Under the pieces are notes generated by a model. That model was not told the origin of the DNA, did not search any database, and saw nothing but the letters and a program-made list of their open reading frames with translations. Below, piece after piece: positions 1-64,000 of a stretch of DNA of 64,000 bases (its first letter is position 1; each line of letters starts with the position of its first letter). A program made the position numbers and the translations under genes. This stretch comes from an uncultured virus (IMG/VR IMGVR_UViG_3300011361_000001) (lineage: Duplodnaviria > Heunggongvirae > Uroviricota > Caudoviricetes). The stretch is taken from IMG/VR virus record IMGVR_UViG_3300011361_000001, positions 62,001 through 126,000 of that record. One strand, written 5' to 3'.

Positions 1-4
1 TGCC

Positions 5-655
5 ATGTCCATTAAAACACAACTGGTGGCGCTGTTACAGGCTGTTAATAAGGTCACCGACGATCTGACCGTGGCCCTTAAGAAAAAGGTGACCAGTGCC
101 TTTGCAGCGAACAATGCGTTGTTGCTGGGCGGTAAAATGTTCAACGAAATCATGACGACGAGTCGGGCCTCAGCCACCGCACATATCACCAGTCGCAACA
201 CCCACAGCACCACGGCTACACAAGTGGGTAGCTACACCACAGCAGAGTTTCAAGCGGCGTTGTCACAACTGCTGGCGGCGAAGTACGTACCGATCTCTCG
301 TTACGGTGCGCCGGGTACTACGATTGCACCTATCGTCTCTGGGTTGAACTTAACCTTAAGAGCGGTGGCGTGTTTCTTGGCAGGGATTTATGTGAACCTA
401 CCCCAACAAGTGTTGAGCTTTGCAAACAACACCAACCGCACCAACTACCTGTATTTGGAAGTGGTTAACAACGCGTTGACCTACGTGATCAAAACAGCCA
501 AGACGGCCGACACCTTGTCGAGTATGTTTTTGGGCACAGTGGTGACTTCTGCTACCGCTATTACCAGCAACACCTTAACACACGTATCTCGTTTGGATGT
601 GTGCCGAATGGTCACTAACCAAAACGGGACCTTGGGTCTGGTACGGGAGGTTTAA
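5..655 (+). CDS. Virion/tail-fibre-associated protein
   Basis: 216 aa. Shares architecture with the next two ORFs: NALLLGG motif, NTH..TATQVG unit, PISRYG, and a C-terminal N.T.YLY...SRL domain. Confidence 0.6.
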   Translation: MSIKTQLVALLQAVNKVTDDLTVALKKKVTSAFAANNALLLGGKMFNEIMTTSRASATAHITSRNTHSTTATQVGSYTTAEFQAALSQLLAAKYVPISRYGAPGTTIAPIVSGLNLTLRAVACFLAGIYVNLPQQVLSFANNTNRTNYLYLEVVNNALTYVIKTAKTADTLSSMFLGTVVTSATAITSNTLTHVSRLDVCRMVTNQNGTLGLVREV

Positions 656-1342
656 ATGAGTCTGCTCACCAAAATTGCAACCCTGCGGGCCGAGCTTGAT
701 AGCTTGTTCACCGATGCCAAAGCCTTGCTTGCAAAGAAGCTTGCACGGGCTTCTGTGGCAGACAACGCCCTCACGGTACAAGGCAAGACCCAAACCCACC
801 TCACCAATACCGTGAACGTGGTTGTGGCGTCGCACGAGGCGAATAAAGCCAACCCCCATCAAATGACAGCGGCTCAGTTAGGAATGCTCACCAGAGCGCA
901 AATAGACGCTCTGCTGGCTCCTCTGATGCCACAAGGACAGCTGGCGGTGTCGCGTTACGGGACGATGGACAATATCTTCCCGTTCTCAAGTTCAACCGCT
1001 GTCAATGGTAATAACGCGTGGGGTTTTAGCTTCGCCAACACCGTCCCTATAATCATGACCGGTCAGGAAGGTGTGATGTCGGTTGGGGTTTACGATCTCA
1101 GAGAAGAAGTTGCGAACCCGACTAACAAAACCATCTACGTGTATGTAGTGTTAGAAGGTGGTGCTTTCCGTTATCGATTTAGCGACGTTCAGTTGGCTGA
1201 ATCGGATGTACGGATGTGGGTGGGCACGGCTATCACAAACGCAGGCGGTATTGCTAGTACAAAACTGCGCAAAGTCAGTCGATTGATGACGCAGTACCGC
1301 GTGTACACAGACAGTAACGGGACCATTGAGGTGGTGGTATGA
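656..1342 (+). CDS. Virion/tail-fibre-associated protein (paralogue of 5..655)
   Basis: 228 aa with NPHQMTAAQLG fibre repeat, VSRYG and NKTIYVY...SRL. GGAGG RBS upstream. Confidence 0.6.
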   Translation: MSLLTKIATLRAELDSLFTDAKALLAKKLARASVADNALTVQGKTQTHLTNTVNVVVASHEANKANPHQMTAAQLGMLTRAQIDALLAPLMPQGQLAVSRYGTMDNIFPFSSSTAVNGNNAWGFSFANTVPIIMTGQEGVMSVGVYDLREEVANPTNKTIYVYVVLEGGAFRYRFSDVQLAESDVRMWVGTAITNAGGIASTKLRKVSRLMTQYRVYTDSNGTIEVVV

Positions 1343-4155
1343 AAATCAATCTCAACCTAACGATGTTATCAGACGCCATGGGTCGTTACTTCCAAAGCTT
1401 ACATGATAAAGCCTTGAGTCGTATCGTCCCTGCAACAAGTGCCGACAACAGCGATGCTTTAAATGGGAATTCCTACGCCAGTTTGGAAACCCAAGCCCTG
1501 CAGACAATCAATGACCACTCAGCCCTTCGAGGGAACGTACACAACCTTACCCCGGCTGATGTAGGTGGTTACAGCACTGCGGAAGTTAACGACTTTGTGG
1601 CCACTCGGATGCCTGAAGGGATTCTACCGATCTCCTCTTACGGCACACCTGATTTCTTGCCGGTAGGGTTGGCAGGTACCTTCGAAGGAGCTACCACGAT
1701 TACAGGACCGCGTGATGCAGGCCTGTTCGTAGAAGATGACGGGACGCTGATCATCCTGCGTAACGGTACCAATGGCTCTAACCGTGGGGTGTATTACGCC
1801 TACCTGCGTAACGCTGTGGTGGGTAACTTGCGTCAAGCGGTGCGGACGAATAAGAAGTACCGTCCAGCTTACTTCCCAGCGGGATGGGAGGCAGGTTACA
1901 TCATCAACTCCAGCGAATCTGTAATCATGGGTCGCTTGCAGGATGCCAACGGTACTTTAGGGGATTACTTTATCTCCTTGACCAACGGTAGCTACAACGA
2001 TGCCAAACACACAGGGGCACTGATCTCACCTTCGACCTACCAAGGTGCACGAGGAACAGCCTTTGCTCTTGGGGCCAACATCTACCTCATGATTGCAACT
2101 GCAGTCAACGGGGGTGCACCCTTTGGGTTTCTGGTCTACCAAGTCAGTAAGAGTGCAGTCGCCGCTGGCGGTACGGTGTCCTTTACTCAGATCACCGGAA
2201 TCACCACCGCAGGTTTTAGCGGTACGGTCTCTGGGGTTAACTTGATTCAGTTGGCTAACGTCAGCGTCAGTGACAACCCTGATGTGAAACCCTTAGTGCT
2301 TTCAGTCGGGACTTTCAGTGCTCGTAACGTGTTCCATTTTGAGATTCCGTATGTCACTGTGGCGACGGATGAAGCCACAGGCATGGTGCGGTGTAAGGTC
2401 ATTGGTCGGTCGTACTTTGCCAACAGCTTCTCCAGTACACGTGGATACGTATCCTTCAGCTTCACGTTCAACCCAGCTACTAAAACAGCTAATTTGGATA
2501 ATCAGAACTTCACCCAAGCGACGATGACCCAACAAGCCAACAACAGCATTGTAGCGACTGGTACGTTGTATTCGAACGATGAACCGAGCCATGGTTTTCC
2601 AGTAGCCGGTAACGTGTTTGACACACGGGTGTACAGCGGTGGTGGTTGGGTCTTCCACATGATCCAACATGCTTTGGACAACCTTGCGTTGTACCGCTCA
2701 CAACTGCCTGACTTCACCACTAAGTTTGAAGCGCTGCGAGTACCTCGAGCGTCTGTGATCAACTACTCCGGCATCTCGCTACCTCCAGCCTTTGGCAGTG
2801 CAGTTGGGAGTAAGTTGTCAGGACCGATTCCGTTGTCTGACAGTCGTATCATTTTCTTCTCGCAAGGACGTAGACGAGTTGGTGATACCGCTAACACCAT
2901 GGCGTACACCGATCTGGAAGGAGCACCGGATGCCTACACCCACAAGTCGATCTATAACGGATCGTATTTGGGCTACAAGCCTTCGGCTAACCGCGACTTT
3001 ATCAATGACGTCAATGCGGTTGATCTGAATCGGTTGTACATTCCGGTCACAGAAGTTTCAGCCAGTGGAATTGTGGTGTCAGGTACACGTTACCAAGAAG
3101 TCTACAAATTAGAAGGACCTCTTCGAATTAATGCGGACTTCACAACCAGCGGTAACTGTAGTATCACTCAAGCGGCGGTTGATGACATCAAGAACAAGAT
3201 CACCACGGCGCTACTGGCGGTGGAATCGGGTCGTACTGTCAGTAAGTTGTTGGTTGATATCGTCATCCCACAAACCTCAGGCGTGCCTCCGTTTGCAGTG
3301 TGTCTGGTGTGGTATGCAGACCGTACGATTCAGAATTTTGTAGCACGGTTGAATATCACAGGTGGTGCAGGTAACGGAACCGTCACTCAAATGACGGTAC
3401 ACTCGTTGTCGCCACGGGTTATATTGACGAGCGCAGGGGTTGGGATTAACAACTACGGTTACCACATGTACCAAGGCCCCACAGTGATCTACACGGTAGG
3501 GTCTGTGTGCTTGATTGGTCACTCCAGTGCCTACAGCTTCAACTCGGTGGGTTCGGGTCCTCAGTCAAACATCCGGTTTAAGTTCAACAAAACAACCGGT
3601 GAGTTTGTCTTTAACAGCAACCTGTTTGCTTACGCTACCAACGTCACACACAGCAGCCACAGTTACTTTGCTACACCGACGCTGGGACTGGGTGTGATCT
3701 ACGGGATCGTGGGTTCAGGTGGGGCTAACGATGAATGGACGAAGTTGGTATTCGTACCTATCGCCAAAACCACAGAAGCTGAGTTTGACAACTGGTCGTT
3801 AAGTGGTGCTGCAAAGAGCAACTACCGTGTACTGGTTTCACAAGAGGTGGCTCAAGGGTGGGTGTTGTATTTCACGGAAGAAACGTCGGCGGTATTGAAC
3901 GGTAAGTTCTACACGCTACCGCCCCAGAACATCAACTTGTTAAACATCACCGCTACACCGGCTAACCGGACGTTCTACGTTCACGTGCAGGTGGTCGATG
4001 GTGTGGCTCAGTACTTGGTGAGTCTGACACGACAAGTCGATACAGCAACCCTGTTGTACTTGGGTCGAGTGGTGACGGGTGCAACTTCGATTACTACAAT
4101 CGATGTACGCAAAGCCTCACGTCTTGAAAACATTCAACTTGTAGCAGCAGGCTAA
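1339..4155 (+). CDS. Large virion structural / tail-fibre protein
   Basis: 938 aa, rich in Gly/Ser/Thr/Asn. Same N-terminus (NVHNLTPADVG, PISSYG) and C-terminus (NRTFYVH...SRL) as the two upstream paralogues. ATGA overlap with the previous gene. Confidence 0.65.
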   Translation: MKINLNLTMLSDAMGRYFQSLHDKALSRIVPATSADNSDALNGNSYASLETQALQTINDHSALRGNVHNLTPADVGGYSTAEVNDFVATRMPEGILPISSYGTPDFLPVGLAGTFEGATTITGPRDAGLFVEDDGTLIILRNGTNGSNRGVYYAYLRNAVVGNLRQAVRTNKKYRPAYFPAGWEAGYIINSSESVIMGRLQDANGTLGDYFISLTNGSYNDAKHTGALISPSTYQGARGTAFALGANIYLMIATAVNGGAPFGFLVYQVSKSAVAAGGTVSFTQITGITTAGFSGTVSGVNLIQLANVSVSDNPDVKPLVLSVGTFSARNVFHFEIPYVTVATDEATGMVRCKVIGRSYFANSFSSTRGYVSFSFTFNPATKTANLDNQNFTQATMTQQANNSIVATGTLYSNDEPSHGFPVAGNVFDTRVYSGGGWVFHMIQHALDNLALYRSQLPDFTTKFEALRVPRASVINYSGISLPPAFGSAVGSKLSGPIPLSDSRIIFFSQGRRRVGDTANTMAYTDLEGAPDAYTHKSIYNGSYLGYKPSANRDFINDVNAVDLNRLYIPVTEVSASGIVVSGTRYQEVYKLEGPLRINADFTTSGNCSITQAAVDDIKNKITTALLAVESGRTVSKLLVDIVIPQTSGVPPFAVCLVWYADRTIQNFVARLNITGGAGNGTVTQMTVHSLSPRVILTSAGVGINNYGYHMYQGPTVIYTVGSVCLIGHSSAYSFNSVGSGPQSNIRFKFNKTTGEFVFNSNLFAYATNVTHSSHSYFATPTLGLGVIYGIVGSGGANDEWTKLVFVPIAKTTEAEFDNWSLSGAAKSNYRVLVSQEVAQGWVLYFTEETSAVLNGKFYTLPPQNINLLNITATPANRTFYVHVQVVDGVAQYLVSLTRQVDTATLLYLGRVVTGATSITTIDVRKASRLENIQLVAAG

Positions 4156-4311
4156 GGGTCGGGGTCAGTGGTAAGGGAAATGCCCTTTATATTCACGTAG
4201 AAATCTCAGGAATCTTATGAGAGAGCGTTGAAAAAAGGGGCTCTCGAAACTGGCCTCTCGACACACCCTTTTTTTATACCTGCTTTAATTTCCAACCATT
4301 GGAGCAAAACC

Positions 4312-5112
4312 ATGAACAAGCGTTATTTCGGTTTTACCGATTTTTCGAACTGGGTGTCGACAAAGCTAAGCGAAGCGCTTGCCGCCGTTGATGCCGCTCT
4401 GTCTTCTACCGTCAAACAAACCGATGATTTCGGCCAGTATCGTGTCGGTGAAGTCGAACTGTCGGTCCTGTTGGCCGATCTGGCTTCCGGCGCTGATCTG
4501 GAGACGTTGCAACAAGGCTTCAACGAATTCGTTGCTGCCAAAGCATCGGCTGCTGAAGCGATCGCTGGTACTGATGACGTCAAGTACGTCACCGCCGCCA
4601 CCGCTCGTGCTGCCATCGACGCTGCTGTCAACGAACTGGTTGGTTCTTCTCCGGAAGCGCTGAACACCATCGCTGAACTGGCTGCTGCCCTGGAAAACAA
4701 CCCTGACGTGATCACTGAGCTGACGACCCTTGTAGGTCAGAAACTCGACGCCAACGCTCAGGCTGTTGACTCGGCAAAACTCGGCGGTCAAGCACCTGCT
4801 TTCTACGCCACGGCTGCTGCGCTGGGTGACAAGCTTGACAAAAACGCTGCGGCTGCTGATGCGACGCGTTTCGGCAATCAACTACCAAGCCACTACGCCA
4901 CTGCTGCTCAGGTGGGTAACAAGCTTGACGCTACTGCTCAGGCTGCCGATTCTGCCAAGCTCGAAGGTCGTACCAAGGCTCAAGTGATCGCTGACGTCCA
5001 GACTGCTCTGGCCCTCGGTACCGCTTCGAAGTCGAACATCTTCGTGTCGACCGTTGACCCGATCTCTACAGACGGCAAAGACGGCGACCTGTGGATCAAG
5101 TACACCGCTTAA
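4312..5112 (+). CDS. Tail fibre protein
   Basis: GGAG RBS before ATG 4312. Contains SPEALNTIAELAAAL, three KLD...A.D...LGG repeats, and C-terminal STVDP...DGDLWIKY, all typical of phage fibres. Confidence 0.7.
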   Translation: MNKRYFGFTDFSNWVSTKLSEALAAVDAALSSTVKQTDDFGQYRVGEVELSVLLADLASGADLETLQQGFNEFVAAKASAAEAIAGTDDVKYVTAATARAAIDAAVNELVGSSPEALNTIAELAAALENNPDVITELTTLVGQKLDANAQAVDSAKLGGQAPAFYATAAALGDKLDKNAAAADATRFGNQLPSHYATAAQVGNKLDATAQAADSAKLEGRTKAQVIADVQTALALGTASKSNIFVSTVDPISTDGKDGDLWIKYTA

Positions 5113-5137
5113 TTCAACCCATCTTGAGGTGCTCTAA

Positions 5138-5758
5138 ATGACCACGTATTTCTCGGCCTCGCGTAAAGGCCTGTTTAACATGCCGGTGGGTGATGCTGTT
5201 GAGCTGAGCGACGAAGTTGCAGAAGCTCTGATGGCTGAACTGTCTTCCGGTAAGATCCTGGAAGCTGATGCTGAAGGCAACCCTGTTGCTGTCGACGCTC
5301 CTTACGTACCGACTCCGGAAGAGCAGATGCTTGCCCGTCCGTTGGCCGAACGTCTGGTGATCCGTCTGGGTCGTCTGAACGCCGACTACGATTCTGCTGT
5401 CACTATCCTGAACAAGGATTACCCGACTGCCGAAACTCACACTTGGACGCTGCAGGTTACTGAAGCCCGCGAATACCAAGCGTGGATCGACGGTGGTCGT
5501 GTAGGTGACGAGCCGAACGTTCCGTTCATCAAGGAACTGAACGACAAGCGTACTCTGGCTGGCGTGGGCGACGGTTTCGAAGACCTCGTGACTCGTATCC
5601 TGGCGAACGACAGCGTGTACAGCCCAGCCCTGGCTGGCTTTACTGCTTACCGTCATGGTATCGAGAAGCAGCTGCGTGTTGCAGAAGCGATGGGTGATGA
5701 TGCGTCTTTCAACGCCATCACTTGGACCTTCGTTCAGCCGGGCGCACCTGCTGAGTGA
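5138..5758 (+). CDS. Tail fibre assembly chaperone-like protein
   Basis: Directly follows the fibre gene. N-terminal YFSAS..G / GK.L.ADAEGNPV and YP.AE..TW..Q..EA resemble fibre assembly proteins. Confidence 0.55.
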   Translation: MTTYFSASRKGLFNMPVGDAVELSDEVAEALMAELSSGKILEADAEGNPVAVDAPYVPTPEEQMLARPLAERLVIRLGRLNADYDSAVTILNKDYPTAETHTWTLQVTEAREYQAWIDGGRVGDEPNVPFIKELNDKRTLAGVGDGFEDLVTRILANDSVYSPALAGFTAYRHGIEKQLRVAEAMGDDASFNAITWTFVQPGAPAE

Positions 5759-5764
5759 TTGAAT

Positions 5765-5834
5765 CCGTGGGGCCTTCGGGCCTCACGGGTTTTATGCCGG
5801 CATAAAAAGGCCTGAGGGCTTTCGCCCCCAGACC
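5765..5834. terminator. Back-to-back terminators for convergent genes
   Basis: The + strand hairpin ccgtggggcc-ttcg-ggcctcacgg with a T-tract and a - strand hairpin at 5809-5834 with an A-tract are separated by the palindrome tatgccggcata. Confidence 0.75.
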
Positions 5835-5839
5835 AGCGG

Positions 5840-6112
5840 TTAGAAACCACAACGTGGTGTGTGGAAGTGAATGTCGATTGCTTCACCCACAGCGAACAGT
5901 GGGTTGTCAAGTACCATTCGTCCGATACCGTAAGAGTTGAAGTAGTCCTGTACCTCTTCTGGCTTACACACGCCATTGATGACAGTAAAGAACCGCTTCT
6001 CCTCCCGGTCTGACACCACGTAGCCATGACGGTTCTCTTCACGGATTGGGTAATCCTTACATTCAAAGAGAAACGCCAAACGCTCCAGAGGTCGGACTTG
6101 ATTAATCACCAC
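5840..6112 (-). CDS. Hypothetical protein
   Basis: 90-aa ORF downstream of nrdB that ends just before the terminator. Start uncertain. Confidence 0.5.
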   Translation of the reverse strand: MVINQVRPLERLAFLFECKDYPIREENRHGYVVSDREEKRFFTVINGVCKPEEVQDYFNSYGIGRMVLDNPLFAVGEAIDIHFHTPRCGF

Positions 6113-6181
6113 CCTGTCCTCGGGTCAGCCACGCGATGATCCCAATGCCTGAGACCGTTACAATTGCAAAGATAAGGTCCA

Positions 6182-7336
6182 TTAGAAGTCCACCACGAAT
6201 TCAACGTTTTCGTCGTCACGTTCCATGATCCCGACCTTGTACTGACCGTTAGCTTCTTCTTGCGGAGAGGCTTGGATGTCAGAGATGTTCAACCAGGTCT
6301 TCATGTAGTGTACCGGAATACGCTCTACGATCGGATGGTTGGTTTCCAGACCCATAGGACGGGCCACGTTCAGACCACACCAGTACACCCAGTCAACTGC
6401 TTGCTTGAGGTTCAGGTTCTGTAGGTCGTAACCATCAGCCCACAGGACGTCTTCAAGCCAGGTTACTTCAGCATGGATCACCGCATCGTACACCGCTTGC
6501 ATACGCGACTTAAGTTGCTGGTAAGCGATCTTGCCACGCTCGGTCTGAAGCTCGTTGTTCAGAATCATGCGGTCCAGTTCGACGTGAACTTCAAACTCGT
6601 CCTGAGCGATCTTCTGAATCGCTTTACAGGCCGGCATGAAGCTGTTCTCTTCACCCATGGCGAAGGTCACCACGAAGGAGGACATGAACTGCAGACGCTC
6701 AAGCACGAACATCAGGAAGGTGAACATGAAGATGGCGTTGTAGGTTTCCTGATCATTCGGGACGTCGCCCAACTGATACTGCAGACCCCGACGACGAATC
6801 CAGGAGAACTCGTTGGCCACCACCGCCAGACGCTGATGCGCTTCGACGATCCCCAAAACTTCTTCCAAGACCTTGCGAGGATCACGGAAGCTTGCCCGTA
6901 CGATTTCAGAATAGGTCGCACCGTGGACCACTTCGTTGTCGGAGATACGCTGCCAAGCCGCCCAGAGTTCAGGCGCTGGATCAAACAGGGAAACGATGTG
7001 ACTGATGGACCGTGAAGCCACCGAGTCGGCTTCCCACTGCCAGGCGAGCGAGTAGATCATCTTCCGCACTTTACGCGCGTCTTCAGATTCGAACTCAGCC
7101 ATGCAGGTAATGAACGGGAACTCATTCTCATCCCAGTCTTGGGACTTCATGGTCTTGTAGTTTTCCCAGATCTGTGGATACGTTTTGTTGATCGTATCGA
7201 ACAGGCCGGGTTGCTGACCCAGGAACAAACTCTTGTCGTGGTAGTCAGTCTTGTTCAGGTTAAAGACCGAAGGATCGATCTCAACCGTTTTGAGCGGGAA
7301 ACCACCTTGCGGCATTTCAATGGGTTTAAGTTGCAT
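6182..7336 (-). CDS. nrdB: Ribonucleotide reductase class Ia beta subunit
   Basis: Diiron ligands ADS, NEVVH..TY (radical Tyr), LERLQFMSSF and QDEFEVH. Start placed at MQLKPIEM. Confidence 0.95.
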   Translation of the reverse strand: MQLKPIEMPQGGFPLKTVEIDPSVFNLNKTDYHDKSLFLGQQPGLFDTINKTYPQIWENYKTMKSQDWDENEFPFITCMAEFESEDARKVRKMIYSLAWQWEADSVASRSISHIVSLFDPAPELWAAWQRISDNEVVHGATYSEIVRASFRDPRKVLEEVLGIVEAHQRLAVVANEFSWIRRRGLQYQLGDVPNDQETYNAIFMFTFLMFVLERLQFMSSFVVTFAMGEENSFMPACKAIQKIAQDEFEVHVELDRMILNNELQTERGKIAYQQLKSRMQAVYDAVIHAEVTWLEDVLWADGYDLQNLNLKQAVDWVYWCGLNVARPMGLETNHPIVERIPVHYMKTWLNISDIQASPQEEANGQYKVGIMERDDENVEFVVDF

Positions 7337-7348
7337 ACAACACTCTGA

Positions 7349-7380
7349 CAAAAAAGAAAGGAGGGCCGAAGCCCTCCTAC
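7349..7380 (-). terminator. Intrinsic terminator between nrdA and nrdB
   Basis: On the - strand: aggagggc-ttcg-gccctcct followed by ttctttttt. Confidence 0.7.
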
Positions 7381-7383
7381 AGG

Positions 7384-9873
7384 TTACATGGAGCAGGCAC
7401 CATCCGCGCACTCAGCCACTTCAACCGCATTATCGGTATTGAGGTGTTCAACCATCACGACCGTACCATCGTCCAGGGATTTCTCAGACGAGGTCAGGCT
7501 GTTGGTATAGTAACGCGACTTCATGCCCATCTTGGTCATATAGATGACATCGTTCATCATCTCGGTGGTCTTGACCGTCTCACCTGGGGGCAGGCGCTTC
7601 CACGTGTCAGCCGAGATACCTTGGTCGGTGAAGTACTGACCCAGGCCGTAGATGTCGATCTGGTCCACACTGGAAAGATCCCAGCACGATTCGTAATGTA
7701 ACACGTCGCTCTCAGGCGCAGCGAACCGCGTCACGATACCGTTGTCGGTTTTGGTCATCACAGCTTTACGCACGGGATAACGACCGTTGGGTTGACCGGC
7801 TCCTTTGGAGCTGGATTCGCCCGGCATGTGCGCTACAAGGCAGCTGAAACGTCCACCACCGAATTCCACGAGATCGCGACGGACTTGGTCCCAGTCACGC
7901 GTTAACGGCTGATCATGGATCTCTAGGACGGCTTTAGCACCATCGTCGAAAATCAGATAGCCTTCTGGGTACTTGGTCCGGTGAATCCACGGGGCGTTAC
8001 CAAACTCACGGCCCAGACGAATCGACTGAGTCATTGCGTGGTAGTAGTGGGTTTCGTTCAACTCGAACAGTTTGCCCTTGCCTTCACGGGTGGTGTAGCT
8101 GTACCCGTTCTTGGCCATCCAGTAAGCATCGCCAATGATACCCACGCCTGCGTTCATGCGGTTCTTCGAGGTGAAGCCGATGTGTGGCAGTTCGTAGTGG
8201 GTCATGTGGATGCAACGATCGATCATCAGCAGCGCGTAGTACATCACGTCTGCGTATTCTTCATCGCTCTCGATCAGGCCCGGACAGATACCTGCAATGT
8301 TACACATCGCAACTTCAGGCTCGGCTTTACGCTCGTCGACTTGTAGGACGTCAAACTTCAACCCGTCCTTAACGAACTGGAACTGTTCACCTTGTTGCAA
8401 TTCGATCGCAGGAATCACCCGACGGGCTGCACGCAACGCATTGACCGGAGCACGTTCAACATACACAGGCTGAGACGCCGGCAGTTCGTACTGGTTGTCG
8501 TTGCTCGCCTTAAAGCGGATGTAACCGACGTCACTGGTCTTGTACAGATCCATCATGTCCGCATACCCGGAGGTCGGCAGCATGATCTCAACACACAGGT
8601 TGGTGGCCCAGATGGTGTCGTAGAACGGCGTCTGCATGTTGATGGTGTCAGCCCATGCCAAGTAGTAGCGACCGGTCTCGTAGGCTTCGTTCATCGCGTT
8701 CAGGATCAGTTCCCGTGCGTTGAAGTAGTTCTTGACGAACAGGGGGTCGGCTTCGTACTTGTTGTACAGTTCTTCGAAGTACTCAGTGTCGCCTGAGAAC
8801 AGCGCCGCGTGCAGATCAGGAGCAGTCAGGCTGTTGAAGCTGAAGAGCTTTTGCTTACGGGCCGCAAAGCGAACCATAAACTTGGAGATCGTCATCGTGT
8901 AGTCAATACCACGGATCTTCTTGTCTTCAACCGACATCGGGTTCTGCAGAGCCACCAAGGTTTCGGCTTCAGGGTCAAAGCCTGACCAAGACACGTTCAG
9001 TGCACCACCCCGGCCATTTTGCAGGTTGCACTTAACCATGGCCTTTTCAGCACGCAGGTAAGGCAGCTTACCTTGGTGTTGAATCGCCCCGCCACGCACT
9101 TCATCACCGAGCGAACGGGAGTTGAAGTAGGTACCGGTACCGGCTGACATATACGTCATGGTGTAGGCAATGTGCAGACCAATACCAATCGAACGCGCCG
9201 AGTCGTGGTTGGTGTAGATGCAGCACGAAGTAAAGCCTTTGAGTGGGGTACCCAGGTTTACGTAGTTTGGCGTCGGTGCATTGAGCTTGCCGGTGCTGAG
9301 GTAGTAGTACCACTTCTTGATGTGCTTCAAGCGATCTGCAGCAGGGAAGCTTTCCGACAAGGCCATCGCCATACGCATGTAGACAAACTGCGGGGTTTCA
9401 TAGCTCTTGCCTGTCACCCGGTTCTGGACCGCGTACTTCTTGTAGATGTACTCGATGCGAGAATGGATGTACGACTTGTCGATATCGTGGTCAATCACCT
9501 TTTCCACAGCCGCGTATTCAGCGTCCGTGTAGTCCAAGTGATCCATCAAACCCAACCCGATCAGCTTCTGATGCAGCTGCTGAACGGTGGGGACGTCATG
9601 ACCGTAAGTCGCTTTGGTAATCAGCGGGGCATAAAGGCGACCGGCCATCTGGTAATGAGGCCAGCTCTCGCCACGCAGGACGACATCAATCAGTTTCTTC
9701 TGGAAGTCTTGAGTGGTCATGCGCTCAGGACATTCGTTTACCGCAGTGATCACGATGCTCGGCCAATCGACCTTCTTACCTACTTTCTCGGCAGCCCATT
9801 CTGCCCAGCGGGCGACCTTCTTTGCTGTAAAGGGTTCTTCGGTTCCGTCGAACTTCACCATGGTCTTAAGCAT
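7384..9873 (-). CDS. nrdA: Ribonucleotide reductase class Ia alpha subunit
   Basis: N-terminal ATP-cone-like segment, ETPQ, PTP, TSCC, catalytic NLCVEI, AMCN, MPGESSS, SRYY and C-terminal CADGACSM. Confidence 0.95.
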   Translation of the reverse strand: MLKTMVKFDGTEEPFTAKKVARWAEWAAEKVGKKVDWPSIVITAVNECPERMTTQDFQKKLIDVVLRGESWPHYQMAGRLYAPLITKATYGHDVPTVQQLHQKLIGLGLMDHLDYTDAEYAAVEKVIDHDIDKSYIHSRIEYIYKKYAVQNRVTGKSYETPQFVYMRMAMALSESFPAADRLKHIKKWYYYLSTGKLNAPTPNYVNLGTPLKGFTSCCIYTNHDSARSIGIGLHIAYTMTYMSAGTGTYFNSRSLGDEVRGGAIQHQGKLPYLRAEKAMVKCNLQNGRGGALNVSWSGFDPEAETLVALQNPMSVEDKKIRGIDYTMTISKFMVRFAARKQKLFSFNSLTAPDLHAALFSGDTEYFEELYNKYEADPLFVKNYFNARELILNAMNEAYETGRYYLAWADTINMQTPFYDTIWATNLCVEIMLPTSGYADMMDLYKTSDVGYIRFKASNDNQYELPASQPVYVERAPVNALRAARRVIPAIELQQGEQFQFVKDGLKFDVLQVDERKAEPEVAMCNIAGICPGLIESDEEYADVMYYALLMIDRCIHMTHYELPHIGFTSKNRMNAGVGIIGDAYWMAKNGYSYTTREGKGKLFELNETHYYHAMTQSIRLGREFGNAPWIHRTKYPEGYLIFDDGAKAVLEIHDQPLTRDWDQVRRDLVEFGGGRFSCLVAHMPGESSSKGAGQPNGRYPVRKAVMTKTDNGIVTRFAAPESDVLHYESCWDLSSVDQIDIYGLGQYFTDQGISADTWKRLPPGETVKTTEMMNDVIYMTKMGMKSRYYTNSLTSSEKSLDDGTVVMVEHLNTDNAVEVAECADGACSM

Positions 9874-10043
9874 TGGAAAACCTTTTCTAATTCAAGTCAA
9901 TCGGGGGTTAAAAATGTGTGTCTGCTATACCATAGGGTCAACGGACTCTCATCCGGACTTCGGACCTCAGGACTCCCCAGTAAACCTGAAATCGGACACT
10001 TCGCATACCCTAGGTTAACCCTGTTATTTCTTATTAGAACGAA

Positions 10044-10066
10044 AATAATTTCAAATGTATATCATT
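10044..10066 (+). promoter_or_regulatory. Putative early promoter (TATATCAT)
   Basis: aaataatttcaaatgTATATCAT matches the elements at 22598 and 24254 and resembles the phiKZ early TATATTAC motif. Confidence 0.5.
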
Positions 10067-10119
10067 CAAGGGTAGTAGTTAGTGATACCCCTTTACTTAA
10101 ACGCAAATGGAGCACCCCC

Positions 10120-11046
10120 ATGACGAAAAAAACCTTTGACATCAACCAACTGTTCAACGTCCGTCGCTTTGACAAATGCTTGGAAGACGTCCTGGAAGTC
10201 ATCGTGGCCGAAGAGGAACTCGATCAGCAGGATATCATCGACATCATCGAGACAGCTTCTCGTAACTACCGTAACCTGTACAACTACTACATCCGTCGTA
10301 AGGACTCCTTCCTCGCTCAAGCTAACGCACCCCGTGGTGGCTTTGGCACACCCTTCTCCCAATCGTACGGTCCCTCCTACCCAGTCCCCAATGGCTTCAG
10401 TGACAGGAGTCGTCAGCTAGAAGCTGAACGGCAAGTGATCTCCTGTGACGAGCACCCTGAGTTCTTTGAACTGCTCTTTAACTTGAGTGAGTTTGAAATT
10501 GCTTACAACACGACGCCCCTCACTGACACCTTCAAGTTCCTAGGGGTGGACATCGGTAAGGGGCTGACCTACTTGGGGCGTGACAAGGAGCTGGTGACCG
10601 TGGCCGGTACGGCTCAGTTCTTCCATGGTCAACTGGTGGTTCGTTTGGAGTGTCAGGAGCAGTTTGGTCAAATCCATCTGGCGCCGACACAAGCCAGCCG
10701 TGTACGACTGGAACAGGCGATCTATAAAGGAGATCTAACCCTACCGGGCCAGAAGGCCATTAACCCCGCTACCCGTGAGCTGATGGAGCACATGCGTACC
10801 CAAGCCTGGCTTCAGCTTAAAGAGGGTGACTTGGCCACCCGTGTTGATGCCTTTGAGGAGCCTGCACAGGTGTACCTGGTGGGTCGTATTGAACATTACC
10901 ATGAAAGCTTAGGCACAACCTCTGAAGCCTGTGTGATGCCTGTACAGATACATGACACCGGGATTGACCTGATGGCTAAGCCTATGGGTAATGGGATTCA
11001 TAAGGTGGATCTCATGTTGCTGAAGCCTTATGTCCATAAAGGCTAA
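10120..11046 (+). CDS. Hypothetical protein
   Basis: GGAG RBS before ATG 10120. The upstream extension in the ORF track is antisense to nrdA. Confidence 0.75.
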   Translation: MTKKTFDINQLFNVRRFDKCLEDVLEVIVAEEELDQQDIIDIIETASRNYRNLYNYYIRRKDSFLAQANAPRGGFGTPFSQSYGPSYPVPNGFSDRSRQLEAERQVISCDEHPEFFELLFNLSEFEIAYNTTPLTDTFKFLGVDIGKGLTYLGRDKELVTVAGTAQFFHGQLVVRLECQEQFGQIHLAPTQASRVRLEQAIYKGDLTLPGQKAINPATRELMEHMRTQAWLQLKEGDLATRVDAFEEPAQVYLVGRIEHYHESLGTTSEACVMPVQIHDTGIDLMAKPMGNGIHKVDLMLLKPYVHKG

Positions 11047-11231
11047 AAGCCAGTATGATTTAATTCTACATTCGTGTTCTATTGATTGAACACTTATTCA
11101 GATAGAATAAGGAGTAAGGCCGTTTATTCGGCCTTACGACGACCACTGCTCTTGCTTTGCTTGTAAACAGAGAACCGCTAGGGGCACTAAGACCCTAGCA
11201 GTCCTTTTTTCTTTTTACCCTGAGGCGCTGT

Positions 11232-11699
11232 ATGCGTAAGCACAAAGTCTACCTAGGTAAACCGTATCACCATCAGAAGGTACCCCGCCTCCTTAGGCGG
11301 GCTGCTATCAATGCCTACGCTTTAGAGGTAGAACGTTACCTTGAGGTGTTAAGTAATGAACAATTGTTTAGCATAGCGCGCAGTACGGGTAAGAGTACGT
11401 TCTTTGATGCCTACTTCAGTCCGTTAAGTATCCTGAATCAATTAGAAGCCGGGACCTGGCCTGTGACCTTCCGGTTGTTTGCGACCAAGCTTCCAAGGTT
11501 CCCTAAGGTGCCTGCGATCTGGCAGGGGACGGTGGTGGACCGTGACGTTGAATTCATGTACACAGTCCCGGTACGCCCCTTTGACATCGTTAAAGCGGTG
11601 GACCAGTTAAAAGCCTGCGTCAACCAGTCTCCCAAAGCCATAGACCTTGATATCTGTACCCTGTACGCCAACCCTGTCCAACTCCTTAAACTCCGTTAA
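11232..11699 (+). CDS. Hypothetical protein
   Basis: 155 aa, GAGG RBS. Confidence 0.65.
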   Translation: MRKHKVYLGKPYHHQKVPRLLRRAAINAYALEVERYLEVLSNEQLFSIARSTGKSTFFDAYFSPLSILNQLEAGTWPVTFRLFATKLPRFPKVPAIWQGTVVDRDVEFMYTVPVRPFDIVKAVDQLKACVNQSPKAIDLDICTLYANPVQLLKLR

Positions 11700-11719
11700 T
11701 ACCTAATAGGTTTTGTATC

Positions 11720-12691
11720 ATGTACAACACATTCCTTGAAAAATGGCAAAACACTGAAACCATCCAGCGTCTCGTGGGCTTCTACCACAAAGACTGTACC
11801 GATGGCTACTTCAGTGGCGCCTTGCTTAAGATGACCTTTGAGCACGTGGGTAAACCGTTCCAACTGGTGCCGGTGACCTACGGTGACGAACTGCTGAGTC
11901 ACGTGTTGCCGGGCGACCACGTGGTCTTTGCCGACATGTCAGCTTCTCCTGACGTGATCTTGGCCATTGCTGAGAAAGCCAACGGTGTGACCGTGTTCGA
12001 CCACCACGAATCAGCCGTGCGTCTGTTTGACCGTCTACCGGCAGGCTACTTCGCTGACGATGACGTGACCTTGGTCTTTGACTTGGAACGTTGTGGTACG
12101 CGGCTGGTCTTTGACGAGTTGGCCCACAGCTGCCTGCGCATTGGCGACCTGCGCCACTACACGCGACTGATTGATCGGGTGCAAACCTGGGACTTGCAAC
12201 TGCCCTTGGCCCAAGCCCCTGAGTACCGGGCCTTTGCCGCTTACGCCAAAGCCAAGCTTACCAGCAAAGAAGCCGTCTATACGTTCTTGCAGATGTACAT
12301 GATCGATGGCTTTACCTCTGATCAGAAAGTCCAAGAACAAGGTCGACTGTTGATGGAGTTGGAAGACGAGCAGATCAGCTGGGCCGTTGAGAACACCTTA
12401 CGGGTGGTGACCTTGGAGGTCCCTGATGGTCAGGGGCGTATGCTGTCCTTCGATAACGTAGCGTTGGTCAATGCCCCGAAGTACCTGTGTACGCAGATTG
12501 GTCGACGCTTGGAAAATGACTACCCGATTGTGATGATCTATCATGAGACTCCGATGGGTCGGGTGTTCCGGATCAGTTCCAAGAAAGGTGGGATCATCGT
12601 CAACACCCTCGCTGAGAAGTTTCAAGGGGGTGGACACCCCCATAGTGCGGGCATTAAGGCCCTGCGTGAGAGCTACTTAGGACGTCTATGA
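11720..12691 (+). CDS. DHH/DHHA1 family phosphoesterase
   Basis: Motifs YHKDCTDG, FAD, FDHH and C-terminal GGGHPHSAG. Confidence 0.9.
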   Translation: MYNTFLEKWQNTETIQRLVGFYHKDCTDGYFSGALLKMTFEHVGKPFQLVPVTYGDELLSHVLPGDHVVFADMSASPDVILAIAEKANGVTVFDHHESAVRLFDRLPAGYFADDDVTLVFDLERCGTRLVFDELAHSCLRIGDLRHYTRLIDRVQTWDLQLPLAQAPEYRAFAAYAKAKLTSKEAVYTFLQMYMIDGFTSDQKVQEQGRLLMELEDEQISWAVENTLRVVTLEVPDGQGRMLSFDNVALVNAPKYLCTQIGRRLENDYPIVMIYHETPMGRVFRISSKKGGIIVNTLAEKFQGGGHPHSAGIKALRESYLGRL

Positions 12692-12704
12692 ATCAGGTGA
12701 AATT

Positions 12705-13232
12705 ATGCCAAAAGGTGAAAAACTAGCAGAGATAACCCGACAGCGGGCTGAATTAAAAAGGCAACAACAACTGTCGAACTACATCGTTGATGAAACCACG
12801 GGTTGTCACATCTTCCAAGGTGGTATTGGTCAAGACGGTTATGGGAAGGTAAAACGCCACGGCAAAACCCTTCGCATGCACCGGGTCGTCTATGCCGAGA
12901 CTCATGGGGTGGAGCTGACACCTAAAGATGTCATCATGCACAAGTGTGATAACCCCCCATGTATCAACAAAGACCACCTCCAATTGGGTGACCATCTTCT
13001 CAACGAGTTGGATAAAACGATGAAAGGGCGCCGTACACCGTCGCCCAGCATCACTCATTTCGATCAAGTACCACGAGGTGAGAAACATCCACGGGCTGTC
13101 TTGACGGCTGTAGACATAGATCGAATCCGTACTTCGGGTGATAGTGCTAAAGACCTAGCCGAGGAGTATGGTGTCTCTGAATCAACCATCCATAGAGCTA
13201 ACCGGGGTGAGACATGGGCATCTATCAAGTGA
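12705..13232 (+). CDS. Free-standing HNH homing endonuclease with C-terminal HTH
   Basis: MHRVVY...MHKCDNPPCINKDHL...N HNH motif and C-terminal LAEEYGVSESTIHR HTH. AGGTG RBS. Confidence 0.9.
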   Translation: MPKGEKLAEITRQRAELKRQQQLSNYIVDETTGCHIFQGGIGQDGYGKVKRHGKTLRMHRVVYAETHGVELTPKDVIMHKCDNPPCINKDHLQLGDHLLNELDKTMKGRRTPSPSITHFDQVPRGEKHPRAVLTAVDIDRIRTSGDSAKDLAEEYGVSESTIHRANRGETWASIK

Positions 13233-13234
13233 AT

Positions 13235-13288
13235 CCTCACGCCGCCGGGATCAAAGCCCTACGCGACAGTTATCTAGGGAGACTGTGA
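13235..13288 (+). pseudogene. Orphaned duplicate of the DHH gene 3' end
   Basis: Encodes PHAAGIKALRDSYLGRL*, versus PHSAGIKALRESYLGRL* at 12638-12691. Confidence 0.9.
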
Positions 13289-13396
13289 GGACTGTCAATA
13301 AATCTTAACATTTAACACACTTGCTATAGGGTCCTAGGCTCACGCCTAGGACCTGCTGTTAGTTTAAACTCACATTCCTAATCGGAAGTTTTGCCT

Positions 13397-14017
13397 ATGT
13401 ACCACGACCTCGATGCGTTTGTAATTCTGGCCTTAGTGGAAAAGTTTCACGGCCAAAAAGCGATGTACAAAAAGGCTGTGGAGATGTTTCGCGGTAAGAT
13501 CAAATGTGAACCCCAAGTCTCGCAAGGGTTCATTTTGAAAGCGATCAAAAAGCGTGACGTGCGCACCTTTGTTTACAAAATCGATGCCTACATCGATGAC
13601 TACTTGTATTACGCCTTGCCGGCTCGTGATCTGGGGGATGACGGGGCGTTAGGGATGGTGTTCTACGAAGGAGTCGTACACCCGATTGTGGTCACCTACG
13701 AAACCGAGGACGACTACTGGTGGGCGATTGAAAACGAACACGAGATCTTCACCGCTGCAAACTTCTGGTTGGTGTGGGAGCACCGGTTAACCGAAGGGAT
13801 CAACGCTGAGTATTTGATGTTTGCAACCTATGGCTATTCTGGCATGCCGCGCTGGTGGGGAATCAAGAACCTAGGCGGGCCGGTGCCTTACAAAGACTTA
13901 CTCTATTACCCCGAAGAGGGTGAAGAGCTGGCACCAACGTACACCCATAATGAAATTGCTGCCCAACACGCTGCCGCGAAGGAAGTACTGAATGACGATA
14001 AAGCCGCTCTCCCCTGA
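13397..14017 (+). CDS. Hypothetical protein
   Basis: About 206 aa, aromatic-rich, in the + strand run. Start at ATG 13397 or TTG 13391. Confidence 0.7.
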   Translation: MYHDLDAFVILALVEKFHGQKAMYKKAVEMFRGKIKCEPQVSQGFILKAIKKRDVRTFVYKIDAYIDDYLYYALPARDLGDDGALGMVFYEGVVHPIVVTYETEDDYWWAIENEHEIFTAANFWLVWEHRLTEGINAEYLMFATYGYSGMPRWWGIKNLGGPVPYKDLLYYPEEGEELAPTYTHNEIAAQHAAAKEVLNDDKAALP

Positions 14018-14537
14018 GCAGCTTCAGGTGTTTCTGGCCTATTTCCCAACCCTGACCCTGCGCTTCTTTTGCAACACCGGAGCGCAGTACCGGTTGATGG
14101 ACGTTGCCGCACCTAAAATGCTGAACCACCTCCACAGGCTACAAGGATGTATTGCTTTGTTGACCCTGGAGGGGCAAAAGGAAGACACTACCCAACACTC
14201 ACCGCGTTACGGCTTAGACGTTTCGGCTATCTCCACTGCAGAACTTGAGTGGGTACTGGCTGTAGTGGTTCGTCGTGAACGCGCGTTAATCGCAACACAG
14301 CAGAAGGAAATTGTACATGGTACGTGTTCGCTCAATCATGGCGATCGCTCGCAATGGAGTTATTGGCAAGCAAAACGCTTTGCCATGGCCCCGGCTGAAC
14401 TGCGACATGCAGTTTTTCAAGGCCACCACCATGGGCAGCCCGATTCTCATGGGCGCCAATACGTGGAAGAGCCTCGGCCGACCCCTACCAGGGCGGTTAA
14501 ACATCGTGGTTACACGCACTTTGAACCTGCCGACTGA
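13992..14537 (+). CDS. Hypothetical protein (3' part overlaps DHFR out of frame)
   Basis: AAGGA RBS. Fills the gap 14017-14317, and its last ~220 nt overlap DHFR. Confidence 0.5.
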   Translation: MTIKPLSPEQLQVFLAYFPTLTLRFFCNTGAQYRLMDVAAPKMLNHLHRLQGCIALLTLEGQKEDTTQHSPRYGLDVSAISTAELEWVLAVVVRRERALIATQQKEIVHGTCSLNHGDRSQWSYWQAKRFAMAPAELRHAVFQGHHHGQPDSHGRQYVEEPRPTPTRAVKHRGYTHFEPAD

Positions 14538-14817
14538 TGAGAACCTTCGGGTGTTTACCGGCTACCCCGAGGCGCTTGAGTTTGCTAAGAGCGTCTCTGA
14601 AACCGGTTACGTCTACGTGATAGGTGGAAAACAACTCTACGAAACTGCCGACACCTACGGCGTGGATGAGTACCTGGTCAGTCGCATCAACCAGGATTTC
14701 GAGGGTGACACTTTCTACAACCCGCCTCTTGAAGGCTATCTGCTCAGTACTCAACTGACCTGTGCAGAACAAGGGATTGAAGTGTGCACTCAACACTACA
14801 AAAAGCAAGGAGCATAA
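14317..14817 (+). CDS. folA: Dihydrofolate reductase
   Basis: Motifs AIARNGVIG...LPW, DMQFFK.TT, ILMG..TW.S.GRPLPGR.NIVVT, YVIGG and GDTF. AAGGA RBS. Confidence 0.95.
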   Translation: MVRVRSIMAIARNGVIGKQNALPWPRLNCDMQFFKATTMGSPILMGANTWKSLGRPLPGRLNIVVTRTLNLPTDENLRVFTGYPEALEFAKSVSETGYVYVIGGKQLYETADTYGVDEYLVSRINQDFEGDTFYNPPLEGYLLSTQLTCAEQGIEVCTQHYKKQGA

Positions 14818-14821
14818 GCGG

Positions 14822-15187
14822 ATGGGTAGTATGATGAATTTGAAGAAACTCGGATTAGGTCGCGCCACAGGTGTTATCGAAGGCGTAGATTTCACACAGT
14901 TCAACCCTAAGCGTACCACGGTCGGGGTGATCAAAGCCTCAGGCGGTATCGTCTACTTCAACGTCAAAGGCACCCGCATCAAGGTTGACACCACCGCCTT
15001 GGAAGACTTGAACCCCTACCTGCACAAGTTGGGTCAGATCAAGCTCTTGGTCAGCGACGCTGAAGCCTTGTTTGAAGACGCTGTCAAAACCCAAGTGGTG
15101 CCGTGGAAGCACATGCATCTGCAAGAATACAAGTTGTCTAACGGTAGTCTCGCCTACTGTGTGACCTCTGAGGTTCCTCATGCTTAA
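14822..15187 (+). CDS. Hypothetical protein
   Basis: AAGGAG RBS before ATG 14822. Overlaps the next gene. Confidence 0.65.
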   Translation: MGSMMNLKKLGLGRATGVIEGVDFTQFNPKRTTVGVIKASGGIVYFNVKGTRIKVDTTALEDLNPYLHKLGQIKLLVSDAEALFEDAVKTQVVPWKHMHLQEYKLSNGSLAYCVTSEVPHA

Positions 15188-15845
15188 CCACGATCCCATC
15201 CCCAACACCATCTACATCAGCGGCAGTGGCTTTCCAGTCCTCTACCACGGTAATGCTAAGCAGGCTCAAGACTGTAACCTTGAGCAGGCGGTGTACAGCG
15301 TACTGACCGAAACTTTCGACAGCGAACGCAAGACCTTGTTCTACTGCAGCCCACAAGACTTCAAAGAACGGTTTAACCCGATCACCGAGTGGGACGAGTC
15401 GCGCAAGGTTCTCAAGCGACGTGTGTTGTTGTTGGTCTTGGGCAGTCGGTTCAATACCTTCGGTATGCATTCGGCCTGTGAGCACAACGTTAAGCTTCTA
15501 GCGGCCTACGCTGCGCTTGACAAGCCGCCGGTGCGGATTGCTAACGTAACCCGCGACCCAGACTTTCCGCGTTACTACGGAGACGAGGAGTGTACTGACG
15601 GCTGGTTGGAAAACCTCTGTCTGCGCAGCTACGACGAAGGGCGGTACTACGTGTTGTCCGGTGATTTGGTCAGTGACCAGCTGGAGAACACCTACGTTCA
15701 AGAGTTCTTCCCGCGTAACAATGACGGACTGTTTATCGTCCCGAGTCGTTACATAACCTCCGTCCAGGTAGAAACCGAAGACGAAACCCACACAGATGGT
15801 CGCGTACTGATCAAGCGGCTACATAACGCCTTTGCGCTGGTCTAG
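15180..15845 (+). CDS. Hypothetical protein (N-terminus loosely DUF1653-like)
   Basis: 221 aa. The A...E.AVY..L......F..RF pattern is reminiscent of DUF1653 (weak). Confidence 0.6.
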   Translation: MLNHDPIPNTIYISGSGFPVLYHGNAKQAQDCNLEQAVYSVLTETFDSERKTLFYCSPQDFKERFNPITEWDESRKVLKRRVLLLVLGSRFNTFGMHSACEHNVKLLAAYAALDKPPVRIANVTRDPDFPRYYGDEECTDGWLENLCLRSYDEGRYYVLSGDLVSDQLENTYVQEFFPRNNDGLFIVPSRYITSVQVETEDETHTDGRVLIKRLHNAFALV

Positions 15846-15868
15846 GTAAAGCGATCAAGGAGCGGGTG

Positions 15869-16006
15869 ATGCAGACGTACGATTATGCGCTGGTCAAGCA
15901 ACAACGAGAGCGTAAGGCCTTTCTGGCTGACCGTAATTATTTGTTGGGTCATGGGCTGTTTCTAACAGCTAACTTGGCTTACTGGTTGTATGAATTGCTG
16001 CGGTAA
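15869..16006 (+). CDS. Small 45-aa protein, not in the ORF track
   Basis: AAGGAG RBS. Sequence MQTYDYALVKQQRERKAFLADRNYLLGHGLFLTANLAYWLYELLR has a hydrophobic C-terminus and is followed by a terminator hairpin. Confidence 0.55.
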   Translation: MQTYDYALVKQQRERKAFLADRNYLLGHGLFLTANLAYWLYELLR

Positions 16007-16020
16007 AAGGCATACTCGGC

Positions 16021-16049
16021 TAGGCGGGGCTTCGGCCCCGTCTATGCCG
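16021..16049 (+). terminator. Terminator-like hairpin
   Basis: taggcggggc-ttcg-gccccgtcta followed by TATGCCG. Confidence 0.6.
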
Positions 16050-16116
16050 CCTATTTTATGAAAGGGTCGCCCCCGTTCTTTTTTTTTTGTTTAAGTCAGC
16101 AGTTACAGGGAGCCTT

Positions 16117-16638
16117 ATGGAAACTTTTGTTGGTTTTACCAAACTGAGTAACCGCACGGCATTTTCGTATGACGAGAACGCCAGCTATAAGCTGGGTGGG
16201 GACTACTGGCGGGTTTGTAAAGCCTTCCGGTACTACATCGGCACTAAGGACAGCCAAGAATGGGTAGACGTCGAATTAGGGTTTTTGACTAATGGTGCTG
16301 ACATCCCACGCTTGCTCTGGCCCTTGGTACCTCGTCATGGCGAGTATGACCAAGCGGTAGCCTTGCACGATAAACTGTGCGAGAAGCCTGAGATTCAAAC
16401 GCCCCAAGGGCCTAAAGTCATTTCCCGTGTGGAAGTTGACGCTATCTTCTATGAGGCACTGCGCGTGCTTAAAATCGCCTCATGGAAATTCACATTAATC
16501 AAGGGTGGCGTGGATCTACACCGTACAATCAACGGTGGACGATTCAAACGACCCAATGCTGCTAAAGTACACCTTCAAACCGATCCAGTCGTCTTGCAAC
16601 AATTTTTCGATGGGTTTGTCCTCAAGACTGTCCTTTAG
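16117..16638 (+). CDS. DUF1353-like protein
   Basis: GFLTNGADIPR.LW...A.ALHD.L...R.E.D.IF.EAL pattern. GGGAG RBS. Confidence 0.75.
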   Translation: METFVGFTKLSNRTAFSYDENASYKLGGDYWRVCKAFRYYIGTKDSQEWVDVELGFLTNGADIPRLLWPLVPRHGEYDQAVALHDKLCEKPEIQTPQGPKVISRVEVDAIFYEALRVLKIASWKFTLIKGGVDLHRTINGGRFKRPNAAKVHLQTDPVVLQQFFDGFVLKTVL

Positions 16639-16668
16639 CCACAGCCCCAGTAATCCGAGGTATTTATC

Positions 16669-17055
16669 ATGATTACATTGGACGCTATGGTGGAGAACGG
16701 TGACGTCATTCAAGTTCTGTCCAACACTACTTTCGTACCCATCGCTGAAATTGAGGATGACATCGAAAAGAGTTGCAGTGGTCACATCACCTACAAAGTG
16801 AAGAACGACAGTCAGTATTACCGTCAACGCTTTTGCTTGTATGTTGGAGAACAACTGTTCTCTGAGTTAAGACACCGTGAGGTGGACTTTATTGTCAGTT
16901 TGGGTGAAATGCTCGAGCGACGCTTCAAGGAACAAGGGATGATGGTAGTAGAAGTCTCTCTGCCAAAGAGCCACGGTTACAGCGGACGTTCGTTTGGTTA
17001 CTACAGTACCAAGCGTCTGTTCAACAATGCCGGCATAAAAGGATTTGGTGAGTAA
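16669..17055 (+). CDS. Hypothetical protein
   Basis: 128 aa, GAGGT RBS. Confidence 0.65.
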   Translation: MITLDAMVENGDVIQVLSNTTFVPIAEIEDDIEKSCSGHITYKVKNDSQYYRQRFCLYVGEQLFSELRHREVDFIVSLGEMLERRFKEQGMMVVEVSLPKSHGYSGRSFGYYSTKRLFNNAGIKGFGE

Positions 17056-17056
17056 G

Positions 17057-17960
17057 CGGCATAACGATCCCTTAGGAGGCTCCCACAAGGGAGTCCTCCT
17101 TAAGGGTGGCCCTGGGGTCAGGGGCGCTATCGTTACCGGTCGGCACTCGTTGTGATTACACAAGAAGAACCTTTTTCGAACGCTGCGACAATAGGTGTAG
17201 AGAGTACACGCAACTTGCGGCCAACGCCCAACTGGACAACTGGTGAAGCCTGACTAAAGTTCTGGTTGGAGAGAACCTTAAAGAGAAGCTTCGTCTTAAA
17301 GAACGAAGATACCAAACCGCTAAAGAAAGCAGTCTTTCCACACTGAACGGCTCTGTTAAGAAGATCACCGAGTGTAAGAAACGACGCGAAGCTAATAACA
17401 GTCTCGTCAGAGACGTGCTGCTGGGCAGCGGTGTTAGAAGATCCAACGGTATTACGGGTACTACGGATGAACGGACTCAGATGCGACTGCACGTGACGAC
17501 AGCCGCGTCCGTTCAGGACGATGTGATTATCCACAATGGCTAGTCCGATACGCAAGCACGAAGCTTGATTAGATTATGGTACTGTTGTAGCTACCTTAAG
17601 TGTGTCGAGAGCACATTACTCTCAAAGTAAAGGTAAAGAAAATATATATTTACTCTATTCTGTAAAAAAATACTTTTATAGGGTAAAGAATGAACCTTAC
17701 ACAGCGGTTCCATCACTGACTCATCGTGCAGGTGGTGAGGGTTACGAAAGCCCTTTCAGCGCCTAAGAGCGCTTAACGTGTACTCTGCCTTGACACGCAG
17801 AGGACGAACGAGAACGACTATGGACCGTCAATCTGTAGTCAGCCGTAACTGTCCTATACTCAGCTTTTGTGCAGAGTGTTGTTAGGCTACGGGGTTGGAC
17901 CGATCACTAAGCGCGGAGTGCACCCGTTGGCTTAGTGGTCGGAAAGACTTTTTATGCCCC
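17057..17960. ncRNA. Candidate structured non-coding RNA(s) or replication-origin region
   Basis: About 900 bp with no convincing start-bearing gene, more than 10 hairpins, and a central AT-rich block at 17625-17695. Confidence 0.35.
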
Positions 17961-17971
17961 CTCTTTATAGA

Positions 17972-18021
17972 CGTCATAAAAGGTGAGGCCTCCCCCGAAG
18001 GGGAAGCCTCGTTGTATGCCG
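17972..18021. terminator. Terminator hairpin after the helicase gene
   Basis: gaggcctcccc-gaa-ggggaagcctc (TTCG loop on the - strand), flanked by CGTCATA and TATGCCG. Confidence 0.65.
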
Positions 18022-18024
18022 TCC

Positions 18025-19554
18025 TTAGTTGGCCCACCAAGTATCGACCTGTTCCTCGGATGAAACAGCGCTTCCGCCTACTGCCCTGCAGGATAAATCT
18101 GGACCGTTGATGTCGTCGGGTATTGCACCTATTGGTTGGAAGGGTAGAACTGTGAATAGATCCTTTTGGTCCGTCACGCCCAACTTTCTGTGTTTGCCCC
18201 GCTGACAGGTCAGGTAGCTCTTACCGTTGGCTTTCTCGATGTGGATCGAGATCTCCATGTCAACCTCTTGGTCGATCGTACGGCAGGAGTCGTAGTAACC
18301 TTTGTTGGCAATCTCCTGGACAAAGTTCTCGATGTTGGAACGCACGAGTTCTTTAGCCTGAGTTGACAACTGATGTGGGGTAATGTAGGTGATGCCACGC
18401 GGCGCATTGAAGTTGCGCATCCGGCGAAACAGGTCACGGGTTTCAAAACCGTGGGGGCCTTGCTGACAACCCTTCTTGTTAATCATGTTCAGGTAGTCGA
18501 ACACGCAGAAGTGAATCTCGTAGCCTTCGGACTCATAGCGAGTGATCAAGTCCATGTAGTCACGGTAAGTGAACAAGCTGGGGTCTACCCGAAGCATCCG
18601 GACAGCGTAGCCAGTCGCTTGTAGCTTTTCCTTCACGTACTTAGAGGCATACTCAATATCCACCTCACGCAGCACCACAGGCTCTTTGGTCTCGTTCTCT
18701 TTCAAAGAGACGTAAAGTTGCATAATGTTGTCGTTGAGGTTGTTCTCAGCTGAGATGTGTACACCCATCGGCTTCTTAGCAGGGTCACGCATGTACGGCT
18801 GGTTGTAGATACAGAAGTGCTTGAAGATGTTCAGAGTAAAGCCGGTCTTAAAGTTGTGCTGCAAGGCACCCACTAGAATCTGCTCACCCCGACGTGCACC
18901 GTCTTGATCCCCGAACATCCGGTTAATCGCTTGCCAGCCGGTCTTCAAGATCCCTTCACTGGAGAGTTCGTCACGGGATTGTTCCAGAAGCTCCAGAACC
19001 TTCTCCATGTCATCCAGGTCAGCCTCACCCACAATGGCTGGGTTAACCGACGCACCGGTACCGGCTTGATAAGGTTCCAGAGCCCCTAGGATCTCACCTA
19101 CGAAGTCTTTGGTGATCGCACCCCGATGGAAGGCAAGCTTATGGTAGTTGTTCTTAAGGATCTCCTCGACCGCTGCCAGGTTAACGTAGGAGTTAAGCGA
19201 CATGCGGTATTCTAAAACGGCTTTCTTCACAGCGCCGATGTCTTCCAAGTCTTGCGTGGCCATTTCCACAGCTTGGTAGAGGTAGTCGTCATCTGCAACG
19301 TTTACACGTATCCTTTGAAGCAGCATTCCCCGATCGTAGTCTTGTGTGGGTGGATTACCAATCATCCACAAGGCGGTGCTACGAAGTGAGATCAGCGTAT
19401 CGCGACTACGATCCATCTCGACCGACGTGTCTGGGATCTTAATAGTACCGACTACCGTGTTGGCCAGTTCGGCCGAGTTGCTCGTGCGGTTGTCCAGTTG
19501 ACTTTCCCGGTACAGTAGGGTGATCACCTGAACCAGCAGAATATTGAAGTCCAT
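18025..19554 (-). CDS. dnaB: DnaB-like replicative helicase (phiKZ gp118-like)
   Basis: Motifs TGWQAINRM.G, variant Walker A GALQHNFKTG, ISAEN, Walker B FDYL, HQLS, DQEVD and RGKHR. Start at MDFNILL with an AGGA RBS. Confidence 0.85.
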   Translation of the reverse strand: MDFNILLVQVITLLYRESQLDNRTSNSAELANTVVGTIKIPDTSVEMDRSRDTLISLRSTALWMIGNPPTQDYDRGMLLQRIRVNVADDDYLYQAVEMATQDLEDIGAVKKAVLEYRMSLNSYVNLAAVEEILKNNYHKLAFHRGAITKDFVGEILGALEPYQAGTGASVNPAIVGEADLDDMEKVLELLEQSRDELSSEGILKTGWQAINRMFGDQDGARRGEQILVGALQHNFKTGFTLNIFKHFCIYNQPYMRDPAKKPMGVHISAENNLNDNIMQLYVSLKENETKEPVVLREVDIEYASKYVKEKLQATGYAVRMLRVDPSLFTYRDYMDLITRYESEGYEIHFCVFDYLNMINKKGCQQGPHGFETRDLFRRMRNFNAPRGITYITPHQLSTQAKELVRSNIENFVQEIANKGYYDSCRTIDQEVDMEISIHIEKANGKSYLTCQRGKHRKLGVTDQKDLFTVLPFQPIGAIPDDINGPDLSCRAVGGSAVSSEEQVDTWWAN

Positions 19555-19578
19555 TGTCTTTCCTAGGAGTCTTACAGC

Positions 19579-20106
19579 ATGAAATTGATCATCGTACCCC
19601 GGTGGCTGGAACAAACCTTAGCGGCCAATGCGTTGCCGTTGTCCACTGTCACCGACGTAAAGAAAATTCTGTCTATAACATCTGCTGAGGATGTATCGGT
19701 TTACGCCAAAGTAAATGCCGGTGGCATCCAGATCGGTAACGCTGTGTACCGTGGTTGCTATGACATCACCGAACAGGCTTTGCACCTGGGTGAAGAACAC
19801 AACCGCGTCGTTTCCTACATGGCCTACCTGGATATGAAGGAATCGGTTACCAATCAAATGGAGCACCTGATCGGCCGCAATTACGTAGAGGGTGCGCCAC
19901 TATGTTATAGCTGCACTGTGCTGGATGACGAGTACATCGTTATCACGCTGGGTCAGCATGAGGTGGGTACACCTGTCGATGAAGTACTGAACGCCCAGCG
20001 CCTGTTTAAGGAACGGTTGTTTGGTCAACATCTGCTGACGAAAAAGTTGCCTGACCTGGCCATGCAGCCGGTGTTCACCAACTACCTGAATGGTTTGTGC
20101 GCATAA
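19579..20106 (+). CDS. Conserved phage protein upstream of the capsid gene (gp119-like position)
   Basis: 175 aa, AGGAG RBS, lies between the helicase and capsid genes. Confidence 0.65.
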   Translation: MKLIIVPRWLEQTLAANALPLSTVTDVKKILSITSAEDVSVYAKVNAGGIQIGNAVYRGCYDITEQALHLGEEHNRVVSYMAYLDMKESVTNQMEHLIGRNYVEGAPLCYSCTVLDDEYIVITLGQHEVGTPVDEVLNAQRLFKERLFGQHLLTKKLPDLAMQPVFTNYLNGLCA

Positions 20107-20283
20107 CTCTATTCTATGGAGTTTAACGCAATCCACCAACTTTCTACTTTCCTTTTGAAGGAAGTGGATTTTTTTGCAAATGGTATAGCAGATTAAAATT
20201 GTTTTCCTCAAACGTGACTACACTATGAGGCAATCTCTGCCGTACTCCCCACTTGTATCTTGAAATAAGGTAAGGACTCACAC

Positions 20284-22443
20284 ATGTCTCGTATCAATTC
20301 GAAAGGTGGACAGGGTTCCGCTCTGGCCATGGCTGTTGGTGCTCTGCGTAGCACTATCGACTCTCAGGGCACTGACCTCAGCTCCCGTCAGATCACTCAA
20401 AGCGTGATCACCATGGAATCGCTGGACAACGCCGCTCTCGGCGAACTGACCCGCACTGCTGACATGCTCAAAGGCGAAATCAAAAGCGCCCTGCAAGTCT
20501 CCATGGAAAGCGAAGACGGCGAAGAGCTGACCGAAGCCCAACTGGAAGCTGGTGCCATCGCTGCAATGGCTGCCGGTTCGCCTGCTGAATACGCCGAAGT
20601 TGCTCTGCGTTCTGCTCCTGCTGAAGGCGGCGAGCGTCTGGAAGTGGCTACCTCTGGTGCTGCTGGCGCTGTCGACACCCGCGAAACTCCGTCCCTCGAA
20701 GCGTTCGACGAGCGTGAACTGTCCAAGTTCATCCCGTACTCGATCGCCTTCAACGTGAAAGCCTCGCGTCAGGACAGCTTCAGCGAAATGTTCTACCCGA
20801 CTACCGTCGTCAGCCCCGACCAGGGCGGCTACGAAGTCCACCTGCGCCGCACCCTCGTTCACAATGCCATCCAACACGGCGCCGCTGGCAACCGTAGCGA
20901 CTGGCAGCGTAAGAACCTGGTTCATGCTGCAATCGACGCCACCATCCTGGCTGACGAAAGCACTGCGCTGGTTCCGACCATTCTGGCCAACGGCAGCAAC
21001 GCCGACAAGTTCGTTCCAGAAGCCCTCGTTGCGCCGACCACTCGTCGCATCGGCAACATCGACGTTCCGACCGCTCCTCTGCTGATCGGTCAGCAAGTTG
21101 ACCTGCTGGGTCTGTCGAGCCACCCAGGCCTGCTGGGCGCTGGTTTCATCGATCACACTGACGCCATCGACGCTGCTATCAGCCTCGAGAAGCTGTACGT
21201 TCAACTGAACGACACCACTGTGATCCGCTTCAACACTCTGCGTCTGGCTCGTGCCGGTTTCGTGAAGTCGGTTGAAGGCGACGGCCGTGAAATGTCTCTG
21301 GCTTTCCGTTCGCAGGACCTGGTCCTCGACAGCACTACCACTGACGTGGCCGGTGTACAGCCTGAAGTCCTGCAAGCTGTTCGCGATGCCAAGTACACTG
21401 TCCGCCTGTCGGTCAACGTAACTGGTACCATCAACGTCCAGCTGGGTAACGCTGAACTCTTCGCTTCGAAGGTCAACGTTGCATCCATCGTCGACGAAGA
21501 CGGTAACGAAATCAGCCTGGCTTCCGGCGCTGGTCGTACCATCGCTCAAGCTCTGGTTGCAGAAGCTGGCGTTCTGGGCTTCGAGCTGAAAGCTGCTCGT
21601 ACCAACAGCAACCGTCGTACTCGCGGCCTGCTGCTCGATCACAACGATCAAGTGTTCCGCTACACCATCCCACTCGGCGCACCGATCTCCGCTCCGAGCC
21701 CGGCTGGTTCCAACCGCGATGCACGTGACCTGGAAAGCCTGATCGACGCCGTACGCGTTCGTAACACCAACAACGCCGTTACCCGTCTGCTCAACTACAT
21801 CAGCACTCTGAAAGAGTACGTTGGTGGCGTTCAGCGTAAGGGTTGCCTGCCTTCGGTTGAAGGTGTGGGCGGCTTCCTGATCCAGCCGTTCTTCGAAGAC
21901 ATCACCATCGACATGGAAGAGCAAGTAAGCTCGATCCGTGACATCGACCGTGCTGCTGACGTCAACGCGCTGTTGGTCAACGCCATTCGTGACGTGTCCT
22001 ACCGCATGTACCGTGCGACCGGCTTCCAGCCTGCGCTGAACGCCTCGAGCAACGGTTCCAACCAGCCTAAGCTGCTGATTGGTACTGACGTACTGCTGCA
22101 GCGTCATCTGATGGTCACCGGTGACAGCCGTACCTTCGGTATCGCGTTCGCCAGCTACCAGATCGAGTCGACTTTCGACTCCCGTATGGACGACACCATC
22201 ATCATCGCTCTGACCCGTGACGGCCAGTGTGAAGCTGGTGACCCGCTGCAGTGGGGCGTTCACGCGTGGATTCCGGAACTCGCTTCCAGCATGATGGTTG
22301 CTCGTGATGGCGGTACCTACCCAGAAGCCATGGTTCAGCCGCGTAACCTGCACGTGAACAACGTGCCGTGCGCAGCTCGCATCCGTGTCAAGAACCTGGA
22401 CAAGGTACTGAAGAACCGTCAGACCGTAGTTACTGCGGGCTGA
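20284..22443 (+). CDS. Major capsid protein (phiKZ gp120-like)
   Basis: 719 aa with very strong codon bias. N-terminal propeptide carries S/A/G-x-E sites (SME, PSLE|AFD). Contains QD.FSEMFYPT.VV and AARTNSN.R.RG.L. Sits two genes from the helicase and has a strong terminator. Confidence 0.85.
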   Translation: MSRINSKGGQGSALAMAVGALRSTIDSQGTDLSSRQITQSVITMESLDNAALGELTRTADMLKGEIKSALQVSMESEDGEELTEAQLEAGAIAAMAAGSPAEYAEVALRSAPAEGGERLEVATSGAAGAVDTRETPSLEAFDERELSKFIPYSIAFNVKASRQDSFSEMFYPTTVVSPDQGGYEVHLRRTLVHNAIQHGAAGNRSDWQRKNLVHAAIDATILADESTALVPTILANGSNADKFVPEALVAPTTRRIGNIDVPTAPLLIGQQVDLLGLSSHPGLLGAGFIDHTDAIDAAISLEKLYVQLNDTTVIRFNTLRLARAGFVKSVEGDGREMSLAFRSQDLVLDSTTTDVAGVQPEVLQAVRDAKYTVRLSVNVTGTINVQLGNAELFASKVNVASIVDEDGNEISLASGAGRTIAQALVAEAGVLGFELKAARTNSNRRTRGLLLDHNDQVFRYTIPLGAPISAPSPAGSNRDARDLESLIDAVRVRNTNNAVTRLLNYISTLKEYVGGVQRKGCLPSVEGVGGFLIQPFFEDITIDMEEQVSSIRDIDRAADVNALLVNAIRDVSYRMYRATGFQPALNASSNGSNQPKLLIGTDVLLQRHLMVTGDSRTFGIAFASYQIESTFDSRMDDTIIIALTRDGQCEAGDPLQWGVHAWIPELASSMMVARDGGTYPEAMVQPRNLHVNNVPCAARIRVKNLDKVLKNRQTVVTAG

Positions 22444-22522
22444 TCCACTTTGCGTGGTTGTAAGACGTGAGGTACTTCTTTGGAGTGCTTCACGTTGAGT
22501 CCTTAAGTGGGGACATTGGAAA

Positions 22523-22567
22523 CCTCGAGAGGCTTCGGCCTCTCGGGGGCTCCTTTCTTTTATGCCG
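22523..22567 (+). terminator. Capsid gene terminator
   Basis: cctcgagagg-cttcgg-cctctcgggg with a T-rich tail and TATGCCG. Confidence 0.75.
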
Positions 22568-22584
22568 CCTAATTTCGAAATAAA

Positions 22585-22605
22585 AAAATCTCAGATCTAT
22601 ATTAC
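22585..22605 (+). promoter_or_regulatory. Putative early promoter TATATTAC
   Basis: Exact TATATTAC at 22598-22605 in an AT-rich context upstream of a run of hypothetical genes. This is the phiKZ early promoter consensus. Confidence 0.65.
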
Positions 22606-22667
22606 TAAAAGGAATAGAATACAAATAACTGTATTCACCCCCCCCCCCAGTTCTTAGGAGAACACAC

Positions 22668-22949
22668 ATGAACACATCTAAAGCCCTCTTTGTATTCGAA
22701 CAAGTCAAGCGTGTCGGTCTAAATGGCAACATGCCTTTGGAGCTGTATCTGGGTCGCACAGGTTGCGGTGAAGACGACTGGAAAGTGCTGGCTGTCTTCA
22801 ACGACGATGAAGCAGGCCTGTGCTTTGAAGAAATCACTCACGCAGGCTTTGGCTGGAAACTTGAGAAGTCCCACATCATGCTCGAGGACGACACTGCCCA
22901 GAGCATGGCACAAGAACTCGGCTTTACCCTGGTGGCCAAATCCGTATAA
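22668..22949 (+). CDS. Hypothetical protein
   Basis: 93 aa, AGGAG RBS. Confidence 0.7.
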   Translation: MNTSKALFVFEQVKRVGLNGNMPLELYLGRTGCGEDDWKVLAVFNDDEAGLCFEEITHAGFGWKLEKSHIMLEDDTAQSMAQELGFTLVAKSV

Positions 22950-22969
22950 CCTTTAGTGAGGCGAGACTC

Positions 22970-23806
22970 ATGACTACATCTTTTAACGCCTTGCACAAAG
23001 CGGTAAAAGAAACTCCGCTGTATGAAGTGGCTGAAGTGGCTGACGTAGCGTTGTTAGACGCCGCCTATACCGAGGTGTTCCTGCCGTTGCTGACACAAGG
23101 TCCTCGGGCGTTCTATTGCCCTAAGATCAAGATGTTGGTGGTTGCCAATACTGTTGGCGCATACGGCATCACGGCTAAGAAAGAGTTCTGGTCGATCAAC
23201 GTAGATCCGGTCAAAGCTGAGCAGTTGGAATTTCAACGGACTCTGACCGCACCCTTTGATGTGCTGGAGGAATTGACTACAGGTCGTAACAAGCAGATGG
23301 TGGACTCTGAACCAGAACCTTACAAAGCCAGTCACTTGGAAATGGCAATGATCGCGATGCGTTCTGCACACACCCAATTGGAACTGGCGTTGATGGAGGA
23401 GTTTCGTCAAAAGCTTAAAGTCCAAATCGACACCTTGTCGTCTTCGGACCTACCGCAACTCCAACACGAGATCCATGACCTTCAGACCAAGATCGCCCGT
23501 GTCAAACAACTGCGTGAAGAAGCTGAACAGTTCAGGGGTGCTCCTGCGATGACCTCATTCGGTCTTAACCCTCCGGCTAAGACCTTGGTGCAGTTAGCAG
23601 CAGAAGTCACTCAGATGGTAGGTACCACCCCGTTCTCGATACAACGTGCCACGCATGATAACCTCATGCACGCCTACACGCATGCATCTAACGTAATTCG
23701 GGACCATCATCCAAGACTCTATGGATTAGTCCCAACCCGTCCGAACACGACGGTCGATGAAGTCAGGGCGTTTGTCACTCGCGTCATGACCAACCAGCTG
23801 TACTAA
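22970..23806 (+). CDS. Hypothetical protein with a coiled-coil segment
   Basis: 278 aa, GAGG RBS, heptad-like central region. Confidence 0.7.
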   Translation: MTTSFNALHKAVKETPLYEVAEVADVALLDAAYTEVFLPLLTQGPRAFYCPKIKMLVVANTVGAYGITAKKEFWSINVDPVKAEQLEFQRTLTAPFDVLEELTTGRNKQMVDSEPEPYKASHLEMAMIAMRSAHTQLELALMEEFRQKLKVQIDTLSSSDLPQLQHEIHDLQTKIARVKQLREEAEQFRGAPAMTSFGLNPPAKTLVQLAAEVTQMVGTTPFSIQRATHDNLMHAYTHASNVIRDHHPRLYGLVPTRPNTTVDEVRAFVTRVMTNQLY

Positions 23807-23832
23807 CCTTAACCTTAAAGAGAGAACCTCTG

Positions 23833-24186
23833 ATGAAAATGAGTAACAAAGAACTGGGCAAACACATCATCACCCTGCTGCAAAACCGTCTGGAACTGAA
23901 CTTGAAGTTCGGCTGCCTGGATGACGTGGAGTTGCAGTTCACTCGGGGTGAGTTAACCGAGATCACCGGTCGTGGTCGTATCGAAGACGCCACGGTCAGC
24001 AGCATGCTCACCGAGATTCGCAATGCAGGCTTTGAAGTCGAAGGCGCTGGTCGCTCCAACTTCTTCCGTATCAAGGCTTCGGTGCGTTACCGCATGACCC
24101 GCATCAACTCCCTGTCCCAGCTTGAAGAAGACAACGAGTTCTTTGAAGACCTCGCTCTGCGCTTCGAGCCTGTCGATTCGGAGTAG
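23833..24186 (+). CDS. Hypothetical protein
   Basis: 117 aa with biased codon usage, followed by a terminator. Confidence 0.7.
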   Translation: MKMSNKELGKHIITLLQNRLELNLKFGCLDDVELQFTRGELTEITGRGRIEDATVSSMLTEIRNAGFEVEGAGRSNFFRIKASVRYRMTRINSLSQLEEDNEFFEDLALRFEPVDSE

Positions 24187-24187
24187 G

Positions 24188-24230
24188 CGGCATAAAAAAG
24201 AAGAGGGGCTTTGTGCCCTTCTTTTTTTTT
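24188..24230. terminator. Bidirectional-type terminator
   Basis: A-tract, hairpin and T-tract, preceded by CGGCATA. Confidence 0.65.
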
Positions 24231-24242
24231 CCTATTGAAAGC

Positions 24243-24261
24243 AAATACAAATCTATATTAT
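24243..24261 (+). promoter_or_regulatory. Putative early/middle promoter (TATATTAT)
   Basis: aaatacaaatcTATATTAT is nearly identical to the 22598 element and precedes the operon carrying the RNAP subunit. Confidence 0.55.
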
Positions 24262-24297
24262 CAAAGTGAGTGTGGTCAGTAGAAAAGGCTACGAACA

Positions 24298-25476
24298 ATG
24301 ACACATCAATACATCCATCACCCGGAGGCCATCAATGCTCTGGCAAGTATCTTACAACAACCGTTCAATCCTTCTGCTGGCGAAGGCTCACCTTGTCGTA
24401 TGGAGAAGGAATTCTTTAACGGGTTAGCAGAGTCAGTCACTGTGGTCGGACGGGAAGGCGTTCCCTTTGCGATCAACCCGATGAGGATCGAGTATTCAAA
24501 TAACTTTCTCGTGCGGTTTAGCTTCACGTACAACCGAAGTGTAAAAATTGACATCGAACGTCTATCTAATGCGAAGTGTGAAACAAGCAGGGCTTTGCGT
24601 GACGCTATTCGTCACGGCTCTGTGAAAGAGGGCGCATTCGGTAAGATGGTCGCCACAATAACGTATGCTGTCTCGAAAGAACAGCTCAAAGCAGGAGGTG
24701 GATCGCTATATCTCACAAACCTTGACATCGTGGTCTCCACGATGCAGGGGCACTATGTCCCCCGTCATCCCCATAACCTCGATGGTATTCGTAACTACCT
24801 GGTAGGGCGTGAGGAGACGATCAATACGGTTGGCTCTTTTGGCTATGCCATACAGATCGTAGACAATGAGGGAATCTACGGTAAACGGTATATCAACATT
24901 AATAAGGAAATTTACGAGATTAGTCCCATTGTGGACCGTGAACGGCTAAGTGGAGTATACCACGCCAAAACAGCACCGATTGGAGATAATGGTGTCGTGC
25001 CACCACCAATCGCTATGCTCTTTACTTTCGAGGAAGCAGAACAGTACTTAGGATTCTTCAAGACCATTGAGGAGGCCCGGATACTCGGCGATATCAGTGA
25101 GGAACAACGTCGTGAGTTGGAGGAGCGTGCGCTCCAGCTTAAGCGGGACCTGGCTGAATTCAATGCCGCTAAGCTCAATCAGGAAAGAGCGCTGGATGAA
25201 CAAAAGCGGACCTTCGAGCTTGAACGCCTTCAAGAAGAAGAGGTCCGTCGGACTCGCGAGAGTGAGTGGAAGCGCCAAGAGACAGAACAGTCAATTCGCA
25301 TGATGCGATTGAAGGAAGAGATTGGAGCCCTTGAGCATCGTCGCTCAATGGAGTCGTTAAATCGCAAAGACCACTACGAAGAGCGGAGTTACAGCCGCAA
25401 GGATAGCACTGAGCTTTTCAAGTGGATTCCTGGTTTGATTGGTGCCGGTGCTGCTTTATTTCTCGCGTTACGCTAA
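24298..25476 (+). CDS. Coiled-coil protein with C-terminal membrane anchor (gp122-like position)
   Basis: 392 aa with an E/R-rich coiled coil and hydrophobic end WIPGLIGAGAALFLALR. Confidence 0.7.
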   Translation: MTHQYIHHPEAINALASILQQPFNPSAGEGSPCRMEKEFFNGLAESVTVVGREGVPFAINPMRIEYSNNFLVRFSFTYNRSVKIDIERLSNAKCETSRALRDAIRHGSVKEGAFGKMVATITYAVSKEQLKAGGGSLYLTNLDIVVSTMQGHYVPRHPHNLDGIRNYLVGREETINTVGSFGYAIQIVDNEGIYGKRYININKEIYEISPIVDRERLSGVYHAKTAPIGDNGVVPPPIAMLFTFEEAEQYLGFFKTIEEARILGDISEEQRRELEERALQLKRDLAEFNAAKLNQERALDEQKRTFELERLQEEEVRRTRESEWKRQETEQSIRMMRLKEEIGALEHRRSMESLNRKDHYEERSYSRKDSTELFKWIPGLIGAGAALFLALR

Positions 25477-25503
25477 CACGCTAACACAGCAGGGTTATCT
25501 AAC

Positions 25504-27177
25504 GTGGACATGAATCTCTTTAGCTTGGTTGCAGACGCAACGCCCAAGTTCAACCCGAGTATCATGAATGGGTTGGCAGTAGAACAAATGAAAGGGGTAG
25601 AACGTTATGTTGACTCTCTCTTTCGCAGTATTTCGAAAAGCTTTCCTGACAAGCTGAAATACGTTGGGTGCTCGCGCTGCACACCCCAAGAGGAATACCA
25701 AGAGATCACCCGCAAACGCAACAACCGGTATACGATCGACATTGCTCGGTCGGACTTCTTCATGATGAAGTATATGTTTCGCTACGACGGGGAAGACCTG
25801 CCGGACCGTTACATCTACTTGCCGTATGCTCGCCAAGCTGGATTGATTTCGATCAGGGGTAGTACGTTCTCCATCAGCCCGGTGTTGGCTGACAGAGCGA
25901 TCAGCTATGGTTCGGATAGCATCTTCATCCCGGTTCAAGTGGCAAAGTTGACCTTCGAGCGTTTGGACTACAAGTACAACGAAGTCGGGTCGATGGAGTC
26001 TGAAGCGGCCGATGCGCTATACACGGTAGAGGCAAACGTTGCTTGGTCGACGATCTATAACCAGGATAGTGCCAAGCGACAGGGGCAGTACTTTGTGAAG
26101 GCTAGGCATACGCTTGGTCATTACCTGTTCTGCAAGTATGGGGTCACCGAGGCATTCCAGCGACTGGTGCCTGGGTGTGATGTACGGTTGGGTTATGCAG
26201 ATACCATTAACTACGAGTTGCTGGATCGCTCGGAGTGGTTGATCTGTGAAAGTGTTAAAGACCTACCACGCACGTTAAAGGTAGCCCCAGGGGCGAATGG
26301 TAAGCGGGTGTACTTCCCGAGCAACATTCGACTGGCGGTACGCAAGGATCGGCTGACGATTGGTCTGCAAGCTTTGATCGCCTCGTTCTTCTACGTGGTC
26401 GACCATTTCCCAGATCGTATCGAACCGACGCCTGAGTACTACGACAACACACGCCTGTGGCGGGTGCTGATGGGTTACTTGATCTTTGGGGCGGGACAGA
26501 GTGAGGCCAAACTAGCCGACGATGTGGATACTCACATTGAATCGTTGGATGAGTACATGGACGAACGCTCTCGGATGGACCTGCAAAGCGTCGGGGTACA
26601 GGCGGATGACATTTATATGTTGTTCAACAATGCCATCGAAATGCTAGCAGAGATGGTGATTCGCCCAGATAACGTTGAGTCAACGATGTATGACAAGGAA
26701 CTGATGGTTCTGCGTTATGCCCTGTTCGATATCAACAAGGCAATCTCTCACTTCAAATTCACCCTACAGAAAATCATCAAAAAGGCGAAAGTCAAAGATG
26801 AGATCATAGGAGCCCTGAAGAATAAGATCGGTCAGGAAGAAATCGCCAAGATGAACCGTGGTCACGGGGAAGTGGCGGGTATCTCAAGTCCTGGCGACAA
26901 CATGTACTTCAAGATCACCTCGATCCTGGTTCCCCAAACCAGTGCAACCGGCGGTGGTCGTGGTAACAAGAAGACAACGTTGACCGATCCGTCGAAGTAC
27001 TTGCACGCCTCGATCGCTGAGGTCGGTAGCTACAACAACCTACCAAAGACCAGTCCTGACGGCCGCACACGTACGAACATGTACTTGCAGCTTGAAGCAG
27101 GGAGTCGGGTCAAACGCAATCAACGGTTCGCGAAGCTGCTTAACAGCGTTCAGAAAAAGATTCAGCACACGCACTAA
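25504..27177 (+). CDS. Non-virion RNA polymerase beta-like subunit (phiKZ gp123-like)
   Basis: 557 aa. YIYLPY...G.I.IRGS.F.ISPVL and H.S..EVGS...LPK..PDGR resemble beta-subunit segments. Located three to four genes after the capsid gene, as recalled for phiKZ. Confidence 0.7.
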   Translation: MDMNLFSLVADATPKFNPSIMNGLAVEQMKGVERYVDSLFRSISKSFPDKLKYVGCSRCTPQEEYQEITRKRNNRYTIDIARSDFFMMKYMFRYDGEDLPDRYIYLPYARQAGLISIRGSTFSISPVLADRAISYGSDSIFIPVQVAKLTFERLDYKYNEVGSMESEAADALYTVEANVAWSTIYNQDSAKRQGQYFVKARHTLGHYLFCKYGVTEAFQRLVPGCDVRLGYADTINYELLDRSEWLICESVKDLPRTLKVAPGANGKRVYFPSNIRLAVRKDRLTIGLQALIASFFYVVDHFPDRIEPTPEYYDNTRLWRVLMGYLIFGAGQSEAKLADDVDTHIESLDEYMDERSRMDLQSVGVQADDIYMLFNNAIEMLAEMVIRPDNVESTMYDKELMVLRYALFDINKAISHFKFTLQKIIKKAKVKDEIIGALKNKIGQEEIAKMNRGHGEVAGISSPGDNMYFKITSILVPQTSATGGGRGNKKTTLTDPSKYLHASIAEVGSYNNLPKTSPDGRTRTNMYLQLEAGSRVKRNQRFAKLLNSVQKKIQHTH

Positions 27178-27247
27178 ACGACACACCCGTGTCGCCCCTT
27201 ATTACTCGCACTAAACTGATAAGCCTAGCGCTTAAGGACTTACCGCT

Positions 27248-29548
27248 ATGTTCCAACAACAACCCATGTTCGGCGCTCTGCCGGTTCCCGCTGACCGCGT
27301 TATGCAGGAGAACTTCATCCTAAGTGCTCCTAACCTACCGGTTGCCTTCAACTTCAACAGCCTGCCCCAAATGCAGCAACTCAACCAGATGGTTGCAGGC
27401 TACCTGATTAAGGTGGTTCAGGACAATGCGGGCCGCAACCCGCTGCGTTGCTTTACTGCGAACATGCTTTCTCAGAACCGTTGGGTGAACCCGGAATTTG
27501 AGAGCGCGTTCCTGGCCGTATCGGATTACGCGTTCACGTTGTTGAGTTCCGGGCAAGTGCAAAACAACCCAGAGCAAGCTGTACAACAAGCGGCGACTCA
27601 AGTAGCCAGTTGCTTGGCAGCGATCTACGCTCAGAAGTTCCCGATGCTGGTGCAGAACATTCCGCCTCAGCAGCAACAGGAACTGGCAGGCTTACTTCAG
27701 GTCTATCAGCAGATTGCACAGCGTATCGCTCAGATGCGTCAGCAAATGCAAGGCGGTGGTGGTTGGGGCATGCAACCTCAGCCACAGCAGTTCCAAGCCA
27801 GTGGTTGGGGCCAGAACAGCTTCCAACAGCCTCAGCAGCCCCGTGGTGCCTGGGCTGGTGCTAACGTCCAGCAACAGCAGCAGCAAGGCTGGGGACAGCA
27901 GCAAGTGCAGCAAAACAATGGCTGGGGCAACCAACAGCAGAACGGTTGGAATAACCAGTCTTCCGGTTGGGGTCAGCAGACTCAGCAGCACAACACCGCA
28001 GAAGCTGTGGTTAACCGGGACAACGAACGTAACTCGTTCACCCCGGCCGTACAACCGCAGGCACAAGCCGAAACCAGTCGCGTGGAAGTGACTAAACTCT
28101 CAGGAGTGGATGCAATCATGGAAGAATGGGGTCAGGAAACAACCAACCAACACGGTAGCCAGACCGTACCGATGAGTCAAGGGGCTTACCAGCCTCGCCA
28201 GCAAGAGCAGCCTGTACAGCAGATCCAGCCGACTCAGACTGAACCTGCTCGCATGACTGTTATCGAGAAGCTGGACGAGCCTGGCGTGTTCATGCCGTTG
28301 AATCTGTCGAAGCTGCGGTTCATCAACAAGATGGGCTTTATCTCCGAAGATGCTAACCGCATGTGGGATCATCTGGTCCTGGAAACCGGTGAAGAAGTGC
28401 GTCCTGCGCATGCCAGTGGTTGGAAGATCTCCTACGATCCAAGCCAGCCTTACGGAACCCACTACGATCCGGATCGGTTCGTTAAGTTCCATATCCGCAA
28501 GATCAATGAAGACGGCACGATGTTTGTCCGTGAGAAACTGATCGAAATCGAAGAGGACGTGAGGCCTACCATGCAGTACCTGAACCACGAGATCCGCAAG
28601 AACCTTGACTACCGTCTACCCGACAACGTGAAGGTCGCTGAAGTTCCGTGGGCCAGCCTGACCAAAGAACCGCTGCCCGTTGAAAAGCTGGCTGAGCACA
28701 CCGAGGAGCAGTCCAAGCTTGAAGAAGGTCAAGAGCCTACACCGGTCGAGATCTTGCTGGTCAACCTCAACAAGGCGTTCCATAGCTTTGAAGAGGCCGA
28801 GCTTAACTACCACAAGGAGATGATCTCCAACGACGTGCCTGAAGACATGCCGGTGGAATACACCTTCCGTAAGGTGACTCCGCTGTTCCTGTCCAAGCCG
28901 CACCTTGCGAAGCTGGCTGAACTGCGTCAAGGCGAAACCCTGGTTGAGTTGGCTGTGATGCTGCGTGATGCCGATATGGATCACCTGCTCAAGACCAAAC
29001 TGAACGGGTTGCTGACCGAAGCGGTAAACGATGCGGTAGCCTATAACCTAGGCTATGGCAAAGGGCTGAACATCGATGACTTCATGTATGACATGGAAGA
29101 CTTGGGTGAAGCTATCCGTGGCGACGGTTACCACACCATGTGGCACACCTTGAATAAGGAGCGCTACACAGCAGTGGTGATGCCGTTGTTGGAAGTGCTG
29201 ACCGGTGAAGAGCAGTCTGCGTATCTCAACCAACTGATCGAGGGTACGCCCAAAGAGCAGCGCAAGCAGTACCAGTCGGTGCTGTCGCTGGTTGAGAACA
29301 ACGTCGTCGTACATCTGCCTGGTGTATTCGGTCCTGGTTTCCAGTCCGATGAAGCTATGCAGATCGAGAAGGAAATGGATGCAGGTTTGCTCAATGCTAT
29401 CCGTGCCTCCTTTGGTCGTCATCACAGCGACAATGCCAAGCGTGTCAAGCACCACTACTTTGTGGATGAGATTGGTACGATCTTGGAAGTGCATCGTGGC
29501 TGGTTGGTACCAGGTTCGATGTTGATCCGTCGTGTAACAGCGATCTAA
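27248..29548 (+). CDS. Large protein with Q/N/G/W low-complexity region
   Basis: 766 aa, AAGGA RBS, internal WG-repeat poly-Q segment. Confidence 0.8.
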   Translation: MFQQQPMFGALPVPADRVMQENFILSAPNLPVAFNFNSLPQMQQLNQMVAGYLIKVVQDNAGRNPLRCFTANMLSQNRWVNPEFESAFLAVSDYAFTLLSSGQVQNNPEQAVQQAATQVASCLAAIYAQKFPMLVQNIPPQQQQELAGLLQVYQQIAQRIAQMRQQMQGGGGWGMQPQPQQFQASGWGQNSFQQPQQPRGAWAGANVQQQQQQGWGQQQVQQNNGWGNQQQNGWNNQSSGWGQQTQQHNTAEAVVNRDNERNSFTPAVQPQAQAETSRVEVTKLSGVDAIMEEWGQETTNQHGSQTVPMSQGAYQPRQQEQPVQQIQPTQTEPARMTVIEKLDEPGVFMPLNLSKLRFINKMGFISEDANRMWDHLVLETGEEVRPAHASGWKISYDPSQPYGTHYDPDRFVKFHIRKINEDGTMFVREKLIEIEEDVRPTMQYLNHEIRKNLDYRLPDNVKVAEVPWASLTKEPLPVEKLAEHTEEQSKLEEGQEPTPVEILLVNLNKAFHSFEEAELNYHKEMISNDVPEDMPVEYTFRKVTPLFLSKPHLAKLAELRQGETLVELAVMLRDADMDHLLKTKLNGLLTEAVNDAVAYNLGYGKGLNIDDFMYDMEDLGEAIRGDGYHTMWHTLNKERYTAVVMPLLEVLTGEEQSAYLNQLIEGTPKEQRKQYQSVLSLVENNVVVHLPGVFGPGFQSDEAMQIEKEMDAGLLNAIRASFGRHHSDNAKRVKHHYFVDEIGTILEVHRGWLVPGSMLIRRVTAI

Positions 29549-29561
29549 GTGTAGTTGGGTC

Positions 29562-29629
29562 AGGGGGCTTCGGCTCCCTGGCCTACTATGCGGCATAAAC
29601 GGGAGGTTGCCCTCCCGTTTTTTTTTTGC
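29562..29629. terminator. Paired convergent terminators
   Basis: cagggggc-ttcg-gctccctg and acgggagg-ttgc-cctcccgt with a T-tract, separated by tatgcggcata. Confidence 0.7.
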
Positions 29630-29632
29630 TGG

Positions 29633-32449
29633 TTACTCAGGTTGAATGATTACACCGTCACCGGCCAGACCACCACTGGATTCCAAGTCAGCCTCTTCCT
29701 CTTCGGCTTCCTCTTCCTCCTCAGCTTCTTCCTCTTCAGGAAGATCGCCTTCATCCTCTAGGTCACCGTCGTCTCCGAAGCCGTCGTCGTCGCCAAAGTC
29801 ATCATCTGACCCTTCGCCGTCGTCATCATCAGAGTCGTAGTCACCACCACCCCCACCGTCACTCTTCACCTCAATCCCTTTATCCGCTTCAACTGCACGG
29901 GTCAGCTTGTCGCGTTTGTCTTGAGCTTCAGACACTTTGATCATGTACCCCTGGATAGAAGCACCAATCGCTGTGATATGGTCGGTGTGTACGTTCAGCA
30001 GATCCAGCATCGGATGGTTGTCCTCTTTAAAGGTCACCAAATCGAGCAGCTCAGGCATCACGTTGTTTTCGTTCAACCACTTACGTTTGAAGTAGGCCAG
30101 AATCGCAGCCTTAACCACATCGACTTGATCGGACTGTTCCCCAAGCGCTGTACCGTCCAGGAAGTCACTGGCGATATAGGCATCAACGACCTTCTCCAAG
30201 GCTTCCACGTATTTGTCATACGCTTCAAGCTGACGTTCGATCGTGATGTTGTCCGGACGCGGTAGGGTTACCGACAGGGACATCACAAACTCACGGTACC
30301 ACTCTTGGAACTGGGCATCGAGCTCTTTGTCGTTGGTGGTTAACTCAGGACCGGTGCCTTGGGCTTCGGCTTGTTGTTCAGCAGGACTTTGTTCCTTCTG
30401 ACCCTTAGCTTCTTCCTCATCGACAGCCTGTTTAGCGTTAGCGATACACTTCATCAGGGTTTCACGCAAGGAGCCTGACTGACTGATGTACTTACGGAAG
30501 AAGTCCGACAACATTTCAGTGAACATGTCTTGGTACAGGATCACCCGCTTGGTGAGCAACAGGTTCGAGGACACGATAGAGGTCGCAAACTCGACGTTGT
30601 AGCTGTTATCCACCGACTCAGGGGACAACCCCAAGCTCATCAGGTAACGCTTCTTCAACGACTCTTCCAGCTCGTTGTTCGGCTCAACAATGCTCCGGCT
30701 GCGGTCTTCGACTTCCATACGGGTCTCAGGGTACGCAGGGTTGCCACTGACGTGAATGTCGACGCCTGCGTTTTGCAGGAAGTTGATGATATCCACAGGA
30801 CTGGAGGCGCCCAACGGGTAACTGGCCCGACGGGTGTTGACATAGTTGTGTACCAGCTTCTCAACCGTGGTCGACGGATCAGGATCATCCGGGTCCAAGG
30901 TGATGTTCAAACCGGTGTGAGCCACCGAGTTGTCAATCGCTGACATGGTGTTGGCCAGCATCATACTCACACGCAAGGATGCCAGGATCTTGTTGTTCTC
31001 AAGAAGCGACTGCCCCACGCCGTATTGGTTGTAGTCAAAGGCGATGTAACTCACCAACTCAACCGGTACGTACAAAAGCTGCGTGGTCATGTTAGCAAAG
31101 GTGCGTGCCAACATAATGCGGTAGACTTCCAGAGGACGAGCAATCTCCACGGTGTCGTTGTACAACCCGTTCTTCAACCGCGAGATCAGGTCATTCTCAA
31201 CCACCGTTGCGTACATGCGGGTCGCTTCATCGACTACACCGTCAACCGTGTTATCCCGCCAGCCTTCTACCGCGCGTGTGGCTTGACCAATCAACTGGCT
31301 CGCCAACTCACGGTTCTGCGACAGGTTGTGACCCAAGTCGTTGTAGTAGTCCGCTTTACTCGCTTTGTTAAGCGGGTTACCGGTAGCATCGAGCAACACG
31401 AAGTAACCGACGTGTTCTTCAGGCGAACCCGGTACGTGGACAGGGATGATACTCTCAGACGGCAGACGCATGACCAGAGGATGGCCTACGGTGGCACGTC
31501 CGACTTGACCTGCGGTCTTGATGCTCATCACTTCACGAGACTGGTACTGACGCGGCTTATAAAAGCTTGCCTCAATATCAGAACGCGACATCTCAGCCCG
31601 TGACTCCATCCCCAGACCCAAACGTGCACTCACCGCTTGGCTACGAACACGGTTGTACAGGAACGGGGCTTTGAGGATATCCGGGTTGTCACTGACCATC
31701 ACTTTCAAGTCAACGCGCTTGTCTTTGCTGGTCTTGCTGTTAACCACCGGGTTGTAGGTGCCTACACGGGTGGACAGGATGTCACGCGCAGACTCCATCG
31801 ACACGCTGGTTTTACGCCGTGGGATCGACTGACCGACGCTGTCTACCGAGTTACCCAGAATGCCCACAGAGAGCTTGAAGGGGTCATTGTTCGACAGGTC
31901 TTCCAAGCCGACTTGTCCTGTGGAGTTGATGATTTCATCAATCGAACTCTCAGGCAGAATCAGCATCGGATAGCTACCACGCTTGAACAGTGCGTCAGAC
32001 AAAATCTTCGGCAACAGTGCTGGTATCTTATAGGTCTTGGTAAAGAATTCCTCGACGATGGCAAGCATCGGCCCGGAGATTTCCAAGGGTATTTTCGGAC
32101 TGTTGACGTTGAAGTTCAATTCAACGGTCACCATGTCTTTAGGTGCCAGAATCGAGCTGACCAGAATCTGTTCAGCCAGCTCTGTATCGGGCAGCAACTG
32201 ATACAGGTTACTGGAGTCTGTTACGTTGGCCGCGGTTTCCTCAGAAGTCCGCCGCAGGTAACCACCCACATTGAGTTGATCCTGTGCCCGAGTGTCGCGG
32301 TCATACAAACCGTTCTTCTCGCGAACCAGTTTGTTCACCACGGCCGCTGAGGCAGGGTTGCGACGAAACGCTTTCATGCGTTCATGGCGAGGCTGTTGGG
32401 CAGACAAGCCCAATTGCGCCAGTTCGTTAGAATCGGGACTTCGACTCAT
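29633..32449 (-). CDS. Probable portal protein (phiKZ gp129-like)
   Basis: 938 aa. Contains LLPD.E.AEQIL.SSILAP, P.ES.IPVH.PG.P..H.GYF and several S/G-x-E protease-type sites, plus a long acidic tail. Divergent from the gp128-like gene. Function assigned by recalled synteny. Confidence 0.6.
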   Translation of the reverse strand: MSRSPDSNELAQLGLSAQQPRHERMKAFRRNPASAAVVNKLVREKNGLYDRDTRAQDQLNVGGYLRRTSEETAANVTDSSNLYQLLPDTELAEQILVSSILAPKDMVTVELNFNVNSPKIPLEISGPMLAIVEEFFTKTYKIPALLPKILSDALFKRGSYPMLILPESSIDEIINSTGQVGLEDLSNNDPFKLSVGILGNSVDSVGQSIPRRKTSVSMESARDILSTRVGTYNPVVNSKTSKDKRVDLKVMVSDNPDILKAPFLYNRVRSQAVSARLGLGMESRAEMSRSDIEASFYKPRQYQSREVMSIKTAGQVGRATVGHPLVMRLPSESIIPVHVPGSPEEHVGYFVLLDATGNPLNKASKADYYNDLGHNLSQNRELASQLIGQATRAVEGWRDNTVDGVVDEATRMYATVVENDLISRLKNGLYNDTVEIARPLEVYRIMLARTFANMTTQLLYVPVELVSYIAFDYNQYGVGQSLLENNKILASLRVSMMLANTMSAIDNSVAHTGLNITLDPDDPDPSTTVEKLVHNYVNTRRASYPLGASSPVDIINFLQNAGVDIHVSGNPAYPETRMEVEDRSRSIVEPNNELEESLKKRYLMSLGLSPESVDNSYNVEFATSIVSSNLLLTKRVILYQDMFTEMLSDFFRKYISQSGSLRETLMKCIANAKQAVDEEEAKGQKEQSPAEQQAEAQGTGPELTTNDKELDAQFQEWYREFVMSLSVTLPRPDNITIERQLEAYDKYVEALEKVVDAYIASDFLDGTALGEQSDQVDVVKAAILAYFKRKWLNENNVMPELLDLVTFKEDNHPMLDLLNVHTDHITAIGASIQGYMIKVSEAQDKRDKLTRAVEADKGIEVKSDGGGGGDYDSDDDDGEGSDDDFGDDDGFGDDGDLEDEGDLPEEEEAEEEEEAEEEEADLESSGGLAGDGVIIQPE

Positions 32450-32491
32450 GGTTAACTCCTATTTCAAATTCCACTAAAAGGGGGCTTGGAC

Positions 32492-34663
32492 GTGTCCAAT
32501 GCACGATATAAGCTGTATGTCGACGATGTGCTCCTACTGGCGCGTTCAATCGTCCTCAAGAGCGAAAGTACGGCGAACTCAATCAACCAATACTTCCGCG
32601 AAAGCGGAGTGGCCGAAGTTCGTGAAGAGCAACCAGAAACGTGGAAGTATTACCTGAACCTTGCAGGTGAGTACCACAGCTCAGACACCCGGATGTACGT
32701 CACCTCGTTGGATACCCGTGAACGTATTGAGTTCAACAAGGCCAATCTGGTCGAGCATCGAGCGACTAAGCGGGGCTATGGTACCGGGTCACGTTTCTAT
32801 AAGGAACTGGTGAGAAAGTACCCCAAACAGGTTGACCTGATTCAGGGGATCTTGGGACCGATTGACATTGACTTTGCAATCAATGCAGCCGATGGCCAGA
32901 TCTTAAGTTACGACACCAGTCTGGTGGAGAGCAATGAGACCAATCTGATCCCTGAGCTTCAGAAGAAAATCAATGGGTGGAAAGTGCGGTGGGACATTGT
33001 CGACTATGCCAAGGTTGACGACCTGTATCCGGCTGCCAACTTGGCGTTGCTGTATATGAACATCCCACTGTTCATTATGAACATCCGGATGGCGAACTGC
33101 CGTACCGAAAAAGTGCACAGTTTCCATATCAGACAATACCTAGCATCCAACGGTAAATTGGACAGCTACATCGATAACCTGAATAAAAAGCAGATGCTGT
33201 TTTTGTACCGCAACATTAAGTACATCAATCGCAATGCTGGTAAACAGGAAACCTTTGACTGGCTGGTTGATGCGCTGCTAACAGAGCGTCTCCTGCCGCT
33301 GGCTAAGTACCACCTGCAACACAATATTTCGGGATTGCCTAAAAAATTACTGCCCACTATTAATGCTAAACGCATTGACTTGACACGCTACGTCAGTGGG
33401 ACGTCACGGGACATCTATTCGGCGAATGAGCTGATTCAAAAAGAAGTCCCCGCAACCCGGAACAACAACCTCTACCAAGCCGAAGCGCTACAGGACCTAA
33501 ACCAGAAGTACCGCCGCGACGTTCACAACGAACTGCCAACCAAAGTGTTGGAATCCTCCGTGGTCGATCGCTCTGAGTCCTTCAGTGTGAAACTCGGTGA
33601 CGTGCTCTTAAACCACTGGATCAGTTGGGCGTGTGAAGGTAACTACTTGGCGATGACCAACTTTGACAACCCGGCTAACGGTGAGTCGTTGTGGTTCAAT
33701 GCCAAAGAGGCATTTATCCTCTTCCTCTATGCGTACAATGCCTCGCATGGGTTGAAGTTGATCGAGATCCCTGACGTGGTAGCTACCTTTGTCAGAAAGC
33801 CTGTGATCCCCTCGGTTGCTGAGATGCGTAAACTCGCTCAGCCTTCACGGGTACCGACTTCGTGGATTCATTACCTGCGTGAAGACCAGCCTGTGATAGG
33901 CGACGTCATCTCCACCGCAGGGTTCTATGAGAAGTGTCAAGAGATTCACGCCGCTTGGAAAAAGCACAGTGACTTTATTGCCTTCCGTGAACACATGACC
34001 ACCCGTGGCCAAGTGGAGAACGTGGCGTATCACCTCTACCAAGATGTGCTGTATGACTTAGGGGGCGGCTTTACCTACGAGGAGTGGTTGCAGAGCAAGA
34101 ACTTGGACTTGTCGAGTTTGTCTAAGGAAGACTTCGATCTGCTGGCTAATAACCTCATGGCCACAGCGACGGGTGCTAACCTTAAAGTCTCGGTGGGGTT
34201 GAGTGACTTGCAAGAAAGCATGGTGCGTTTGCTGCGCCAGCTTAGCAGTTACTCAATTCAGTTGGTGACCGAACTTCAGGGCAAGAACATCACCGTGGTG
34301 GGTTGTCCTGCAATACGGGTGGGTGACTCGCAAGGTCAAGGTCAAGGCAGTACACGCGTGCATCAAAGCAACGTGTACGTCCAAGGCCTGCAAGGTAAAG
34401 GACGCAATGACGAGTACATTGACCTGTCCGATGCAACCTTCGATACCGCGACCTCAGCCACGCAGTTTCATCACGACCAATACGACCCAACCATTGAGCT
34501 GACGCACAAGGGCGGCTACGTAAGTCACGTTAGGATGACACTCCCAACGGTGTATGCAACCTTGCACACGCGTAAGTTGGAAGCGGTGGAAGACGTGTTC
34601 CCAGTACACAGTGCTGAGGACTATCGTTATCCGGATACACCGCCTGAGGATTTGGATCTTTAA
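32492..34663 (+). CDS. Virion structural protein (phiKZ gp128-like)
   Basis: About 723 aa with WKYYLNLAGEYH, HSFHI..YL.S and LYRNI.YI..N.GKQ.TF motifs. GTG start with a GGGG RBS. Confidence 0.7.
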   Translation: MSNARYKLYVDDVLLLARSIVLKSESTANSINQYFRESGVAEVREEQPETWKYYLNLAGEYHSSDTRMYVTSLDTRERIEFNKANLVEHRATKRGYGTGSRFYKELVRKYPKQVDLIQGILGPIDIDFAINAADGQILSYDTSLVESNETNLIPELQKKINGWKVRWDIVDYAKVDDLYPAANLALLYMNIPLFIMNIRMANCRTEKVHSFHIRQYLASNGKLDSYIDNLNKKQMLFLYRNIKYINRNAGKQETFDWLVDALLTERLLPLAKYHLQHNISGLPKKLLPTINAKRIDLTRYVSGTSRDIYSANELIQKEVPATRNNNLYQAEALQDLNQKYRRDVHNELPTKVLESSVVDRSESFSVKLGDVLLNHWISWACEGNYLAMTNFDNPANGESLWFNAKEAFILFLYAYNASHGLKLIEIPDVVATFVRKPVIPSVAEMRKLAQPSRVPTSWIHYLREDQPVIGDVISTAGFYEKCQEIHAAWKKHSDFIAFREHMTTRGQVENVAYHLYQDVLYDLGGGFTYEEWLQSKNLDLSSLSKEDFDLLANNLMATATGANLKVSVGLSDLQESMVRLLRQLSSYSIQLVTELQGKNITVVGCPAIRVGDSQGQGQGSTRVHQSNVYVQGLQGKGRNDEYIDLSDATFDTATSATQFHHDQYDPTIELTHKGGYVSHVRMTLPTVYATLHTRKLEAVEDVFPVHSAEDYRYPDTPPEDLDL

Positions 34664-34708
34664 CTTTGAGGCCTCTTCGGGGGCCTTTTTTTTTTTCAGG
34701 GTGGTTTT

Positions 34709-35935
34709 ATGATTGATGCCCTTGATTTCATGGAGTTGTTAAGTCTGCCTCCAAGGGAAGCCTTGGTCAGAATTATCGCCCATAGTAACCAAGTTGATGT
34801 CGCACCAGAACACTTGGAGTTTGGCGTACCTGAAGTGGTCCAAGGTCGTGTAACCAAGATCAAGGTCACAGGGCGTAAACCTACAGACTTGTTCACAGGA
34901 CAGGTCTACACCGGCAGCATTGACTTTACCTACAAGCGCATTGACTTTGGCGAACTCTTTGCCAGAACCAAGCTCTCGGTCAAGATTGATCTGCCGTGCA
35001 AAACCTCAGATCTGGTTAAGGTGTTAAGTCACCACTACGGTTACGTGTTTGACAGCAGTGACTATGTGAACGAGTTGATCACCGCCGAAAACGCGTACGA
35101 GTACGAGTTGCGTGCAGCCCCGTATTCCTTGCGCTGGGTCGGTGAGGTACAGGTTTCATTGCTCAAGAAAGAATCGTTGGAAGCGGTGTCCTTGGTTAAA
35201 GACTTCGGTCGACTGATCACACCCGACACCAAACGGTTCCCACAACACACCCAGCATTACACCGACGGACGTTTCTACGGCGATTACCTTAAGCGGTTAG
35301 CCTTAGGACCAGTCCCTGTGGACACGGTGTTGCCAGCACTGCTTAAGCGGTTGTATTTCGTTGCAGGTCAAACAGCCCCGAACTGGACGTACTCGAACTC
35401 ACCGACCTCAGCTAACCTTAAAGGGGCACGCGTCACCTTTAATGGACGGGCAGTTGATTGTGGGGTTAAGTCGTATCTGTTCACGGTCAGTCGTGTGGTG
35501 CAGATCACGTTGGATGAGAACCTTAACACAACGTTGCGGGGACCTCTGACCTTAAACTACAACGCGCAAGTGGTGAACCTCGTGCCTGAATTTCCGGCTC
35601 AAGGCTATCGTTATCCTGCGGAGTTGTGGGCGGGGTTACTAGACGGCACGCCTGAGTTGACTCACTTCGAAGCGCTGTATGAAGACACGGTGATCACCCA
35701 ACTACCTGACACGCGGTTTATGGATCGCATCCTCGGGTTGCCAGCCGGGTCGGTTAAGTGCTCACCTACACCGTCGCAGGTGAATCTGTTTAACGCCCGT
35801 GTCGAGTACCTAGGACGCAACGTTAATTATTGGCCTTCGTACAACACCTTCCTCACGTTGATTTGGGTAGTCCGCCTGGACCCACAGTACTCCACGTACT
35901 TAGGCGGTCGCTTGATGATCTACTACAAGAGATAA
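34709..35935 (+). CDS. Virion structural protein
   Basis: 408 aa with an internally repeated ...NL..A.V...G...V..LD.......G.L..Y domain. Confidence 0.65.
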   Translation: MIDALDFMELLSLPPREALVRIIAHSNQVDVAPEHLEFGVPEVVQGRVTKIKVTGRKPTDLFTGQVYTGSIDFTYKRIDFGELFARTKLSVKIDLPCKTSDLVKVLSHHYGYVFDSSDYVNELITAENAYEYELRAAPYSLRWVGEVQVSLLKKESLEAVSLVKDFGRLITPDTKRFPQHTQHYTDGRFYGDYLKRLALGPVPVDTVLPALLKRLYFVAGQTAPNWTYSNSPTSANLKGARVTFNGRAVDCGVKSYLFTVSRVVQITLDENLNTTLRGPLTLNYNAQVVNLVPEFPAQGYRYPAELWAGLLDGTPELTHFEALYEDTVITQLPDTRFMDRILGLPAGSVKCSPTPSQVNLFNARVEYLGRNVNYWPSYNTFLTLIWVVRLDPQYSTYLGGRLMIYYKR

Positions 35936-35939
35936 TGTC

Positions 35940-36527
35940 ATGGGCTTACTTGCCATCAGTCAAATCCTAAGTTTGACCTCTAAGGACTTGCTCGAGCAGT
36001 TGTACAGTCTGGTTAACGACCATGACTTAGACACTGCGCACACCACCTTAACGTACGCCTCAGATGGGGATTACGTTTTAGTGGCCATCAAAGCACGGGC
36101 ACTGACCGACGACTTCCAACCAGGGCGATATACCAATGAAACGGTGGTGCGTTATTTGCGGGAGAACTTGAAGGTGTTGTTCAACGGTACACCCACTTTC
36201 TTTTACACAGGAGAGTGGCCGGTTACCTTCGCAGCCCTTAAAGCTCATTTGTTCGGCACCTATGGCGTGTTGCTTGAGAATGCGGATATCCTCACTCCCG
36301 GTAACACGACCCAAACGATCGCCGACAGTTATAGCTTCAAGCAAGCTGATTACGTGGGGTCTCAAAACACCATTGAGCTGCGCATTGCGCCTAACTCACC
36401 GCGTTTTGTTCCACACGTTCGGGGTGGGGATTCGATTTACATCCGCATCCTTGATCCGAACTCAGCTGACTTGCAATACATAGGTCCCACGCGTGCGTTG
36501 CCTCCAGCGACCAGTTTGGACCGCTGA
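35940..36527 (+). CDS. Virion structural protein (paralogue of the N-terminal domain of 34709)
   Basis: 195 aa. Shares L.L..++.L, Y.R.++, and L...YG..++..D features with the upstream ORF. Confidence 0.6.
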   Translation: MGLLAISQILSLTSKDLLEQLYSLVNDHDLDTAHTTLTYASDGDYVLVAIKARALTDDFQPGRYTNETVVRYLRENLKVLFNGTPTFFYTGEWPVTFAALKAHLFGTYGVLLENADILTPGNTTQTIADSYSFKQADYVGSQNTIELRIAPNSPRFVPHVRGGDSIYIRILDPNSADLQYIGPTRALPPATSLDR

Positions 36528-36717
36528 TCCTCACGAATAGTATGAGGGAGGACAAGAGTCATTTTGTTCTCAATCAGACGAGATCGTGGGGAGTCTCGTT
36601 GGGGAGTTGGGCCACTTGTGTGCAGCAAGTCGTAGGCGGGACTTCGGTCCCGTCTATGCCAAATTACATTTTATGCCCTATTATGTGAGTCTCACCCAAT
36701 TAAGGTTCTATCCCCAC

Positions 36718-37590
36718 ATGAAAACGATTACGCGTACCATTATGGGTTCGGCCCTGCAGAGCGCATTGCTCTTGGGCATCCGCCCGCAAATCCTGCCCTA
36801 TACCACGCTTAATGAGAAGTTTGGTGTGTTGGCTGGTGCACAACTGAATGAAGGTGAGGTTCCTCACTTGGGTTACTTTGCCATCGGTAACGGTGGTCAT
36901 CGCAACCGTACAGGTGCAGACGGCGTGCCGTACACCACCCCTCATCATCGTGTGTCTTCTCACGCTGCTCTCTACCGTCACCTACCGTTCGTGCTGCGTC
37001 CTGTCGATAACGACCTGAGCGTCTCCGAGCGTGCTAACTACGGTCTGCGCGTGGTGGAAACCCACAACAACCTGCGTTACTTCGCCTACTACCTAAAGCG
37101 TATCAACTTGGCAGACGTCCTGCCTGTGATCGAGCACACGGTAGTTAACGGTGACAACGAAATTTCCTCGCCGTACAACTTCACCATGGCGAACTTGAAT
37201 CCCACGCCGCCTGAAGTGCCGAACGATGGCGTGATCACAACTTCCGGGAACTACCTGTCGGTGTCCTCGATTCTGAAGTTGCTGTTCACCGCCAAAGACG
37301 TACTCGAGCTGATCGAAGCGTGCCGGATCAAGTACAACAACGAAGCCTACGCCATTATCTCTGAGATTGGTCTGGTTTCAGGTGTTGATCGTCTGGCAAC
37401 AGTTCAAGGTAGCGGCAACCAGTCCTTCAACATGATGGAAGTGGCCTGCGCTCAGATCTGTAGCTTCATCACCACTGACCATCGCGTCGCCTTCACCAAC
37501 AGCGGGTTCGAGCAAAACATCGAACTGGGTGCTACTGAGCCTCTGTTGTCGGCCACCGATGTTGTCACAGCGGGCGTACTGCCCAGCTAA
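36718..37590 (+). CDS. Virion structural protein (phiKZ gp139-like position)
   Basis: Motifs TTLNEK, YFAIGNGGH, PFVLRP..NDL and AYYLKR. Start placed at ATG 36718 (AAGG RBS). Confidence 0.7.
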   Translation: MKTITRTIMGSALQSALLLGIRPQILPYTTLNEKFGVLAGAQLNEGEVPHLGYFAIGNGGHRNRTGADGVPYTTPHHRVSSHAALYRHLPFVLRPVDNDLSVSERANYGLRVVETHNNLRYFAYYLKRINLADVLPVIEHTVVNGDNEISSPYNFTMANLNPTPPEVPNDGVITTSGNYLSVSSILKLLFTAKDVLELIEACRIKYNNEAYAIISEIGLVSGVDRLATVQGSGNQSFNMMEVACAQICSFITTDHRVAFTNSGFEQNIELGATEPLLSATDVVTAGVLPS

Positions 37591-37602
37591 GTAGAGGTCG
37601 CT

Positions 37603-38190
37603 ATGCTTACCGTCCCAATGGGGGTGAGTAAGTACCGAATCTGTGCCATTGACCCCGGAACTGATACGATGGGGTTAGTGGTATTGGATGTTGACTTGAT
37701 GACGTGTGAGTTGGACTTGGTGTCTGCTTATACGTCTTCAGGTCTACGCATGAGTCGCAAAGCGCCTGACGCTTTTACCGTTCACGGTGATCGTTGGGCC
37801 AAGCTTTTTATGCATGAACAAAACATCCTCAACTGGTTACGGACTTATCAACCCAACGCCTTGATTTGTGAATCGCCGTTCTTGGGACGTTTCCCACAAG
37901 CCTTTGAATCACTCGTTGAGTGCAAGGCAACGATTCGCAGGGCCTTGTCACAATACGATTCCTTTATGCCGTTGGAGACCATCGATCCCCCCAGTGCGAA
38001 ATCCGCCGTGGGTGCTCTGGTTAAAAAAGGTAGCAAAGAGAATGTCAAAGAAAGCATTCTGAAACTAAAAGACCTGGTGAACAAAACCGGTATCCCGTTG
38101 GAGACCATGGATGAACACACCATCGACGCCATTGCAGTCGGGTACTACAAATACACCCTGATTCGCAAATGGCTTAAAGGGGAGATTTAA
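37603..38190 (+). CDS. ruvC: RuvC-like Holliday junction resolvase
   Basis: Catalytic motifs AIDPGT..MG, ICESPF, P...K..VG...K..V and EH.IDAIAVG. Confidence 0.85.
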   Translation: MLTVPMGVSKYRICAIDPGTDTMGLVVLDVDLMTCELDLVSAYTSSGLRMSRKAPDAFTVHGDRWAKLFMHEQNILNWLRTYQPNALICESPFLGRFPQAFESLVECKATIRRALSQYDSFMPLETIDPPSAKSAVGALVKKGSKENVKESILKLKDLVNKTGIPLETMDEHTIDAIAVGYYKYTLIRKWLKGEI

Positions 38191-38693
38191 TGTTTAAGCT
38201 CGATCTGCGCACGATTCTGCTGTTGCTTGTTATGGCCGTTGTGGGCTGGACTCAGTGGAAGATTTACAATCAAGAGAGAACCATCTCGGACCTCAACACC
38301 TCGTTATCTGATTCGCAACAAAAGGTATCTAACCTCACAGAAGAGGTCAGTAACTTGCGTGAGCAAATGCGCATCGACAGGGAAGCGGTCAAGGGCTGGT
38401 TTGAACAAACCAACACGCTGCGTGAAGTGCAGCAAGGTCATCAGTCCGAGGTGAAAGATGTGCTCGCTAAGTTCCAGTACGAACTGGCCTTTACTGCCAA
38501 GCAAGCGAAAGCCATGGCAACCGAAAGTTCCGAACCCCAAGTACCTTCTTATCGCATTGGTGACAGCATCGCTGTTCCTGCTATTGACGGGATGTGGAAC
38601 GCGTTTACCGCCACCGGAGCCTACGCAGGACCTGCCTTCACAGATCCCGCTACCGTTCCAGAAAAAGGCACCGCTTCAGCCGCCGCCAGATAG
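38190..38693 (+). CDS. Inner-membrane spanin (Rz-like)
   Basis: N-terminal transmembrane segment followed by a coiled coil. Overlapped by a lipoprotein ORF in another frame. Confidence 0.75.
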   Translation: MFKLDLRTILLLLVMAVVGWTQWKIYNQERTISDLNTSLSDSQQKVSNLTEEVSNLREQMRIDREAVKGWFEQTNTLREVQQGHQSEVKDVLAKFQYELAFTAKQAKAMATESSEPQVPSYRIGDSIAVPAIDGMWNAFTATGAYAGPAFTDPATVPEKGTASAAAR

Positions 38694-38853
38694 AGCTACA
38701 TTCCTGGCTGCAACCCCTGAAGAACAGCTGTTGATGGTCACGTTGGCCTACATGGTTCAAACCGAAAACCTAGGCCTTTGCTTCGCAACGCAAGACTCTT
38801 TCCAGAAATGGTATGAGGAAACAGCCAAGAGGGCTAACTTGCGAGGTAAGTAA
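38458..38853 (+). CDS. Outer-membrane spanin (Rz1-like lipoprotein)
   Basis: GAGGTG RBS, hydrophobic signal ending in the lipobox LTG|C, Pro-rich mature part, overlaps the i-spanin 3' half. Confidence 0.75.
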   Translation: MCSLSSSTNWPLLPSKRKPWQPKVPNPKYLLIALVTASLFLLLTGCGTRLPPPEPTQDLPSQIPLPFQKKAPLQPPPDRATFLAATPEEQLLMVTLAYMVQTENLGLCFATQDSFQKWYEETAKRANLRGK

Positions 38854-38854
38854 C

Positions 38855-39262
38855 ATGAACATCGGTGGGGCGTTGGGTACAGCTGGGAAGCGCCCGTTGG
38901 GGGAGTTCGATTGGGGGGAAACGATTGTCGAGATCTGCAACAGCCATTTGAGTGAGAAATCTCAATTGTTGTTGACCGACTCGGGGAATGACGCATACAC
39001 CAAGATAATGGCTTTAAAGGGCGTTGTCCGAGTAAAGCTGTTGTCGATGGAAGTAGGTTCTATCCTTGAGGGTGGGGCTAAAGCTAAATCGAATTACGTT
39101 CGGATTGGCTTGGTCATGCTCTCGGTCGTCATGGCAATGATCAGTACATTTGCCACCTATCATTTTAACCCTAATGGCGTAGGGGATGAGCAAAAGTCGC
39201 AGTTGACTGAGTTAGTGGTCACGACTGTTAAGGCGTTGCTTGCAGTGGTTGTAGGTATGTGA
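38855..39262 (+). CDS. Membrane protein, holin candidate
   Basis: Two hydrophobic segments in the C-terminal half. Lies between the spanins and the endolysin. Confidence 0.45.
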   Translation: MNIGGALGTAGKRPLGEFDWGETIVEICNSHLSEKSQLLLTDSGNDAYTKIMALKGVVRVKLLSMEVGSILEGGAKAKSNYVRIGLVMLSVVMAMISTFATYHFNPNGVGDEQKSQLTELVVTTVKALLAVVVGM

Positions 39263-39305
39263 CGGCATACAGGGAGGCTCACGCCTCCCTGTAGCTTTTA
39301 TGCCG
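39263..39305. terminator. Convergent terminator hairpin
   Basis: tacagggagg-ctcacg-cctccctgta, flanked by CGGCATA and TATGCCG. Confidence 0.65.
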
Positions 39306-40017
39306 CTTTCACACGGATGTTAGCAGGATGCAGACCCTGTACCAGCTTTTGCTCAACCTTAAAGGCCGCTTCGGCTTTGGTGATCAGACCGTCTTTGTTC
39401 AGATCCAGTCCCCGGTTTTGGATGTACGCTTTGCCGGGTTTACTTTCAGAGAACAACACGTAGTCTTCCGGTTTGCCAACCGCTACGGGCCAAAGTATGC
39501 GCATGTAGATGTCAGACAACACTTTGATCTTACCGGCGTAAGGCTGGAAGAATTTCTGTACGTATTCCAGTTGTTCCTCAGCTGTCATTTTGATCAGCTT
39601 AGCGGTAGTCGTACCGACGTCAGTCGCAGCGGCTGCACCGAATTGAATCAGTCCGTAGTACGGAGCACCGGCGCCGTTTTTGATCGAGGGACTGAAGGTC
39701 TCACCCGACTCAAACGCCATACACGCCATCAGTTGATCAGCACCCTGCCAACCGAGCTTCAACTCAACCGCCATGCGGTTAACCCGAGCGACGAACGCAT
39801 CCGAAACGCGATCCGACCATGCTGCAGCTTGACAGTAAGCAAACAACACACCAGACATGTCAACGGGTGCGACTTTCTTACCTGTTGCAAGACGACGCGC
39901 GTTAACAAACGCACCGTGTGAGGCAGGACCCCACAACCCGTCAATCAGACCGGTGTACAAACCCAACGCTTTCATTGAGCGCTGCAGGTCTTTCAAAGTT
40001 TCTTTGGTTACTGCCAT
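39298..40017 (-). CDS. Endolysin: PG-binding domain plus lysozyme-fold catalytic domain
   Basis: N-terminal LQ..M...G.Y.G.IDG.WGP.S (PG_binding_1-like), catalytic CMAFES...GLIQF, and N.GLD.N.DG.IT. AGGTG RBS. Confidence 0.85.
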   Translation of the reverse strand: MAVTKETLKDLQRSMKALGLYTGLIDGLWGPASHGAFVNARRLATGKKVAPVDMSGVLFAYCQAAAWSDRVSDAFVARVNRMAVELKLGWQGADQLMACMAFESGETFSPSIKNGAGAPYYGLIQFGAAAATDVGTTTAKLIKMTAEEQLEYVQKFFQPYAGKIKVLSDIYMRILWPVAVGKPEDYVLFSESKPGKAYIQNRGLDLNKDGLITKAEAAFKVEQKLVQGLHPANIRVKAA

Positions 40018-40029
40018 GATTATCACCTG

Positions 40030-40518
40030 TTAAACAATGACTGCCCACCGGGCAGTAAGAGGTATTGGAGTTGGAAACACCCACTGGAAATACGTCCGGT
40101 TACCCGAACGAAAATTACGGATGTTCTGTCCTACAATACCGTTGACGTAGATGGTCCTTAACGACATGTCAGGAACCTTACCTACTACACACAATTCGAG
40201 CCATTGAAAAGGCCCAACACCCAAGTTGCTTGAGCTTCCTGTCAGAAAGGACTCGACCGTATTACCTGCAAGGATAGACGGTGCACTTGAGACCCCATAC
40301 GTTGAACCCCACACTGTATTGTAACCGTGTAAAGTTCCGTTGATGTTACTGCCCACCGTGATCGTGGTATCCCACAATTGCGCCACAATAACACTGACCA
40401 GATCAGCCCAACGACCGTTGACCTTAATCTGTATACGAATAGCGGGACGCCAACGCCCACCCAGTTTAACAAATCGCCCAATCCCATTAACCCACCTTCC
40501 TCCATGCTTCACTATCAC
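40030..40518 (-). CDS. Putative fibre-tip/adhesin paralogue 1
   Basis: Three N-terminal K.GG.W repeats and a beta-rich C-domain shared with the next two ORFs. Confidence 0.6.
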   Translation of the reverse strand: MIVKHGGRWVNGIGRFVKLGGRWRPAIRIQIKVNGRWADLVSVIVAQLWDTTITVGSNINGTLHGYNTVWGSTYGVSSAPSILAGNTVESFLTGSSSNLGVGPFQWLELCVVGKVPDMSLRTIYVNGIVGQNIRNFRSGNRTYFQWVFPTPIPLTARWAVIV

Positions 40519-40634
40519 GACTCAGTCCCCTCGACCACCGCGTGAAACTCACTTACTTAAAACTCAAGTGCTCTCTTTGGTTAATAATGAAATTCACGTA
40601 AGCCTTCAAACCCCCGTTTGAAATACTTACCCCT

Positions 40635-41135
40635 TTACGTATTAACGACCCACTGTCCTGTGGCGGGCAGTGCGACGTCGAACGTCCAGTTTAAATAGGT
40701 CCGGTTCTGTTCAGCCAAATAGGCGTTACGAACCAATCGACCTATGTGTCCGTTGATGGTCATGTCGCCTGCGTAAGTACCGCTGACGTTACCCTCAACT
40801 GCCATCTCAATCCACATCCGAGGTCCCACCCCAGTGAAGTCTTTACTGCCGGTGATCATGTACTGGACACGATGACCGGTTTTCAAGTTAGGGACGGTGG
40901 TGCTACCGTAAGGACTGGACGTAATATGGTTGAATCCGTACTGGATGTAACTGCCGGCGTTGAGTGTTCCGACGGTTACTGTGGCGGCGTAAAGATTATT
41001 CAGTATCCCCCGATACAGAAACTCAATCCACCGACCCCCTTGTTTGACCAAATAACGAACGGGCTTCTTCCACACCCCACCTTGTTTTACTAACGGTATG
41101 GTGTTGATCCAAGCCCCTGCAAGTTTGAGTTTCAT
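40635..41135 (-). CDS. Putative fibre-tip/adhesin paralogue 2
   Basis: K.(A/G)G.W three times, plus shared TVG, YG, ITGS, W.E, ING..G, RTY..W.F and W.V motifs. Confidence 0.6.
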   Translation of the reverse strand: MKLKLAGAWINTIPLVKQGGVWKKPVRYLVKQGGRWIEFLYRGILNNLYAATVTVGTLNAGSYIQYGFNHITSSPYGSTTVPNLKTGHRVQYMITGSKDFTGVGPRMWIEMAVEGNVSGTYAGDMTINGHIGRLVRNAYLAEQNRTYLNWTFDVALPATGQWVVNT

Positions 41136-41147
41136 GACAAGTACCTG

Positions 41148-41642
41148 TTAAGTGTTGACGGACCACTGACCCGACAATGACAACGGTTTATCAAACACCC
41201 AACCAATGAATGTTCGAGCACCCCCACTGGTACCTTCGCTAACACTCACCAAACGTCCGTAGTTACCATTGATCGTGATGTCACCTATCTGGTTGGCCAC
41301 GTGCATCAAACTTCCTTCAATCACCATCTCCATCCATTGGTACGCAGGTGCACCGTAATAAGGCTTACTGCCGGTGATCAACGAAACCATCTTGTTAACG
41401 AATTTAGAGGCTGTCGGATTGGCTGAACCTAGGTTGGTTGAGTAACCGTATACGACGTAGCTACTGGTGACAGTTCCAATGGTGACGGTACCGTTATAGA
41501 GACTGTTGAGTATCCCTTTTAGGTAATCGTCTTTCCACACCCCGTTGTGTTTTACTAGGGTACGGTAAGGATAACACCAGGCACCCAAATGCTTGATGCG
41601 TAAGGATAACGTTTTCCAAACCCCCGCTTGTTTGACTTTCAT
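41148..41642 (-). CDS. Putative fibre-tip/adhesin paralogue 3
   Basis: Same motif set, AAGGAG RBS. Confidence 0.6.
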   Translation of the reverse strand: MKVKQAGVWKTLSLRIKHLGAWCYPYRTLVKHNGVWKDDYLKGILNSLYNGTVTIGTVTSSYVVYGYSTNLGSANPTASKFVNKMVSLITGSKPYYGAPAYQWMEMVIEGSLMHVANQIGDITINGNYGRLVSVSEGTSGGARTFIGWVFDKPLSLSGQWSVNT

Positions 41643-41677
41643 AAAGGCTCCTTAAGTTCCCCCTTCTCATAAAATTC

Positions 41678-41720
41678 GTCATAAAAGGTCACCTAAGGAG
41701 GCCGAAGCCTCCTTAGTGAC
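41678..41720 (-). terminator. Terminator of the radical SAM cluster
   Basis: On the - strand: gtcactaaggaggc-ttcg-gcctccttaggtgac followed by ctttt. Confidence 0.75.
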
Positions 41721-42274
41721 TATAGACAATTGAAGTAGTAATCGCTGACCAACGTTAACCGCATCTGGTCTTTTACTGGAGGCACGTAGTGCTCCAAGTA
41801 GCTTGGAAGAATCACCAAGTCACCGGCTTTGGGTGAGTAATGATGCTGACCGAAATAGCTGTCACGAATCTCACGAGGATACCCTCGACACGCATTTCCC
41901 CGAGGGTCGTACAAGACGATCTCAGAGTCGTAATCGCCCAGATACAAGATCGTGGTAACCGCCGAACTGCCGTGCAAGTGTGCCCCTAACGCTTTGCCTT
42001 CAGGCAGCCAACGACCAAAGCTTTCTACCTGTACCGTTTGGTACTTGTAGTTGAACTCTTGGTGGATGAAATCAATCACAGCCGGTGTGATCAACCGCTG
42101 CCTTACATCAACGATCAACCGGAACTCTTGATCAGTCGGTGTATAAGGTTTGTCATCATCTGAGGCCACCATGTAACTTAACGCTAGGACTTCATCAGCC
42201 AGTTGCATTAAGTCACAATGGTCTTTAAGGTTCACCACCCCAATGCGTGTGCGCCACGGTTCGATTATCTGCAT
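41720..42274 (-). CDS. 2OG-Fe(II) oxygenase (TIGR02466-like)
   Basis: HLH...Y...DPRG...P.AG.LVI.PSYLEH.V...R.T facial-triad pattern. Confidence 0.8.
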   Translation of the reverse strand: MQIIEPWRTRIGVVNLKDHCDLMQLADEVLALSYMVASDDDKPYTPTDQEFRLIVDVRQRLITPAVIDFIHQEFNYKYQTVQVESFGRWLPEGKALGAHLHGSSAVTTILYLGDYDSEIVLYDPRGNACRGYPREIRDSYFGQHHYSPKAGDLVILPSYLEHYVPPVKDQMRLTLVSDYYFNCL

Positions 42275-42825
42275 TGTTCCTCCACCACCAAATCGGTGAC
42301 TAACGACAGACGCAGTTCAGGATCATGTCCACCCACACAATGCGTTAAGTACGCCGGGAAGATCACTAACTGACCAGCCTGAGGTTCATGACGGAAGTTA
42401 GCAAAGTGGTGGTCCCGAACGGCTTGTGGAAAACCCCGACTGCTGCTACCACGCGGGTCCAACGCAATCAGGGGTGCTTCACCACTGATGGGATAGAACA
42501 CCGAACTTAAGGTGGAGAAGCTGTGTTGATGCGGCTCCATTCCACGTCCGTCAGTTAACGACAACGCAAAGTGCTGGAAGTAATGTGGGTACTTGTCCAG
42601 ATCCACCTGATACACTTCCTGCATGTATTGCTTCAGGATGGGTCGAATAACGTCTTCCTGTAAGGCCTGCAACACCGCAGTCCCGTCAGCAACCACCTCG
42701 GTCAATTCCTCTCCCGTCGGGACGGTGAGCATGGCCTGAGTGATTGCCTCAAGGTCACACCGATCGCTGAGGTCGACAGTCCAGATAACAGTGTTCCACG
42801 GTTGATGACGAACGATTTTACCCAT
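42265..42825 (-). CDS. 2OG-Fe(II) oxygenase (TIGR02466-like), paralogue
   Basis: PHQH...S.V.Y...DPRG...PQAGQLVIFPAYLTH.V...R.S. Start at MGKIVRH (GGAG RBS). Confidence 0.8.
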   Translation of the reverse strand: MGKIVRHQPWNTVIWTVDLSDRCDLEAITQAMLTVPTGEELTEVVADGTAVLQALQEDVIRPILKQYMQEVYQVDLDKYPHYFQHFALSLTDGRGMEPHQHSFSTLSSVFYPISGEAPLIALDPRGSSSRGFPQAVRDHHFANFRHEPQAGQLVIFPAYLTHCVGGHDPELRLSLVTDLVVEEQCR

Positions 42826-43255
42826 TGACACGCTCCAACCCTTCAGCGGTACATTCCAACCGGAAGTACTCAGCCGACATCGGTGCCCAACCCCCATCGA
42901 TCCAATTTGGCATCTTAGCAAGTTCTGCCAGAATGGCTTCGTAGGTGTCAGGGTCTTGGCTGTAGATCACAAAGAAATCATCGTGACCTAAAAACAGATC
43001 CGAGTCATCCAAGCTTTCACGCAACGGGATGCCGTATTCCTTTTCCAACAAGGTGGCGTAGATGATAGCCACAGCGTAGCTCTTAGCCGGATACACCAGC
43101 GGGAACTCAGCCTTACGGAAATAGTTCAAGGCGTTCTGAACCAGTTCTTCTTTGCGTACCCAGTCCATGTTCTCGAAGTCGTCAGCGTGTTCACGTACGA
43201 GCTCGTGGTATAGACGTTGGTACAGTTTGTAGTCGTGTTCAACAGGTGTGTTCAT
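42818..43255 (-). CDS. Hypothetical accessory protein of the radical SAM cluster
   Basis: 145 aa, overlaps both neighbouring genes. Confidence 0.7.
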   Translation of the reverse strand: MNTPVEHDYKLYQRLYHELVREHADDFENMDWVRKEELVQNALNYFRKAEFPLVYPAKSYAVAIIYATLLEKEYGIPLRESLDDSDLFLGHDDFFVIYSQDPDTYEAILAELAKMPNWIDGGWAPMSAEYFRLECTAEGLERVNG

Positions 43256-44337
43256 GGGAGTTGTCTACTGCTAATTAGGTTGTCAAGTTCAGTGCCGCAG
43301 TATTGCAGTTCTTTGCCGTATTCACGATGTAAGTCATGACGATTTTTGATCCCGAGCGGACAGTGATCAATGTTCAAGTACCGCATGGTGGTGTGAAGAT
43401 CACCGTGGGTACAGACGTTAACGTGACAGCAATCGCCACACACCGGATGGTCTGTGAACTTGGTGAGGTTTTCAATGTACTGGTTTTGCCGATAGTCCAT
43501 CACCTGCTCGGCATCCCATGGTTTAGGGATTTCGTAGAAGGGGTCAAAGATGGGAAACTTTTCCATCACCACAGGGATGTGATATAACACCCCATCACGA
43601 TACCCTAACTCGACACCGTCAAACGGATCGTGTAACAGGTGACCTACAAACTTGGAGTCGTGGTCTGCAATCACTTGCGTGAACTTGTAGACATCGTGTT
43701 TGAATTCATCGTGACGCAGCAGGTTTTCAAACCCATTACGCGAGTGGGTGAAGGTGTAGTCTTTAATGGTCCTAACCCCCAGATCCAAACTCATGATGTG
43801 GTGGTGATACTCAGGATTAAAGACCGCGATGTTCTCACGGAACATGTTGATCGTAAGGTAAACACTGCGCAGCGTAGACTTGTGCAGGTGACTGGCAAAC
43901 AGCTGGACTCGGTCTCGCAACAAAGCTAAGTACTTCTGGTTGTAGCTGTGCTTAACCGTTAAGGGAACGACCAATCGAACCCCTTTACCCGCCATCAGTT
44001 CGTCAACCAGTTGGGCCAGTTCTGCAATCCCGTCATCACGCAGCATCGCCATCGTTAAGACCACGGTTTTAAAGCGATCCGCCATCCCTTGAATCAGGTC
44101 ACTGCGCATCACCTCCCAACCGTTTTTAGCCGACAGGACATCAGTGGGGGCAAGGCTGAACTCAAATGGTCGAAAGCCTTTACTGTGTAAGTCATCCACC
44201 AGTTGAAACAAACGCGTGGCTTCGTCTTCAGCAACCACGTCAGGCTTGTGGTCTTTGTCAACGGTACAGCCACCACAGTGGTAGTTACACCCTTCTAATA
44301 CCTCAAGGGTTAGATTGATGTCACACAACCGATCCAT
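43252..44337 (-). CDS. Atypical radical SAM/SPASM-like protein
   Basis: CNYHCGGC triad, no GGE motif (SLAPTD instead), C-terminal CGDCCHVNVC...C. Confidence 0.7.
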   Translation of the reverse strand: MDRLCDINLTLEVLEGCNYHCGGCTVDKDHKPDVVAEDEATRLFQLVDDLHSKGFRPFEFSLAPTDVLSAKNGWEVMRSDLIQGMADRFKTVVLTMAMLRDDGIAELAQLVDELMAGKGVRLVVPLTVKHSYNQKYLALLRDRVQLFASHLHKSTLRSVYLTINMFRENIAVFNPEYHHHIMSLDLGVRTIKDYTFTHSRNGFENLLRHDEFKHDVYKFTQVIADHDSKFVGHLLHDPFDGVELGYRDGVLYHIPVVMEKFPIFDPFYEIPKPWDAEQVMDYRQNQYIENLTKFTDHPVCGDCCHVNVCTHGDLHTTMRYLNIDHCPLGIKNRHDLHREYGKELQYCGTELDNLISSRQLP

Positions 44338-45355
44338 GCTCGACCCCCACCATACAGTCTTTGATGCTCAGACGCTCCATAAGGCTCGTGATGCCCTTCT
44401 CGTTGCAACTGCTAAGATACACACAGTTCATGCACTGCGTGCCTTCTAGGTGCTCCAGAGAGCTTTGCTGGGCCTTTGTACGGATAGTTAACAAGTGCTC
44501 CATCGTCCACGGGCGAGGAATCTCGAAAAACGGGTCGATAAAGGCGCAGTCGTCTTTCAAGAACGGCACCCAATACAACTTACCATCCGTATAGAGCAGG
44601 TTCATCATGGTCCCGGTGTCATAACACAGATCCGGGTTCTGTCGACGCTCATCCTCCCCTTCCAACTCTTTGTAGAAGTCAGAGATCAGATAAGACATCC
44701 GGCGCATCGTTTGACCGAGCAGCAGGTCTTTAACTTCTTTACGGCCATACGGGATGTTCAAGATGTCATCTTTGTCGACAGGGAACTCTACATCCAATCC
44801 ATTGATCAGATTCTCGATGTAGTGCTCGTTCATGGTCTCGGTGGTACAGTTGACCACAAAGCCTGCTTCATTTAAGTACGCCGACTTAAACGCCGCTTGT
44901 GCATGGCGCATGCGGTGTACTATGCCGTCTGAGAACTTGGTGTTACGAAAGTAGTCAGGAGCGGCCGGGATCAAAAACCGAATGCGTTGCCCTGGAGCGG
45001 CTGCATCCACTTCCGCACACATCTCATCGTACAACTCCAGACGTTTCTCAAGCATCGCCATCTGAAGAGTGAACTGATGGAACATGTGAATGATTTCGCG
45101 TACCACCGGATCACGCAACACTTGGTAGGCGTTGGTGGACGACATGGTGTCGGTTGCCCCAAGACCTAAGTCAAAGGCTACGTACCCTGCCTGGACCATC
45201 TCTTTGAGCAACGCCAGAATCTCTGGCATGTCAGCAAGGTTGCCACCGATCTCACGGTTGACCATACAACCGCTACAATGGTGGTTACACCCCTCGTACA
45301 GATCGAGGGTGATCTCTAGGCGTTGACGATGGGGAACTATCATAGCTCGCTCCAT
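44321..45355 (-). CDS. Atypical radical SAM/SPASM-like protein
   Basis: CNHHCSGC triad, no GGE motif (GLGATD instead), C-terminal CMNCVYLSSC...C. Confidence 0.7.
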   Translation of the reverse strand: MERAMIVPHRQRLEITLDLYEGCNHHCSGCMVNREIGGNLADMPEILALLKEMVQAGYVAFDLGLGATDTMSSTNAYQVLRDPVVREIIHMFHQFTLQMAMLEKRLELYDEMCAEVDAAAPGQRIRFLIPAAPDYFRNTKFSDGIVHRMRHAQAAFKSAYLNEAGFVVNCTTETMNEHYIENLINGLDVEFPVDKDDILNIPYGRKEVKDLLLGQTMRRMSYLISDFYKELEGEDERRQNPDLCYDTGTMMNLLYTDGKLYWVPFLKDDCAFIDPFFEIPRPWTMEHLLTIRTKAQQSSLEHLEGTQCMNCVYLSSCNEKGITSLMERLSIKDCMVGVEHGSVV

Positions 45356-46266
45356 TTAACAATGAGGTTGTGAAATCCATTACAGGATTCGTTTAGATCC
45401 ACCACAGGTCGCAAGTGTTCAGAGAGACAACTGCCGAAGTAGTTACACTTACCACAGACGGGGTTGTGACTGACGCGTTGCTTTTCAGACTGACACCATT
45501 TCACGTACCCGGCGATCCCTTGAACGGGGAGAAAGTATTCACGGTCCTGGTCATCAAACTCTAAGACGGCGAACTCAGCTTTGGGTGTGATATACAGGTG
45601 GTCATCACTGAAGGCGTTACGGGTCCCTGCCAAGACATCTTGCAAAAGGAACTCGTTCTCCACCTCGAAGCTGCGATCCGGGTGAGTCAATACACCGTAG
45701 ACAAAGTTTTCAAACTCGCTGAAGGTGACGGTGTCAGCGTTGGCTTGGTTAGTGCTATAGGGTTTGAACTCCACCCCATACATTTGTCCCAACAGGTTAA
45801 ACGTCTGCACACACTCGTCCACACTGACGGTATCGAGTAGTTTGCGACTGACCAGCGTCAGCACTCGGTATTCACGAGGCAAGGTGAGCATGTTTTCAAA
45901 GACTTTATCAGCCTTCTCGCGTGCCCCGAAGTCATACGAAACCGACAACGTGATGTCAGGGTCCAGTGCGGTTTCATTGACCAACGACAGGTTCGTATTG
46001 ATGTTGATGTCGGTACAACCGGCCTCACGCACCAAGGCTAACAAGTTCTCTCGATACCGTTGCGGGAGTAGCAACACCTCACCCCCGTAGATGTCGACAT
46101 GTTCGATCCTGTAGTGTTCAGAGATCTCAGCCAGCATCACCTTCAACCGGTCCAACGACAACAGGGTGACATCGCTCAGTTGCTGCTCTGTCAGGTAACA
46201 GAAGCTGCACCGGAAGTTGCAGTAGTACACCGGATTCAGAGAGAGGGTGATACTGGGCTTGCTCAT
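45340..46266 (-). CDS. Radical SAM protein with C-terminal Cys cluster
   Basis: CNFRCSFC, YGGE, TNLS, and CGKCNYFGSCLSEH...C. Confidence 0.9.
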   Translation of the reverse strand: MSKPSITLSLNPVYYCNFRCSFCYLTEQQLSDVTLLSLDRLKVMLAEISEHYRIEHVDIYGGEVLLLPQRYRENLLALVREAGCTDININTNLSLVNETALDPDITLSVSYDFGAREKADKVFENMLTLPREYRVLTLVSRKLLDTVSVDECVQTFNLLGQMYGVEFKPYSTNQANADTVTFSEFENFVYGVLTHPDRSFEVENEFLLQDVLAGTRNAFSDDHLYITPKAEFAVLEFDDQDREYFLPVQGIAGYVKWCQSEKQRVSHNPVCGKCNYFGSCLSEHLRPVVDLNESCNGFHNLIVKWSEL

Positions 46267-46270
46267 GACA

Positions 46271-47380
46271 CTATCCTTTAAAAATCAACTGCAGACTTTC
46301 ATCCACATACGGCGTAGGTTCTAAGATCCCCTCCATACCGTTCATGCGAATGATGGCTGGGGCGTTGGCTTTCATAGCACGACAGTGTTGTTCCACAAGA
46401 CCCAAACGTTTGGTATCGGCAATAGTCTTTTTGCAACCATTACATAACTCAAACATCGGACAGGTGTAACAGGAGTTTTTCAAACTGTCTAACTCAAACT
46501 GCTGAAGTGGGGTGAAGAACTCGCCCGCCATCTCACGTTTGAAGTCGATCGCGTTCTGCTGATCATCCCCGAAGTGACCACAGCTGTAGTAACCACCCCC
46601 AGGCTGCAAAGTGCGGATACCCGAATCACAATCACGCGAAGTCGGACAGGTTGTAGAGTGACCTTGGAGTTTCTTTGCCACCTGTTTGGTGTTGTACTCC
46701 CACTGCATCAAGCCGGCTTCAAAGATCTCCACGTAGTGACTATACATCTCTCCACGGGTGTACAGTTTGTCTGCGTTACCCATGGTTACACCACCGACCA
46801 CGACTTCTTCACCTGAGGCATTGGCGTAGTTGAGTTTACACTCCACCCCTAAACGCTGAGCCAGACGCACTGTGTCTAACACCGTGTGGGCGTTCGTGTG
46901 ATCGATCACCGCAATGAAGTCAGGCCGGTACCCTACGTGTTCGAGCATGGCATCACTGCAGGCAATGAAGTCTTCCTCAGTAAAGACTGAGCCGTCCCCT
47001 TTGCGTCGGCCGTCTCCGTATTGAAACGAGGTCGTGACCCCAACCCGAGGGTGATTGAACAAACCTTTCCACAACTCAGGCTTTTTGTAGAAGGGCCAGA
47101 GGTTGGTCGTAAAGCTGATACTGGCCTCAGAACCCAACTCATCTAACAACGCAATCAGGTCCCAGTAAAACTGAGGAGGCATCATCAGCGGATCACCACC
47201 GTTTAAGATGATGGTCTGGGTTTCAGGAAAGCGTTTGATGAATTGACGAATTTCATCTAACTGTACACGGTCCTTAGGATCTTCGGACAGGTACGTACTG
47301 GAGCAGAAGGTGCACCGAAAATTGCAAGAACTCGTTGGTTTCAATATGAGATCGATTTTAGTTCTCCTTAAATTTGGCAA
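46271..47380 (-). CDS. Radical SAM/SPASM protein
   Basis: KPTSSCNFRCTFC, GGDPL, TTNL, and SPASM-like C...C...YSC...CYTC..FELCNGC...C. TTG start with a GAGGA RBS. Confidence 0.9.
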   Translation of the reverse strand: MPNLRRTKIDLILKPTSSCNFRCTFCSSTYLSEDPKDRVQLDEIRQFIKRFPETQTIILNGGDPLMMPPQFYWDLIALLDELGSEASISFTTNLWPFYKKPELWKGLFNHPRVGVTTSFQYGDGRRKGDGSVFTEEDFIACSDAMLEHVGYRPDFIAVIDHTNAHTVLDTVRLAQRLGVECKLNYANASGEEVVVGGVTMGNADKLYTRGEMYSHYVEIFEAGLMQWEYNTKQVAKKLQGHSTTCPTSRDCDSGIRTLQPGGGYYSCGHFGDDQQNAIDFKREMAGEFFTPLQQFELDSLKNSCYTCPMFELCNGCKKTIADTKRLGLVEQHCRAMKANAPAIIRMNGMEGILEPTPYVDESLQLIFKG

Positions 47381-47402
47381 GGTCCTCTATAGGTCCATAA
47401 AA

Positions 47403-47630
47403 CTACTCTTCTACCTTCATGATTTCATTCGGTGCTACCCAAAAAGGCTCGGTCCCTTCAACAGACTTAGAGACTTGATAGGCGTAGAGGGCTTTGTCAT
47501 TGACCTGGGTGATGTAGAGCACGTCAGCACGTTGGGCGTGGACACGGGTTTTACCTTTCACGCCTGCTAAACTCTCAGACGTGATTTCATATAGGGCGTA
47601 AACTTTGTCACCAACTTTAAGGGGGAACAT
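47403..47630 (-). CDS. Small hypothetical protein
   Basis: GGAGG RBS before ATG 47630. The LKVGDKVY...FWV sequence has an SH3/KOW-like look. Confidence 0.6.
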   Translation of the reverse strand: MFPLKVGDKVYALYEITSESLAGVKGKTRVHAQRADVLYITQVNDKALYAYQVSKSVEGTEPFWVAPNEIMKVEE

Positions 47631-47711
47631 GGCAACCTCCATAGGTTTATTTATATCATCGCGCATAGGCGTAATAAATGACCGTCAGGGTTTTACCCCC
47701 GACGGCCTAGG

Positions 47712-48710
47712 TTACAAAATAGCTTTGAACATCGCTTTGATCTGACACTCGCCTGCAGTGTCCTCAACGAAGCTGTGGTGCAAGAAACACCGTAACCCGC
47801 ACCGTTGATAGTACTCGCAGGAGAAACAGCCGTAGTGGTCCAGGAAACGCTCCTCAGCCGCATTCTTCGCCTGCAGCCCCAACTGTTCGTCCAAGATGGC
47901 ATCTTTACCGGCTTCTGACCAACACGTCGAGACCACACCGTCTTTGTTGACGATCTTGGTTGAACGGCACGTCGTGATGTTCTCCTGATTCTCTTTCCAC
48001 GCAATCAGTGGATGAGAGTTCGGGTGATGTTCGTTCAGGTACAGGTAGAGTTGACCGATCAGGTCTTCAGAGGGTTGGATGCGTTCGTAGTTGACACTTG
48101 GGATGTAGTGATCAAAGTACACCGAGAAATTTGCACACAAGAACGTTAAGCGTTCAGCCTCTCGTCCTGACATGATGGTCTCGATGTTCTGTTTGGTGAT
48201 CACCACGTTTACGGTGTCCACGTACTCTTGTACTTGCAGCAGGTTGCGGAAGAACAGCTCACGTTCCTCGTACGTAAACCGACCCGCCGGGTCATACGAG
48301 GTGGCGATCTTAACCTTGCCGTGGAAGCTCAACGCTTTGACCAGATGTTTCAGACGGTTGGCGTTGCGATACACCAAGTTAGCCCCAAACACAATCGTGA
48401 CGTCATCGTAGTAACTGAACAGCTTACGGGCGATGCTGTAGTAGACGTCGATCTGTGAGTTAGGAAACTCATCCAAGAACAACTCACCCCCTGTGATGTT
48501 CACCACGTAAGGGTCTTTGGGGTTGGTGTTGGCCATCAGGGTTTCAACCTTTTCCCACATGGCGTCCACATTTAGCCCCACTTTGGAGTCGTGGTCTTGG
48601 TGGCAGAAACTGCAACGCAGGTTACAGTACTCAAAGAGAATCAGATGAGCTTCTTTCAACTCCCCTTTCTTGTCAGCCAACAAATCGACCAACGGAATCA
48701 ATCCAGCCAT
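47712..48710 (-). CDS. Radical SAM/SPASM protein
   Basis: CNLRCSFC, TGGE, SYDP.GRF, and C...STC...CFSCEYYQRC..RC...C. Confidence 0.9.
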   Translation of the reverse strand: MAGLIPLVDLLADKKGELKEAHLILFEYCNLRCSFCHQDHDSKVGLNVDAMWEKVETLMANTNPKDPYVVNITGGELFLDEFPNSQIDVYYSIARKLFSYYDDVTIVFGANLVYRNANRLKHLVKALSFHGKVKIATSYDPAGRFTYEERELFFRNLLQVQEYVDTVNVVITKQNIETIMSGREAERLTFLCANFSVYFDHYIPSVNYERIQPSEDLIGQLYLYLNEHHPNSHPLIAWKENQENITTCRSTKIVNKDGVVSTCWSEAGKDAILDEQLGLQAKNAAEERFLDHYGCFSCEYYQRCGLRCFLHHSFVEDTAGECQIKAMFKAIL

Positions 48711-49768
48711 TTTGCACCTACTCCTGCTTTGACGAACGCTTCAAGCGGTGCGTTGATTACAAACCGCAACAGGTTGTCGTCGTACTTTCCAATGTCACGT
48801 TGGGAAACCCGAACCATCTTTGGACCGTGGTCGAAGAACCGATGGAGCAGTTCAAAGAGGGTCGCCTTGTCCTCCACTACAAACCCGTTCAAGTAGACTT
48901 CATGGATACTCTCCATGTAGGCCACAATGCTCAAGTCGTTGTTGTGACGGAGCAAGAACAACATCTCACCGATCATCTCAGCGAGCCACTCCACCGGGAA
49001 GCGATCGTTGATGTTAGACAGCATCACGAAGTCGGCGTTGTTCAAGTACTTAAAGTTGTAGCACCCCTGAAACACAGTGTCCTCATTTAAGAGGGTGTCA
49101 AGGTCGGCCCCAATCAATTTCCACTGATCAGGATTGCTCATAAAGGTCGACAAATACCCCATGGTGTCGGGTACGTTAGTCAACAACACACGGTCAATCA
49201 AACGCCGCAACCGTAGACCGGTTGATCCCATCGGTTGACCTAACCGCACCCCTAGAACGTCCCACTCAAACGAACGGACGATCCTTTCCTTACAGATCCA
49301 TCGACTAAGGACCGTAACCAACCAATCACAGTGCGCCTCGTCAAAGGCTGCTTGGACTTTGGGACCTGTAATCGTCACCGGGTTAATGTGACTGGTGCGC
49401 TCGCGCATGGTGGTTGTGGTGCGACAGTTGAGAATGCTTTTCTTGCACAGAAACAGATAACGGAACGTTTCATAGTCAACACCTGGCATATAAGCGAAGA
49501 CCAAAGCGGCCCACAACCGAATGTAGGTCGCTTCGTCTGCGTACAGATACGCCTCGTCTTTCCACGCCAGTTGTTCGAGCAGTTCTTCAAAGCCTGTGAC
49601 TCCAAGCTCATCTAACGACTCACTGACGCAGATCGGACTGATTGCGCTCTCGTTCCCTTCCAACACCAGAAAAGGCATCCCCATCTGTTTAGAGACCACC
49701 GCCCGATTGGCTTCATCATCGATCTCTCGATCGACTTCAACGTACAGGCTATTAAACAGATGGAACAT
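48698..49768 (-). CDS. Hypothetical accessory protein of the radical SAM cluster
   Basis: 356 aa, tightly coupled to its neighbours. Confidence 0.75.
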   Translation of the reverse strand: MFHLFNSLYVEVDREIDDEANRAVVSKQMGMPFLVLEGNESAISPICVSESLDELGVTGFEELLEQLAWKDEAYLYADEATYIRLWAALVFAYMPGVDYETFRYLFLCKKSILNCRTTTTMRERTSHINPVTITGPKVQAAFDEAHCDWLVTVLSRWICKERIVRSFEWDVLGVRLGQPMGSTGLRLRRLIDRVLLTNVPDTMGYLSTFMSNPDQWKLIGADLDTLLNEDTVFQGCYNFKYLNNADFVMLSNINDRFPVEWLAEMIGEMLFLLRHNNDLSIVAYMESIHEVYLNGFVVEDKATLFELLHRFFDHGPKMVRVSQRDIGKYDDNLLRFVINAPLEAFVKAGVGAKWLD

Positions 49769-49771
49769 GAC

Positions 49772-50479
49772 TTAGTTTCCTTCCAACAACGCCGGGAGCG
49801 CCGCATCGTGGGCTTGGACGATTTGGGCAAATTCCGGTTGGAACTCAGGGAAGTACAAAGTACCTGCTGAAATGAACAACACGTTGTCAGGCGACTCGAA
49901 GTAGTGATACAGGTTCTTACCTGCAAACACACGCTCCTCGAACCAGTGCTTGCTGTAGCGCAATGGGCGCTCTTTAGCAAAGTACAACGCCATCCCTGGG
50001 TGAGTCAGACAGTGCACCCAGTTCAATCCTGAGGCCGATTCATCCACACCCGGCCACGCCGCTTCATCAAGCTGTAGGTGATCGCCTGCAACGCAGCGAG
50101 CAGCAAACAAGGGACAGCAATCCAAACGCTCAGCCCAAAGATCCAACGCCGCCCCGTGAGTTTCGAAGAACACCTGCGGATCAAACGGTACAGACCCCGG
50201 CATGCCTTCACGGATCAACAACAGGTTGACGACAATCCCAACCAAAGATTCTTGACGGTACATCACAGGCAACTTCAGGTAAGCTGCTGTCAATTCCATC
50301 AATGCCTCTTCACCTGCAACCAAGAGATCCACCTCAAGCTTCAGGTTACTCAGGTATGTCAGAAAGGCCAGACCTTTGAACTTGGATTCGTTGTACTGAA
50401 TCTCAAAGTGGAGGTCTTCTGTGAATTTGCGCTTGAGTTCGAGCACCGGGATGGGAGCCGGGGTAGTGATGACTTGCAT
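49772..50479 (-). CDS. Hypothetical accessory protein of the radical SAM cluster
   Basis: 235 aa, AGGAG RBS. Confidence 0.75.
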   Translation of the reverse strand: MQVITTPAPIPVLELKRKFTEDLHFEIQYNESKFKGLAFLTYLSNLKLEVDLLVAGEEALMELTAAYLKLPVMYRQESLVGIVVNLLLIREGMPGSVPFDPQVFFETHGAALDLWAERLDCCPLFAARCVAGDHLQLDEAAWPGVDESASGLNWVHCLTHPGMALYFAKERPLRYSKHWFEERVFAGKNLYHYFESPDNVLFISAGTLYFPEFQPEFAQIVQAHDAALPALLEGN

Positions 50480-50493
50480 AAGGGGAACTCCTG

Positions 50494-51108
50494 TTAACGG
50501 CGGCCGCGGTTGCTGTGGCAGTCGGAGTGGCAGTTACTGTGACAGAACGTTTTGGTGATCCGCAGCGTCTGGTTACTGAGGTTTACGATGTTGGCGTAAA
50601 CACGTTCGCAGTAGTTGATCAACTCACCACGACTTACCACCTGACCGGCTGAAGGCGGCCACGCCGCACGGTTATCGACTCCGTGTAAATAGGGATCAAC
50701 GTAATCGCCTGCTGACCAACCACCGGCGCTACTGTTGGCGTTTGCTACAGCCGCTTGAGTCCGAGTCAACGCAACGCTGCTGGTCAGTCGAGTGATACCT
50801 GTGGTGTTTTGACGAACCGACAGACTTCCACCACTGTTGTAGTAGGACAAGAACTGGATGGATCGTACCCGTGCCCAGTTACGACCGTAGGCTGCGATGT
50901 TAGCCACTACCGCCTCGGCATTCACAGGACCTGCCGGCAACCAGCTTGCAGCAAAACCGCCGGTGACAATACCGGTGTTACCACCGTAGTTCGGGTCACC
51001 AAAGTCGCTTGGGTAGTTGTTGTTACCGTAAGAGACACGACTGTCCAAACGGTCGCGTAGATACGCGGTGATGATGTTGGCAATATCCTGCCGTGTAATA
51101 TCAGCCAT
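50494..51108 (-). CDS. Putative modification substrate with C-terminal CXXX repeat
   Basis: 204 aa, G/N/S/A-rich, ends in FCHSNCHSDCHSNRGRR. Confidence 0.7.
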   Translation of the reverse strand: MADITRQDIANIITAYLRDRLDSRVSYGNNNYPSDFGDPNYGGNTGIVTGGFAASWLPAGPVNAEAVVANIAAYGRNWARVRSIQFLSYYNSGGSLSVRQNTTGITRLTSSVALTRTQAAVANANSSAGGWSAGDYVDPYLHGVDNRAAWPPSAGQVVSRGELINYCERVYANIVNLSNQTLRITKTFCHSNCHSDCHSNRGRR

Positions 51109-51113
51109 GTCGT

Positions 51114-52157
51114 TTATGCCTTGAATATCAGGTTGGGGTCGTACGGGTTAGGTCGACCACTTAAATAGCGTAGCGTGTTCTTAAGGCCCGCACAGCGGTA
51201 GCCTTGCCAAGACAAGCGATGGCAGTCGCCACCACACAAGTCAAACACGTCGCAACGAATGCACAACTCAGAGAAGTCTAACTCCCGTACGATCTGATCG
51301 ACACGACCCTCTGAGGCAAGGTAGTTTTGGACAGGTTGGTGAATGTTGCCGTGGTTGTGCTCACTGGCCACATTAGGACAACCGCCTAAGGTCCCGTTGG
51401 AATTGATGGTGGTGAGGTTCTGCTCACAGTTCCGACAGTTGGTGTCCACAGCGACCATGTTGTACTGGATCTTCTCGATCAAGATGTCTAAGGTTTTGAT
51501 GTGGGCTGAATACTGACCGGTCTGGTACAATTTAAGTAACGCCAAGTACCAGTTGTCTTGCGCCTCGTTGTCAGGAAACACGTGTTCGTTACGCAGCGCA
51601 TTGCCGCCTACGGTCAAGCGTTCCAAGGAGACATCACGAACCGGTAAGGCTGAGACCTGCTCTAAGAACCATTCAGGACTCTGTTCCACCATTTGTCTGG
51701 ATACCGACACCTTCAACCCTAACTCAACACCCTGGTCGGTTAAGTACTGAAGGTTTTTACGCCACAGACTTTGTTGCTCACCAGTTTCCCACCGAATCCA
51801 GGGGTCCCAGCTGGTACCTATTGAACCGCCTAGTTGGTTCTGGATGAAACTGAGTAGACGAGGATGGATGGTGAACGTCAAATTACTGTTGGCAGACATC
51901 GACACCAAGTCATCGCCTTCGAAGTGCGCCGCAAAGCGCTCTAATAGCTCGATAGGGACGAGGAACGGTTCACCGCCATGCAACTCTAGGTGCGTGTGTG
52001 TACCGGGCTCAAACGTCGCCCTAAGGCCTTTGATCCAACTGGCTGTCGCATCGGGGTCAAAGCGTGTAGTGTCTCCATTGCGTCCGCTGGTAAAACAGTG
52101 ACTACAATTGAGGTTACACGACCCCGTGGTTTTGACATAGATCGTTTTGACCGTCAT
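51114..52157 (-). CDS. Radical SAM/SPASM protein
   Basis: KTTGSCNLNCSHC, HGGEP, and SPASM-like CRNC...GGC...CIRC..FDLCGGDC...C. Confidence 0.9.
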   Translation of the reverse strand: MTVKTIYVKTTGSCNLNCSHCFTSGRNGDTTRFDPDATASWIKGLRATFEPGTHTHLELHGGEPFLVPIELLERFAAHFEGDDLVSMSANSNLTFTIHPRLLSFIQNQLGGSIGTSWDPWIRWETGEQQSLWRKNLQYLTDQGVELGLKVSVSRQMVEQSPEWFLEQVSALPVRDVSLERLTVGGNALRNEHVFPDNEAQDNWYLALLKLYQTGQYSAHIKTLDILIEKIQYNMVAVDTNCRNCEQNLTTINSNGTLGGCPNVASEHNHGNIHQPVQNYLASEGRVDQIVRELDFSELCIRCDVFDLCGGDCHRLSWQGYRCAGLKNTLRYLSGRPNPYDPNLIFKA

Positions 52158-52660
52158 AGCTTCTCAACCATCCACTTCTCAAAGCCTAGGCTGACCATGA
52201 TGGACGCTTTCTCATTCACAGCGTAGTGTTTCACATTCGCCGGCATGTAAAGCGTATCACCCGCCTTTAGATGGTGACTGATACCGTCCACCACCATGGT
52301 TTTCTCGCCATCGATTACACAGACCAAGACATGATCAGGATCTGTGTGTTCGTTGAATGTGTAACCCCCTGCTGGCGCTATAAAGACGTGGGCAGATACC
52401 GGTCCGTAGTGTTTGTAGGCGTTAGCTTGTAGCTTACACCATTCCCATACTCCACGGTCGAAGGTTTCGAAGTGCTCCAGTTTGATGGTGGTGTTACGAC
52501 CCATCAATGAGGTGGAGTTCTGAAACGCGTTCACAACGTTAGGTTCTGCGATCACATGGACAATCTGTTGCTCACGGGCGTAGTCAGAACTGATACACAG
52601 ATCAAAGTACTGATTAGCTTTGGCGCAGATCTCTCTATAACTCAGCATGAGGATACTCAC
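52154..52660 (-). CDS. JmjC/cupin-fold Fe(II)-dependent oxygenase
   Basis: HTD...V.V....G.K...L.AGD.LY.PA...H (HxD...H). Start at GTG 52660 or ATG 52648. Confidence 0.8.
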   Translation of the reverse strand: MSILMLSYREICAKANQYFDLCISSDYAREQQIVHVIAEPNVVNAFQNSTSLMGRNTTIKLEHFETFDRGVWEWCKLQANAYKHYGPVSAHVFIAPAGGYTFNEHTDPDHVLVCVIDGEKTMVVDGISHHLKAGDTLYMPANVKHYAVNEKASIMVSLGFEKWMVEKL

Positions 52661-52661
52661 T

Positions 52662-53456
52662 TTAAAGGTTAGTGGCGTTGATCTCCGATTTCAGCTCGTC
52701 GATCTCTGCACGCAAGTTGGCAAGTACTTTATCGGCGTAGCTACGATGTACCAACTGTTCCAGACGAATCGGGACCAGATCGCCTTCCGGTTTCTCAGCC
52801 ACAGGGCGTTCACGAGAACCAAAGGTACAACCGCGCATTCCGCTCAGTAACACTATTTGGAAATCGTTACGAGCCGCATCCCCACACCAGATCTCGGTAT
52901 GGATCATGTCTTCTATCTTAACGCGACGATAGAAGAACTCTGTGGTGTAACGACCACTCATCACGTTGATCACAGGCGCCCGGCCTTCACGACCAATACG
53001 CATGTAGGCAACCGGACGTTCGGCCATGAACCCGTAAGGACCGCCCCCTACAAACGCAAACAACAGGTCGTCGTTAACTGCGTGTTTTTTACCCAGTGTG
53101 CTGGTGGAGTTCTCAGGGATACTTACCAGACGAGACCAACCCCCTTTACTGAAGGGAATCATGACGTAGGGGTGACTGAGTTCCCGAATCCGGTTTTTGA
53201 CATCGGTCAGGATGTCTTCAACGGTCAATCCGTTCAGGCGATCGGCATCGAGTATTCGACTATCCATATCGCGAATCTTGTTGAGCAACTCTTCCAACGA
53301 GACGCCATCTAACAACGTTGCATTACGAGCAAAGGCATTTTTAGCCAAGTACTCAAGCAAACCTTCGAAGGTGTGTCCATTGAAACGTTCTGCGTTTTGA
53401 GCCGTGTCAAAGACACCCAACTTGTCTTCTAAGCTCATAGTCTTGCTCTGGTCCAT
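52662..53456 (-). CDS. Tail-fibre-related protein
   Basis: Three (N/D)A..(L/F).G..+E.+ repeats. C-domain paralogous to 53474 and to the end of 56192. Confidence 0.6.
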   Translation of the reverse strand: MDQSKTMSLEDKLGVFDTAQNAERFNGHTFEGLLEYLAKNAFARNATLLDGVSLEELLNKIRDMDSRILDADRLNGLTVEDILTDVKNRIRELSHPYVMIPFSKGGWSRLVSIPENSTSTLGKKHAVNDDLLFAFVGGGPYGFMAERPVAYMRIGREGRAPVINVMSGRYTTEFFYRRVKIEDMIHTEIWCGDAARNDFQIVLLSGMRGCTFGSRERPVAEKPEGDLVPIRLEQLVHRSYADKVLANLRAEIDELKSEINATNL

Positions 53457-53473
53457 ATTTCTTTACCTCGGGA

Positions 53474-54232
53474 TTAAGTCCGGCGATTGAGTAGAGTTTC
53501 TTTGAGCGCTTTAAGCTCTTCTTGCAAAGGCGTGACAGACTCAATGAACGTTTCGGTGGTGATGGCTTCGTCGCACACAATGGGAAACAGTGTATCGATG
53601 GGAGGGACTTCTCCATCAAACTGACAAGGACCGTAGGTGTGTGCACGGGTCGAGTTCAAGCACGCCATGTGTAACGTGTCTCGACGCTCTGCCGTGTGCC
53701 AAATCTCCAAGAAGATGACATCGTTCTCAGAACGACTGCGGCTGTAGAACTGACCGTTGATCTGACCAGCTAACGCCAACGCCAATGAAGGACGTCCTTG
53801 GGCACCTACACGCAACATCACCAGAGGTTGTTCGCCCTCTGAACCACCACCCATCAAACCAAAGACAAAATCTTCGCGATCAGGTTGAATTTCAACAGTG
53901 ACCAGAAGTGTCCACGGATTAGTAGTTGGGGTGAAGAACGTCGGTTGGAAGGTACGGGTTTCAACCAACTGGTTCAACTGTGCTTTGAGTTCACTGACAG
54001 TCAGGCCACCAAACTTGTCAACCTCTTCTGCGTACACTTTGGCTTGTTGGGCTATGGCATAAAAGTCATCCAACCCAAACCCGCCGAGGCTCTTGACCTC
54101 ATGGACGCGCCCTTCGCTTTCAACAAAGGCATACAGCTCATCCAAGGTACGACCTTGTAGCAGTTGGGTGTCGTTCGCTGTCCCGTCACGGTCCAGTTTC
54201 GTGGCTAATTGTTCAGGGGTGATTTCAGACAT
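53474..54232 (-). CDS. Tail-fibre-related protein (paralogue of 52662)
   Basis: Same repeats and W..LV...F.F..GG...+R+G...FY.R...EIW domain. Confidence 0.6.
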   Translation of the reverse strand: MSEITPEQLATKLDRDGTANDTQLLQGRTLDELYAFVESEGRVHEVKSLGGFGLDDFYAIAQQAKVYAEEVDKFGGLTVSELKAQLNQLVETRTFQPTFFTPTTNPWTLLVTVEIQPDREDFVFGLMGGGSEGEQPLVMLRVGAQGRPSLALALAGQINGQFYSRSRSENDVIFLEIWHTAERRDTLHMACLNSTRAHTYGPCQFDGEVPPIDTLFPIVCDEAITTETFIESVTPLQEELKALKETLLNRRT

Positions 54233-54311
54233 GGTGTTAATCCCACAGGACAAAATAAAGAAAGAAACAAGTATGGGCTGTTAACCCATACCTGATTCTT
54301 CGAGGTTTACA

Positions 54312-56135
54312 TCAGGACCACTGAGCCGGCCAAACTTGACGCCAAGCACCACCACCCCAGATATACACGCCCGTTCCGTTCCAGTGAACGCTGCAATCAA
54401 AACCTGCGGCGTTCTTAGGTGCGTATCGTGCATCGTGGTCTGCGGAGTTTACGTGGTCGAACATTCCCTTGGCTGTCAGCAACGAAGCGTCGGTGTTAGA
54501 ACCACGCGAGCTTGTGATCGAGTTAGGAATGGTACTCAAGCCCACCTGGGCCTTCGTGACGCCATGAGGGTTGTCAGAGCGACTGATGTGTGCGTTCATC
54601 GGGACCACAGCCAAGGTGTTGATGGCCTGTCCTGTACGCAACGGTGTCATATATGTACCGTTATCTGTCGCTGCTTCTGCCAACGCTTGGGTTGCCACCG
54701 TGTAGTTCAACACGTTCCCGAGGCCCACTTGTGCTTTCGTCACCCCGTGAGGGTTGTCGGCACGTGCGATGTGAGCGTTCAGAGGTGTCAACGCTTGGGT
54801 GAAGATGGCCTGAGAACTGCGCAGCGGTGTCATGAAGCGAGTGTTGACCGTGCCTGCACGGGCTTCTGCTTCAGTAGCGGTTGCGTAGTTATCAACATCT
54901 CCCAATCCAACTTGGGCTTTGGTGGTAGCATGTGGGTTGTCCACACGATCCACGTGAGCCTTAAGCGGAACCAACGCTTGGGTGTCAATCGCTTGTGCGG
55001 TCTTCAAAGCCGTCATGTACAGCGAGTCACTGGTGCCGACACGGGCCTGTGCTTCAGTGGCCACGCCATAGTTCAGAACACTACCAAGACCTACCTGTGC
55101 TTTAGTCACTGCGTGCGGGTTGTCCGTACGAGCAGTGTGAGCATTGAGGGGTTTGATGGCGTGTTCATCGATGGCTTGCTTGGTCAGCAACGGAGTTACG
55201 TACAACGAAGGCGACGTCCCTGCAATCATGTCCGCTTGCGAGGCCACGTTGTAGTTAGCGACTAACCCCAAACCAACCTGTGCCTTAGTGACACCATGCG
55301 GGTTATCCGTACGGGCAATGTGGGCGTTCAGTGGTTTGATGGCATGTTCGTTGATCGCATCACGTACCCGTACAGGCGTCGTGTACAACGCGTTACTGGT
55401 AGCGGCTACCATGTCAGCGGTGGTTGCAACACCGTAGTTCTCAACGCTGCCTAACCCAACCTGCGCCTTAGTGGTGCCGTGTGGGTTGGTTTTGTCTTGA
55501 ACGTGTGTGGCCAAGTTCTGACGGTTTTCAGCAATGCTTTCACGCAACAGTCCGTCTTCGTAACGAATCCACTGACGCATTTCTTCGTGGACGGCTTCGT
55601 CACCAATCAGGATCGCATGACGCAATGCTTCCAGCGCTTCTGTCACATACTCGAAACCATAAAGGTCGCCGATGTCGTGTAGGTGAGGTGCTGGTGGATA
55701 CGCACTGGGTCGCGCGATGATGTCGCCCCAGCTAACGGTACGCTCGTCCAAGTCTTCGTCTTCGATGGCTTGGCGCAAAGCGTCCACCGACACACTGAAG
55801 TCACCACCAACCGTTTGATATTCAAGGGTAACCTTGCCCATCACGTTCTGGTCGATGATCACCACCGCCATGCAAACCTCACGGTTCAACGAGGCAGTGG
55901 CATCAGCGTGAAGTTGTGCTGCGATGTAGTGCTGGTTAGGTACAAGAGGTTCGACTTGGTCTTCGACCCAGACCACAAGCGATTCACTGTAGAAGGCGCT
56001 GTAGTGTGGAACGATCGCTCGGTTGACTCCGGTACCCAGGTCGTGCTCTTCCCCAACAATGCGGTTGTTAGGGTTGACGGCCGTGGGGTCAATGGGGTAC
56101 TTAAGAATAAGCCCCCGCGTCAAGGTTGAGGACAT
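54312..56135 (-). CDS. Tail fibre protein with NPH repeats
   Basis: Six NPH..TKAQVGL units spaced about 61 aa apart. N-terminal YP.DPT...N....E.H domain. Confidence 0.8.
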   Translation of the reverse strand: MSSTLTRGLILKYPIDPTAVNPNNRIVGEEHDLGTGVNRAIVPHYSAFYSESLVVWVEDQVEPLVPNQHYIAAQLHADATASLNREVCMAVVIIDQNVMGKVTLEYQTVGGDFSVSVDALRQAIEDEDLDERTVSWGDIIARPSAYPPAPHLHDIGDLYGFEYVTEALEALRHAILIGDEAVHEEMRQWIRYEDGLLRESIAENRQNLATHVQDKTNPHGTTKAQVGLGSVENYGVATTADMVAATSNALYTTPVRVRDAINEHAIKPLNAHIARTDNPHGVTKAQVGLGLVANYNVASQADMIAGTSPSLYVTPLLTKQAIDEHAIKPLNAHTARTDNPHAVTKAQVGLGSVLNYGVATEAQARVGTSDSLYMTALKTAQAIDTQALVPLKAHVDRVDNPHATTKAQVGLGDVDNYATATEAEARAGTVNTRFMTPLRSSQAIFTQALTPLNAHIARADNPHGVTKAQVGLGNVLNYTVATQALAEAATDNGTYMTPLRTGQAINTLAVVPMNAHISRSDNPHGVTKAQVGLSTIPNSITSSRGSNTDASLLTAKGMFDHVNSADHDARYAPKNAAGFDCSVHWNGTGVYIWGGGAWRQVWPAQWS

Positions 56136-56191
56136 ACGGTTTTACTCCGAGTTAGGGTGAGGTGGGTAAGACCCCACCCCTAGAAGGTTGA

Positions 56192-58693
56192 TCATTCAGG
56201 TACAGGACCGGTGGCGTCGATCGCTTCTTGGCGCATCTCTTCTGCAAAGGCATCGAGGCGTGCTTCAAGCATGACGTTATCGATCAAGGTGACCTTAGTG
56301 GGGGTAATGGCAGGCTCTTCAGCCGTTTCTTCATCCCACTGGCTCCAATCCGGTTCTGCTTCGAAGGTTTCACCGGAGAACTCGAACGCAGTATTGTTAG
56401 TGGCGCTGACCAACATGCAGTGAATGTCACCACGCATCCGATCACCACTTTCCAACCACACCTCCAAGTTCTCGCCTACATTCTTGATGTACAGAACATG
56501 GCCACCATCTTCACCGGTGATCACAACCTGCTTGGCTTCACGGTACGCGCCGTTTGAACCGTCAGCATCAACGAACTTAAGCAACGACGTGCTGCTACGG
56601 GCGTCATCTTGTTCATGTAACGAGATCACCGCCTCAAAGCGAGTTTCACGTGTGGTGAACAAACGTGTCCACGCACGCAGTTCCGAGTTCTCGGATTCAT
56701 AGCCTGGATATTTGACGCTCACCGGGCTGTGGACTTTTGCCAAAATGCCGCTTTCAATGTCGCTGTAAGACTTACCTTCCAAACGTGTCGCTAGAGGCGC
56801 GATATGAGTGGTATAGATGTCTTGTAGTTCAGGTACCGTGTAGCCACCGAAACGTTCAGTGTTTTCCGCTTCCCCGCCCGACACTGCCGCCATGATCTGT
56901 TCGTAGGAATACCCGTTGAGCAAAGCAGAGTCACTGGCCTTACTACCGTTGGTCATATAACCCAACAGTTTGGTTTCCAGCGCAGTAGTTGTTACCGCGC
57001 CCAACTGAGCAGCCGTGACCTGGTGTGGGTTATCGGTGCGTTCGCTGTGTTGTTGCAACAGGTTACGTGCAGCACTTTGCGCTACCTGCCACGAAGTCAC
57101 AGGCGTCATGTAAAGCTCAGACGAGGTACCTTCCAAAGCTTCGACTTGACTGGCAACACCGTAGTTCTCAACGTTACCCAGCCCCACTTGCACTTTCGTG
57201 ACCGCGTGTGGGTTATCCGTACGGCCTACGTGACTGCCTACTGAATCCCCAACGATGTTCTCAAGCATGGCCTGAGTCGTAGCAGGGGTCATAAAGCGGT
57301 TAGTGGCAGTACCCGCTACCGCTTCTGCACGTGTGGCAGTTGGGTAGTTGTCAACGTTGTTCAAACCCACCTGAGCTTTGGTTGTCCCGTGAGGGTTGTT
57401 ACCATCGTTGGTGTGAGCACGATACGAAGCCAGTGCCACTTCTTCAATCGCTAGACGAACACCCTTAGGCGTGGTATAGAGGTTGTCAGCAGTACCTGCG
57501 ACCATCTGGGCATCAGTTGCAATGCCATAGTTCAACACGTTGCCCAAACCGACTTGTGCTTTGGACACTCGGTGTGGGTTGTTCAGGTCAGAGATGTGGT
57601 TATTCATCCCTTCACCGACGTACTGGCTCACCATCTGGTAAGTCGACAGCGGTGTCATATAGCGGTCGTTACGGCTACCGGCTACTGCTTCTGCCTGAGA
57701 GGCCAGAGGCAAGTTTTCAACGTTCCCTAAACCGACTTGTGCTTTGGTCGTGCCATGCGGGTTATCAATGCGGCTGGTGTGTGCCGAGATAACAGGAACG
57801 ATGTTGGCATCAAGCGAGGCTTTGAGCCCGACAGGTGTCAGGTAAAGAACGTTGGAGGTACCGGCTGCAGCTTGTTCAGGCGAGGCAATACCGAAGTTTT
57901 GCACACTCCCCAAACCGACTTGCGTTTTAGTAACCCCGTGAGGGTTATCGTTACGCAGGGTGTGACCTTCCAGCAAAGGAGTCACGTAAGCTTCAACGAA
58001 GTTACGCACTCGAACAGGTGTCATGTACAGCGCATTGCTCGAACCGGCTACGGCTTCTGCAATGTTGGCCATCGGGTAGTTTTCAACCAACCCCAGACCG
58101 ATTTGAACTTTGTTAACACGGTGCGGGTTGTTGTAGTCCGCGACGTGTGAGGTACCGTTGGCATCGTTGGCGGCGTTGATCGCTTCTGTGATGCCGTTCA
58201 GTTTCGCAACGATATCTTTAGCGCCAGTCAGATCATCCAAGTTCCATTGGTGGTCAATGACCGGGAACTGGAAAGGTAGATCCACAACTTGTTCCCACGT
58301 GGTAATACGTGGGTTCATCAGCCGGTTGGACATCAGCTCGAGAACAGTGTTCTCATCATACACCCAATCGCCACCGATGGTCTGGTAACGAAGTTCAACC
58401 ACACCCGTCAGGCTGCGGTCTAAGTAGGTGATCGAGCCGTATACAGGACGACCAACACCGTGCGATGCTGCGTGGAACCAATGCGTGAGGTGGTAATCCA
58501 CCCCTTCGACCAAATCGCGACCCATACCGAGATGGCGAATACGCAGGTTGTTGCGGAAGAACGGTGCAAAGGTTGGGACTATGAAATTGAATTCACGGTC
58601 AGTTACCCCAGACAGCACATGCCGTTCATTAGGGATCACGTTGGAAGTCAACGAGCCCGTCGGGTCGAATGGATAAACGTAGGTCTGCGACAT
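56192..58693 (-). CDS. Tail fibre protein with NPH repeats
   Basis: Seven NPH...Q(V/I/L)G units. N-terminal YPFDPTG....N.I..E.H domain. Confidence 0.8.
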   Translation of the reverse strand: MSQTYVYPFDPTGSLTSNVIPNERHVLSGVTDREFNFIVPTFAPFFRNNLRIRHLGMGRDLVEGVDYHLTHWFHAASHGVGRPVYGSITYLDRSLTGVVELRYQTIGGDWVYDENTVLELMSNRLMNPRITTWEQVVDLPFQFPVIDHQWNLDDLTGAKDIVAKLNGITEAINAANDANGTSHVADYNNPHRVNKVQIGLGLVENYPMANIAEAVAGSSNALYMTPVRVRNFVEAYVTPLLEGHTLRNDNPHGVTKTQVGLGSVQNFGIASPEQAAAGTSNVLYLTPVGLKASLDANIVPVISAHTSRIDNPHGTTKAQVGLGNVENLPLASQAEAVAGSRNDRYMTPLSTYQMVSQYVGEGMNNHISDLNNPHRVSKAQVGLGNVLNYGIATDAQMVAGTADNLYTTPKGVRLAIEEVALASYRAHTNDGNNPHGTTKAQVGLNNVDNYPTATRAEAVAGTATNRFMTPATTQAMLENIVGDSVGSHVGRTDNPHAVTKVQVGLGNVENYGVASQVEALEGTSSELYMTPVTSWQVAQSAARNLLQQHSERTDNPHQVTAAQLGAVTTTALETKLLGYMTNGSKASDSALLNGYSYEQIMAAVSGGEAENTERFGGYTVPELQDIYTTHIAPLATRLEGKSYSDIESGILAKVHSPVSVKYPGYESENSELRAWTRLFTTRETRFEAVISLHEQDDARSSTSLLKFVDADGSNGAYREAKQVVITGEDGGHVLYIKNVGENLEVWLESGDRMRGDIHCMLVSATNNTAFEFSGETFEAEPDWSQWDEETAEEPAITPTKVTLIDNVMLEARLDAFAEEMRQEAIDATGPVPE

Positions 58694-58822
58694 TCCGCGC
58701 TCTCCAGAATTTAAACGAATGGTATAGTTGCTCCCTAAATAGAGAGTAAATTATTACACACCATATCATTGGCAGTCCCCCTCATGTCCGCCAATGCCGT
58801 CGGTTTTGAAAGAGGAACCACT

Positions 58823-60082
58823 ATGTACAGCTTTGTAAAATTGATTGCTAAAACACGCGGGCGTACGGGGACTTGGTTTGAATCCACTGAGGCGAATATC
58901 CCGGTTCGTCAGATCAGTAGTTTGTACACCAAGTGCTACCTCGTGTTGTCCAACCCGTTCTACGAAACACACCTGACGCTCGATTGTGCTGATGTCCAAG
59001 AACAGTTCGCTAAGGTGAGCAATACCCTGACCATTACCCAGTGGTTAGCCAGCTTGGGTGACGCCTCACTTCCGGTTACGCAGAAGTCGTTGAACCTTAA
59101 GGTCGACTACGTTAAATACAAAGACGCCTTACAAGCCGGTTGGAAACTCGACCTGTGTCACCGCACCGCTCATCCTTCCGTCCCGATGCCTAAGTCGAAC
59201 AAAGACGACGTTCGGATGTATAAGGAAGGGGTCACTGCACAACGGTTCTTGGATCATTGCTTGGTCAGTGTCAACAACCTGATCCATTTGGCAATCCACG
59301 GTGCGGATGAAGACGTACAGGTTATTGATGCAGGGGTCAGTAACCGCATCTATAATGACAACCACGTCGGCATCATGAGCTTTGACAAGATTGGTAAGCT
59401 CACCACGATCCCAATCACCGACGAGATGATTGCAGGCTTGAACGGTAAGAAAGACTTAGCTGACATGTGTGTGATTAAAGTGCCGGCTGAGTACGATGTT
59501 GAAAAGATGTTCCCGATGATTTCAATCGGTGGCTTCTTGCACACCTTGGGTTCGGTGTTCAGTTATCTGGGTAACAACACCTACAAGATCGAGTTCGGTA
59601 ACTTTGGCTGGGAGTCTCGTTACTTCGAAATGCTCAAGCGCCTGGACTTGAAAACCCTGCACAAACACATGACCCGCAAGAACGACAGCTACACACAAGT
59701 GGCGAATGAGGAGTTGTTCAGCGACGAGGTGTTAACGGCCCTACTGACCCTTTCGAATTCGTTTGTGGTCTTGGTCGATAACACGGATGTGGTGGTCAAT
59801 CATCGTCCTTTGGAACGTACCCGTACACCGGGTGTCTACTTAGGTCAAGCGTCTTCGTATCTACCGGCACTCTACAACAAAGGCATGTTGTACGACAGCT
59901 GGGAGATCACTGAGATGGATTGCGCAGTTATTAAAGGCAAGGAGAATTTCCGTCCGATGTATAACCACGAGACGACGGCGCTCTTTGAAGAACACTCCTT
60001 TGATGACACCCAGTACAGCTCAGAGCCTGATCGGTACTCGATGGCGTTTCAGTGGTTGATTGGTGCGGCTATATTTGAATGA
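58823..60082 (+). CDS. Probable virion structural protein
   Basis: About 419 aa, GAGGA RBS, located in the tail/baseplate region. Confidence 0.65.
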   Translation: MYSFVKLIAKTRGRTGTWFESTEANIPVRQISSLYTKCYLVLSNPFYETHLTLDCADVQEQFAKVSNTLTITQWLASLGDASLPVTQKSLNLKVDYVKYKDALQAGWKLDLCHRTAHPSVPMPKSNKDDVRMYKEGVTAQRFLDHCLVSVNNLIHLAIHGADEDVQVIDAGVSNRIYNDNHVGIMSFDKIGKLTTIPITDEMIAGLNGKKDLADMCVIKVPAEYDVEKMFPMISIGGFLHTLGSVFSYLGNNTYKIEFGNFGWESRYFEMLKRLDLKTLHKHMTRKNDSYTQVANEELFSDEVLTALLTLSNSFVVLVDNTDVVVNHRPLERTRTPGVYLGQASSYLPALYNKGMLYDSWEITEMDCAVIKGKENFRPMYNHETTALFEEHSFDDTQYSSEPDRYSMAFQWLIGAAIFE

Positions 60083-60120
60083 CGGCATACAGGGCGGGTC
60101 ACCCCGCCCTGTTTATGCCG
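60083..60120. terminator. Convergent terminator hairpin
   Basis: acagggcggg-tcac-cccgccctgt, flanked by CGGCATA and TATGCCG. Confidence 0.7.
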
Positions 60121-60765
60121 TTAATCGAGGTTCAACGGATCGGTCACGCCTTTAGAGATAAAGGTATAACCGTTGTAACCCGCCCCTACCCACGCTTCGT
60201 GTGAGCCGAAGTTATAACCGTTTCCGGTTAGGTCCCACTTCACGGTTCCGTTAGCCCGACGAATGCGAGCGTTTCGAAAGTACACGCGGTGCAAACGTAC
60301 TTCATCGTTCTCAATACAGATCGCCCCAGAACTGGCTGTCATGCCAGCTACCGGGTTCAACGAGAACACCCGTTTATGCCAACGTTGGGTGAGTGTTTGA
60401 ATGTTGGACGCAGGATGAATCGGTTGGTTGTTTTGGTCCCGAATGTCGAAGTGACGCATCTTCTCAGCTGGGAAGAAAAAGTCAATCCCAACCATTGCAG
60501 AGTTGGTATCAGAGTAGACTTCAAACTCAAAGGTGTCGCCTGTCTCAATTAACATCGAACCTTTCCACACGGTTTCGTAGGCGTAAGCGTTCAAACCGGC
60601 TGTGGTGCAGTTGGCTACAAATCGAAAGACTGGGTTGTAATCGGCAGTCTTTTTCCAAGTCCCACTGTTCTTAGCAAAAACTTGGTTTGCGGGGGTCCAT
60701 ACCCCGGCGCGCTTCAACCGAAGCATTGCGGGAATCTTCCACGCATTAGGCAGTTTAATTCTCAT
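60121..60765 (-). CDS. Putative fibre-tip protein with K..G.W N-terminus
   Basis: N-terminal K...AW / K..GVW / K..GTW repeats like the 40030-41642 paralogues, but a different beta-sandwich-like C-domain. Confidence 0.55.
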   Translation of the reverse strand: MRIKLPNAWKIPAMLRLKRAGVWTPANQVFAKNSGTWKKTADYNPVFRFVANCTTAGLNAYAYETVWKGSMLIETGDTFEFEVYSDTNSAMVGIDFFFPAEKMRHFDIRDQNNQPIHPASNIQTLTQRWHKRVFSLNPVAGMTASSGAICIENDEVRLHRVYFRNARIRRANGTVKWDLTGNGYNFGSHEAWVGAGYNGYTFISKGVTDPLNLD

Positions 60766-60835
60766 GGTGGTCACTCAGAAAAGGTTTCGGCACTCATACC
60801 ATTTCTGGGCATACAGCGGGGTTACCCCCGCCGCA

Positions 60836-61099
60836 TTAATCGATTTCCCAATTGCTTTGTCCAGTGGCTGCGTGTCCACAACTGGCTAAGTGTCCTGCCC
60901 GCACCACAGGAATCCCATTCCAAGTCATCCACGAAGAACCTTGAGCCATTACAGGCGCTGCGTGTGGGTCTTTACCATGACCTGCCACAGGATCGCCTAG
61001 CACCACTACAGGTTGACCGTTCACGGTAAACTCGCTCTGTCCCCCAGCTAACTGCGTACCGCCTGCGGTATCGGCTCCTTTGATGGTAATGCCTGGCAT
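60836..61099 (-). CDS. PAAR-domain spike tip protein
   Basis: NGQPVVVLGD...H....H...GS....NGIPVVRAG...SCGH. TGATG overlap with the spike gene. Confidence 0.85.
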   Translation of the reverse strand: MPGITIKGADTAGGTQLAGGQSEFTVNGQPVVVLGDPVAGHGKDPHAAPVMAQGSSWMTWNGIPVVRAGHLASCGHAATGQSNWEID

Positions 61100-61863
61100 C
61101 ACTTACCTCCATCGAACTTCGGTGTCTTGAGCGTGGTCTTACCCGGCGTCCAGACTTGTTTGGTTCCACCGACTGTCAGCGAGACTTCCTCATTGGCGAC
61201 AATGGCAATCTTTCCTGCCTTGAGTTCCACCTTAGAGGCATCAGCATTCTCCAGACAGACCCGGTTCTCCCCACTGTCAATCTCAATGGAGTTACCGATA
61301 TCGTCCTCGACCAAGAACGCTCCTTCGCCTGCGTTGATCTGTGCGGTATAGCGGAAGGGTTCACCATTACTCGCTGAGGTTTGTAAGGTGATGGTTTTGT
61401 TGTGGGTGGAGACTTCGAAGTAATAGCAGTTATCCAGATCCAGTTCTGTCTGCCCTTCGTCGGTCGTGGCACTAAAGGCAAAGATCACGGTCTCCAATTT
61501 ACGCAAGTGATCATCCAAGCCCATGGTCGACCAATAGTACTTGTCGGCGTCACCGCTGCGCCACAACTGCACACGCTCACCGCGGCGCACGTCAGGCGGT
61601 GTGAGGCGGTTGCTTAAAAAGGGCACCCATGTTGCCTCTACAACCTGATCGACCGGTACAGCGCTGCTGAAGGCCTTTCCTGAGGCATCTGTACCTGAGG
61701 CTTCTAGCTGTTCGGGGTTGGAACGGATTTCCCCGTTGGTCATGCTGAAGTCTTCAATGGGTGTGACCGAGATGACCCGGTTGATTCTCCCTGAACTGTC
61801 AGCCATCTTCTTGTTCTCAGCGACAATGCCGAGGGACACACTCTTAAAGCACGAGGCTTGCAT
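61099..61863 (-). CDS. Baseplate central spike protein (gpV/gp5-like)
   Basis: OB-like N-domain (A.W...NR.TPPDVRRGERV) and beta-helix-like C-terminus, adjacent to the PAAR gene. Confidence 0.7.
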   Translation of the reverse strand: MQASCFKSVSLGIVAENKKMADSSGRINRVISVTPIEDFSMTNGEIRSNPEQLEASGTDASGKAFSSAVPVDQVVEATWVPFLSNRLTPPDVRRGERVQLWRSGDADKYYWSTMGLDDHLRKLETVIFAFSATTDEGQTELDLDNCYYFEVSTHNKTITLQTSASNGEPFRYTAQINAGEGAFLVEDDIGNSIEIDSGENRVCLENADASKVELKAGKIAIVANEEVSLTVGGTKQVWTPGKTTLKTPKFDGGK

Positions 61864-61925
61864 AGGGCACCTATAAAAAACTATCTGATGTCATAAACTA
61901 TGTAAGGAACCTGGGAAAGCTTTTT

Positions 61926-64000
61926 ATGAAACTCTTAGAATTGCATCTTGATGGCTACAAACGTTTGATGCTTAATAACATCAAGCAATTCCGTTATACC
62001 CCCACTGATGTCTACCAGATTATCCTGGGAACCAATGGGAGTGGTAAGAGTTCTGTGGTCTTTGAAGCCTCCCCGTTGCCAGCGAATCCTGCCGATTTCG
62101 TTAAGGGGGGTCGCAAGTACAGCAAGTGGCTCCATAACGGTCGGATTTACGAACTGTCCTCAAGTTTTGTAAGTGGGAGTGCCAGACACTCTTTCTTAAT
62201 AGACGGTGAGGAAGAACTCAATCGAGGCGGGACGATCACCATTCAAAAAGAGTTGGTGGAGTCTCACTTTAATTACACCCCAGAGATTCACGAGTTGTTG
62301 GTTGGGGTGGATAAGTTCACCAGCATGAGTTTCACCAAACGTCGGGATTGGTTGACCAAGTTGTGTGACACCGACTTCAGTTACGCTTTGGCCATGCACA
62401 AGAAACTCGCCAGTGCAGCCCGTGACCACCAAGGTGCGGTTAAGCACGTCGCTAACCGGTTGACTGATGAAACCCTAAAGCTCAAAAGTCTTGGGGTCTC
62501 TGAGGATGACGAGGACGAGCTTAAGCTTTTGAACGAGGAGTTGAACCTTCTGTATATGGCGCGTGATGCCAGACCCCCGTCAGGCTCTCACCAGCGTCTT
62601 AAGCAGTTGGAACAAGAGGAAGAACAACTCGCTCAACGGGTCCTAGCCTTGCGTCAAAGCGACAGCGTGATCAAACGCTTTGACTCACTCGAGTCCTTAG
62701 GGGAAGCGGCTGAAACGGCGCGGTATAAAGTCGAAGCTTTGCAACTCTCGATTAACCACACCAGTAACTCCTTGGACGACTTGCTTAAACTCCAGTACAC
62801 GGTGCAGCAGTCTGGGGTCAGTGACGTTGATGCCGCTCGTCAAGAGATTCACCAGCTCCAAGATCGAAGCTTAGGGTTGCGTCAACAGATCCGCCAGTAT
62901 CAGTGGGACGGACAGACCGATGCCTTTGGTACTTTACAAGCATTGGATAACGCACGTGAAGAGTTCATGGCGATCGTTCAAGAGATCCCTGACAATGTGG
63001 GCATGCGCTTTAACCGTGAGTCGGTCACCCAAGTACGAGAAGCCACGCGTGAGCTTCGGGAGAACATTGCAAACCTTAACAACCGGATCAGTCGGGAAGA
63101 GATCAAGCTTGAGCACTTAAATGGGGTGTGTCAACAAGAGTGCCCCAGTTGTAAGCACCGGTGGTATCCGGACAATGCGGATGACCGTAAGGGCATGATC
63201 GAAGACTTCGTGGCCAAAGCACGGATCAAGGTGACGGACTTTCAGAAAGAGTTGGAAGTCAATGAGACCTACCTGACTGAGGCTGAAACCTTCAGTGGTT
63301 ACCTCACACGGTTCAAAGGTTTGGTCAATAGCTACCGGAGCCTGAAGCCGTTGTGGGATCGGATGGTTGAAGCCAATGCGATTCACGACAACCCCAAGCG
63401 TTGGATCAGAGACTACGGCCTCTTTGCTGAAGATGTGAAAGTCTGGGTCGAGCTTGAAGACGTCGACAAGCGTTTGCAAAAGCTTGAGATGGCGCTTAAG
63501 GCCATGGAATCGGCGACAGGCTTTGAAAGTCTCTCCACCCACATTCTGGAAACCGAAGGCAAGATCGAAACCCTGACCACCGAGTTGGTAGAGGCTAAGG
63601 AACATTACCAGAAGCTCGCTAAAGCGATGCGTGATGCTCAGGCTATCACTGAGGCAGGGGAACGCTTTAAAGCGTTACACGAACAAAAGCTGGGCGCGTA
63701 TGAGCAGCTGGTTGTGGAGTACCGCAACCGGGGTATTGACAACGTCATCAGTTCACACCAAGCCCGTTTAGGTACGCTCAAGTCTAAGATTACCGAGAAG
63801 CATGCGGTGGAAGGGTTGATCAACGACCTGATGCTCGACCACGAGCTGACCTGCAAGAAATGGGAAACCTACAAGATGCTGGCTAAGATCTTGTCCCCGG
63901 TGGATGGATTGATTGCCGAACAACTGATTGGCTTTATCAAAGCGTTCACAGACCACATGAACACACTGATTGGGAACGTATGGGAATACGACTTGAGCAT
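61926..64000 (+). CDS. sbcC: SbcC/Rad50-like ATPase, partial (runs off the window end)
   Basis: Absent from the ORF track. Reads MKLLELHLDGYKRL..., has Walker A GTNGSGKS, long coiled coils and an in-frame zinc-hook CPSC at 63141. Confidence 0.85.
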   Translation, partial: MKLLELHLDGYKRLMLNNIKQFRYTPTDVYQIILGTNGSGKSSVVFEASPLPANPADFVKGGRKYSKWLHNGRIYELSSSFVSGSARHSFLIDGEEELNRGGTITIQKELVESHFNYTPEIHELLVGVDKFTSMSFTKRRDWLTKLCDTDFSYALAMHKKLASAARDHQGAVKHVANRLTDETLKLKSLGVSEDDEDELKLLNEELNLLYMARDARPPSGSHQRLKQLEQEEEQLAQRVLALRQSDSVIKRFDSLESLGEAAETARYKVEALQLSINHTSNSLDDLLKLQYTVQQSGVSDVDAARQEIHQLQDRSLGLRQQIRQYQWDGQTDAFGTLQALDNAREEFMAIVQEIPDNVGMRFNRESVTQVREATRELRENIANLNNRISREEIKLEHLNGVCQQECPSCKHRWYPDNADDRKGMIEDFVAKARIKVTDFQKELEVNETYLTEAETFSGYLTRFKGLVNSYRSLKPLWDRMVEANAIHDNPKRWIRDYGLFAEDVKVWVELEDVDKRLQKLEMALKAMESATGFESLSTHILETEGKIETLTTELVEAKEHYQKLAKAMRDAQAITEAGERFKALHEQKLGAYEQLVVEYRNRGIDNVISSHQARLGTLKSKITEKHAVEGLINDLMLDHELTCKKWETYKMLAKILSPVDGLIAEQLIGFIKAFTDHMNTLIGNVWEYDLS

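Follow-up and report, generated by a model that had tools for sequence, protein, structure and literature searches.

A conserved radical-SAM and oxygenase cassette behind the fibre genes of a phiKZ-like jumbo phage, and the Cys-His-tailed protein that it may mature

Why should a phage encode six radical-SAM proteins and three putative Fe/2OG oxygenases next to its tail-fibre genes? The window analysed here, a stretch of 64,000 nucleotides from an uncultured virus (IMG/VR IMGVR_UViG_3300011361_000001), belongs to a phiKZ-like jumbo phage with a genome of 222.7 kb. On its minus strand, as for all features described below, a block of 14 co-oriented genes occupies 41720-52660, and every ORF was found where the initial annotation had placed it. 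The block encodes six CX3CX2C radical-SAM proteins (rS1-rS6), two PF13759 oxygenases, one cupin/JmjC_2 protein, four unknowns and a 204-aa protein with a Cys/His tail (the tail protein, "CHS"), which is the composition first proposed. Neighbouring genes overlap by 4 to 17 nt at 7 of the 13 internal junctions, and a gap of 1 nt separates the block from the upstream, fibre-side gene at 52662-53456, again as annotated. A family-profile scan of the block proteins matched neither protease nor transporter families, bearing out the earlier impression, and matched no peptidoglycan-binding domain.

The genes upstream are fibre-like. A fibre protein of 833 aa (56192-58693) and a second one of 607 aa (54312-56135) share NPHxxTKxQVGLG repeats and match phrog_2163 (1e-156 and 1e-183, respectively) and phrog_13857 "tail protein" (3e-150 and 5e-140), which are PHROG tail and virion structural families. 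Homologues of the former lie upstream of the cassette in phages DT01 and RSL2, and the RSL2 counterpart of the latter, ORF065, carries the annotation "virion structural protein". Between these genes and the block are two paralogues of the fibre C-terminal region, of 259 aa (53474-54253) and 264 aa (52662-53456), which resemble each other at E 1e-18 and show weak similarity to residues 576-770 of the 833-aa fibre (E 0.001); Pfam and PHROG searches with 53474-54253 gave no match. Downstream (40635-41642), two proteins of 164 and 166 aa had been called fibre-tip paralogues. Their paralogy holds (40635-41135 versus 41148-41642, 40% identity, E 6e-35); the fibre-tip label is conjectural, and neither has a homologue in the other cassette loci compared.

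The most distinctive product of the block is the tail protein (50494-51108). Its C-terminal CHSNCHSDCHSNRGRR is encoded at 50497-50544 (50494-50544 with the stop codon), and the degenerate DNA pattern of this tail occurred once in the window and in none of 100 shuffles. The body was modelled as a folded alpha/beta domain with a variable middle (pLDDT 80.3), and the tail segment had low confidence (pLDDT about 59). In alignment A1, the only invariant residues were C189, H190, C193, H194, C197, H198, R201, R203 and R204. The body evolves fast, and the protein ends in 16 nearly invariant residues with the consensus (C-H-x-x)x3-R-G-R-R. Free tail positions were conserved too: of 125 unique tails, 114 have Ser at -13, 110 have Gly at -3 and 102 have V/I/L at -17. 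In a sublineage close to the source phage the tail reads CHSN-CY[KT]A-PHxN-RGRR, indicating that not every one of the three Cys-His pairs is indispensable. No fused long form of the tail protein was found.

This block represents a conserved cassette with many other copies elsewhere, for which we found no published description in the literature. The tail pattern matched at least 123 viral stretches, and about 38 bacterial loci carried the cassette, mostly in Bdellovibrionota chromosomes, where it adjoins housekeeping genes; the label "phage-encoded" was thus correct for phages and too narrow as a whole. The same gene order was found in Pseudomonas phage DT01, Ralstonia phages RSL2/RSF1, Agrobacterium phage Atu_ph07 and Sinorhizobium phage Phosso, whose tail-protein bodies have diverged and whose tail is the same; in RSL2 and RSF1 this protein is annotated only as "hypothetical". 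In a motif-independent test, a profile of the neighbouring unknown U235 fetched 80 loci, 78 of them with upstream DNA, and the gene upstream of U235 ended in a three-unit tail in 77 of these 78 loci and in a two-unit tail in the remaining one. The linkage of the gene set to the tail is therefore obligate. A large co-oriented ORF (450 aa or longer, with its end no more than 5 kb upstream) was present in 58 of 67 viral loci and lacking in nine; 12 of the 27 large upstream ORFs scanned fell into the PHROG "tail" category. Across the scans the sets of loci overlap, and they include a few duplicates (L054/55, L074/75 and L079/80). Homologous clusters thus keep both the CHSx protein and the position behind fibre genes. 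In predatory bacteria, S74-type trimeric fibre genes adjoin the cassette: across five Bdellovibrionota genomes (16.1 Mb), four of the ten places matching PF13884 (S74) lay inside the five 20-kb loci, with about 0.06 expected. Other cassettes also carry accessory ORFs; those of 499-592 aa all matched Radical_SAM (11/11, eight also B12-binding), and 28 of 59 further ones were 2OG oxygenases.

All six radical-SAM proteins carry CX3CX2C near the N-terminus, followed by 7 to 8 late Cys in a SPASM-like pattern in rS1 to rS3 and by a CX2CX5C...C motif in rS4 to rS6, so that the annotated C-terminal Cys clusters were recovered. In the profile check recommended at the outset, Pfam Radical_SAM (cut-off 29.5 bits) was passed by rS3 (46271-47380, 43.3 bits, ten late Cys) and rS4 (45340-46266, 36.9 bits, one CX2CX5C...C cluster motif), was below threshold in three proteins and gave no match for rS6, and the SPASM profile TIGR04085 was passed by rS1 (31.0 bits, cut-off 27). 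rS1 (51114-52157, CX3CX2C at residue 14, 8 late Cys) lies directly upstream of the tail protein, and rS2 (47712-48710, CX3CX2C at residue 29, 8 late Cys) has a homologue in 72 of 77 loci of at least 10 kb. rS1-rS4 are separate, widely held orthologue clades of 73, 70, 56 and 61 non-redundant leaves, with support of 0.964, 0.946, 0.853 and 0.995, respectively (56 to 73 leaves, 0.85 to 0.995 overall), and each clade contains both viral and bacterial loci. The accessory paralogues rS5 (44321-45355, CX3CX2C at residue 23, Pfam 19.1 bits, below cut-off) and rS6 (43252-44337, CX3CX2C at residue 17) are sisters in a small clade of four leaves.

The enzymes did not group with cofactor or DNA-base families, an outcome in favour of the initial proposal, as is the retention of tail protein and fibre linkage in homologous clusters. 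Their closest NCBIfam families were the peptide/protein maturases anSME, DynA, PapB, AmcB and YhhB, and rS3 weakly matched anSME 4k36 (E 3e-4); QueE, MoaA and NrdG gave weak matches confined to the N-terminal part. Membership in HXS, anSME or PapB was rejected with scores far under the curated cut-offs, and the NCBIfam comparison gave no membership in TIGR04115 or TIGR02466. With enzyme-family scores this far short of all curated cut-offs, homology does not reveal the chemistry.

The three annotated oxygenases were recovered by profile. Oxygenases a (41720-42274, 39.4 bits; phrog_81, 1.7e-14) and b (42265-42825, 33.1 bits, with HQH...H residues) pass PF13759 (2OG-FeII_Oxy_5, cut-off 27 bits). 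The true start of the oxygenase b ORF (42265-42921) is probably the ATG at 42825, because of the overlap with 42818-43255. The core cupin/JmjC_2-type protein (52154-52660), a putative Fe(II) oxygenase, contains H-T-D...H residues and matches Cupin_2 (43.2 bits) and JmjC_2 (PF08007, 38 bits, cut-off 22), the latter over positions 88-126 of 127 only; 55 of 77 loci of at least 10 kb have a homologue.

Three families of conserved unknowns belong to the core of the cassette, like rS1-rS4. U235 (49772-50479), the constant neighbour of the tail protein, matched phrog_20767 (6e-27) and was modelled at pLDDT 87.8, with no match by fold, PDB-sequence or Pfam search. Profile iteration with U356 (48698-49768) collected 95 ORFs in 80 of 173 loci; none of the 95 has CX3CX2C, which ruled it out as a radical-SAM protein, and a PDB-sequence search gave no match. 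U145 (42818-43255), with an invariant YPxKS motif, matched phrog_20737 (1.7e-38) and was found in 79 loci; its alignment A4 has 12 invariant columns, and PDB-sequence and Pfam searches gave no match. The fourth, U87 (47403-47666), is an orphan ORF of 87 aa, a putative gene with no family match and no homologue in the 173 loci.

Evidence from virions comes from one distant homologue, Gp170 of Atu_ph07 (31.89 kDa), detected with 8 unique peptides (35.16% coverage) in a PEG-purified preparation for which many proteins were listed, some of them unlikely virion parts. It was most abundant in band 1, the top gel band, alongside very large proteins. As the loading buffer is described with no reducing agent named, this position may reflect a disulphide-linked or SDS-resistant oligomer, not an enzyme-made link. 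The Atu_ph07 cassette enzymes Gp165, 168, 169, 171 and 172 were absent from the virion protein list.

Taken together, we consider it reasonably probable that the cassette encodes a RiPP-like pathway for maturation of the tail on a virion protein of the fibre module, and it is from their linkage, the one basis for this step, that we infer the tail to be the enzymes' substrate. The 204-aa protein would be the product of the pathway. The core enzymes rS1-rS3, with SPASM-type auxiliary clusters, and rS4 would act on the tail, most plausibly on its three cysteines, with thioether-type cross-links or Cys oxidation as candidate reactions; the cupin/JmjC_2 protein and the 2OG oxygenases would hydroxylate side chains, for which His and Arg are the obvious candidates. 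The conserved unknowns U235, U356 and U145 may be helpers or enzymes, and rS5 and rS6 may add lineage-specific steps. The matured protein would then be incorporated into the particle, within the fibre/baseplate module or close to it, and the enzymes would remain in the cell. The same kit may serve the trimeric fibres of predatory Bdellovibrionota, which makes it probable that the function lies in attaching to a Gram-negative envelope or entering through it. The initial annotation had proposed a dedicated modification system for a virion or fibre protein, and this core of it fits the comparative data (tail and enzymes linked in 77/78 loci, upstream ORFs in 58/67, Gp170 in virions); its metal-binding tip mimicking a metallophore was not borne out, and its phage-only scope and TIGR memberships did not stand.

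It is unlikely, in our judgement, that the tail instead binds metal or Fe-S or serves for docking, with the small protein acting as a scaffold, an adaptor or a chaperone while the enzymes modify another target such as the upstream fibres. Cys-His pairs are classic metal ligands, and the tail has three of them and a basic end. The large fibre-like ORFs beside the cassette, the co-migration of Gp170 with very large proteins and the sublineage whose tail does without one His and one Cys would also fit. However, the upstream fibres belong to unrelated families (phrog_2163, phrog_358, phrog_22593/19602) that share no common target motif, the tail being the only invariant sequence, and most Bdellovibrionota loci have the kit and no giant fibre gene.

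Recovery of the whole Gp170 from virions argues against a true RiPP or cofactor pathway, in which the body would be a leader or carrier and all or part of the tail would be cut off to act as a small molecule, for instance a metallophore, redox cofactor or toxin aimed at competitors. Precursors of mycofactocin and PQQ have their core at the C-terminus, as here; the several SPASM enzymes and the basic tail end, a possible processing site, point the same way. The "leader", however, is a folded domain of 110-430 aa with a variable middle, the cassette lies in a structural module and the scan of the block matched no protease or transporter, making this pathway improbable.

A phage-side analogue of HXS, in which a basic effector matured by radical-SAM enzymes would act on DNA entry, be it by keeping superinfecting phages out or by easing passage of the phage's own DNA across the periplasm, seems very unlikely. 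According to the available part of the HXS report, two radical-SAM enzymes and a small protein mature an HxS-repeat effector (PMC13128918), and most relatives' tails, whose end is strongly basic, contain H-x-S three times. The window's own tail, however, has no Ser at His+2 and no His-x-Ser, the HxsB and HxsC scores reach 19.2 bits (cut-off 370) and 28.7 bits (cut-off 267.9), the block lacks a match to a peptidoglycan-binding domain, and gene order and fibre linkage differ.

Phages use radical-SAM and 2OG enzymes in base modification. A role for the enzymes in modifying phage DNA or nucleotides, or in boosting host metabolism, with the tail protein unrelated, is nevertheless hardly credible given the maturase-like best matches, the obligate link with the tail protein and the location in a structural module or beside chromosomal housekeeping genes, even though the accessible text on DT01 (PMC8541153) ties its six radical-SAM genes to DNA repair and host metabolism.

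Among known systems, HXS is an anti-phage system in which HxsA is matured by the radical-SAM enzymes HxsB/HxsC with HxsD, with a +8 Da change on SHRSS, as far as the available part of the paper describes (Li et al., Nat Commun 2026, PMC13128918). Judged from that part, both systems use several radical-SAM enzymes and small helpers to mature a short repeat motif (His, small residue, Ser) on a folded protein, not on a small peptide. They differ in that the HXS repeats have no Cys and the window's tail has no His-x-Ser; in that HXS is a bacterial defence with a periplasmic effector processed at its N-terminus, whereas the cassette has a virion/fibre context; and in the two radical-SAM enzymes of HXS versus four to six plus oxygenases here.

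In NCBIfam and PDB-sequence comparisons, the SPASM maturases (anSME, the PapB/CteB ranthipeptide synthases, DynA/DarE and AmcB/YhhB) come closest to rS1-rS3; they share CX3CX2C plus a 7-8-Cys auxiliary domain and act on Cys or other side chains of ribosomally made peptides or proteins. PapB acts on repeated C-x3-D/E units, and the sulfatase motif C/S-x-P/A-x-R is absent here. Scores of 38 to 44 bits stand against cut-offs in the range of 340 to 450, and the cassette devotes four distinct conserved enzymes to a 16-residue tail, with no leader-peptide, protease or exporter logic. The JmjC_2 (Cupin_4) ribosomal oxygenases YcfD/RoxA, NO66 and MINA53 hydroxylate Arg or His on folded proteins; the cupin gene passes PF08007 and the tail offers three invariant His and three invariant Arg, but the cupin protein has 168 aa and is matched by the last third of the profile only. 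In the HxH iron sites of T4 gp37, His-rich repeats bind metal along the fibre axis. The available text of the Bdellovibrio MAT fibre paper (Caulton et al. 2024, PMC10769870) contains no occurrence of "radical SAM". T4 gp37 tips and MAT fibres are trimeric host- or prey-recognition fibres, and in Bdellovibrionota the cassette adjoins S74-chaperone fibre genes. Neither kind of fibre is known to need dedicated modifying enzymes, and the tail protein is small and encoded separately.

The source virus record is a single sequence of 222,670 bp, of which the window covers bases 62001–126000, and the large ORFs of the window matched PHROG families of phiKZ-type jumbo phages, including a 719-aa major head protein (phrog_3231), virion structural proteins, RNR, DnaB, a baseplate protein and SbcC. 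The gene block is composed of 14 ORFs, all on the minus strand and running in one direction from 52660 to 41720, with overlaps of 4 to 17 nt at seven of the 13 internal junctions and a spacing of 1 nt between the upstream gene and the first ORF. In transcription order, the ORFs encode a JmjC_2-type cupin (52154–52660); rS1, the first of six radical SAM proteins (51114–52157); the 204-aa tail protein, named for the 16-residue Cys-His repeat at its C-terminal end, the tail (50494–51108); U235 (49772–50479) and U356 (48698–49768), which like U87 and U145 are without known function and named by length; rS2 (47712–48710); U87 (47403–47666); rS3 (46271–47380); rS4 (45340–46266); rS5 (44321–45355); rS6 (43252–44337); U145 (42818–43255); and two PF13759 oxygenases (42265–42825 and 41720–42274). 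This ORF layout, together with the CX3CX2C motifs and the Pfam and NCBIfam scores, confirms the initial annotation, which had described a co-oriented block of 14 ORFs with six radical SAM proteins and oxygenases. Megablast of the block against phages gave no matches. U87, between rS2 and rS3, matched no family and lacked homologues in all 173 related loci; it is perhaps a lineage-specific gene, or no gene at all.

All six radical SAM proteins carried CX3CX2C near the N-terminus, at residues 14, 29, 19, 16, 23 and 17 of rS1 to rS6, respectively, and all six clustered with radical SAM ORFs in a tree. The gathering cut-off of Pfam Radical_SAM PF04055 (29.5 bits) was passed by two of the six, with 43.3 bits (46271–47380) and 36.9 bits; three others remained below it with 25.0, 21.4 and 19.1 bits, and the search of rS6 gave no match. 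rS1 passed the SPASM model TIGR04085 with 31.0 bits (cut-off 27 bits), while rS3 fell short with 21.2. There were 7 to 8 late cysteines in rS1–rS3, in the SPASM-like pattern C..C..GxxC ... CX2CX5CX2-3C ... C, and only a single CX2CX5C...C set in rS4–rS6. Among the enzyme families suggested in the initial annotation, SPASM (for rS1) and JmjC_2 were recovered and two others were not. TIGR04115, which we take to be the CXXX-repeat peptide maturase, was absent for all six proteins among the matches listed, anything outside those matches scoring below about 19 bits for three of the proteins, and the 2OG oxygenase subfamily TIGR02466 gave 19.6 and 20.7 bits against a cut-off of 62.5. The two 2OG oxygenases passed the broader PF13759 (39.4 and 33.1 bits, cut-off 27). 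The cupin passed JmjC_2 PF08007 with 38 bits against 22, in a match spanning only profile positions 88–126 of 127, as well as Cupin_2 PF07883 (43.2 against 27.2), and its sequence holds H-T-D plus a later H, as in the HxD/E...H metal triad. Protein hydroxylases acting on Arg and His are among the members of the JmjC_2 family.

Membership in the anaerobic sulfatase-maturating enzymes (anSME, TIGR03942) failed, with 44.4 bits for rS3 and 41.6 for rS1 against a cut-off of 349.45. The sulfatase motif recognized by anSME is C/S-x-P/A-x-R, unlike the last tail unit, C-H-S-N-R, which has no P/A at +2. The PapB-type ranthipeptide maturase (NF047865) was likewise rejected (rS1 38.2 and rS2 25.8 bits, cut-off 340), as was DynA membership for the enzymes of the window. 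When compared with PDB chain sequences and profiles, rS1 and rS2 gave nothing; against PDB chains, rS4 gave chance-level rows only and rS3 a weak anSME match.

The same gene order was found in Pseudomonas phage DT01, Ralstonia phage RSL2 and Agrobacterium phage Atu_ph07, in which the gene after rS1 has diverged in its body and ends in C-H-[ST]-x-C-H-x-x-C-H-x-x-R-[GS]-R-R. A degenerate DNA pattern of this end had a single match in the window and none in 100 shuffles, and it also matched at least 123 viral stretches and 47 stretches in bacterial or archaeal genome contigs. At the free positions of 125 unique viral tails, a set selected by motif, Ser occupied −13 in 114 and −5 in 110, Gly occupied −3 in 110, and V/I/L occupied −17 in 102, while −9 was Ser in 96 and Asn in 26; three units were present in 123 of these tails and four in the other 2. 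As the set had been picked by motif, loci were gathered afresh through a profile of the neighbouring U235 family, yielding 80 viral loci, 78 of them with upstream DNA. The ORF just upstream of U235 carried a three-unit tail in 77 of the 78 loci and a two-unit tail in one. The two-unit tail belongs to a 171-aa ORF (L183:~3460–3978) ending ...CHSNCHINRSRR. In an alignment of 81 homologues, the only invariant residues were three Cys, three His and three Arg, and the bodies were 17 to 30% identical to the window protein. The tail of the window, CHSN-CHSD-CHSN, is atypical at the fourth positions of its units, a trait common to its closer relatives. A natural variant of the otherwise invariant tail occurs in three metagenomic protein clusters (P0014–P0016), which are 56 to 59% identical to the window tail protein (tail at 50497–50544) and end in CHSN-CY[KT]A-PHxN-RGRR, the second His being replaced by Tyr and the third Cys by Pro; no genomic locus for this ending was found in viral or metagenome contigs.

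The structural model of the tail protein (pLDDT 80.3, pTM 0.75) predicts an alpha/beta body, in which a variable stretch (about residues 125–159) is poorly predicted, and the tail has low confidence; longer homologues have insertions in the middle. Foldseek gave no match for it at E <= 0.001, the best VIA Z being 4.4 (within noise), and the sole row against PDB chains was insignificant (trimeric autotransporter adhesin, E 0.089). Against phages, tblastn returned 0 matches for the window tail protein or a small marine type, and no fused long form was seen among 8000 candidates, which is weak evidence. For the tail protein and U235, the ESM Atlas gave only unnamed clusters with scores <=0.90. 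U235, although confidently modelled (pLDDT 87.8), had no Foldseek match, the best Z of 4.3 over 52 residues being within noise, and U235, U356 and U145 had no Pfam or PDB-sequence match, with nothing below E 0.08 for U356 and U145.

The operon is conserved across related loci. In locus gene maps, the recurring order was one or more large ORFs, cupin, rS1, tail protein, U235, a 340–390-aa protein, rS2, rS3, rS4, U145 and oxygenases. Upon phmmer searches with the window proteins in 77 loci of at least 10 kb, matches were found for rS2 in 72, rS1 in 67, rS3 in 61, rS4 and U235 in 60 each, the cupin in 55, U145 in 52, the 2OG oxygenases in 33, rS5 and rS6 in 30 each, the fibres in 11 and U87 in none. 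After profile iteration, U145 was present in 79 loci and U356 rose to 95 ORFs, all without CX3CX2C, across 80 of the 173 loci. In a tree of 328 radical SAM ORFs, rS1, rS2, rS3 and rS4 each fell in a clade of its own (56 to 73 leaves, support 0.85 to 0.995) that mixes viral and bacterial loci, and rS5 and rS6 were sisters in a small accessory group. All 11 extra cassette ORFs of 499–592 aa in other loci matched Radical_SAM, 8 of them with a B12-binding match as well, and 28 of 59 other extra ORFs were 2OG oxygenases. The extra B12-binding radical SAM protein, of about 500–590 aa, lies between rS2 and rS3 (L010:4886–6661, L079:13651–15408 and nine others) in many phage cassettes and some Bdellovibrionota loci; the window is without it. 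A compact form in marine loci (L004, L029, L037, L038 and others) places two tail proteins of about 127 aa in tandem immediately after a giant ORF of 2000–2860 aa and continues with four to six rS5/rS6-type enzymes; it matched no cultured phage in the phage collection.

The cassette is positioned in a fibre module. Upstream, fibre proteins of 833 and 607 aa had strong PHROG tail or virion matches, followed by two proteins of about 260 aa (52662–54253) that are paralogues of each other (E 1e-18) and absent from other loci. These two weakly resemble the 833-aa fibre in its C-terminal part (E 0.001) and may be alternative distal fibre parts. Downstream, 41148–41642 and 40635–41135 are tandem paralogues with 40% identity and no counterpart in other loci; both open with repeated G-x-W-K strands and weakly match only PHROGs without known function. 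Upstream DNA of at least 5 kb was available for 67 viral loci, a few of them duplicates, and in 58 of these a co-oriented ORF of 450 aa or more ended no further than 5 kb from the tail gene. When 27 of the 51 distinct large upstream ORFs were scanned against PHROG, 12 matched a family of the 'tail' category and 1 a virion structural family, 9 matched only the unknown giant-protein families phrog_358/877/5986, 3 matched only phrog_22593, and 2 gave nothing informative.

Presence in the virion is known only for a distant homologue of the tail protein, Gp170 of Atu_ph07 (L003:15044–15934), whose numbering was verified via the 13,350-bp CDS 180. Purified particles yielded 8 unique peptides of Gp170, covering 35.16% of it, according to Supplementary Table S5 of Attai et al. 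2018 (PMC6102473). The same virion list includes Gp176 and Gp177, encoded upstream of the cassette, and does not include Gp165, 168, 169, 171 and 172, which are cassette enzymes and U235 (PMC6102473). Gp170 has a mass of 31.9 kDa and appeared in gel bands 1 to 9 with its maximum in band 1, where proteins of 75–140 kDa peak, whereas for other proteins of 29–32 kDa (Gp57 onward) the maximum mostly lay in bands 7 to 8 or lower (PMC6102473). The loading buffer contained SDS and was heated, with no reductant named in the accessible text of the paper (PMC6102473). The top band suggests a stable high-mass species of Gp170, very stable or covalent, the nature of the link not being revealed by the band. 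The virion list of Ralstonia phage RP31 (PMC5468394, Table S3) contains none of ORF68–76 and is uninformative, since that radical SAM cluster is a different one and the gel-band survey was shallow. In this related jumbo phage, ORF68–76 lie behind two YomR-like fibre genes and include a 537-aa radical SAM protein, an 'arylsulfatase regulator', a MoaA-like and an MgoB-like protein (PMC5468394, Table S2B), none of which matched in the rS1 and rS2 searches.

Of the 47 genome-contig pattern matches, 9 were chance, with no ORF ending there; the remaining loci carry the cassette and are in the majority from Bdellovibrionota, some on contigs of 1.3 to 2.8 Mb. In six bacterial loci the flanks were housekeeping genes (serine dehydratase, LspA, LolA, SMC and FabH), indicating that these copies are chromosomal and not prophage. 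Three of the six contained Peptidase_S74 fibre-chaperone proteins. In five bacterial genomes (16.1 Mb), 10 places were listed for PF13884, and 4 of these fell inside the five 20-kb loci against about 0.06 expected; a fifth was 16.6 kb from the tail gene. On Bdellovibrionota chromosomes, small Peptidase_S74 proteins are encoded no more than 10 kb from the cassette (L140:5080–6204, L147:2172–3410, L163:17582–18625 and 19240–20049), one of them with a pilin-type methylation motif at its N-terminus as well. S74 domains mark the MAT prey-recognition fibres of Bdellovibrio, according to the accessible part of PMC10769870; 'radical SAM' occurs nowhere in the text of that paper.

The feature is real: the cassette represents radical-SAM protein maturation in an uncharacterised form, unusual both for its probable target, a virion protein of the fibre module, and for its occurrence in phages as well as predatory bacteria. 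We consider it fairly probable that the tail is the substrate of the cassette enzymes, in which case the SPASM enzymes would act on its cysteines, the JmjC_2-type cupin and the 2OG enzymes would hydroxylate side chains, and the modified product would be assembled into the fibre or baseplate region. The specific chemistry is at best a hesitant guess; the candidates, thioether-type cross-links or Cys oxidation, are taken from what the nearest families are known to catalyse. Alternatively, though much less probably, the tail may be a metal site or docking element and the enzymes may act on another substrate. A released RiPP or cofactor is less plausible. A classical secreted RiPP cluster was rejected because the precursor would be a protein of 204 aa that is predicted to fold, and because none of the 14 products had a peptidase, exporter or transporter match in Pfam, which upholds the earlier remark that no transporter or protease was apparent. 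An HXS-like function in DNA entry is weaker still, and a role in modifying DNA or host metabolism is the least likely.

One bolder proposal, which we regard as doubtful, is that phages and predatory Bdellovibrionota have in common a small fibre adaptor with an enzyme-forged element. Four radical SAM enzymes and iron oxygenases would turn the tail into a covalent rivet to the trimeric fibre, or into a novel metal or redox centre derived from the peptide, and recognition or breaching of the Gram-negative envelope would depend on that element. If this is true, the pathway would be the first of RiPP-like type to be dedicated to a structural protein of the virion, and it would tie viral to bacterial predation at the molecular level. 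To our knowledge, very little is known of post-translational chemistry carried out by enzymes on phage particles. That four to nine dedicated enzymes are retained in jumbo phages, marine T4-like phages and predatory bacteria alike implies that the step they serve in assembling the prey-facing apparatus is costly and important. Four uncharacterised radical SAM families, and three protein families without known fold match, also gain from the cassette a defined putative substrate of 16 residues. It could bear on the host range or particle stability of phages tried as biocontrol against Ralstonia, Burkholderia and Agrobacterium, and the cultured phages DT01, RSL2, Atu_ph07 and S13 make the reading open to direct test.

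A literature search found no description of the cassette; the papers on S13, FLC6, RP12/RP31 and DT01, in their accessible parts, merely list genes. New here are the motif-independent test (77/78), the top-band anomaly of Gp170, the enrichment of S74 fibre genes near the cassette in bacteria and the naturally occurring CY..PH tail. Membership in HXS (TIGR03976–03979), a bacterial anti-phage system whose effector HxsA is matured by the radical SAM enzymes HxsB and HxsC, was rejected on the enzyme scores and on the His-x-Ser motif missing from the tail of the window. The best HxsB score was 19.2 bits (rS2) against a cut-off of 370, the best HxsC score 28.7 (rS3) against 267.9, and HxsA had no match at E <= 0.01. 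The HXS effector has His-Xaa-Ser repeats, whereas the tail of the window reads H-S-N, H-S-D and H-S-N, with Ser at His+2 in 0 of 3 units; Ser is present there in the tails of most relatives. In its logic, as far as the accessible text of PMC13128918 sets it out, HXS is nonetheless the nearest described system.

What the first reader, a model, noticed from the sequence alone, without database searches (positions are those of the whole stretch)
50494..51108. Candidate substrate with terminal CHSN-CHSD-CHSN-RGRR repeat
Seen: a 204-aa non-enzyme-looking protein directly downstream of the first radical SAM gene, ending in three CHSx units (50509-50544) plus RGRR. The units use varied codons, implying protein-level selection rather than a recent DNA duplication. 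Known: CXXX-repeat and His-Xaa-Ser-repeat peptides are predicted radical SAM targets in bacteria. Inference: this is the core region, carried on an unusually large, virion-like body instead of a short leader. Candidate modifications are Cys thioether cross-links and His/Asp/Asn hydroxylation.
Basis: partly seen in the sequence, partly recalled or inferred. Interest (0 to 1): 0.85.

Follow-up and report, generated by a model that had tools for sequence, protein, structure and literature searches.

The report
Cys-His-tailed virion protein and its maturases
A small jumbo-phage protein ending in three Cys-His-x-Ser/Asn units plus RGRR always sits right behind a radical SAM enzyme gene, was detected in particles of a related phage, and is probably a tail-fibre part whose tip is chemically tailored by an unstudied enzyme set.

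Summary
ORF 50494-51108(-) encodes 204 aa ending FCHSNCHSDCHSNRGRR, with varied codons, 5 nt downstream of a radical SAM/SPASM gene.

The tail is the hallmark of a phage protein family. Of 103 relatives, 76 end in at least three C-H-x-x units followed directly by RxRR, and the only invariant alignment columns lie in the tail.

All 81 viral loci and all 4 genome-collection loci examined carry radical SAM genes. In 79 of 81 one ends within 80 nt of the family gene's start. The conserved cassette is cupin - rSAM - tail protein - two unknown proteins - more rSAMs - 2OG oxygenases, usually beside tail-fibre genes.

The Agrobacterium phage Atu_ph07 homologue (gp170) is in the published virion proteome, most abundant in the top gel band. 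Two relatives carry a tail-fibre chaperone domain.

Best reading: a virion fibre-type protein whose C-terminal tail is the substrate of the enzymes. No modification has been shown and the chemistry is inferred. My searches found no paper describing the cassette; other reports of this scan had already noted it elsewhere.

The parts
50494..51108 (-). CHS204: 204-aa family protein; folded alpha/beta body plus flexible C-terminal tail
   Evidence: AF2 mean pLDDT 85.8, pTM 0.79; the last two 10-residue blocks fall to pLDDT 55 and 51. No PDB fold match.
50497..50544 (-). Tail: CHSN-CHSD-CHSN (50509-50544) plus RGRR (50497-50508)
   Evidence: Family logo C-H-x-[S/N] x3 then R-G-R-R.
51114..52157 (-). 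rF: radical SAM/SPASM enzyme directly upstream of CHS204
   Evidence: CX3CX2C at residue 14 and CX2CX5CX3C at 299. SPASM model TIGR04085 scores 31 bits against a cut-off of 27. This type ends within 80 nt of the family gene's start in 79 of 81 loci.
52154..52660 (-). Cupin/JmjC-type probable Fe(II)/2OG oxygenase
   Evidence: Pfam Cupin_2 43.2 bits and JmjC_2 38 bits. Co-varies with the RxRR end.
49772..50479 (-). p235: conserved unknown protein directly downstream of CHS204
   Evidence: phrog_20767. Found in 72 of 81 loci. AF2 pLDDT 93.3, no known fold.
48698..49768 (-). p356: conserved unknown protein
   Evidence: Found in 62 of 81 loci. No PDB sequence match. Not related to rF by hhalign.
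47712..48710 (-). rE: radical SAM/SPASM enzyme
   Evidence: Present only where the tail ends in RxRR (44/44 against 0/9).
47403..47666 (-). p87: small ORF inside the cassette
   Evidence: Homologue in only 4 of 81 loci.
46271..47380 (-). rD: radical SAM enzyme, core partner of rF
   Evidence: Pfam Radical_SAM 43.3 bits. Present in all 53 loci with full flanks.
45340..46266 (-). rC: radical SAM enzyme
44321..45355 (-). rB: radical SAM enzyme
   Evidence: phrog_31457. CX3CX2C at residue 23.
43252..44337 (-). rA: radical SAM enzyme
   Evidence: phrog_31457. CX3CX2C at residue 17.
41720..42921 (-). Two 2OG-Fe(II) oxygenase genes (41720-42274 and 42265-42921)
   Evidence: phrog_81. Homologues in 47 of 81 loci.
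52662..58693 (-). Upstream neighbours: two unknown paralogues (264 and 259 aa) and two tail-fibre-like proteins (607 and 833 aa)
   Evidence: phrog_2163, 13857, 11029 and others: tail and virion.

Best explanation
CHS204 is a virion-associated, probably trimeric fibre-type protein of a phiKZ-like jumbo phage. Its flexible, nearly invariant C-terminal tail, (C-H-x-S/N)x3-RGRR, is the substrate of the co-encoded radical SAM/SPASM enzymes. The core set is rF, rD and the two unknown proteins p235 and p356, and it acts on the Cys-His units. Most likely it makes side-chain cross-links at the beta-carbon of the fourth residue, either His-to-C-beta cyclophanes or Cys thioethers, possibly between chains. 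The accessory set is the JmjC-type cupin with rE and rC, and in some lineages rB, rA and 2OG oxygenases. It acts on, or depends on, the RGRR end. The body is not a leader that gets discarded; it carries the tailored tip into the particle. Shown: motif conservation, gene linkage, co-variation, and virion presence of one homologue. Inferred: that the tail is modified, the chemistry, the trimer, and the role in the tail.
For: (1) Linkage. All 81 viral loci with a family gene hold radical SAM genes. In 79 of 81 an rF-type gene ends within 80 nt of the family gene's start; the other two loci (L039, L058) begin about 20-100 nt before the gene. All 4 loci found among 185,579 species genomes have 4-7 radical SAM hits.
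(2) Gene order is conserved across phiKZ-like, T4-like and Rak2-like phages.
(3) The only invariant columns among 61 diverse members (mean column identity 21%) are M1 and tail residues C189, H190, C193, H198, R201, R203 and R204.
(4) The fourth residue of each unit is S, N, A, D or Q and never Gly in 76 tails x 3 units. The third residue is free and often Gly. This fits a reaction at a beta-carbon.
(5) rF has the CX3CX2C motif and a complete, invariant SPASM cysteine set. It passes the SPASM domain cut-off.
(6) Co-variation in 53 loci with full flanks. RxRR tails go with the cupin (43/44 against 0/9), rE (44/44 against 0/9) and rC (43/44 against 1/9). rF, rD and p235 are in all 53. On the rF tree the tail type changes 3 times, and 0 of 200 bootstrap trees need only one change.
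(7) Virion. Atu_ph07 gp170 is family member P0101, with a computed mass of 31.89 kDa equal to the table's value. It is in the published virion ESI-MS/MS list with 8 unique peptides, 35.16% coverage, bands 1-9, most abundant in band 1. Its radical SAM and p235-like neighbours gp165-169, 171 and 172 are not listed (supplement of PMC6102473).
(8) Two family members carry Pfam Peptidase_S74, the chaperone of trimeric fibres, 5-10 residues after the CH units.
(9) In 9 of 11 diverse loci the genes just upstream are tail-fibre, baseplate or giant structural genes.
(10) Precedents. The 214-aa HxsA protein with HxS repeats is matured by radical SAM enzymes (section 9 of PMC13128918). His-C2 to C-beta cross-links are made on H-x-x motifs by radical SAM triceptide synthases (passages of PMC11499958).
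Against: No mass or structural datum shows any modification of any family member. Every match of the six enzymes to characterised maturases is far below the curated cut-off (for rF: anSME 41.6 against 349, DynA 39.1 against 450, PapB 38.2 against 340, YhhB 36.6 against 445), so the chemistry cannot be read from homology. Six radical SAM enzymes plus three oxygenases are many for a 16-residue tail, so other substrates or a small-molecule product may exist. Close relatives P0008-P0010 have degenerate second and third units (CYKAPH, CYTAPH), and L011 has CNCN as its last unit. The RefSeq record of Ralstonia phage RSL2 labels the homologue ORF068 'hypothetical protein' while two neighbours are labelled virion structural proteins; I did not see that phage's proteomics paper. 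The virion evidence rests on one phage with PEG-purified particles. Running in band 1 could also be aggregation.
Confidence: 0.6

Rival explanations
1. The tail is a metal-binding site (Zn, Fe or Cu) at the tip or axis of a trimeric fibre and needs no covalent modification. The radical SAM enzymes act on something else in the fibre module.
For: The tail offers three Cys and three His at period 4, and AF2 draws residues 191-201 as a helix, though at low confidence. The protein is in virions and two relatives carry a trimer chaperone domain. From recall: His-lined metal sites occur on the axes of T4 gp37, T4 gp12 and P2-type spike tips.
Against: It does not explain the gene-to-gene coupling with rF in 79 of 81 loci. 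It does not explain why the fourth residue is conserved and never Gly. It does not explain why tail type co-varies with enzyme content. Metal binding and cross-linking could also both be true.
Confidence: 0.15
2. CHS204 is an accessory of the enzymes, not their substrate. It could be a scaffold, an Fe-S or electron carrier, or a carrier on which a cofactor or small molecule is built. The real target would be the tail fibres, another cassette protein or a metabolite.
For: There are many enzymes for a short tail. Cys-rich ends can hold iron-sulfur clusters. p235 and p356 have no known fold, so other substrates cannot be excluded.
Against: The homologue is in the virion while the enzymes are not. 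The tail lacks ferredoxin-type spacing. Two relatives are built like fibre proteins, with Peptidase_S74.
Confidence: 0.1
3. Classical RiPP: the body is a long leader and the 16-residue tail is cut off and released as a small bioactive peptide.
For: SPASM radical SAM enzymes and a repeat-bearing C-terminal core resemble RiPP clusters.
Against: I recognised no protease or exporter in the conserved cassette. A predicted beta-strand of the fold (181-189) runs straight into the tail. The body is confidently folded, and the homologue's body is found in virions.
Confidence: 0.07
4. Hxs-like function turned to the phage's own use: a matured, cationic His-rich protein that blocks DNA entry of competing phages (superinfection exclusion).
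For: HxsA is a matured protein with HxS repeats that blocks phage DNA entry. The tail here is basic (RGRR) and rich in His.
Against: There is no signal peptide or peptidoglycan-binding domain and no HxsA-D match. The gene sits in the fibre module and the homologue is in the virion.
Confidence: 0.05

Closest known systems
HXS antiphage system (HxsA matured by radical SAM HxsB/HxsC with HxsD; PMC13128918, abstract and section 9 read)
   Same: A full-size protein (214 aa), not a short peptide, carries His-x-Ser repeats. It depends on two radical SAM enzymes plus a small partner, and a modification maps to a repeat.
   Different: Hxs is bacterial, exported and peptidoglycan-anchored. Its repeats have period 3 and no Cys, and its modification is +8 Da on SHRSS. 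Here the repeats have period 4 with an invariant Cys, lie at the C-terminus with an RGRR end, belong to a phage virion protein and come with 2-7 enzymes. No Hxs model is matched.
Triceptide (three-residue cyclophane) synthases acting on His motifs: HaaB (HAA), HtkB (HTK), YhhB (HNR); PMC11499958, passages read
   Same: They are radical SAM/SPASM enzymes that link an aromatic ring (His C2) to the beta-carbon of the third residue in an aromatic-x-x motif, often in several repeats. H-x-[S/N] here has a free second residue and a third residue that is never Gly. YhhB and AmcB are among rF's best weak hits.
   Different: The scores are far below the cut-offs. The substrates of those enzymes are short peptides with leaders. 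The invariant Cys before each His has no counterpart there.
Thioether-forming radical SAM/SPASM maturases: PapB (NCBIfam hit); QhpD acting on the protein subunit QhpC (recalled, and named in an earlier scan note)
   Same: Cys side chains are linked to the beta or gamma carbons of nearby Asp, Asn, Ser or Thr. From recall, QhpC is a protein subunit rather than a released peptide.
   Different: rF scores 38.2 bits against PapB's cut-off of 340. The motif here has Cys and the acceptor only three residues apart and a conserved His.
Anaerobic sulfatase maturase (anSME)
   Same: It is the best NCBIfam hit of rF and rD, though only over the SPASM part. From recall, it acts on whole proteins at a C/S-x-P/A-x-R motif, and the last unit here plus Arg reads C-H-x-[S/N]-R.
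   Different: 41.6 and 44.4 bits against a cut-off of 349. The third position is G or S, not P or A. No sulfatase is involved.
Radical SAM cluster beside type IV pilus genes on Pseudomonas megaplasmids (pBT2436/pQBR family; PMC7070040, passages read)
   Same: In the one region read (L091), an rF-like gene is followed directly by a 124-aa protein ending YCHNACHGACHGACHGSRGWR, among six radical SAM hits. The paper says the function of this association is unclear.
   Different: The plasmid protein is small, has a signal-peptide-like start and a different body. Its fourth residue is Ala. Its context is a pilus or secretion operon, not a phage tail.
Tail fibres and spikes with a C-terminal intramolecular chaperone (Pfam Peptidase_S74)
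   Same: Two family members (P0026, P0062) carry this domain right after four CH units.
   Different: The window's protein has no such domain and ends in RGRR instead.

Membership tests
HXS system (HxsA/B/C/D) | Substrate matches the HxsA model | tested here: not met
   No NCBIfam family at E<=0.01 for the window protein. 0 of 61 family members hit HxsA at E<=10.
HXS system (HxsA/B/C/D) | Enzymes reach the HxsB/HxsC equivalog cut-offs | tested here: not met
   rE: HxsB 19.2 bits (cut-off 370) and HxsC 17.9 (cut-off 267.9). rD: HxsC 28.7 (cut-off 267.9).
HXS system (HxsA/B/C/D) | HxsD partner; exported substrate with a peptidoglycan-binding domain | tested here: not met
   p235, p356 and CHS204 have no NCBIfam or Pfam match.
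Radical SAM/SPASM maturases (enzyme rF) | CX3CX2C cluster motif and a SPASM domain with its cysteine set | tested here: met
   CX3CX2C at residue 14 and CX2CX5CX3C at 299. TIGR04085 31 bits against cut-off 27. Cysteines invariant in 36 rF sequences.
Triceptides (3-residue cyclophane RiPPs) | Aromatic-x-x motif in the substrate | tested here: met
   H-x-[S/N/D] three times in the window protein. Family logo. Motif definition from PMC11499958.
Triceptides (3-residue cyclophane RiPPs) | Maturase belongs to a characterised 3-CyFE family | tested here: not met
   rF: YhhB 36.6 (cut-off 445), AmcB 34.7 (425), FxsB 25.3 (370), GrrM 22.6 (310).
Triceptides (3-residue cyclophane RiPPs) | Ring-to-C-beta cross-link present in the product | not testable with these tools
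   Needs MS and NMR.
Ranthipeptides/sactipeptides | Maturase reaches a family cut-off; thioether shown | tested here: not met
   PapB 38.2 bits (cut-off 340) and StsB 19.9 (cut-off 625) for rF. The thioether itself is not testable here.
anSME / sulfatase maturation | Equivalog score and a C/S-x-P/A-x-R substrate motif (motif recalled) | tested here: not met
   41.6 bits against 349. The third position of the last unit is G, S, N, A, T or D, not P.
CXXX-repeat peptide system (recalled from NCBIfam/TIGRFAMs; accession not checked) | Substrate or maturase matches the curated models | tested here: inconclusive
   None of the 25 families shown for the 61 members was of this kind; 26 matched and one was not shown. 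None appeared among the best 25 families shown for each enzyme. The full lists were not seen.
Virion structural protein | Detected in purified particles | tested here: inconclusive
   Homologue gp170 of Atu_ph07 is in the published virion list. The window's own phage is uncultured and has no such data.
Trimeric fibre with Peptidase_S74 chaperone | PF13884 domain at the C-terminus | tested here: not met
   Absent from the window protein. Present in family members P0026 (44.8 bits) and P0062 (39 bits).

The most novel reading that the evidence does not exclude
Large phages, and megaplasmid pili, run a RiPP-like pathway on their own extracellular appendages. A multi-enzyme radical SAM cassette staples the Cys-His units of three chains together at a fibre tip, giving an SDS-resistant, possibly metal-binding trimer. 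A second enzyme layer (JmjC cupin, rE, rC) tailors the RGRR end. The finished tip is needed for adsorption or for triggering infection. This would be the first enzymatic radical cross-linking of a virus particle protein and would probably involve new radical SAM chemistry.
Probability: 0.25. Interest if true: 0.9.

Novelty: new variant of a known kind. Interest (0 to 1): 0.75.

Why it matters
Radical SAM maturation is known for small peptides and a few cellular proteins. If the reading is right, a widespread class of large phages spends up to about 11 kb (here 41720-52660) on chemically finishing one particle protein.

That would add a new layer to how phage tails are built and recognise hosts. 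It would give a defined substrate for six uncharacterised radical SAM subfamilies. It would also tie together three unexplained observations:
- the 'highly unusual' radical SAM clusters noted in jumbo-phage genome papers;
- the radical SAM cluster beside pilus genes on Pseudomonas megaplasmids;
- the bacterial Hxs defence system.

The question is directly testable by co-expression and mass spectrometry.

Tried and rejected
- Complex prediction (rF + p235 + CHS204): the queue was full repeatedly, one accepted job failed, and the tool was then declared unavailable. No complex was predicted, and binding of CHS204 to rF or p235 stays untested.
- Fold searches with the CHS204 model: Foldseek against the PDB gave nothing at E<=0.001. 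VIA-align wide gave a best Z of 4.1. BFVD returned only uncharacterised phage proteins.
- Fold searches with the p235 model: Foldseek found nothing. VIA-align gave a best Z of 4.3, over the N-terminal 55 residues only.
- PDB sequence-profile searches for p235 and p356 gave nothing below E 0.06.
- ESM Atlas look-ups for p235 and CHS204 gave only uninformative rows at 0.90 or lower.
- hhalign of the CHS family against p264 and fib607, and of p356 and p235 against rF, showed no relation. p356 is therefore not a recognisable degenerate radical SAM protein.
- megablast of the cluster, and tblastn of CHS204 and of a marine family member, against the phage collection gave no match. Cultured carriers were reached only through a closer family member and through rF.
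- Ralstonia phage RP31 has radical SAM genes but no family gene in the 40 kb read, so its virion proteomics does not bear on this question.
- Literature: ten searches found no paper that describes the tail motif or assigns a function to the cassette. Genome papers only list the genes.
- Not examined: the 332 of 521 viral pattern matches and about 600 genome pattern matches that were not confirmed as relatives. I therefore cannot say that the bare motif never occurs away from radical SAM genes.

Full report
**Observation.** The minus-strand ORF 50494-51108 encodes a 204-aa protein ending KTFCHSNCHSDCHSNRGRR. Serine uses AGT, TCC and AGC, and cysteine uses TGT, TGC and TGC, so the repeat is kept at the protein level. 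The gene starts 5 nt after the stop of a radical SAM gene (51114-52157) and ends 14 nt before the next gene. No other run of C-[HY]-x-x units exists in any frame of the window. The window is bases 62001-126000 of a complete 222,670-bp virus record with terminal repeats. That record has one copy of the gene, and its rF-type radical SAM genes lie only in this cluster. Head, helicase, polymerase and baseplate families mark it as a phiKZ-like jumbo phage.

**The neighbourhood.** One strand from 41720 to 58693 carries, in transcription order:
- two tail-fibre-like proteins (833 and 607 aa);
- two unknown paralogues (259 and 264 aa);
- a cupin/JmjC-type oxygenase;
- radical SAM rF, then CHS204;
- unknown p235 and unknown p356;
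- radical SAM rE, a small ORF, and radical SAM rD, rC, rB and rA;
- two 2OG-Fe(II) oxygenases.

All six radical SAM proteins have CX3CX2C near the N-terminus and Cys-rich C-terminal parts. rF and rE have the canonical CX2CX5CX3C SPASM core, and rF passes the SPASM domain cut-off (31 bits against 27). Their matches to characterised maturases (anSME, DynA, PapB, YhhB, AmcB, DarE, HxsB/C) are all far below curated cut-offs.

**The family.** Close homologues (56-82% identity) keep FCHSNC...H.NRGRR. A profile search of 1.84 billion representative proteins found 94 relatives at E<=0.001, mostly 170-230 aa. The 103 proteins held divide as follows:

| C-terminal type | proteins |
|---|---|
| >=3 C-[HY]-x-x units directly followed by RxRR | 76 |
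| CH repeats plus RxRR at other spacing | 9 |
| CH repeats with another end | 10 |
| RxRR only | 6 |
| neither | 2 |

In an alignment of 61 diverse members (mean column identity 21%) the only invariant columns are M1 and the tail residues C189, H190, C193, H198, R201, R203 and R204. The logo is [T]-[V]-C-H-[S/T]-[S/N]-C-H-x-[S/N]-C-H-[G/S]-[S/N]-R-G-R-R. The fourth residue of a unit is S, N, A, D or Q and never Gly, while the third is free.

AF2 gives a confident alpha/beta body (pLDDT 85.8, pTM 0.79) and a low-confidence tail (pLDDT 55 and 51 for the last two blocks). No solved fold matches. The only structural look-alikes are uncharacterised phage proteins.

**Linkage to radical SAM genes.** A degenerate-pattern scan of IMG/VR gave 189 confirmed relatives. 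The best 80 were kept as 79 loci, making 81 with two close ones.
- Every one of the 81 loci has radical SAM genes (287 hits, 282 of them with CX3CX2C).
- In 79 of 81 an rF-type gene ends within 80 nt of the family gene's start, mostly 0-7 nt away or overlapping. The other two loci start just before the gene.
- The order cupin - rF - CHS - p235 - p356 - rE - rD - rC - (rB - rA) - oxygenases recurs. The minimal form is rF - CHS - p235 - p356 - p356 - rD.
- Among 185,579 species genomes only 4 relatives were found, on three Bdellovibrio-type contigs and one Rhodobacteraceae contig. Each has 4-7 radical SAM hits.
- Cultured carriers are Pseudomonas phage pPa_SNUABM_DT01, the Ralstonia RSL2/RSF1 group, Burkholderia FLC6/FLC8/SURPRISE13, Agrobacterium Atu_ph07 and Sinorhizobium Phosso. 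In the three carriers read in detail (pPa_SNUABM_DT01, RSL2 and Atu_ph07) the family gene is annotated 'hypothetical protein'.

The unconfirmed pattern matches were not examined.

**Two layers.** I took the 53 loci with at least 1.7 kb upstream and 8.5 kb downstream.

| Gene | tails ending RxRR | other tails |
|---|---|---|
| cupin | 43 of 44 | 0 of 9 |
| rE | 44 of 44 | 0 of 9 |
| rC | 43 of 44 | 1 of 9 |
| rF, rD, p235 | 44 of 44 | 9 of 9 |

Tails without RxRR (ending HGSI/L, GDGPG-type or GGRR) come with two radical SAM genes, except in one long-branch locus. On a careful tree of 47 distinct rF sequences (6 identical duplicates dropped) the tail type needs 3 changes. None of 200 bootstrap trees needs only one, although L024 and L077 are long branches. 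I read this as a core set for the Cys-His units and an accessory set tied to the RGRR end. The paralogue labels are best-hit assignments, and the number of independent events is small.

**Virion and fibre evidence.** Family member P0101 is Atu_ph07 gp170 (100% identity). Its computed mass of 31.89 kDa equals the value in Supplementary Table S5 of PMC6102473. That table lists gp170 with 8 unique peptides and 35.16% coverage, in bands 1-9 and most abundant in band 1. Most of the other proteins whose main band is band 1 are 75-139 kDa. The radical SAM and p235-like neighbours gp165-169, 171 and 172 are not listed, while gp176 and gp177 are. A trimer would weigh 95.7 kDa.

Two family members (P0026, P0062) have four CH units, then a GD-PG linker, then Pfam Peptidase_S74, the intramolecular chaperone of trimeric fibres and spikes, starting 5-10 residues after the last unit. 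In 9 of 11 diverse loci the genes just upstream are fibre, baseplate or giant structural genes.

Against this, the RSL2 RefSeq record does not label its homologue as a virion protein, and I did not see that phage's proteomics.

**Mechanism.** The shown facts are linkage, conservation, co-variation and virion presence in one relative. The inference is that the SPASM enzymes modify the tail before assembly. Two readings of the unit fit known chemistry:
- H-x-[S/N] as an aromatic-x-x motif for a His-C2 to C-beta cyclophane, as made by HaaB, HtkB and YhhB;
- C-x-x-[S/N/D] as a short thioether ring of the PapB/QhpD kind (recalled).

The absence of Gly at the fourth position fits both. The JmjC_2 match of the cupin (38 bits) recalls ribosomal-protein Arg/His hydroxylases (recalled). 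Together with the co-variation, this makes hydroxylation at the RGRR end a reasonable guess. Cross-links between chains would explain the band-1 behaviour, but so could aggregation.

**Comparison with the known.** The nearest described system is the bacterial HXS defence, in which a 214-aa protein with HxS repeats is matured by two radical SAM enzymes and a partner. Membership fails on every tested feature.

The same tail-plus-enzyme pairing also sits in a pilus/secretion operon of a Pseudomonas megaplasmid. There a 124-aa protein with a signal-like start ends YCHNACHGACHGACHGSRGWR, right after an rF-like gene. The megaplasmid paper calls this association unexplained. I read one such region only; 136 plasmid records hold an rF-like gene.

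Earlier reports of this scan describe the same cassette in other genomes and reach similar readings. They are leads, not independent evidence. I re-derived the linkage, the virion datum, the predatory-bacteria loci and the plasmid case here.

**Verdict.** The substrate reading is well supported by comparative genomics but lacks any chemical proof. The cassette is uncharacterised in the papers I could search. It is a new variant of radical SAM protein maturation, applied to a virus particle protein.

Noticed in passing
window 54312-56135 (-) and 56192-58693 (-): Two tail-fibre-like proteins carry five to six copies of a unit of about 55-65 residues containing ...DNPH(G/A)(V/T)TKAQVGLG..V.NY. 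PHROG hits are split between 'virion structural' and 'tail' families.
   Followed up: partly
window 52662-53456 (-) and 53474-54253 (-): Two paralogous unknown proteins (264 and 259 aa) lie between the fibre genes and the cupin. They have no family match. Homologues occur in only 22-24 of 81 loci, all in the phiKZ-like group.
   Followed up: partly
L091 10124-10498 (Pseudomonas megaplasmid record NZ_MF344571.1): A 124-aa protein with a signal-peptide-like start and the C-terminus YCHNACHGACHGACHGSRGWR lies directly after an rF-like radical SAM gene. It sits in a type IV pilus/T2SS-like operon with six radical SAM hits. rF-like genes occur in 136 plasmid records, 130 of them Pseudomonas.
   Followed up: partly
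L089 6062-6879: A Rhodobacteraceae-bin contig has two tandem short family genes (137 and 134 aa). Both end in (CHxS)3-RGRR.
   Followed up: no
P0038, P0097, P0095: Tail variants: eight CH units in blocks separated by NVV (P0038); a poly-Pro insert between CH units and the RSRR end (P0097); a Gly-rich end after degenerate units (P0095).
   Followed up: no
L042 3289-6427: Two tandem tryptophan-halogenase-like genes (phrog_2928) and several 2OG oxygenases lie just upstream of the cassette in one marine-type locus.
   Followed up: no
L053 815-6928, L019 1230-7475, L020 327-6509, L025 42-5021: Giant proteins of 1,650-2,080 aa (phrog_358, unknown function), followed by a fibre-like protein (phrog_22593/19602), precede the cassette in the non-phiKZ lineages. 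This mirrors the giant structural protein gp180 upstream of the cassette in Atu_ph07.
   Followed up: partly
L085 (Ralstonia phage RP31, 76-87 kb of the record): A different radical SAM cluster (three weak rSAM-profile hits), with no Cys-His-tailed family gene in the 40 kb read.
   Followed up: partly
window 54336-55265 (+): A 309-aa ORF lies antisense to the fibre gene. It is most likely a by-product of the repeat-rich, GC-balanced coding strand.
   Followed up: no
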